Assembly (NCBI GenBank): GCA_031414955.1
Contig: JANOQV010000115.1
Location: 1-23,036 of the forward strand
Source of the DNA: Pedosphaera sp.
GTDB lineage: Bacteria > Verrucomicrobiota > Verrucomicrobiia > Limisphaerales > SIBH01
Length of the DNA stretch: 23,036 nt
Direction of reading: 5' to 3'
Shown: positions 1 through 23,036 of the stretch, in pieces
Layout: every line of letters starts with the position of its first letter
Position numbering within the stretch: position 1 is the first letter of the stretch
Position numbers and translations under genes: made by a program
Notes under the pieces: generated by a model
Databases searched by the model: none
What the model was told of the DNA's origin: nothing
What the model saw: only the letters and a program-made list of their open reading frames with translations

Positions 1-123
1 GAGCAGCTTGGCGTGGCCTTTGGGGTTGTTGTCCAGGACGTGGTGGACGTTCTGGAGGTGGAGTTGGAGGGTGGCCTTGGCGATGTCCAGGCCGGCATAG
101 ACGGTCGGTTTGTTTTCGTTCAT
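1..123 (-). CDS. IS110-family transposase/recombinase, N-terminal 41 aa (runs off the window edge)
   Basis: ATG at 123..121 opens MNENKPTVYAGLDIAKATLQLHLQNVHHVLDNNPKGHAKLL with no stop before base 1. 'YAGLDIAK' matches the G-x-D-x-x-K first-catalytic-Asp motif of the DEDD RuvC-like domain of IS110 enzymes, and 'NNPKGHAKLL' resembles the usual N-x-x-x-G helix start. Absent from the ORF track because it is truncated. Confidence 0.9.
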   Translation of the reverse strand, partial: MNENKPTVYAGLDIAKATLQLHLQNVHHVLDNNPKGHAKLL

Positions 124-360
124 GGTTTTACGGGTGTTCGAGCTCTGACTTGCACATTCGAGCGCGGCGCGCCGGAGGGCGGGACGGCTCCATCAACGGT
201 TCGAGTACGGACACGAAGGCCCGGGCGGCTCTGGCTCCCCAACGAACGCGGAAGCGTTCCAGAGGGCAACGAGCGCGCCCGCGCCGCCGCCTTCCCCCCT
301 GCAGGGGGGAAGGCGGCCCCATCTTCCCGTCCGGCTTTCAGCCGGACAAGGAGGATGGAA
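124..360 (-). ncRNA. Putative bridge RNA (target-binding loop ~280..223, donor-binding loop ~206..142, two 5' hairpins)
   Basis: Target loop: outer stem 223-231/271-280, inner hairpin GAACGC-4nt-GCGTTC at 244-259, single-stranded guides TTGCCCTCT (269..261) and TTGGGGAG (242..235). Donor loop: inner stem GAGC/GCTC (160-163/187-190), guides ACCGTTG (200..194) and GTGCAAG (155..149). The last is complementary to the element's own end CTTGTAT with two G-T wobbles. Transcript ends are approximate. Confidence 0.75.
286..317. repeat. Perfect 32-bp palindrome inside the IS leader
   Basis: GCCGCCTTCCCCCCTG|CAGGGGGGAAGGCGGC is exactly self-complementary. Confidence 0.95.
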
Positions 361-363
361 AGC

Positions 364-369
364 AACATA
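364..369 (-). promoter_or_regulatory. Candidate -10 box (TATGTT) of a junction promoter completed on IS circularisation
   Basis: TAnnnT hexamer just inside the CT core. IS110 circles are known to join a -35 from the right end to a -10 in the left end. The right end is outside the window. Confidence 0.45.
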
Positions 370-395
370 CAAGAGGAGGCACGTTTTGCTCAGGA

Positions 396-446
396 TTCCC
401 CTCTCCCTGACCCTCTCTCCGCTCCTTCGTCGTGGGGAGAGGGGAC
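396..446. repeat. REP-like palindrome of the CCCTCTCCC...GGGAGAGGG type
   Basis: TCCCCTCTCCC (397-407) is the reverse complement of GGGAGAGGGGA (435-445). A second pyrimidine arm, CCCTCTCTCC (411-420), can pair with the same purine arm. It resembles a dispersed extragenic repeat common in GC-rich bacteria; copy number cannot be seen from this window. Confidence 0.7.
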
Positions 447-457
447 TTGTGTAGATA

Positions 458-504
458 CCTATGGCTCACGCCGTGGGCTACGCTCTGTCGCGCCTCCGGC
501 GCTG
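458..504. repeat. Second REP-like unit (double hairpin)
   Basis: CCTATGGC-tcac-GCCGTGGG (458-477, two G-T pairs), then GCGCC-tcc-GGCGC (490-502). It looks like a decayed copy of a 'cccacggctcacgccgtgggcta...' repeat type recalled from PVC/Acidobacteria genomes. Confidence 0.55.
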
Positions 505-644
505 GGGGACGAGCCGTCCGCGCCTTCCAGTAACAGGGTCAAGATGCACCCGGCCTGGTCAGACCACTCCATTCAACGACCTGTGGAAAATTACCGAATG
601 GAAGGCGTGCGCCTCGCGTCGGCTAACAGAACCAAACGCAGCCG

Positions 645-3308
645 ATGTTCCGGTTACAAACCAAAAGCCAGCCCACCGCCCGCACCCTGAGTGCGGTGCT
701 GCTGCTCTGCGCTCTCGTGTCCGGGTTTGCCGCCGCGAAGCCGAAGGTTGCCAGCCTGGTTGTGCAGCCTGCGCGCATTGAACTCACCGGCGCCCTGGAC
801 GAACACGGCCTGTTGGTCATGGCGCTCACCGCCAACGGCGAATCGCTGGATGCCACCAAGCTGGCCGGGTTCACTTCCTCGAATCCAAAGGTCGTCACGG
901 TCTCGTCCGCAGGAATCTGCCAGCCGCGTTCAGATGGAATTGCGGACGTGCGGGTGAGCTACGGCGGGAAAACAGCGCGCATCGCCATCGTGGTCACGAA
1001 CAGTGCAGTCAAACCGACGCCGTCTTTTCGCCAGGATGTTTTGCCCGTGCTGACGAAGACCGGATGCAACGCCGGGGCCTGCCACGGCAAGCTGGCCGGG
1101 CAGAACAGTTTCAAGCTCTCGCTGCGCGGTTACGCGCCGGAATGGGACATCGACTGGCTGGGCAAGGAGCTTCGCAGCCGGCGCATTGATTACGCCTTTC
1201 CCGAGGAGAGCCTGCTCATCCAGAAGCCGCTGGGCCGCGTGCCGCACGAGGGCGGCGTGCGCTTCGCCGAGGGGTCGCGCTATCACCGCGCGCTGGTGGA
1301 TTGGATCCAGGCCCGCGCGCCCGGCTCGGACACAAATGAAACGGACGCCGTGCGCATCGAGGTGCTGCCGGGAAACCGCACGATGAAGCCGGGCGAGACG
1401 CAGCAATTGCTGGTGCGGGCGCATTACCGTGAGGGCCGGACGCGCGACGTGACGTGGCTCACGCAGTTCTTCGCCAATGATGAAGCGACGCTGACGGTGA
1501 CACCGGAGGGCGTGGTCAAGGCGCTGCGCTCGGGGGAAACGGCCGTGCGCGCCCATTTCCAGGGACAGGTCGAAGTGGTGATGTTCACCATGCCCTACAC
1601 GAACAAGGTTTCGGCGGGCGTGTTCGCGGCGAAGAACAACGCCATCGACGCGCCCGTGATGGCGAAGCTCCAGGCGTTGCGCATCCCGCCGTCCGCGCCT
1701 TGCGATGACAACACCTTTATCCGACGCGCCACGCTCGACGCCACGGGCACCCTGCCCTCCCCGGACGAGGTGCGCGCCTTTCTCGCCGACAGACGCGCCG
1801 ACAAACGCGCGCGGTTGGTGGATGCCCTGCTGCAACGGCCCGAATTCACCGACTACTGGACGTTGCAACTCGCCGACCTGTTGCAGAACCGCAAGGAGCG
1901 CGACCACGACGTGCGCGGAACCAAAGGCGTACGCTCATTCCATGCGTGGCTGCGCGCGCAGGTGGCCACAAACCGTCCGTGGAACGAACTGGCGCGCGAT
2001 GTCATCACGGCGACGGGCGATTGCGTGACGCACCCGGAAGTCGGCTATGCCATCACGCTCATCGGCGAGAAGAAGGCCGAGGAATCAGAGCTTACCGACA
2101 GCGTGGCGCAGGCGTTTCTCGGCAGTCGCATCGGCTGCGCGAAGTGCCACAACCATCCGCTGGAGAAATACACCCAGGACGATTACTACCACTTCGCGGC
2201 GTTCTTCTCGCGCGTCTCGCTCAAGCGCGTGGACCCGGCCGACGGTGCCACGGCCTTGCTCCCCGAGACGAAGGACGAGACGGAGCAGAAGAAGAAACTC
2301 GCCGAGATGGAGAAGGCGCTGGACGAACTGGAACCCACGCTGGAGAAAGTGTACGGCGACGAATTGGAGACCGCGAAGAAGAAAGTGACCGATCAGAAGA
2401 AGAAACTCGACGAGGCCACCAAGCGCCTGGCCCAAATCAAGACCGAGAAGAAGCCCGGCGCGCTCCAGCCACGCACCAAGAAGATGATGGCGCCGCAGCC
2501 GCTCGACCGCTCAACGGTGGAGACTACCGGCGGCGAAGACCCGCGTGCGCAACTCGCCCAATGGATCACCGACCCGCAGAACAAGCACTTCAGCGGCGCG
2601 ATGGTAAACCGGCTCTGGAAGCATTTCCTGGGCGTGGGATTGGTCGAGCCGGTGGACGATCTGCGCGCCAGCAATCCGCCGACCAACCCCGAGTTGTGGG
2701 ACGTGTTAAACCGCGAGTTCGTGACGCACGGCTACGATCTGAAGCATGTCATGCGACTGATTCTGAATTCCCGCACCTACCAGATCAGCTCGGACACGCT
2801 GCCGGGCAACCAACTGGATCGGAAGTTCCACTCGCACTATTACGCGCGCCGCCTGCCGTCCGAAGTCATCAGCGACGCCATCAGCGCAGCGACGGACGTG
2901 CCGGATGAATTCAAGGGCTATCCCATCGGCACGCGCGCGGTGCAACTACCCGAGCCGGGCGTGGCGTCGTATTTCCTCACGCTCTTTGGGCGTTCCGATC
3001 GCGTGACAGCCTGCGCCTGCGAGCGCAACGGCGAAGTCACCCTGCCCCAGTTGTTGAACCTCCAAAACGGCGATGATCTCTCGAAGAAGTTCCGCGACGA
3101 GAGCGGGCGGCTCGCCGCTTTGCTCAAGGCGGGCGATGACAAGATGCTCACCGAGGAACTCTTTCTGGCCACGGTGGCGCGTGCGCCGCGCGCCAGTGAA
3201 TTGGCCGAGGTTCAGCGCAGCCTCGCGGACGGTGGCACTCGCGAGGAGGTTTACCGTGATCTGTTTTGGGCGTTGCTCAACTCGAAGGAGTTCGCCTTCA
3301 ATCACTGA
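645..3308 (+). CDS. DUF1549/DUF1553 (PSCyt2/PSD1) domain protein with Ig-like (Big_2-type) domains, secreted, 887 aa
   Basis: Signal-peptide-like N-terminus (LSAVLLLCALVSGFAAA). Family motifs: 'SFRQDVLPVLTKTGCNAGACHG', 'NNAIDAPV..KL..L.IPPS..CDD.TFIRRATLD.TG.LP', 'AQAFLG.RIGCAKCHNHP', 'VNRLWKHFLG.GLVEPVDD', 'P.NPEL', 'ILNSRTYQ', 'CACER', 'DLFWALLNSKEFAFNH'. Confidence 0.92.
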   Translation: MFRLQTKSQPTARTLSAVLLLCALVSGFAAAKPKVASLVVQPARIELTGALDEHGLLVMALTANGESLDATKLAGFTSSNPKVVTVSSAGICQPRSDGIADVRVSYGGKTARIAIVVTNSAVKPTPSFRQDVLPVLTKTGCNAGACHGKLAGQNSFKLSLRGYAPEWDIDWLGKELRSRRIDYAFPEESLLIQKPLGRVPHEGGVRFAEGSRYHRALVDWIQARAPGSDTNETDAVRIEVLPGNRTMKPGETQQLLVRAHYREGRTRDVTWLTQFFANDEATLTVTPEGVVKALRSGETAVRAHFQGQVEVVMFTMPYTNKVSAGVFAAKNNAIDAPVMAKLQALRIPPSAPCDDNTFIRRATLDATGTLPSPDEVRAFLADRRADKRARLVDALLQRPEFTDYWTLQLADLLQNRKERDHDVRGTKGVRSFHAWLRAQVATNRPWNELARDVITATGDCVTHPEVGYAITLIGEKKAEESELTDSVAQAFLGSRIGCAKCHNHPLEKYTQDDYYHFAAFFSRVSLKRVDPADGATALLPETKDETEQKKKLAEMEKALDELEPTLEKVYGDELETAKKKVTDQKKKLDEATKRLAQIKTEKKPGALQPRTKKMMAPQPLDRSTVETTGGEDPRAQLAQWITDPQNKHFSGAMVNRLWKHFLGVGLVEPVDDLRASNPPTNPELWDVLNREFVTHGYDLKHVMRLILNSRTYQISSDTLPGNQLDRKFHSHYYARRLPSEVISDAISAATDVPDEFKGYPIGTRAVQLPEPGVASYFLTLFGRSDRVTACACERNGEVTLPQLLNLQNGDDLSKKFRDESGRLAALLKAGDDKMLTEELFLATVARAPRASELAEVQRSLADGGTREEVYRDLFWALLNSKEFAFNH

Positions 3309-3311
3309 GCC

Positions 3312-4583
3312 ATGACCCATTGCTCCTTGCCGTTGCCAATGCTGCTCCTCGTGCTTTGCGCCCAGGCCATCGCTCTCGCCGCTGCGAATCAAACCGAGTT
3401 CAAGTTCGACTTCGGTTCCGGCCAGGCGGCGACGGGATGGACCAAGGTTCCGCCAACCGCGAAGCACACCAAGGAGTCAGGCTACGGCTTTGATTTGGAT
3501 TCTAAAGCGGACGCAATCAGCCGGGGAGGGAAGGATGCCCTGCGCGGTGATTTCGTCACGAGCGCAAGGCCGTTCTTCTTTTCCGTCACGGTTCCGGAAG
3601 GCAATTACAACGTGACCATCACGCTCGGCGATGCGGAGGGCGAGTCGAGCATGACGGTGAAGGCGGAGTCGCGCCGGCTGATGCTGGAGAACGTAAAGAC
3701 GGCGCGCGGCCAGTTCCAGACACGCACCTTCACGGTCAACGTCCGCACGCCGAAGATTTCCACCGGCGGGGCGGTGAAGCTCAAGGAGCGCGAGCGCGAC
3801 GTGCTGCACTGGGATGACAAGCTGACGCTGGAGTTCAACGGCGCGCGTCCGTGCGTGGCGGGACTGGAGATCAAACGCGTCGAGGATGCGACGACGGTCT
3901 TTCTCATTGGTGATTCCACCGTGACCGATCAGCCGCGTGAGCCGTGGAACAGTTGGGGCCAGATGTTGACGCGCTTCCTCAAGGCCGGCGTGGCGGTCGC
4001 GAATCACGCTGAGTCCGGCGAGTCGATTCGCAGTTCACTCGGCGCGCATCGGCTGGACAAGGTGTATGCGGAGATGAGGAAGGGCGATTACGTCCTCGCC
4101 CAGTTCGGTCACAACGATATGAAGTCGCGGGACGCGAACGCGCTGGCGACTTACAAATCCGACCTCAAGCAGATCGTGGCGAACGTGCGGCAGCGCGGCG
4201 GCACGCCGGTGATTATCACTTCGATGGAACGCAAGGCCGGCGTGGAGCGCGACACACTCGCGGGCTACCCCAACGCCGTGCGCGAAGTGGCCAAGGAAGA
4301 CGGCGTGGCCCTCATCGATCTGCACGCCACAAGCAAGGTGCTCTACAAGGCGTTGGGCACAAACCTGGGCGCGGCCTTTCAAGACGGCACGCATCACAAC
4401 AATTACGGCAGCTATGAACTGGCCAGGTGTATCGCGGAGGGCATCAAGGCGAACAAGTTGGGGCTGGTGAAGTTTCTTGCGGACGATGTGCCACCCTTCG
4501 ATCCGGCGCATCCTGATGCGGTGGAAACCTTTGGCGTGCCGGCCAGTCCGCTGGAATCCACAGTGAAGCCGGATGGCAACTGA
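3312..4583 (+). CDS. Rhamnogalacturonan acetylesterase-like SGNH hydrolase (CE12) with N-terminal beta-sandwich, secreted, 423 aa
   Basis: Signal peptide, then an N-terminal 'FKFDFG...GYGF...FSVTVPEGNYNVTITLGD' domain. SGNH blocks: IGDSTV (catalytic Ser), SWGQ, NHAESGES, QFGHND, DGTHH (Asp-x-x-His). Starts 3 nt after the upstream stop. Confidence 0.88.
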   Translation: MTHCSLPLPMLLLVLCAQAIALAAANQTEFKFDFGSGQAATGWTKVPPTAKHTKESGYGFDLDSKADAISRGGKDALRGDFVTSARPFFFSVTVPEGNYNVTITLGDAEGESSMTVKAESRRLMLENVKTARGQFQTRTFTVNVRTPKISTGGAVKLKERERDVLHWDDKLTLEFNGARPCVAGLEIKRVEDATTVFLIGDSTVTDQPREPWNSWGQMLTRFLKAGVAVANHAESGESIRSSLGAHRLDKVYAEMRKGDYVLAQFGHNDMKSRDANALATYKSDLKQIVANVRQRGGTPVIITSMERKAGVERDTLAGYPNAVREVAKEDGVALIDLHATSKVLYKALGTNLGAAFQDGTHHNNYGSYELARCIAEGIKANKLGLVKFLADDVPPFDPAHPDAVETFGVPASPLESTVKPDGN

Positions 4584-4654
4584 GAGAAGAGAGTTGAATC
4601 AGTCCAAAATGTCGCCGTCCAAAACCGCGACGCACGGCAGATGAACAGCAAGTT

Positions 4655-5986
4655 ATGATCGACATATCACTCAGCGCGAAGAAGAGCCAGTTCTGCAACG
4701 GCTGGTCGCGGCGTGATTTCATCCGCGTGGGCGCGCTGGCGCCGTTTGGTCTTTCGCTCGGGCAGGCGCTCGCACTGGAAAAGTCATCCTTCCCGGCCCG
4801 CTCGAAGAACGCGCGCGCCAAGTCGGTCATCCTGGTCTTCCTCGGCGGCGGCATTTCGCATCACGACACGTTTGATCTGAAGCCCGACGCGCTGGAGGAA
4901 ATTCGCGGCAAGTACAAAGGCATTCCGAGCAAGATCACCGGGCTGCAAGTCGGCGAGTTGCTGCCCAAGCTGGCCGGCACGATGGACAAGCTGTGCCTCG
5001 TCCGCTCGCAGCAACACGGCAATGATCACCACGAGACGGCGACGAACTGGGTGCTGTCGGGCAAGTTTGGTTCGCCGTTCGGTGATCATCCCGCCATGGG
5101 CGCGGTCGTCGCGCAGCAGACGGGCTTCCAGGGAATTCTTCCGCCTTACGTGGCGGTGCCGCGCAACCCGTCGTTCACTTGGGAGTTGGGCAAGAGCGCG
5201 TGGCTGGGCGGGCGCTATGAGTCATTCAAAGGCGGCGATCCGAATGCGAAAGATTTCAAGGTACGCGACCTCACGCTGCCCAAGGACAGGACGGCGAAGA
5301 CGCTGGAACGGCGCGCGTCGCTGTTGAAGGCGGTGGATTCGCTGGCGGCCCGCGTGGAAGGCAACGACCAGATCGCCACCTACGATGAGTTTCACCAAAA
5401 GGCGGCGCAGATGGTGTTGTCGCCCGAGGCGCAATCGGCCTTCGACATCGACAAGGAATCGGAGAAGCTGCGCGACACCTACGGGCGGCACGAGTTCGGA
5501 CAGAGCTGCCTGCTCGCGCGTCGACTCGTCGAGAAGGGCGTGCGCTTCGTGACCGTGAATTACGCGGGCTGGGATCATCACGCGAAGATTTTCGAGAGCC
5601 TGGATAAGAAGCTGCCCCAGTTCGACCAAGGGTTCGCCGCGCTGATCAACGACATGACGGAGCGCGGCTCGCTCAATGACACGCTCGTGGTCTGCATGGG
5701 GGAATTTGGCCGCACGCCCAAGGTCAACAAGGACGCCGGGCGCGATCACTGGGGCCACGCGGGCGTGATGCTTTTCGCGGGAGCGGGGGTGCGCGGCGGC
5801 AAAATCATCGGCGCGACGGACAAGACGGGCAGCCAGGTGATCGACCGTCCGGTGCGGCCCGAGGATGTGTGCTGCACGGTGTACGAGGCGCTCGGCATCG
5901 ATCCGCACAAGGAACTCCGCACGCCGGAAGGCCGGCCCGTTTCGATTCTTGATCAAGGCGCGACGATTCATGAGCTTTACTCGTAG
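4655..5986 (+). CDS. DUF1501 domain protein (alkaline-phosphatase/sulfatase-like fold), twin-arginine N-terminus, 443 aa
   Basis: 'FCNGWSRRDFIRVG' Tat-like motif. Family motifs: 'KSVILVFLGGGISHHDTFDLKP', 'FGQSCLLARRLVEKGVRFV', 'GWDHH', 'GEFGRTP', 'GRDHW', 'GATD'. Confidence 0.93.
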   Translation: MIDISLSAKKSQFCNGWSRRDFIRVGALAPFGLSLGQALALEKSSFPARSKNARAKSVILVFLGGGISHHDTFDLKPDALEEIRGKYKGIPSKITGLQVGELLPKLAGTMDKLCLVRSQQHGNDHHETATNWVLSGKFGSPFGDHPAMGAVVAQQTGFQGILPPYVAVPRNPSFTWELGKSAWLGGRYESFKGGDPNAKDFKVRDLTLPKDRTAKTLERRASLLKAVDSLAARVEGNDQIATYDEFHQKAAQMVLSPEAQSAFDIDKESEKLRDTYGRHEFGQSCLLARRLVEKGVRFVTVNYAGWDHHAKIFESLDKKLPQFDQGFAALINDMTERGSLNDTLVVCMGEFGRTPKVNKDAGRDHWGHAGVMLFAGAGVRGGKIIGATDKTGSQVIDRPVRPEDVCCTVYEALGIDPHKELRTPEGRPVSILDQGATIHELYS

Positions 5987-6746
5987 GCGGCCGCTTCTTG
6001 CGCTGGCCGTGGCGTTGGTCGCCCACGTCCATTCCGCAGAGAAGAAGGACGAGAAGACCAACGAGCTTCCGAGAATCACAATGGCCCTGCCCTTTGCCGT
6101 CGTGGCCGGGGAAACGAACCAGATCATCATTCGTGGAACATCCCTGACGAATGCGACCGCGATTCGCTTTCCCTCGTCAGAGCAGAAGCCCGTGGTGGAA
6201 ATCAGCGCGCGCGGCAAGGCCAGCGTTCCCGACAAAGGCGACCCGAAAAAACTCGGCGGCACCCAACTGGACGTGCGGTTGTGGCTGCCGTCGGATTTCG
6301 CACCGGGCGATCTGCCCTTCGTGGTGAGCACACCCGAAGGCGAAACGAACACGAACCTGCTTCAGGTCGTGGCCAAGACGCTGCTACTCGACGAGCAGGA
6401 ACCCAATCCCGGTTTCCGCAAGGCGAACCCAGTCGGTGTGCCGCAGGTTATCCGCGGGGTCATCGGGGAAGCCAGCGATGTGGATGTGTTTAGCTTTAAG
6501 GGCAGGGCCGGACAGCGGGTTACCATCACCACGAAATCAACACGCTACGGTTCATCGCTCGATCCGATTCTGAATCTCTACGACGCGAAGGGCCATGTGC
6601 TGGCCACAAGTGATGACGCCATGGGATCAGAGGCGCGCATCACGGCGGTGTTGCCGCGCGAGGAGAACTATTTCTTCGCCATCAACGACGCACACGATCA
6701 CGGCGGTGCGACCCATGCCTATCTGGCGGAAATCCGGAATGAGTGA
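5970..6746 (+). CDS. Pre-peptidase C-terminal (PPC) domain protein, secreted, ~258 aa
   Basis: I moved the start to the in-frame ATG at 5970 (MSFTRRRPLLALAVALVAHVHSA, a signal peptide; overlaps the DUF1501 gene by 17 nt). It has an IPT-like N-domain, then 'EQEPN', 'G.I....DVDVFSFKGRAGQ', 'LDPILNLYDAKG..LA..DD', which are typical PPC motifs and typical of DUF1501/DUF1553 neighbours. Confidence 0.82.
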   Translation: MSFTRRRPLLALAVALVAHVHSAEKKDEKTNELPRITMALPFAVVAGETNQIIIRGTSLTNATAIRFPSSEQKPVVEISARGKASVPDKGDPKKLGGTQLDVRLWLPSDFAPGDLPFVVSTPEGETNTNLLQVVAKTLLLDEQEPNPGFRKANPVGVPQVIRGVIGEASDVDVFSFKGRAGQRVTITTKSTRYGSSLDPILNLYDAKGHVLATSDDAMGSEARITAVLPREENYFFAINDAHDHGGATHAYLAEIRNE

Positions 6747-6851
6747 CTGGCCGGTGGAGTTGAGACGCGGCGGTTCGATCCGCCGGATTGCGTATCGAAA
6801 GGCACTTGGAATTCACGACGGGCGGGGCAAGCAAGGCGGAAACTGCCGGCC

Positions 6852-9800
6852 TCACGGCTGGGTTTGCGCCTCACCACTGGCAGGCACGTCGATTTTCATC
6901 GCACCCGCCGGAAGTTCGGTCACGGTGGTTTTCCCGCCCGGCCAGCGCACAGCGAGTTGGCCGCCCGTAGCGGCCAGCACGGAGACGGGGGAATCCTGGG
7001 AAAGCCAGCCCGAGCCGGCGTGAATTTCACGGGCCGGGCCGAACCGCTGGCCGTCGCCCAGACGAATCACCGCCCCGATGCCGTCAGGGTTTCCCGGCCG
7101 TCCGGAGAGCCGCACGCGCAGACCAGGCTTCGCGGAGACATTGCGATACAGTTTCGTTTCCCCTCGGTGCTGGCCGAGGGCGAGATCAACCCGGCCATCC
7201 TGATCGAAGTCGGCCACCGCCGCGCCGCGCTGTTCTCCGTAGAGAGTGATGCCTGAGCGCTCGCCTGGGACCACGGCAAAGCCGCCGCGTCCATCGCCGG
7301 TCAGCAGCAAGCCCCGGCCCGCGTCGTGCCGCGAGACGCCGGAAGCGGTGCCGAAGAAATTCTGGGCGAGAAAGATGTCCTCGCGGCCATCGCCATCAAA
7401 ATCCGCCACGCAGACCCCGAAGGCGGGCGCAAACTGCGCCTCGTCGGGGAGCCGAACCACGGCGAAATGATCGCCGCGATTGAGCAGCACGGTGGTGGAA
7501 AGCCAGTTCGCCTCCAGCACCCTGGCCGTGGGCGCCCGCTCGCCGAGGATCTGTTCGACGGTGCTCTCGCTCCAGGATTTCCAGGTGGGAAAGCGCGGGC
7601 GCAGCCAGGGCATCCCGCGCAGCGCCGCGTCCAGAGGGATTAACGGCGCATAGCCCTGCATGGTCGGTTCGTAGTGCGCCTCGATCATCTCGACCCAGCC
7701 ATCGCCGTCGAAGTCGCCGTGGTAGAGCCGCAGCGGTCGGGCGCGAAATATTTCCCAGGCCGTGTTCTCGCCCCAGTTGCCGGCCACGAGATCCATGCGG
7801 CCGTCGCCATCGAAATCACCCGCCGTCACGCTGGTCCACCAGCCGGTTAATTGGTTGAGAGTTGAAGGTGGAGGGTGGAGAGCCGGACCTGAAATAAGCG
7901 GATTCCAGGTCGAGAAATTGCCGCGCTCATTTCGCAGCAGACGCAGCGGACCCCAGTCGCACGCGAGCACCAAGTCCGGATCGCCGTCGCCATCCAGATC
8001 ACTGAAGACCGCGCCGTTCACCAGCCCGATACCGGCGAAGGTTTTGGCGTTGGCCGCATCCGGGACAAAACCTCCGGCCCGCCCCTTGAACAACAGCGAC
8101 GAGGCCGGCTCAGGATAACGGCCCGGCACCACTCGTCCGCCGACGAACAGATCGAGCGCGCCATCGCCATCCACATCCGCCATCGCGAGCGGGCCGGTGC
8201 TGGAATCCTGGCTGGGAAACGCGTCGAGCACTCGTTGCGAAGAAAGATCGAACTGGCGGACGACGCTGCCGGAGCCAAGCCCGTCTTCGTAGTTCGAGGA
8301 GCCGGCCAGCAGCACCAGGTCATTCGAGGCGCGACGCCAGCCCAAGACCGCCGTCTGATCGCGGGCGACGTCCTGGTCGAAGGGCGCGCCGGTGCGTTTC
8401 TGGAAACCGCCCCGCTGATCATTTTGAAACACGGCCAGACGGGTGCCCTTTCCACTCGAGATGATCAAATCGTCCCAGTGGTCGCCGTTCAGATCCACCC
8501 AACTGAGGCCGGGACCGACCGGACAAAGTTTCTTCGTCAGCATTGGTTGGCGGAGAAAATCATCGAACGACTCCCGGGCGGACCGGGGCCCAAGCGCGGC
8601 GCTGAGATCCTGGAACATGGTCGGGGGGGTAAAAGTCTGTCGCCCAAGTTCGGTTGGTTCGTCGGATTGCTCGACAACGCAGAGGTGATTGGGCGGCACG
8701 TCCTCCACCACCGTTCGCTGGCCATCGCGCCAGACCACTTCGAGACGCAACCGGTTCGTCAGCGAGCCAGCGGCGAACACGCGCATCGCGTCATCGCAGG
8801 AGAGATAACGGCCGCCGCAGATCATTTCCTGCGACTGGACCACAGGCCCGCCGGTGATGGTGATCTTTGCGCCGATGCCGCGCGTGTTCGGCGCACGTCC
8901 CTTCAGACGCACGGCCACGCGTGGGGCTCCTGAATCATTGCGATACAAGGTCACGGGCGCGTTCAAGTTGCACACGATGACATCCTGATCACCGTCACCA
9001 TCCAAATCAGCGAGAGCCATGCCTTGCGAGACTTCGCGGGCGGCGAACCCCCATTCCGCCGACACGTCGGCGAAGCGGAGGTTGCCCAAGTTACGAAAGG
9101 CAACATTGGGCGGGGCCAGGCGCGGGAAAAGTTTACGCAAGCCAAGTTGATCGAGGTTGGAAAGTTTTCGGGCCGTCTTGTGTCCCTCGATTTCGCGCAG
9201 CACGTCCGCATTCATCCCGTCCCGTTCAAACCCGTTCGAGACCAGCAGGTCTTCATAGCCGTCCAGGTCGACATCCAGGAAGATGGGCGTCCAGGCCCAA
9301 TCCGCCGCCGGGAGGCCAGCGAACTGGGCGATCTCGGCAAAGGTCCCGTCGCCACGGGCGAGGTGCAGCGTGTTGCGCGGCGTTTGCCTGCGGATGTCTG
9401 CGTCAGGAAGACCAACTTGCTCCAGGCCATCGTCGGATCGCTGGGTCAGTCGCCGGCGGTGATCACGGCTCAACATGTCCACCACAAAGATGTCGAAGTG
9501 CCCATCCCGATTTAGATCCGCCACGTCGAGGCCCATGGAGGAATACGAAGTCTGGCGGAGGGCGGTGGAGGGAAGCGCCCTGAATCGGCCTCGTCCGTCA
9601 TTGATCCAGATTCGATCCGGCGACTTGAAGTCGTTGCACACATAGATGTCGGGAGTGCCGTCGCCGTTTAAGTCGCGCATCATTACCGACAACCCCCAGT
9701 CGAACGGCGGTTGACGCAAGGACCGACCAGTCTCGTCGAGAAAAGCACCGTTGGTGAAGGACAACGGAGTGAAGCGCCCTCGGCCGTCGTTGAGCAGCAG

Positions 9801-10595
9801 CAGATCCGGCTCGCCATTCTCATCCGAGACGAAAGTCGGTTGTCCGTTCTGTATTTGAGTCCTGAACTCAAAGCGCTGGGCCAAGTCCGGATCGGTGACA
9901 GGGCGACCATTGACCGAGGTCACTTCAGGGCGACCCTCGACCAGGCGGAGTTTGAACTGCGTGTTGGGCTGGTCGCGCAAGGTCACGGCACGGTAGTTGG
10001 CCAGATACAGATCGAGGGTACCGTTGCCATCGACATCCGCCAAAGCCATCGAGGTTGAGCCGCGTCCGCCGTTCAATACGCCGGAGGGCGAAACGGTGAA
10101 ATGCCCGCGCCCGTCGTTGAAGAAAACATGGGTGCCACCCGCCACTGAACTGACGATGAGATCCAAATCGCCATCCCCCTCCAAATCGGCGAGCGCCGTT
10201 CCGCTGGCATCGAGATTGGGACAAGCGACGCCCGCAGTCGCGGTCACATCTTCAAAGCGCCAGCCTCCCAGGTTGCGATACAGCACATTGCCGCCATCCA
10301 GGCCGCAGAAATAGAGATCCACCCGTCCATCACCATCCACGTCACCTGCCGCCACGCCAGAGCCGTTGAGCAGAATCTGGTTCGTGAGGTGGCGCTGCGC
10401 GGTCAGCCGGTTCTGAAAAGTGATGCCGGTAAAATTCGAGCCGACCGCAGTGAATCCGACCTTCCCCGCCGCCACTGGAAGCAGGGTGAAACTGCCGGGC
10501 GGGCGGACGGCGGCATTAGATGCGACCGCTGCAAGCAGCAGCAGAATGCAAATCGTTCCGGAGCGAGCCGCCGGTGGAGGCAGTTCGCCCAACAC
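6852..10595 (-). CDS. FG-GAP/VCBS-repeat + ASPIC/UnbV protein (CRTAC1-like), ~1250 aa; start codon uncertain
   Basis: More than a dozen Ca-binding D-x-D/N-G-D-G-x-x-D repeats (e.g. GDVDGDGRVDL, ADLDGDGDQDV, GDFDGDGRMDL). Two UnbV-like segments: 'VRLKGRAPNTRGIGAKI..GGRYLS' and 'VRLSGRPGNPDGIGAVI..GSGWLSQ'. The start is placed at GTG 10595 (or TTG 10592), downstream of the terminator and just before the hydrophobic stretch ICILLLLAAVASNA. Confidence 0.88.
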   Translation of the reverse strand: MLGELPPPAARSGTICILLLLAAVASNAAVRPPGSFTLLPVAAGKVGFTAVGSNFTGITFQNRLTAQRHLTNQILLNGSGVAAGDVDGDGRVDLYFCGLDGGNVLYRNLGGWRFEDVTATAGVACPNLDASGTALADLEGDGDLDLIVSSVAGGTHVFFNDGRGHFTVSPSGVLNGGRGSTSMALADVDGNGTLDLYLANYRAVTLRDQPNTQFKLRLVEGRPEVTSVNGRPVTDPDLAQRFEFRTQIQNGQPTFVSDENGEPDLLLLNDGRGRFTPLSFTNGAFLDETGRSLRQPPFDWGLSVMMRDLNGDGTPDIYVCNDFKSPDRIWINDGRGRFRALPSTALRQTSYSSMGLDVADLNRDGHFDIFVVDMLSRDHRRRLTQRSDDGLEQVGLPDADIRRQTPRNTLHLARGDGTFAEIAQFAGLPAADWAWTPIFLDVDLDGYEDLLVSNGFERDGMNADVLREIEGHKTARKLSNLDQLGLRKLFPRLAPPNVAFRNLGNLRFADVSAEWGFAAREVSQGMALADLDGDGDQDVIVCNLNAPVTLYRNDSGAPRVAVRLKGRAPNTRGIGAKITITGGPVVQSQEMICGGRYLSCDDAMRVFAAGSLTNRLRLEVVWRDGQRTVVEDVPPNHLCVVEQSDEPTELGRQTFTPPTMFQDLSAALGPRSARESFDDFLRQPMLTKKLCPVGPGLSWVDLNGDHWDDLIISSGKGTRLAVFQNDQRGGFQKRTGAPFDQDVARDQTAVLGWRRASNDLVLLAGSSNYEDGLGSGSVVRQFDLSSQRVLDAFPSQDSSTGPLAMADVDGDGALDLFVGGRVVPGRYPEPASSLLFKGRAGGFVPDAANAKTFAGIGLVNGAVFSDLDGDGDPDLVLACDWGPLRLLRNERGNFSTWNPLISGPALHPPPSTLNQLTGWWTSVTAGDFDGDGRMDLVAGNWGENTAWEIFRARPLRLYHGDFDGDGWVEMIEAHYEPTMQGYAPLIPLDAALRGMPWLRPRFPTWKSWSESTVEQILGERAPTARVLEANWLSTTVLLNRGDHFAVVRLPDEAQFAPAFGVCVADFDGDGREDIFLAQNFFGTASGVSRHDAGRGLLLTGDGRGGFAVVPGERSGITLYGEQRGAAVADFDQDGRVDLALGQHRGETKLYRNVSAKPGLRVRLSGRPGNPDGIGAVIRLGDGQRFGPAREIHAGSGWLSQDSPVSVLAATGGQLAVRWPGGKTTVTELPAGAMKIDVPASGEAQTQP

Positions 10596-10629
10596 GTTTC
10601 GATTTGCCTGACGATGGGGAGTCACTGGC

Positions 10630-10664
10630 AAAAAAAGAGACCGGGATTTGCATCCCGGTCTCTT
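10630..10664 (-). terminator. Rho-independent terminator of the giant gene
   Basis: Minus strand: AAGAGACCGGGAT-GCAA-ATCCCGGTCTCTT-TTTTT, i.e. a 13-bp perfect stem, a GNRA loop and a U-run, 17 nt after the TAA at 10684..10682. Confidence 0.92.
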
Positions 10665-10681
10665 GTGCATAAGGACTTCGG

Positions 10682-13600
10682 TTACGGCGTGCGCACCTTC
10701 CAGAACTTCTTGGGGCCGAGGCGCGTGTCGTAGATGAACGGATTGATCGGACTCGGGACATCGGTCCACGGACCCGCGACCTCATCCGCCCATTGCAGGA
10801 TGCCACCGCTCCAGGGGAAGGAGAACTGGCCGACCACCTGGGCCGTGGCGCTGACGGCACTGGCACCGGGGATGTAAACGATGACTCGGTAATCGGCCAC
10901 CAATCCCGGCGGCGGCACCGTGACGAAGGTGGGGCCGTTCTGGCCGATCAAGTTCTTCCAAACGCCGCCCAAGTTTTGCTGCCATTGATAGGCGACCTGA
11001 TTGTAGTCGCCATAGTCATTGGTGGCGGTGAAGCCGACGCTCAACGAAACGTTGAGCGGGCTGCTGCCCTGGCTGATGTCCACGCTGTCGATTTCCCAGT
11101 TCGGCGTCGCACCCTTGGTGTTGGAGTCATTGCCCGCGTAGAATTCGATGCGGATGGTGGTTCCAGCCGGATGGTAGCCCAGATCAGCCGTGCTGGTGAT
11201 CTTCGTGCCGATGCCATGCCCGGCCGAGGTCGCGGTCCAGGACGGCGATCCAATCGCCACCGCCGTGCCGTTGTAAGGATTCTGGGTGAAGGCACTGCCC
11301 GCCACCGTGTTGGTCGGACCACCATTAATGCTCACCCGGAGTTGGCCACCATCCCAAGCCGTGCCGTCGAACTCGAAGCTGTAGCGATGCGAGAACGACA
11401 CCACCACGTTGCCGGCCGCGGTCGTCGTCACCACCGGACTGGCCAGCTTGGAGACGTTGCCATGCCCGTTGTCCGGACCCTGGCCGTCTTCAATCCACGA
11501 CCCGCTGCCACCGCTGTAAGCCCAAGGCGCGTCGTAGCCCTGCGGCGTGCTGACCGTGAACCCACCGTCGCCGCTGTTGAAGTTCTCGGACAACAGCGGA
11601 ACCGGAGTGGCCGCCACCGGGAACAACTGACTGAGCGGCTGTTGAGTGATAGTGATAGAGGCACCCATCGGATCGGCCAGCGAGGATAGGAAGCCGCCAT
11701 TGATGGTCGAGAGCGTGTTCGGATCCTGCGGACTCGAGGTGCGCTTGACCGCCACCTGGCCGTAGTCGCCGCCGACACCTTCCTTGTAGAGCAGTTCCAT
11801 GTAGTAGCTCTGACCGGCCACGAGGCTGATCGAGGCGGAGGCATGGGCGGAGAAGGCGGTGCAGCAAGCCAGCTCCTCAGTCAGCGTCACCAGATTCGCC
11901 GGCGAACTGTCCGTGCTCAATTGCAGCCGTGAGGCGTCATCGCTGCGCAGATAGAACGTGTAGTTCGTGGTCTGTTGCGGCACGAAGTAACCCGAGAGAC
12001 GTGCGCCGTAGCCTTCACGAGCATCCGACGGATACGCGCGACGGGAATCGCCCCGGTCGATGTGCTGGGTGAAGTCCGGGCTATTCGGATAGCTCGGATG
12101 GCCGGTCAGGATGGAGACATCATTGCCGCCGCCCGTGTTGTAGGCCTCGAAGAGCAGGGAACCGAGGCCGACCGTCCAGGTGGTGACTTGGAAGTTGGTT
12201 CCACCGAGCGGGTTGCCCGCCAAATCCGTCAGGAAGGCGTTGCCTATGGTGACGTTGTACACCGTGCCCGGGTTCAACGCCGCCGTCGGAAGAGTCACCG
12301 TGCGGGCATCACCACTCAGGATGGGCGTGCCGAGCACAATGGGAGAGCCATTGGTATCGGTGACCTCGTAATTGCCAACCTCAACCGCCGGGCCACTCGC
12401 CATGGCCTCGTTGAAGGTGATCTTGATGGCATCCTGCGAACGCACGCCGCGCGCGCCCAAAGCGATGGGAACCACGGTGTCCGTAATTACGGATAGCGTG
12501 GCATTGGTGCTCGTGGTCTTCGCGCCGATGATGCTGGCCTGCACGCTGAAGACGGCTCCGTTGTCCAGCAAGGTCAGGTTGGGCGTGGTGTAGCTGGGAC
12601 CATTGGCACCGGGGATGTCGATGTTGTCACGACGCCATTGGTAGCAGATGGGCAGGTCGTTCGGACTGACGAACGTCGAGGTGAAGGTCACGGTGTTGTT
12701 CTCCGTGGTGGTCGTATCGACCGGTTGGAGGCCGAGGTTCAAAGCACCGCCAATACCGCCAGGCGCAGCTCCGGAACCCATCATGGTGCCCGGAATCGGG
12801 TCGGTAGCATCCGAGGTCGGGGCCGGCTGACCTTGGAGGCGGGCCGCCGTGAAGGCGTAATCGCCGCCCGTGCCTTCCTTGTAAACCATTTCCATGTAAT
12901 AGCCCTGACCTGCCACCAGTGTGATGGGCGCGGTCGGATGACCAGCGAAGGCGCCACAGCAGCCGGCTTCCTCCTGGACGATGACCTTGCCTGCGGCGCT
13001 GGGGCCGTTGGTGTTCATGTAGAGGATCGAGGAGTCATCGCTGCGGATGTAGAAGATCCAGTTGCCCGAGGTCGGCGGGATGAAGAGACCGCGCATCCGT
13101 GCGCCATAGCCTTCCACGCTGTCATTCGGGAACACCAGACGGCTGCTCATGCCGCTGATGTGGTAGATCGCGGTGGGGTTGTTCGGGAAGCGCGGATCAG
13201 CCAGCAAGGTGTTGCGGATGTTGTTGTCGCCAGTGCTCAGGCCGCTGAACAGACTGAACTCGACGCCGCCGCAGGGGCTGGCCACCCAGGAACTGACGTT
13301 GGTCACGACGCCGTAGTCGAAATCAACCAGGGACAAACCGACTGGATCGGTTGGATTTCCGACCAAGTCCAGTTGGAAGCCGATGTCGACGGTGTAAATC
13401 GTGCCTTCAAACATTGGACTAGCGAGGTTCAAGACCACGTTCGAACCGGCGTAGGCGGCATCAATGACCGTGATTTCGTTGTCCGAGGGATCCGTGATGC
13501 GGTAGCTGCTTTCTTCGGCCGCCGTCCCTTCGGTCATCAACTCACTCCACGTCAGGTAAATCTTGGTGAAGGTCTCATCCGTCCTAACGCTGACCAGATA

Positions 13601-16600
13601 GGGGCGGAAGATGTCTTCGCTGACGTGCTGGGTGGAGACAACGCTGAGCAGCGTCGCGCCCGGGGTGCGGGCCAAGCAACTGTAAACATCGCCTTCGTTG
13701 ACAACTTGCAGGGGCGGCGTGGTATGGCTTGGGCCCGTGGCTCCAGCCATGGCGACACCGTTGGAGTACCACTGATAGAGCAGCGGACGCACGGCACCGT
13801 CGAAGGATGTCACCGTGGCGGCGACGGTCAGGGTCGGTGATTGGTTCACGATCCGAGTGTACTCAGGCTGGAGGTCGGTCGTAATGACCAAACTAAGCGC
13901 ATCCGGGTTGGCATACACCGCTAGGTAATCCGCGGGAATAGGATTAATGCCATCGGCTGAAAGCGCCGCATAGTCGCCGCCGCCGCCTTCCTTCCAGAGC
14001 AACTGGTAGGCATAGCGATTGCCAGCGGTGAGCGGGAGCGCCGGTCCAGTGTTACGGAAAGTGCCCGAGCAGCAAGGCTGAGCACCAATGTCCTGCAAAT
14101 CTCCCGAGTTGTCAGTCAAAGCACCGCGGAGCAAGGCATCATCGTCATTGTTGATGCTGAATTGGTAATTCCCAGACACGGGCGGGATCATCAGACCGCT
14201 GATGCGACCACCATAGTTCCCGTGGGAATCGTCGGGATACGCATTGCGACTGTTCGGCGTAGTCATGTAGAAGCGTTCACGCGGGTAATGGGGATAGAGC
14301 GGATTGCTCAAGAGCATGGGGATAGTTGTCCCGCCACTGTCGCCGTACGTTTCCATCAAGGCGAAGCCAGGCGAAAACACCCAGCCGGAGAAGCTCACGG
14401 TGGAATTGGCCGCGACGGGGTTCGGAATACCTGCGCGATCCGCCACGTTGCTGAGGACGATGGTGTAGCGCTCACCCTGGGTCTGCGGTTCGGTGTGCAG
14501 CACCACGTTGGTGTTGTCGCGCAACAGAACACCGTAGAGATTCTGCGTCACGCCCGCGCTGTTGGTGATGGTGTAGTTTGCCAAGGTCGTGGCGCTGGAA
14601 ACCTGAACGGGTTCATTGAACACGATGGTGGCATTGGTGAAGGAATCACTGCCGCGCGCGCTCAGAATAGCTGGCGCAACCTCGTCGCTGATCACCGTGA
14701 GCGTGGCCACCGCGCTGATGGCGCTGCTGAACTCGTTGGCCACAATGGCAAACCACTGACTGCCATTGGCAGAGCGGTTGACCACGGGATTGTAAGTCTG
14801 GCTGGTCGCGCCGGGCACGGCGACAGTGTTGCTATACCACTGCACGGTGTAAGCCGGCGTGCCGTCGAGGCCGATGTAGAATTTGGCGGCGAACAGCTCG
14901 TTGACCGTCTGGTTGACCGGCTGCTCAGTGATGAGGATCGGTCCGAGGGTGTTGAAGAACGAGGTGGGCGGGCAGCCGATGGAATAGTTCGTGGCGAACA
15001 TGGAGCGCGGAATGGGCAACGTGCCGTTAACGATGGCCGGACCGCCGGGAAGGCGCACCGCCACGGAGACGTTATCACCACCGCCACCTTCCTGAGTGCG
15101 GGTCTCCATGTAATAGCTACGACCCGCCACCAGGGCAATGGGTGCGGTGACTGGAACCACCGTGCCGCCGCTGGTGATGTATTCGCGGTAGCCGTTCCAG
15201 GCCGGCTGCGACGCGATGAGCACCTTGTTCGCGGGCGAAGCGTCGGAACTCAGGAAGATCTGGCTGTTGTCATCCGCCGCCAGGGCAAACTGGTAATTGC
15301 CATTAGCCGGCGCAACGAACACGCCGTAAATCCAAGTGCCGTAGTTTTCGGTGTTGGGCAGAAGGAAGGTATTGCCTTCGGCGATCGTCCCGCGCGCGCT
15401 CGTGGTGTATTCCATGCGCTCGTTGATGGTGGACGAACTGAACGTGGGAGTGGCGCAGGCGGCGATGGCCGCGTTGAGCAAGCCCAGGCTGTTGGCGCCG
15501 TTGTAGATCTTCACGGTCAAGCCGGCGGCCGCATTGAGTCCCGCGCCATGCAGGAAGCTCTTGGAGGTCGGATTCGGGGCGAGGTTGATACTGGCGGTAT
15601 CCTGCACATTGGCCGCGGTGACGGTGTAGGTGTTGCCAAGAACAAAGGCCGGCGTGGTGGCCAACTGGATGAGGTTCGAGCTGGTTCCAACGTAACTGAC
15701 CGAGTTCACGCTGATGCCGCCGTCCAGAGTATAGTTGGCGGGATTCAGGGCTGAGGCACCCATGGCCACGGTGAAGGTGAGACGGACGCCATTCGGATTG
15801 AGGCGGCTGTCCGCGGAGAGCAACACCGGGGCGCTCGAAGGAACCAACTCGAAGCCGGCGATACCGGTGCCGTCGGGGTCGCCACGATTGACCATGGTGA
15901 CAGTGATTCGGCCAGCGGCGCCACTGTTCACACCATAGAACCGCACGTAGTTGCAGACGTCGCGGGGGCCGCCCGGGCTGGTGTTCACGCCAGGGATGAA
16001 GGTGCCGCCGAACTGATGCTGCGAGGTGATGTAGAAGGTCTGGCCGTTGCAGGAGAAGTCGCCGATGCGACCGTCGCCATTCACGTTGAGCAGGACAATC
16101 ACATCCCAGAGGCCGGGGCGCACGTCTTTGAAGGTATAGGTGTTCAGGCGGTTCGCGCCGTTGGCCTTGCTGATACCCTTCATCATCTGCTGATCGCCCG
16201 TGACGACGGGCGACTGGTCATTGTTCCAACTGTCGTTGGCATCATAGACCAGGGTGGTGGTGGTGGGCACGCCGTTGGAGGCATTGAGCGGCCCGGTCAC
16301 ACCGTTGAACACGCCGCTGTTGTCGATGTTGTTCCAGTTGGGCTGGGCCACCACGCCAGCGACGGTGGTCGGGGCGAGGGTGGAGCAGCCAGGGGCGCAA
16401 TCGCCACGGCCGGTAAAGCTGGCGGCGAGCTGAATGGCCGGCGAACCGGGCAGAAGCTGGAAGCCGGCGATGCCGACGCCGTCCGGATCGCCGCGGTTGA
16501 TGAAGCTCAGTAGGATCTGATTCGCGCCGTTGGCGGGCACGTTATAGAACCGGACGTAATTGCCGGTGTCGCGAGTAGCGGCCGCACTGCTGTTCGTGAT

Positions 16601-19600
16601 CTGGATGAAGCTGCCGGCAAAGGAGTGCTGGGAGGTGTAATAATAGGTGATGCCGTTGCAGGAGAGATCACCGATCCGACCGTCGCCATTGACGTTCAGA
16701 TAAACGATCACGTCGTAGTTGCCGGGCCGGACGTTGTTGAAGATGTAGGTGTTCTGATTGTTGGCGCCAAAGGACTTGCTGATGCCCTTGTAGAGCTTCT
16801 CGTTCGGGCTGGTGGATGCGCCGTCGTTGTTCCAGGCGTCGTTCGCATTGTAGGTCAGCGTGACCAGCGTGCCCACCCCATTCAAGTCATTGAGCGGACC
16901 GCTGACGCCGTTGAAGACAGCGTCGTTGACGATGTTGTTCCAGTTGCCCTGCGCGGCCACACCGGCCACGTCCGTCGGGGCGAGAGTGGAGCATGCCGGG
17001 GCGCAATCACCGCGACCGGTGAAGCTGACAGCCAGTTGCGACTGGGACGAGGCTGGCGCGAGCTGGAAGCCCGCGATGCCGACGCCATCCGCGTCGCCGC
17101 GATTGATGAAACTGACGGCCAGCTTGTTCAGGGCGTCGGGCGAAACCGAGAGGAAACGCACGTAGTTGCCGGTGTCGCGCACGGCACCGGGACTGGTGTT
17201 CGTGATCTGGAGGAAGCTGCCCCCGAAGGCGTGCTGGGAGGTGAAATAATAAGTCTGACCACCGCAGGAGATGTCACCGATGCGGCCGTCCCCGTTCACG
17301 TTGAGATACACCACCAAGTCATACTTGCCAGGAGGCACATCGTTGAAGGTGTAGATGTTCTGACGATCCGTTCCGTTGGCCTTGCTAATGCCCTTGAACA
17401 ACTGCTCGTTGCCGCTGCCGGAGGGGCCGTCGTTGTTCCAAGAGTCATTGGCGTCGTAGGTCAGAGTGACCGTCGTCGAGGCACCGCTGGAACTGTTTAG
17501 CGGAGCCGAGGTGCCGTTGAACACGCCACTATTGTCGATGTTGTTCCAGTTGGCCTGCGCGAGCAAACCAGCCGCCGTGGCGGGCGCGAGAGTCGAGCAA
17601 CCAGGGGCGCAATCACCGCGACCGGTGAAGCTGACCGCCACCTGGGCCGGCGCTGCCGCCTGAATGATCTGAAGGCCAGAGATGCCGTTGCCATCGGGCA
17701 CGGAACGGTTCACAGCGGTGACAACAATATTACCCGATTGATCCGGACTGACGTAGAGGAACTTGACGTAGTTGGCCACGGTGCGCGTGCCGCTCGGACT
17801 GGTGTTGACGCTCTCGATGAAGGTGCCGCCGAACTGATGCTGCTCGGTCAGGTAGTTGGTCACGCCGCCGACGATGATGTCCTGGTTGCGCCCGTCACCA
17901 TTGACGTTGCAATAGACATACACGTTGTAGCGGCCGGGGGGCACGTTGTTAAAGGTGTAGGTGGCGGCAGTGTCAACATTCTGCTGCTTGCTGATGCCCT
18001 TCATCATCCGCTCGTTGCCCGGGTTGGAGGGACCATCATTGTTCCAGGAATCATTGGCCAGGTAAGTCAGGGTGACCGTGGTGGGAGTGCCGTTGCCGTT
18101 GTTGAGCGGCCCGGCGACGCCGCTGTTGGCAGCGCTGTTGTCGGCGTTGTTCCAGTTTCCTTGGGCAAGAACACCCGCGAGTTCGCTCGGAGCCATGATG
18201 GCATGCGGGCCGCAGCAGGGGTCGCCGCGACCGGTGAAGCTGACGGCAATGCGGCCGGAATGATCCACCACGGTCAAGGTGGCCACACGGCTGTTAATCG
18301 GAGTGCCCAAGGCATCCGTGACCGTCACCTGGAAAGCGCGTCCGCTGTCGGCAAAGGTCACGCTGTTCAGAGTGTAGCTGGAGCCTGTGCCGGAGGGATC
18401 AACCACCCCATTGGTAAGCCACTGGTAGGTGTAAGGGGCATTGCCGGAAATGACCCCGACAGAGAAGGTGGCATTTTGACCGACCGGCAGAATGACATCG
18501 GCCGGCTGGTTGAGGTTGGCGAAGCGGAACGGCGTGACCGTCAAGACCGCCGTGCGGCTGGAGACGATGGTGGCCGTGGAGTCCGTGGCCTGGACCTGGA
18601 AGGTTCTCCCGTTATCTCCGGCGACGATCCCGCTATAAACGTAGGTGGAGGCCACGCCCGCCGTGGTGTCCGCCACGCCGTTGGTGAACCATTGATAGGT
18701 GACAGCGCCCACGCCATCAACTGTGCTGGCGATGAAGGTGGCACTCTGGGTGGTGTCGCGAGTGGCATCCTGGGGTTGATTGACGATGCGGAAGGCACCG
18801 GGGTCTGCCGGAATCAACTGCAGGCCGTTCATGATGCCGCGGAAGGACTCAGAGCGACAATCAATCGTGATGGTGCCGCCAATGGCCTGCACATTGTCAA
18901 ACTGAACGTAGTTGCCCACGTCGCGGGCGTTCGGGTTGGTGCTGACGGCCCGACGGAACGCAGGAACACCCAGCCAGTCACCTTCACCTTCGTGCGTGAT
19001 GTGCAAGGTGTTGATGGTGTCGGCATTGATGGTGTAGCCATTGTCCTGGCGGCCGTCCTGCACGTTGTAAATGATCAGCTTGTAGGCGCCATCCGGAACA
19101 TTGTTCAGGAAGAGAGGGCGGTAATTGCCATCATTGGAGATGCCGAGATACCCGTTGAGCATCTTGTAATTGGGATCGCCCGTGGCTGGGTCATCCGTGC
19201 CGCTGCCCCAAGACTCGTCGGCCTGGAAGGAAATCGTCACCGGGGTCACCGCGCCCAAGTAATCATTCAGCGGGACATTGACGGCGGTGTTGCCATTGAT
19301 GTTCTTCCAATTGGGGAGCGCCACCACGCCGGCCGCATCGGTCGGCAGCAACTGGGTGGGAGCAAGGGCAGCATTGCCGCCCTCAAAGTTGACCGAGATG
19401 GAATTCCTAGGAATCACCGTGAGGGTGGCAATGGCCGAGCGGGTGGTAACAGTTCCCAAGCCGTTGCTGATGACGGCCTTGTATTGAGATCCGCTGGCCG
19501 CGGCCCGAAGCGGAGAGGTGAAGTAATTCAAGGCCGTGGCACCGGGGATGATCACGTTATTGGAATACCACTGCACCGAGTAAGGCGGCAGGCCATCCAC

Positions 19601-22600
19601 GCCCACGTAGAAGGCCAGGCGGGGGGCGGGCAATTCCGGGCCCGAAGCGTCGGCCGGTTCCTGAACGATGCTGACCGCACCGAGCGAGAAGGCATTGATG
19701 CAGAGATCATCGATCCAGGCATTTTCATTGGCACCGCCGGTGCGAGCACCGAATCCGAAGTTCGCACCGACGAACGGGGTGTAACCGGGCAGTTGGAGGT
19801 TCTGGAAAATGATCTGATCCCTGTAATACAGGTCGAGCTTGCCATCGGGAGCGATGCTGATGAGCACGTTGACAAAGGTGTTGGAAGTATCGAGCGAGAG
19901 CGCGTTGCCATTCGCATCGTAAACGAAAGGCGTGGCCAACGGACGCGCATCCTCGCGGTTGCCGGCCATGGATTGCACGGCCACGACGGCACCGTGGTAG
20001 CGCACTTCAATCGCCGGCGCGGTGTCGGGAGCGGCGTTGTCCCAAGTGTCAAAGGTAATGGTGAGGCCACTTCCAAAGCCTTCTTCGCCATAGGTCGAGC
20101 CTGCGGTGATGCTTGAGTCCACGTTGAAGCTCATGCCATCCGCATAGCGAGTGCCGCAGCAAGTGCCGCCACCGAGTTGGGTCTTGAATTTTACGAGGAG
20201 GCGATCGACCGGAAACCCGCCATTCGGGTCGGCGACGAAGAAATTGCCTTGGAGACCGTTCGCGGCGTCCGTGAGATGCAAGAACCCGCCCGACACCGCC
20301 GTGCTGCCGAGAGCCGAAGAACCCACCGGCACGAGGTTGTCATCAAAATTAGCGCAGAACGAACCATAGCCGTGGTGGAAGGCCACGTCTGTCGGGTTCG
20401 GCAGGAGAACGCTGCCCGGGTCTCCTTCGCTGTTCACATCGCTGATGCTCAGGATATAGGTAAGATTCACCGTCAGGGCAGCGTCGGTCGTGATGACCAC
20501 TTCCTTATGATTGGCCCCGTAGGCGCGCGACCCTTCGAAGGCACCATTGTTGAAATCGTAGAAAGGCGGGCCTAAATTCGGCCCCAAATCCACATTGCGG
20601 GTGTAAACAACCTTCACCTTGTCAGTCCCCGAACTGGAGACAGAAACCACGCGAGGGCTAACATCGACACCCAGAACCGCGTTGGAACTTGTGACTGAAC
20701 TAAACTCGTTGCTGGCCACGACAGAATAGAGGCGGCCTTGGTAGGCCTCCGTCACCGGCGGCGTGGTGTAGCTGGGAGTGGTGGCACCGGCTATGGCCAC
20801 GCCATTCGAATACCACTGATAAGAATAGGAAGGGCTGCCATCAACCGCAGCGGAGAAGGTGGCGGTCAGGCCTTCGAGGACAGTCTGCGAAACCGGCTCC
20901 AAGGTGAAGAAGACGGGGCCAAGGGTGAATTTGTTGATGCACACATCATCAATCCAAAAGTTGTCATTCTCACCACCGGTCCGGGCGGAGAAGACAAACG
21001 CGCCGTTGGCAATGCCCGTCCAGCCTGGAATCACCGCGCTTACCGTGTTGCCGTTGTAGGTGAACTTCGCCACACCGGCGGAATTCACCGAGGCGCTGGC
21101 GTCCACAAAGACATCTTTGCAGATAAAATTGTCGTTGCCTTCGAATGACCTCGGAATATGAAGGAAGGATCCAGGCAGTTGAGCGCCCAACCATTTGATG
21201 TCAATGCCGGTATCCGGTCCCGAGCCGCCATCCCAAGTATCAATGACAAAGCTCACACCATTGCCTTCACCTTCTTCGACCGCCACAAAGTTGCCGTCCG
21301 TCGCGAGATTGTTGGCCCAACTGAAAGTCATTCCGTCAGCGTGACCGCCCAGATCGCCGCCGATGCGCACCCGCCAGTGCGCGTCCAGCACGTTGATATT
21401 GGCGCCCAAGGTCCGGTTGGTAATGTAGAGCTTGCCGTAAGCGCCGTTGTTTCCGTCGTCGTTCAAATGAATGACGTTGTTGGTGCCCGTGCCGTCATCC
21501 GCGAGTTGCCCCGCGCCAGTGACACCATTATTGAACAAGGCCGCGCCAGCCGGCAGCGATGCGAAGTCCGAGCAGAACTCTCCAAAGCCGTGGATAAAGT
21601 TAATCGTGTTCGGATCCGGCACCGTCGGGTTGCCATTATCCTCGCGAGTCTCGCCCGTGGCCGTCAGCGTATAGATCGCGCCATCAATCAGGATGGATGT
21701 GTCCAGAACAATATCCTTGTGAGTGGCCCCATAGGACGCGGAATAGACGGAGGCCCCATTATTGAGCGTATAAGTACCGCTCAAGGCCACGAACGCCCCG
21801 AAACGAGCAAAGACACGATTGGTCCGACCGTTCGAGGAGGCAGAAACGAGGATGGTCAGGTTGTTGACGGTCAGGGTCGCGACCCGGCTGGTGACGCTCT
21901 GCGAGGTCGAGTCAGTCGCCACCAAGGCGAAGGTCCGGGCATTTTCATTCGCATTCAGCACTGGACGACTGTAGGTCTGCGTCACGTTAGAGGGATCCAC
22001 CACACCGTTGGTCAACCACTGATAGGTAACCGCGCCCGCGCCATCCACAGCACCTCCGTGGAAGCTGGCGCTGGTTCCTTCATCCGTGGTCACATCGGCC
22101 GGCTGATTGACGAAACGAAAAGCGCCGGGAGCGAGGGAAATCAGTTGAATGCCGTTCATCATGCCGCGGAAGGATTCGGAGCGGCAATCGATGGTGATGG
22201 TGCCGTTGACCGGGGCCACCTCATCGAACTGAACATAATTGCAAACATCGCGCGCGTTCGGATTGGTGCTCGTGCCACGAATCCAAGTGTCAGTGAAGGC
22301 ACCTTCAGGCATGATGCTCAAATGAGTGTTCACGCTGGCCGGGTTGACGGTGTAGCCTTGGGGCTGATTGTCACCCCGACCATTGTACATGATCAGTTTG
22401 TAGGCACCGTTCGGGACATTGTTCAAAAAGAGAGGGCGGTAATGGCCGTCGTTGGAGATGCCAAGATAGCCGTTGAGCATCTTGCGGTCGGAAGTAGCAT
22501 AGCCGGCACCACTGCCCCATGACTCGTCGGCATCAAAGTAAATCGTCACGGCAGTTGGCGTGCCACTGGAGTCATTGAGAACGGCATCGTGGACGTTGTT

Positions 22601-22807
22601 CCCAGAGACATTGTTCCAGTTGCTGCGCGGCACCACACCCGCTACTTCGGACGGAAGCAACGTGGTTGGGGTGTTCGTTCCGTCGTTACAACAACCAGGG
22701 AAGTTAATCGAAATGTCCGGTAGAGCACCGAACACGGTTGACACGACAAGGCTACTCGCGGCGATGAGAAGCGTGAATACCTTCTGACGGAGGCATGAAA
22801 TACGCAT
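10682..22807 (-). CDS. Giant secreted multi-lectin/adhesin-like surface protein (~4041 aa): PA14 x4, L-type-lectin-like x2, unnamed ~200-aa domain x6, Ig-like spacers
   Basis: A 12-kb uninterrupted ORF (open to GTG 22870). ATG 22807 is preferred because it gives a signal peptide, MRISCLRQKVFTLLIAASSLVVSTVFGA. Repeated Ig motifs 'QP....G..A.F......YQW..NG...GAT...Y', PA14 motifs 'YG..I.G.F.PP..GNY.F....DD...L.AG..YY.E...EG.GGD', and lectin motifs 'ADGM.F...EEG....DTWD...F.ARTGG.N....IDD'. Confidence 0.93.
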   Translation of the reverse strand: MRISCLRQKVFTLLIAASSLVVSTVFGALPDISINFPGCCNDGTNTPTTLLPSEVAGVVPRSNWNNVSGNNVHDAVLNDSSGTPTAVTIYFDADESWGSGAGYATSDRKMLNGYLGISNDGHYRPLFLNNVPNGAYKLIMYNGRGDNQPQGYTVNPASVNTHLSIMPEGAFTDTWIRGTSTNPNARDVCNYVQFDEVAPVNGTITIDCRSESFRGMMNGIQLISLAPGAFRFVNQPADVTTDEGTSASFHGGAVDGAGAVTYQWLTNGVVDPSNVTQTYSRPVLNANENARTFALVATDSTSQSVTSRVATLTVNNLTILVSASSNGRTNRVFARFGAFVALSGTYTLNNGASVYSASYGATHKDIVLDTSILIDGAIYTLTATGETREDNGNPTVPDPNTINFIHGFGEFCSDFASLPAGAALFNNGVTGAGQLADDGTGTNNVIHLNDDGNNGAYGKLYITNRTLGANINVLDAHWRVRIGGDLGGHADGMTFSWANNLATDGNFVAVEEGEGNGVSFVIDTWDGGSGPDTGIDIKWLGAQLPGSFLHIPRSFEGNDNFICKDVFVDASASVNSAGVAKFTYNGNTVSAVIPGWTGIANGAFVFSARTGGENDNFWIDDVCINKFTLGPVFFTLEPVSQTVLEGLTATFSAAVDGSPSYSYQWYSNGVAIAGATTPSYTTPPVTEAYQGRLYSVVASNEFSSVTSSNAVLGVDVSPRVVSVSSSGTDKVKVVYTRNVDLGPNLGPPFYDFNNGAFEGSRAYGANHKEVVITTDAALTVNLTYILSISDVNSEGDPGSVLLPNPTDVAFHHGYGSFCANFDDNLVPVGSSALGSTAVSGGFLHLTDAANGLQGNFFVADPNGGFPVDRLLVKFKTQLGGGTCCGTRYADGMSFNVDSSITAGSTYGEEGFGSGLTITFDTWDNAAPDTAPAIEVRYHGAVVAVQSMAGNREDARPLATPFVYDANGNALSLDTSNTFVNVLISIAPDGKLDLYYRDQIIFQNLQLPGYTPFVGANFGFGARTGGANENAWIDDLCINAFSLGAVSIVQEPADASGPELPAPRLAFYVGVDGLPPYSVQWYSNNVIIPGATALNYFTSPLRAAASGSQYKAVISNGLGTVTTRSAIATLTVIPRNSISVNFEGGNAALAPTQLLPTDAAGVVALPNWKNINGNTAVNVPLNDYLGAVTPVTISFQADESWGSGTDDPATGDPNYKMLNGYLGISNDGNYRPLFLNNVPDGAYKLIIYNVQDGRQDNGYTINADTINTLHITHEGEGDWLGVPAFRRAVSTNPNARDVGNYVQFDNVQAIGGTITIDCRSESFRGIMNGLQLIPADPGAFRIVNQPQDATRDTTQSATFIASTVDGVGAVTYQWFTNGVADTTAGVASTYVYSGIVAGDNGRTFQVQATDSTATIVSSRTAVLTVTPFRFANLNQPADVILPVGQNATFSVGVISGNAPYTYQWLTNGVVDPSGTGSSYTLNSVTFADSGRAFQVTVTDALGTPINSRVATLTVVDHSGRIAVSFTGRGDPCCGPHAIMAPSELAGVLAQGNWNNADNSAANSGVAGPLNNGNGTPTTVTLTYLANDSWNNDGPSNPGNERMMKGISKQQNVDTAATYTFNNVPPGRYNVYVYCNVNGDGRNQDIIVGGVTNYLTEQHQFGGTFIESVNTSPSGTRTVANYVKFLYVSPDQSGNIVVTAVNRSVPDGNGISGLQIIQAAAPAQVAVSFTGRGDCAPGCSTLAPATAAGLLAQANWNNIDNSGVFNGTSAPLNSSSGASTTVTLTYDANDSWNNDGPSGSGNEQLFKGISKANGTDRQNIYTFNDVPPGKYDLVVYLNVNGDGRIGDISCGGQTYYFTSQHAFGGSFLQITNTSPGAVRDTGNYVRFLSVSPDALNKLAVSFINRGDADGVGIAGFQLAPASSQSQLAVSFTGRGDCAPACSTLAPTDVAGVAAQGNWNNIVNDAVFNGVSGPLNDLNGVGTLVTLTYNANDAWNNDGASTSPNEKLYKGISKSFGANNQNTYIFNNVRPGNYDVIVYLNVNGDGRIGDLSCNGITYYYTSQHSFAGSFIQITNSSAAATRDTGNYVRFYNVPANGANQILLSFINRGDPDGVGIAGFQLLPGSPAIQLAASFTGRGDCAPGCSTLAPTTVAGVVAQPNWNNIDNSGVFNGVTGPLNASNGVPTTTTLVYDANDSWNNDQSPVVTGDQQMMKGISKANGANRLNTYTFKDVRPGLWDVIVLLNVNGDGRIGDFSCNGQTFYITSQHQFGGTFIPGVNTSPGGPRDVCNYVRFYGVNSGAAGRITVTMVNRGDPDGTGIAGFELVPSSAPVLLSADSRLNPNGVRLTFTVAMGASALNPANYTLDGGISVNSVSYVGTSSNLIQLATTPAFVLGNTYTVTAANVQDTASINLAPNPTSKSFLHGAGLNAAAGLTVKIYNGANSLGLLNAAIAACATPTFSSSTINERMEYTTSARGTIAEGNTFLLPNTENYGTWIYGVFVAPANGNYQFALAADDNSQIFLSSDASPANKVLIASQPAWNGYREYITSGGTVVPVTAPIALVAGRSYYMETRTQEGGGGDNVSVAVRLPGGPAIVNGTLPIPRSMFATNYSIGCPPTSFFNTLGPILITEQPVNQTVNELFAAKFYIGLDGTPAYTVQWYSNTVAVPGATSQTYNPVVNRSANGSQWFAIVANEFSSAISAVATLTVISDEVAPAILSARGSDSFTNATIVFNEPVQVSSATTLANYTITNSAGVTQNLYGVLLRDNTNVVLHTEPQTQGERYTIVLSNVADRAGIPNPVAANSTVSFSGWVFSPGFALMETYGDSGGTTIPMLLSNPLYPHYPRERFYMTTPNSRNAYPDDSHGNYGGRISGLMIPPVSGNYQFSINNDDDALLRGALTDNSGDLQDIGAQPCCSGTFRNTGPALPLTAGNRYAYQLLWKEGGGGDYAALSADGINPIPADYLAVYANPDALSLVITTDLQPEYTRIVNQSPTLTVAATVTSFDGAVRPLLYQWYSNGVAMAGATGPSHTTPPLQVVNEGDVYSCLARTPGATLLSVVSTQHVSEDIFRPYLVSVRTDETFTKIYLTWSELMTEGTAAEESSYRITDPSDNEITVIDAAYAGSNVVLNLASPMFEGTIYTVDIGFQLDLVGNPTDPVGLSLVDFDYGVVTNVSSWVASPCGGVEFSLFSGLSTGDNNIRNTLLADPRFPNNPTAIYHISGMSSRLVFPNDSVEGYGARMRGLFIPPTSGNWIFYIRSDDSSILYMNTNGPSAAGKVIVQEEAGCCGAFAGHPTAPITLVAGQGYYMEMVYKEGTGGDYAFTAARLQGQPAPTSDATDPIPGTMMGSGAAPGGIGGALNLGLQPVDTTTTENNTVTFTSTFVSPNDLPICYQWRRDNIDIPGANGPSYTTPNLTLLDNGAVFSVQASIIGAKTTSTNATLSVITDTVVPIALGARGVRSQDAIKITFNEAMASGPAVEVGNYEVTDTNGSPIVLGTPILSGDARTVTLPTAALNPGTVYNVTIGNAFLTDLAGNPLGGTNFQVTTWTVGLGSLLFEAYNTGGGNDVSILTGHPSYPNSPDFTQHIDRGDSRRAYPSDAREGYGARLSGYFVPQQTTNYTFYLRSDDASRLQLSTDSSPANLVTLTEELACCTAFSAHASASISLVAGQSYYMELLYKEGVGGDYGQVAVKRTSSPQDPNTLSTINGGFLSSLADPMGASITITQQPLSQLFPVAATPVPLLSENFNSGDGGFTVSTPQGYDAPWAYSGGSGSWIEDGQGPDNGHGNVSKLASPVVTTTAAGNVVVSFSHRYSFEFDGTAWDGGQLRVSINGGPTNTVAGSAFTQNPYNGTAVAIGSPSWTATSAGHGIGTKITSTADLGYHPAGTTIRIEFYAGNDSNTKGATPNWEIDSVDISQGSSPLNVSLSVGFTATNDYGDYNQVAYQWQQNLGGVWKNLIGQNGPTFVTVPPPGLVADYRVIVYIPGASAVSATAQVVGQFSFPWSGGILQWADEVAGPWTDVPSPINPFIYDTRLGPKKFWKVRTP
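15840..18250 (-). repeat. Four tandem intragenic repeats of ~202 aa (period 606-609 nt)
   Basis: The RGD of each SFTGRGD lies at 18229, 17620, 17014 and 16408 (spacings 609, 606, 606). Shared motifs: AG..AQ.NWNN, AND(S/A)WNND, KGISK, NVNGDGR, QH.F.G.F, NYV.F, GI.G.Q/E. Confidence 0.95.
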
Positions 22808-22975
22808 AGGTTTATGGTTGTTTGACGACGATTGCATTTGGGTCAGTGGGATTGGTATCCGAATTGTCACCTGATCGTCAATGCTTTTGTGGCGACTCCG
22901 CTAACATTCTTTTTGCAGTTCTTGCCCTACGCCTCGGCACTAAAACACTCAGAGCCGGTCTGAAAATTCGGAGGC

Positions 22976-23000
22976 GGAGTGCGCCCGTCCTCGGGCGCAG
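22976..23000 (+). repeat. REP-like hairpin with GGAG tetranucleotide
   Basis: GGAG followed by TGCGCCCG-tcct-CGGGCGCA (8-bp perfect stem) in the intergenic region upstream of the giant gene. Confidence 0.55.
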
Positions 23001-23036
23001 CCACGTGATGACGTGGAGCGCGTGGGGAAAACCCAT

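Follow-up and report, generated by a model that had tools for sequence, protein, structure and literature searches.

An IS621-type IS110 left end in a Pedosphaera genome carries a predicted bridge RNA complementary to the BoxC repeat core

The window (the whole stretch of DNA analysed, 23,036 nt) is the entire contig C115 of a Pedosphaera sp. genome of 6.55 Mb and 62% GC, and its minus strand from 373 to 1 holds the left end and the first 41 codons of an IS110 element. We read this as the left end of an intact IS621-type element whose predicted bridge RNA is complementary to the core of the BoxC repeat, (G)CCCT-CT-CCCCA, and which likely inserts at that core through RNA-guided recombination of CT cores (probability about 0.9, judged from the sequence and that of its relatives).

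The element and its recombinase

Contig C134 opens with the first 141 bases of the window and holds the remainder of the element. The features that define the left end are as follows.

1..123, minus strand: IS110 recombinase, codons 1-41 (full protein 320 aa, continuing on C134)
124..371, minus strand: left non-coding end, the predicted bridge RNA, with two 5' hairpins, a target loop and a donor loop
372..373, minus strand: left CT core, placed from the sequence and an alignment of nine left ends

Provided that C115 and C134 are joined, the element measures 1241 bp from core to core, with a left end of 248 nt and a right end of 26 nt past the stop codon. The right junction on C134 reads ...ACCGTTG-CT-CCCCACGAC, so that a CT core is present at both junctions, with the caveat that the left (C115) and the right (C134) junction may come from different copies. 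In runs X1 and X2 the contig depth was 16-22 over the element body and 12-16 over the unique flank, which fits more than one copy, these depths not being copy numbers.

The recombinase scored 174 bits against NF033542 (IS110; cut-off 140) and also exceeded the cut-off of PF02371. Residues D13, E55, D97, D100, and S236 aligned to D11/E60/D102/D105/S241 of IS621; by this alignment the catalytic residues are intact, and the DEDD RuvC domain together with the C-terminal serine domain fits the IS110 family and its IS621-like group. The closest named relatives of the protein are from Verrucomicrobiota. A search for the donor-loop pattern among viral contigs returned no matches.

The remainder of the window carries large genes on the plus strand at 645-3308 (which we take to resemble a DUF1549/DUF1553 protein), 3312-4583, 4655-5986, and about 6009-6746, and on the minus strand at 6852-10769 (presumably an FG-GAP repeat protein by resemblance). 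On the minus strand, 10682-22870 is an open frame of 4062 aa that contains 606-nt repeats together with low-complexity modules of extracellular type.

Predicted bridge RNA and donor loop

The predicted bridge RNA folds with a z-score of -5.56, none of 200 shuffles being equally good, and two-sided changes were found at 26 of its 70 predicted pairs (nine relatives compared). In a search against Rfam, no bridge-RNA family matched, and Acido-Lenti-1 alone passed the cut-off. The hairpins at 286-317 and 322-356 are strong, lie 5' of the target loop and both show compensatory changes in relatives; one of them is a perfect 32-nt palindrome. The elements of the donor side are listed below.

149..154, minus strand: right donor guide TGCAAG, pairing with CT-TGTA with one G:U wobble
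192..200, minus strand: left donor guide ACCGTTG-AT, set against the right-end ACCGTTG-CT with a mismatch at the first core base
233..234, minus strand: putative handshake position CC, directly after the right target guide (placed by reference to PMC11208158)
364..369, minus strand: predicted -10 box TATGTT of a circle-junction promoter, 17 nt from TTGCTT (right end, on C134)

The donor guides ACCGTTG and TGCAAG are complementary to the joined ends ACCGTTG-CT-TGTA. The donor is nearly invariant among the relatives collected, and its support is therefore complementarity, not covariation. The G:U wobble in the right donor guide has a likeness in IS621 (G161:dT12), and the AT, not CT, at the end of the left donor guide recurs in 68 of 115 parsed elements among the matches listed, which makes the mismatch at the first core base a conserved one. 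Joined ends would rebuild the predicted promoter TTGCTT-17-TATGTT; among the matches listed, TTG stood at the predicted register in 19 of 40 clusters, at -1 in eight, at -2 in three, and at +1 to +3 in none. By analogy with IS621, strand exchange would allow the first C of 233..234 to pair with the G at donor position 7. This C is demanded by the parser, and its conservation is thus no test; the handshake base of the donor loop paired with target position 7 in 25 of 45 cases among the matches listed (22.2 under shuffling, p 0.08), which is no significant covariation.

Target guides and their sites in relatives

The target loop carries two guides.

261..268, minus strand: left target guide TGCCCTCT, 8 nt after a CGT linker (base 269 belongs to the linker)
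235..241, minus strand: right target guide TGGGGAG, 7 nt, reading CT-CCCCA (base 242 is loop linker)

A preliminary description of this DNA had placed the left guide as TTGCCCTCT at 269..261 and the right guide as TTGGGGAG at 242..235 (both minus strand), and these strings were found at those coordinates. It had further proposed that the loop is aimed at the CCCTCTCCCC repeats, a proposal that the analysis supports.

Relatives were gathered from GTDB contigs (80 loci), from 400 genomes of the same order (30 loci; 26 of the 400 gave a match at E 1e-60), and from metagenomes (at least 120 loci). Among the matches listed, the donor-loop anchor was present in 157 rows, of which 151 were kept after six duplicates had been taken out. 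Parsing yielded the left and the right target guide for 115 of the 151, representing 61 clusters at 90%; the 36 unparsed rows were left out. Junctions and cores were found by donor-like search words, so that conservation of core and donor is partly built in, and the relatives are kin, not independent rows.

Among the matches listed, guide and flank agreed at left positions 1-7 in 20, 24, 46, 73, 76, 79, and 80 of 84 distinct junctions, compared with 19.2, 21.6, 21.0, 40.8, 48.3, 52.7, and 47.5 when the pairing was shuffled; positions 4-7 are thus strongly read, position 3 partly, and position 2 not detectably. On the right side, positions 1-6 agreed in 58, 55, 55, 52, 40, and 14 of 58 junctions among the matches listed (shuffled: 30.6, 32.4, 24.1, 33.5, 13.9, and 13.1), the sixth position (RT6) being at chance. 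The pattern was unchanged with a single row per 90% cluster (46 left and 40 right, among the matches listed). The fifth right position (RT5) depended on the register: among the matches listed it agreed in 36 of 36 junctions with a 7-nt right guide (shuffled 11.7) versus 4 of 22 with a 6-nt guide, the register having been set from the RNA alone, though the table had been inspected beforehand.

In IS621, a C-G-U linker (C47-U49) precedes the 9-nt left guide and G-U precedes the right guide (PMC11208158), whereas the window element has C-G-T followed by only 8 nt and G-T followed by 7 nt; the behaviour at the guide edges is explained by this loop register. The suggestion in the preliminary description that the element tolerates distal mismatches is accordingly not upheld, as the distal TT matches at chance (20 of 84 and 24 of 84, among the matches listed) and the first T sits at the position of the IS621 linker base U49. 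Given the 7-nt right register with RT5 at 36/36 and the unread distal T's, the site read by the element, as deduced from these comparisons, is therefore (G)CCCT-CT-CCCCA, 12-13 nt with a geometry of about 5+2+5. Wobble pairing was considered as a rescue of guide positions 1-2 and rejected: outside the BoxC classes, position 2 matched in 11 of 32 cases (19 with wobble) among the matches listed. T may wobble with C targets in the pyrimidine-rich BoxC, and an invariant guide base is no covariation test.

Individual relatives illustrate the covariation of target-loop guides with insertion sites, which is the behaviour that characterises the IS110 group. In L003, a guide reading GAGG is accompanied by the flank CCTC, a compensation at a single base; the flanks of L006 are a perfect TTGCCCT-CT-CCCCAA; and in L004 (79% protein identity) both guides have switched, the site being GCTA-CT-TCGGAA.

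Several guide classes hit this one repeat, since L095, L116, L145, L155, L130, and L148 aim elsewhere in the BoxC core or beside it, their targets being CTCCC-CT-CAACG (loop), GCACC-CT-CTCCC, and AAATC-CT-CTC/CCC. One closed genome holds five copies of a relative (L009-L012, L072), partly in tandem arrays, all in repeats of the type TTCCA(A/G)(C/T)-CT-GCCGT that fit the guide.

The BoxC repeat and its MITE-like host element

The repeat next to the element was located at the following positions.

396..444, plus strand: complete BoxC/PIT-type motif with pyrimidine tail, CCCTCT arm, loop, and GGGGAGAGGGG arm (compare Table 1 of PMC4666352)
374..462, minus strand: left part of a MITE-like compound repeat (178 bp), with an 18-bp terminal inverted repeat at 445-462
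374..380, minus strand: 'site 2', the left target GCCTCCT, occupied here; it forms the pyrimidine tail of the MITE-like element's second BoxC
433..446, minus strand: 'site 1', GTCCCCT-CT-CCCCA, empty in the window, differing at one base from what the guide reads
458..503, plus strand: Acido-Lenti-1 repeat arm (RF01687, 45.7 bits against 37)

Two near-matches to the guides had been pointed out beforehand in this palindrome, TTCCCCTCTCCCT at 396-408 (plus strand, 11/13) and GTCCCCTCTCCCCA at 446..433 (minus strand, 12/14), and both are present. The palindrome had also been taken for multi-copy, as indeed it is: CCCTCTCCCC occurs 148 times in the genome versus 4.0 expected under an order-3 Markov model, with 100 overlapping hairpin hits. 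Inside the 23-kb window, the 10-mer with one mismatch occurs four times versus 2.32 expected, a number reached in 20 of 100 shuffles and hence not above chance, and the literal 13-mer TTGCCCTCTCCCC has no occurrence in the genome. Its casting as an unrelated repeat family held as far as a multi-copy family is concerned; the family is not an unnamed one. The consensus of the BoxC/PIT/TM intrastrand triplex repeat is CCCTCTCCC(C)-loop-GGGGAGAGGG-NNN-GGGTGAGGGG (PMC4666352), and its features, namely a C-rich arm, a short loop, a GGGAGAGGG arm, and a third purine block, are present at 396-444 and in many genome copies such as CCCTCTCCCCTCAACGGGGAGAGGGCCGGGGTGAGGGG, whose layout agrees letter for letter with that of the BoxC/PIT motifs of E. 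coli in Table 1 of that paper. By sequence, the repeat is the known BoxC/PIT motif. Compared with the BoxC of PMC4666352, it is a CT-CT-tailed variant built twice into the 178-bp MITE-like element, with a likeness to triplex repeats seen at the level of sequence. According to PMC4666352, E. coli BoxC copies have no transposase remnants nearby.

The safe extragenic harbour that the preliminary description saw in this repeat describes most copies and not all: 91 of the 148 CCCTCTCCCC sites lie outside predicted genes and 57 inside (crude gene caller), in a genome that is 84.7% coding. The fifth right base A narrows the 148 sites to 19 CCCTCTCCCCA sites, of which 17 are outside predicted genes and 9 in the 178-bp MITE-like element.

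The MITE-like element offers 'site 1' (GTCCCCT-CT-CCCCA) and 'site 2' (GCCTCCT-CT-CCCCG). It has 18-bp inverted ends, an exact 10-bp direct repeat at C225, no coding capacity, and four left and four right halves in the genome bin; of nine sequences in the genome resembling its ends with at most three mismatches, eight are in the MITE-like element and the ninth is on C257. Copies are inserted in the loops of Acido-Lenti-1 hairpins, and bases 463-472 of the window are probably its 10-bp target duplication. The nesting thus has three levels: the IS110 element in BoxC, BoxC in the 178-bp MITE-like element, and the latter in an Acido-Lenti-1 hairpin loop. Contexts of the MITE-like element were seen at 374-472 of the window and on C99, C134, C141, C225, and C249, and another IS110 element (L228) adjoins the same MITE terminal repeat.

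Site choice might instead be set mainly by the hairpin or triplex shape of BoxC, with base pairing secondary, comparable to the stem-loop gate of ISPpu10, for which a target stem-loop requirement is reported (preprint 10.64898/2026.03.19.712850). Among the matches listed, 25 of 30 BoxC-class elements with both junctions do have a hairpin partner or tail motif. The covariation, however, proceeds base by base and includes switches to unrelated repeats, a hairpin partner is already present at 133 of the 148 available sites, so that occupied sites are not enriched beyond availability, and the window site is in the tail, not in a hairpin arm. We consider a leading role of shape very improbable.

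Junctions of the window element

The occupied flank GCCTCCT-CT at 380..372 (minus strand) matches the left guide at 5 of 9 positions, as had been described. Its true mismatches are at positions 3 and 4; among the matches listed, elements sharing this guide have G at position 3 in 10 of 20 (loose) and C at position 4 in 18 of 20 (strict), and the window left flank, by breaking the usual rule at position 4, counts against guided insertion. It had also been predicted that CCCC would follow the right-end CT, and C134 does read CT-CCCCA. The proposed rebuilt site GCCTCCT-CT-CCCC consequently stands in its right half, whereas its two halves probably belong to two insertions.

Besides the window junction, which is spanned over 347-457 by a contig of X2 (111 nt without a difference, of which just 27 belong to the element), a further left junction was found at site 1 in runs X1 and X2 of one study, joining 371 to 438 and skipping 66 bases. 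The flank of this junction departs from the window sequence beyond base 465, and it agrees with none of the eight end contexts in the bin. C134 thus has an insertion at site 1 as seen from its right junction, and X1 and X2 have one as seen from a left junction. All three junctions known for the element lie in the MITE-like element, and the right flank starts with CCCC under every reading.

The balance of the sequence evidence tips slightly towards the window left junction and the C134 right junction being different insertions, because complete MITE copies have one unit, a second left junction exists at site 1, and the 10-bp duplications are not direct repeats. Specifically, a C115-C134 join would give a two-unit repeat, while each of the two complete intact MITE copies has a single unit, and the 10-bp duplications of the window left half and the C134 right half are reverse complements of each other. 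Counting against two insertions are the equal numbers of left and right MITE halves (four each in the bin), an A private to the window unit that complements a private T in the C134 hairpin, and the frequency of 141-nt contig overlaps (86 of 579 ends). If the right side in the window were the usual site-2 CCCCG, a U:G wobble would be needed at RT5, a position at which relatives are Watson-Crick in 36 of 36 cases among the matches listed.

A single locus would have required insertion into GCCTCCT-CT-CCCCA of a two-unit repeat, with a perfect right match and two left mismatches. The 141 identical bases shared by C115 and C134, the fit of the rebuilt right side at 5/5, an A following in 5 of 13 empty GCCTCCTCTCCCC sites, the equal numbers of left and right MITE halves, and the one complementary private variant all agree with it. 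We nevertheless regard a single locus as unlikely, since the two-unit copy is absent among the two complete intact copies, the duplications are mismatched as direct repeats, X1 and X2 show another left junction at site 1, and the MITE unit of the window differs at 7 of 66 positions from that of C134, whereas the C134 unit is identical to those of C225 and C249. A single locus, if true, would alter the junction history alone and leave the mechanism unchanged.

On C99 (26446-26623), the 10-bp duplications differ on the two sides, the one at the left of the window equalling that at the right of C99 and the one at the left of C99 equalling that at the right of C249, suggesting that either the assembler or recombination exchanged flanks across the 178-bp repeat. 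The match counts for less because the 10-mer of the window is also among the commonest hairpin loops (3 of 92). Across 13 genomes of the family, synteny yielded one orthologue of the C134 gene and eight of the window gene, with the upstream neighbours on other contigs, a pattern that favours neither one locus nor two for C115 and C134.

The same bin contains a second intact element (element B, L001, C204:1273-2491, minus strand; 66% protein identity) with the same left guide and a right guide reading CCCCG. On its left side, the flank CTCGCAACC-CT corresponds to the target of a different guide class and the end starts with GGTATG, not TGTATG, which looks like flank replacement. A decayed third element lies at C80:12332-12869 (minus strand), with a truncated recombinase carrying an internal deletion and target-loop remains that resemble the AACC-CT-GGG class.

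It is conceivable, and in our estimation quite unlikely, that the window join is real and secondary, arising from a flank swap between copies, a half-match reaction, or delivery of a circle by the RNA of a sibling element. The clade shares one donor sequence, and half-match recombination is reported for IS621 (preprint 10.64898/2026.08.31.748434). The right flank of element B fits its guide (CCCCG) while its left flank fits at 1/5 and is the exact left target of the other guide class (GCAACC-CT), whose repeat has 25 copies in the genome; the decayed relative on C80 resembles the AACC-CT-GGG guide class; and L125, with the guide TCCTCT, occupies the same GTGCCTCCT site. Against this, no reciprocal product turned up (the fifth copy of GTCCCCTCTCCCC belongs to an ordinary BoxC), no element with a TCCTCT guide was found in the bin, the B junction CT-GGTATG fits a plain deletion with microhomology equally well, and simple tolerance suffices, as 19 of 84 left flanks among the matches listed disagree with their guide at one or more of positions 4-7. 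Separate insertions remain the preferred account of the two junctions.

Guide switching within the clade

A quick tree was computed from 65 clade proteins and five outgroups among the matches listed. BoxC-type guides fill two separate starred groups in it (16 of 21 and 20 of 21 rows, among the matches listed), the window element being inside the former beside L004 (79% identity), which aims at GCTA-CT-TCGG, and guides of the AACC-CT-GGG type surround those to the BoxC loop (TCCC-CT-CAAC) in the tree. At least five changes of guide label are forced by starred branches among the matches listed. An AU test on a 51-row tree, from which the long row L142 was left out, rejected the grouping of its 26 BoxC-type rows into one clade (p-AU 6e-5, among the matches listed), with labels taken from the guide sequence after the first tree had been inspected. 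Judged by these sequences, the clade switched guides repeatedly, the direction of the switches not being given by the tree. The starred subclade is mostly BoxC-aimed (16 of 21), and the window element therefore inherited its aim; from sequence, BoxC targeting is inherited in this subclade and re-targeting is frequent at the level of the clade. Independent re-targeting, which the preliminary description had attributed to this very element, thus applies to the clade and not to the element. L007, a record titled Klebsiella pneumoniae (metagenome bin), is a member of the clade; the same locus is found as L036 in G355, which belongs to the order of the window, and the title is probably wrong.

A wider scenario would have a clade centred on Verrucomicrobia with a fixed donor and a target loop that hops among host repeats, in which co-resident elements redirect circles and recombine BoxC/MITE copies. 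We put it forward as an improbable conjecture, prompted by two discordant left flanks in one genome; if true, cross-guiding would explain the fitting right and ill-fitting left flank in both intact elements and would offer a mechanism behind the genetic instability that has been described for BoxC sites, near which no transposase was found.

Relation to known systems

Bridge recombinases have been described for IS621 and ISCro4/IS622 (PMC11208160, PMC11208158, and the preprint 10.1101/2025.05.14.653916; PDB 8WT6 and 9T56). The protein studied here is distant from both, the likeness in DEDD and serine recombinase domains having E-values of 3.4e-26 and 2e-28, and shares with them a long left end with target and donor loops, a CT core, a predicted circle-junction promoter, and insertion in an extragenic repeat. 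Unlike IS621, it targets BoxC and not the E. coli REP sequence ATCAGGC-CT-AC, and its natural geometry is about 5+2+5 instead of 7+2+2, with an 8-nt left guide whose distal base is unread and a 7-nt right guide. By analogy with IS621, the element would be excised as a circle, whose joined ends would form the promoter TTGCTT-17-TATGTT that drives the predicted bridge RNA; the donor loop would grip ACCGTTG-CT-TGTA and the target loop about 5+2+5 bases of the BoxC core, and the DEDD/serine recombinase would exchange strands after CT. On this reading, the window junction is an imperfect-match event in a BoxC tail.

Insertion of IS110 elements in REP-type repeats is established (PMC1525189), and Durrant et al. 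(2024) binned natural guides with target motifs and noted longer right guides (PMC11208160). In 2006, four of four copies of ISRm19, an IS110 element of Sinorhizobium meliloti, were recorded in a BoxC-like repeat, CCCCTCATCCG...GGCAC-CT-TCTCCCCGC...GCGGGGAGAAGGG (PMC1525189, supplement S6), with the site GGCAC-CT-TCTCCCC; the authors, writing before bridge RNAs were known, called this target REP (PMC1525189). ISRm19 resembles the window element in family, BoxC-like target, CT core, and RNA-like left end, and differs in inserting three bases further left in the repeat, in the host phylum, and in its ends. An IS4 element, ISRm22, is listed in the same S. meliloti repeat (PMC1525189, supplement). 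In the portion of Supplementary Data 2 of Durrant et al. (2024) considered here, CCCTCTCC appears 177 times among natural IS110 targets, many times as CCCTCACCCCAACCCTCTCCC, which is BoxC; the rows listed take the first CT as their centre (AACC-CT-CTCCC), which puts them two bases to the left of the core of this element, and the donor 14-mer of the clade, ACCGTTGCTTGTAT, had no occurrences in that portion. ISPpu9 and ISPpu10 of Pseudomonas putida are likewise IS110 elements; they insert with a CT duplication into a palindromic repeat of many copies, always at one position in it. The repeat is a different one, and a stem-loop requirement is shown for ISPpu10 (PMC1525189; 10.64898/2026.03.19.712850). 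A search of openly available papers for BoxC or triplex with IS110 (triplex: since 2024) and for Verrucomicrobia with bridge RNA returned none that names the link.

IS110 elements in BoxC-like repeats are thus already in print as data (ISRm19; the supplement of Durrant et al. 2024), the mechanism and IS110 targeting of REP are already known, and the element is a modest variant in guide geometry.

Significance

BoxC/PIT, a repeat with a name and no function, is tied here to a clade of RNA-guided transposons whose guides can be read; by hand count in Table 1 of PMC4666352, 11 of 23 E. coli K-12 BoxC motifs hold CCCT-CT-CCCCA on the reverse strand. The predicted bridge RNA, as a natural one with shifted guide geometry of about 5+2+5 and strictness at RT5, may be useful for work on the specificity of bridge recombinases, for which the clade offers a ready series of natural reprogramming events.
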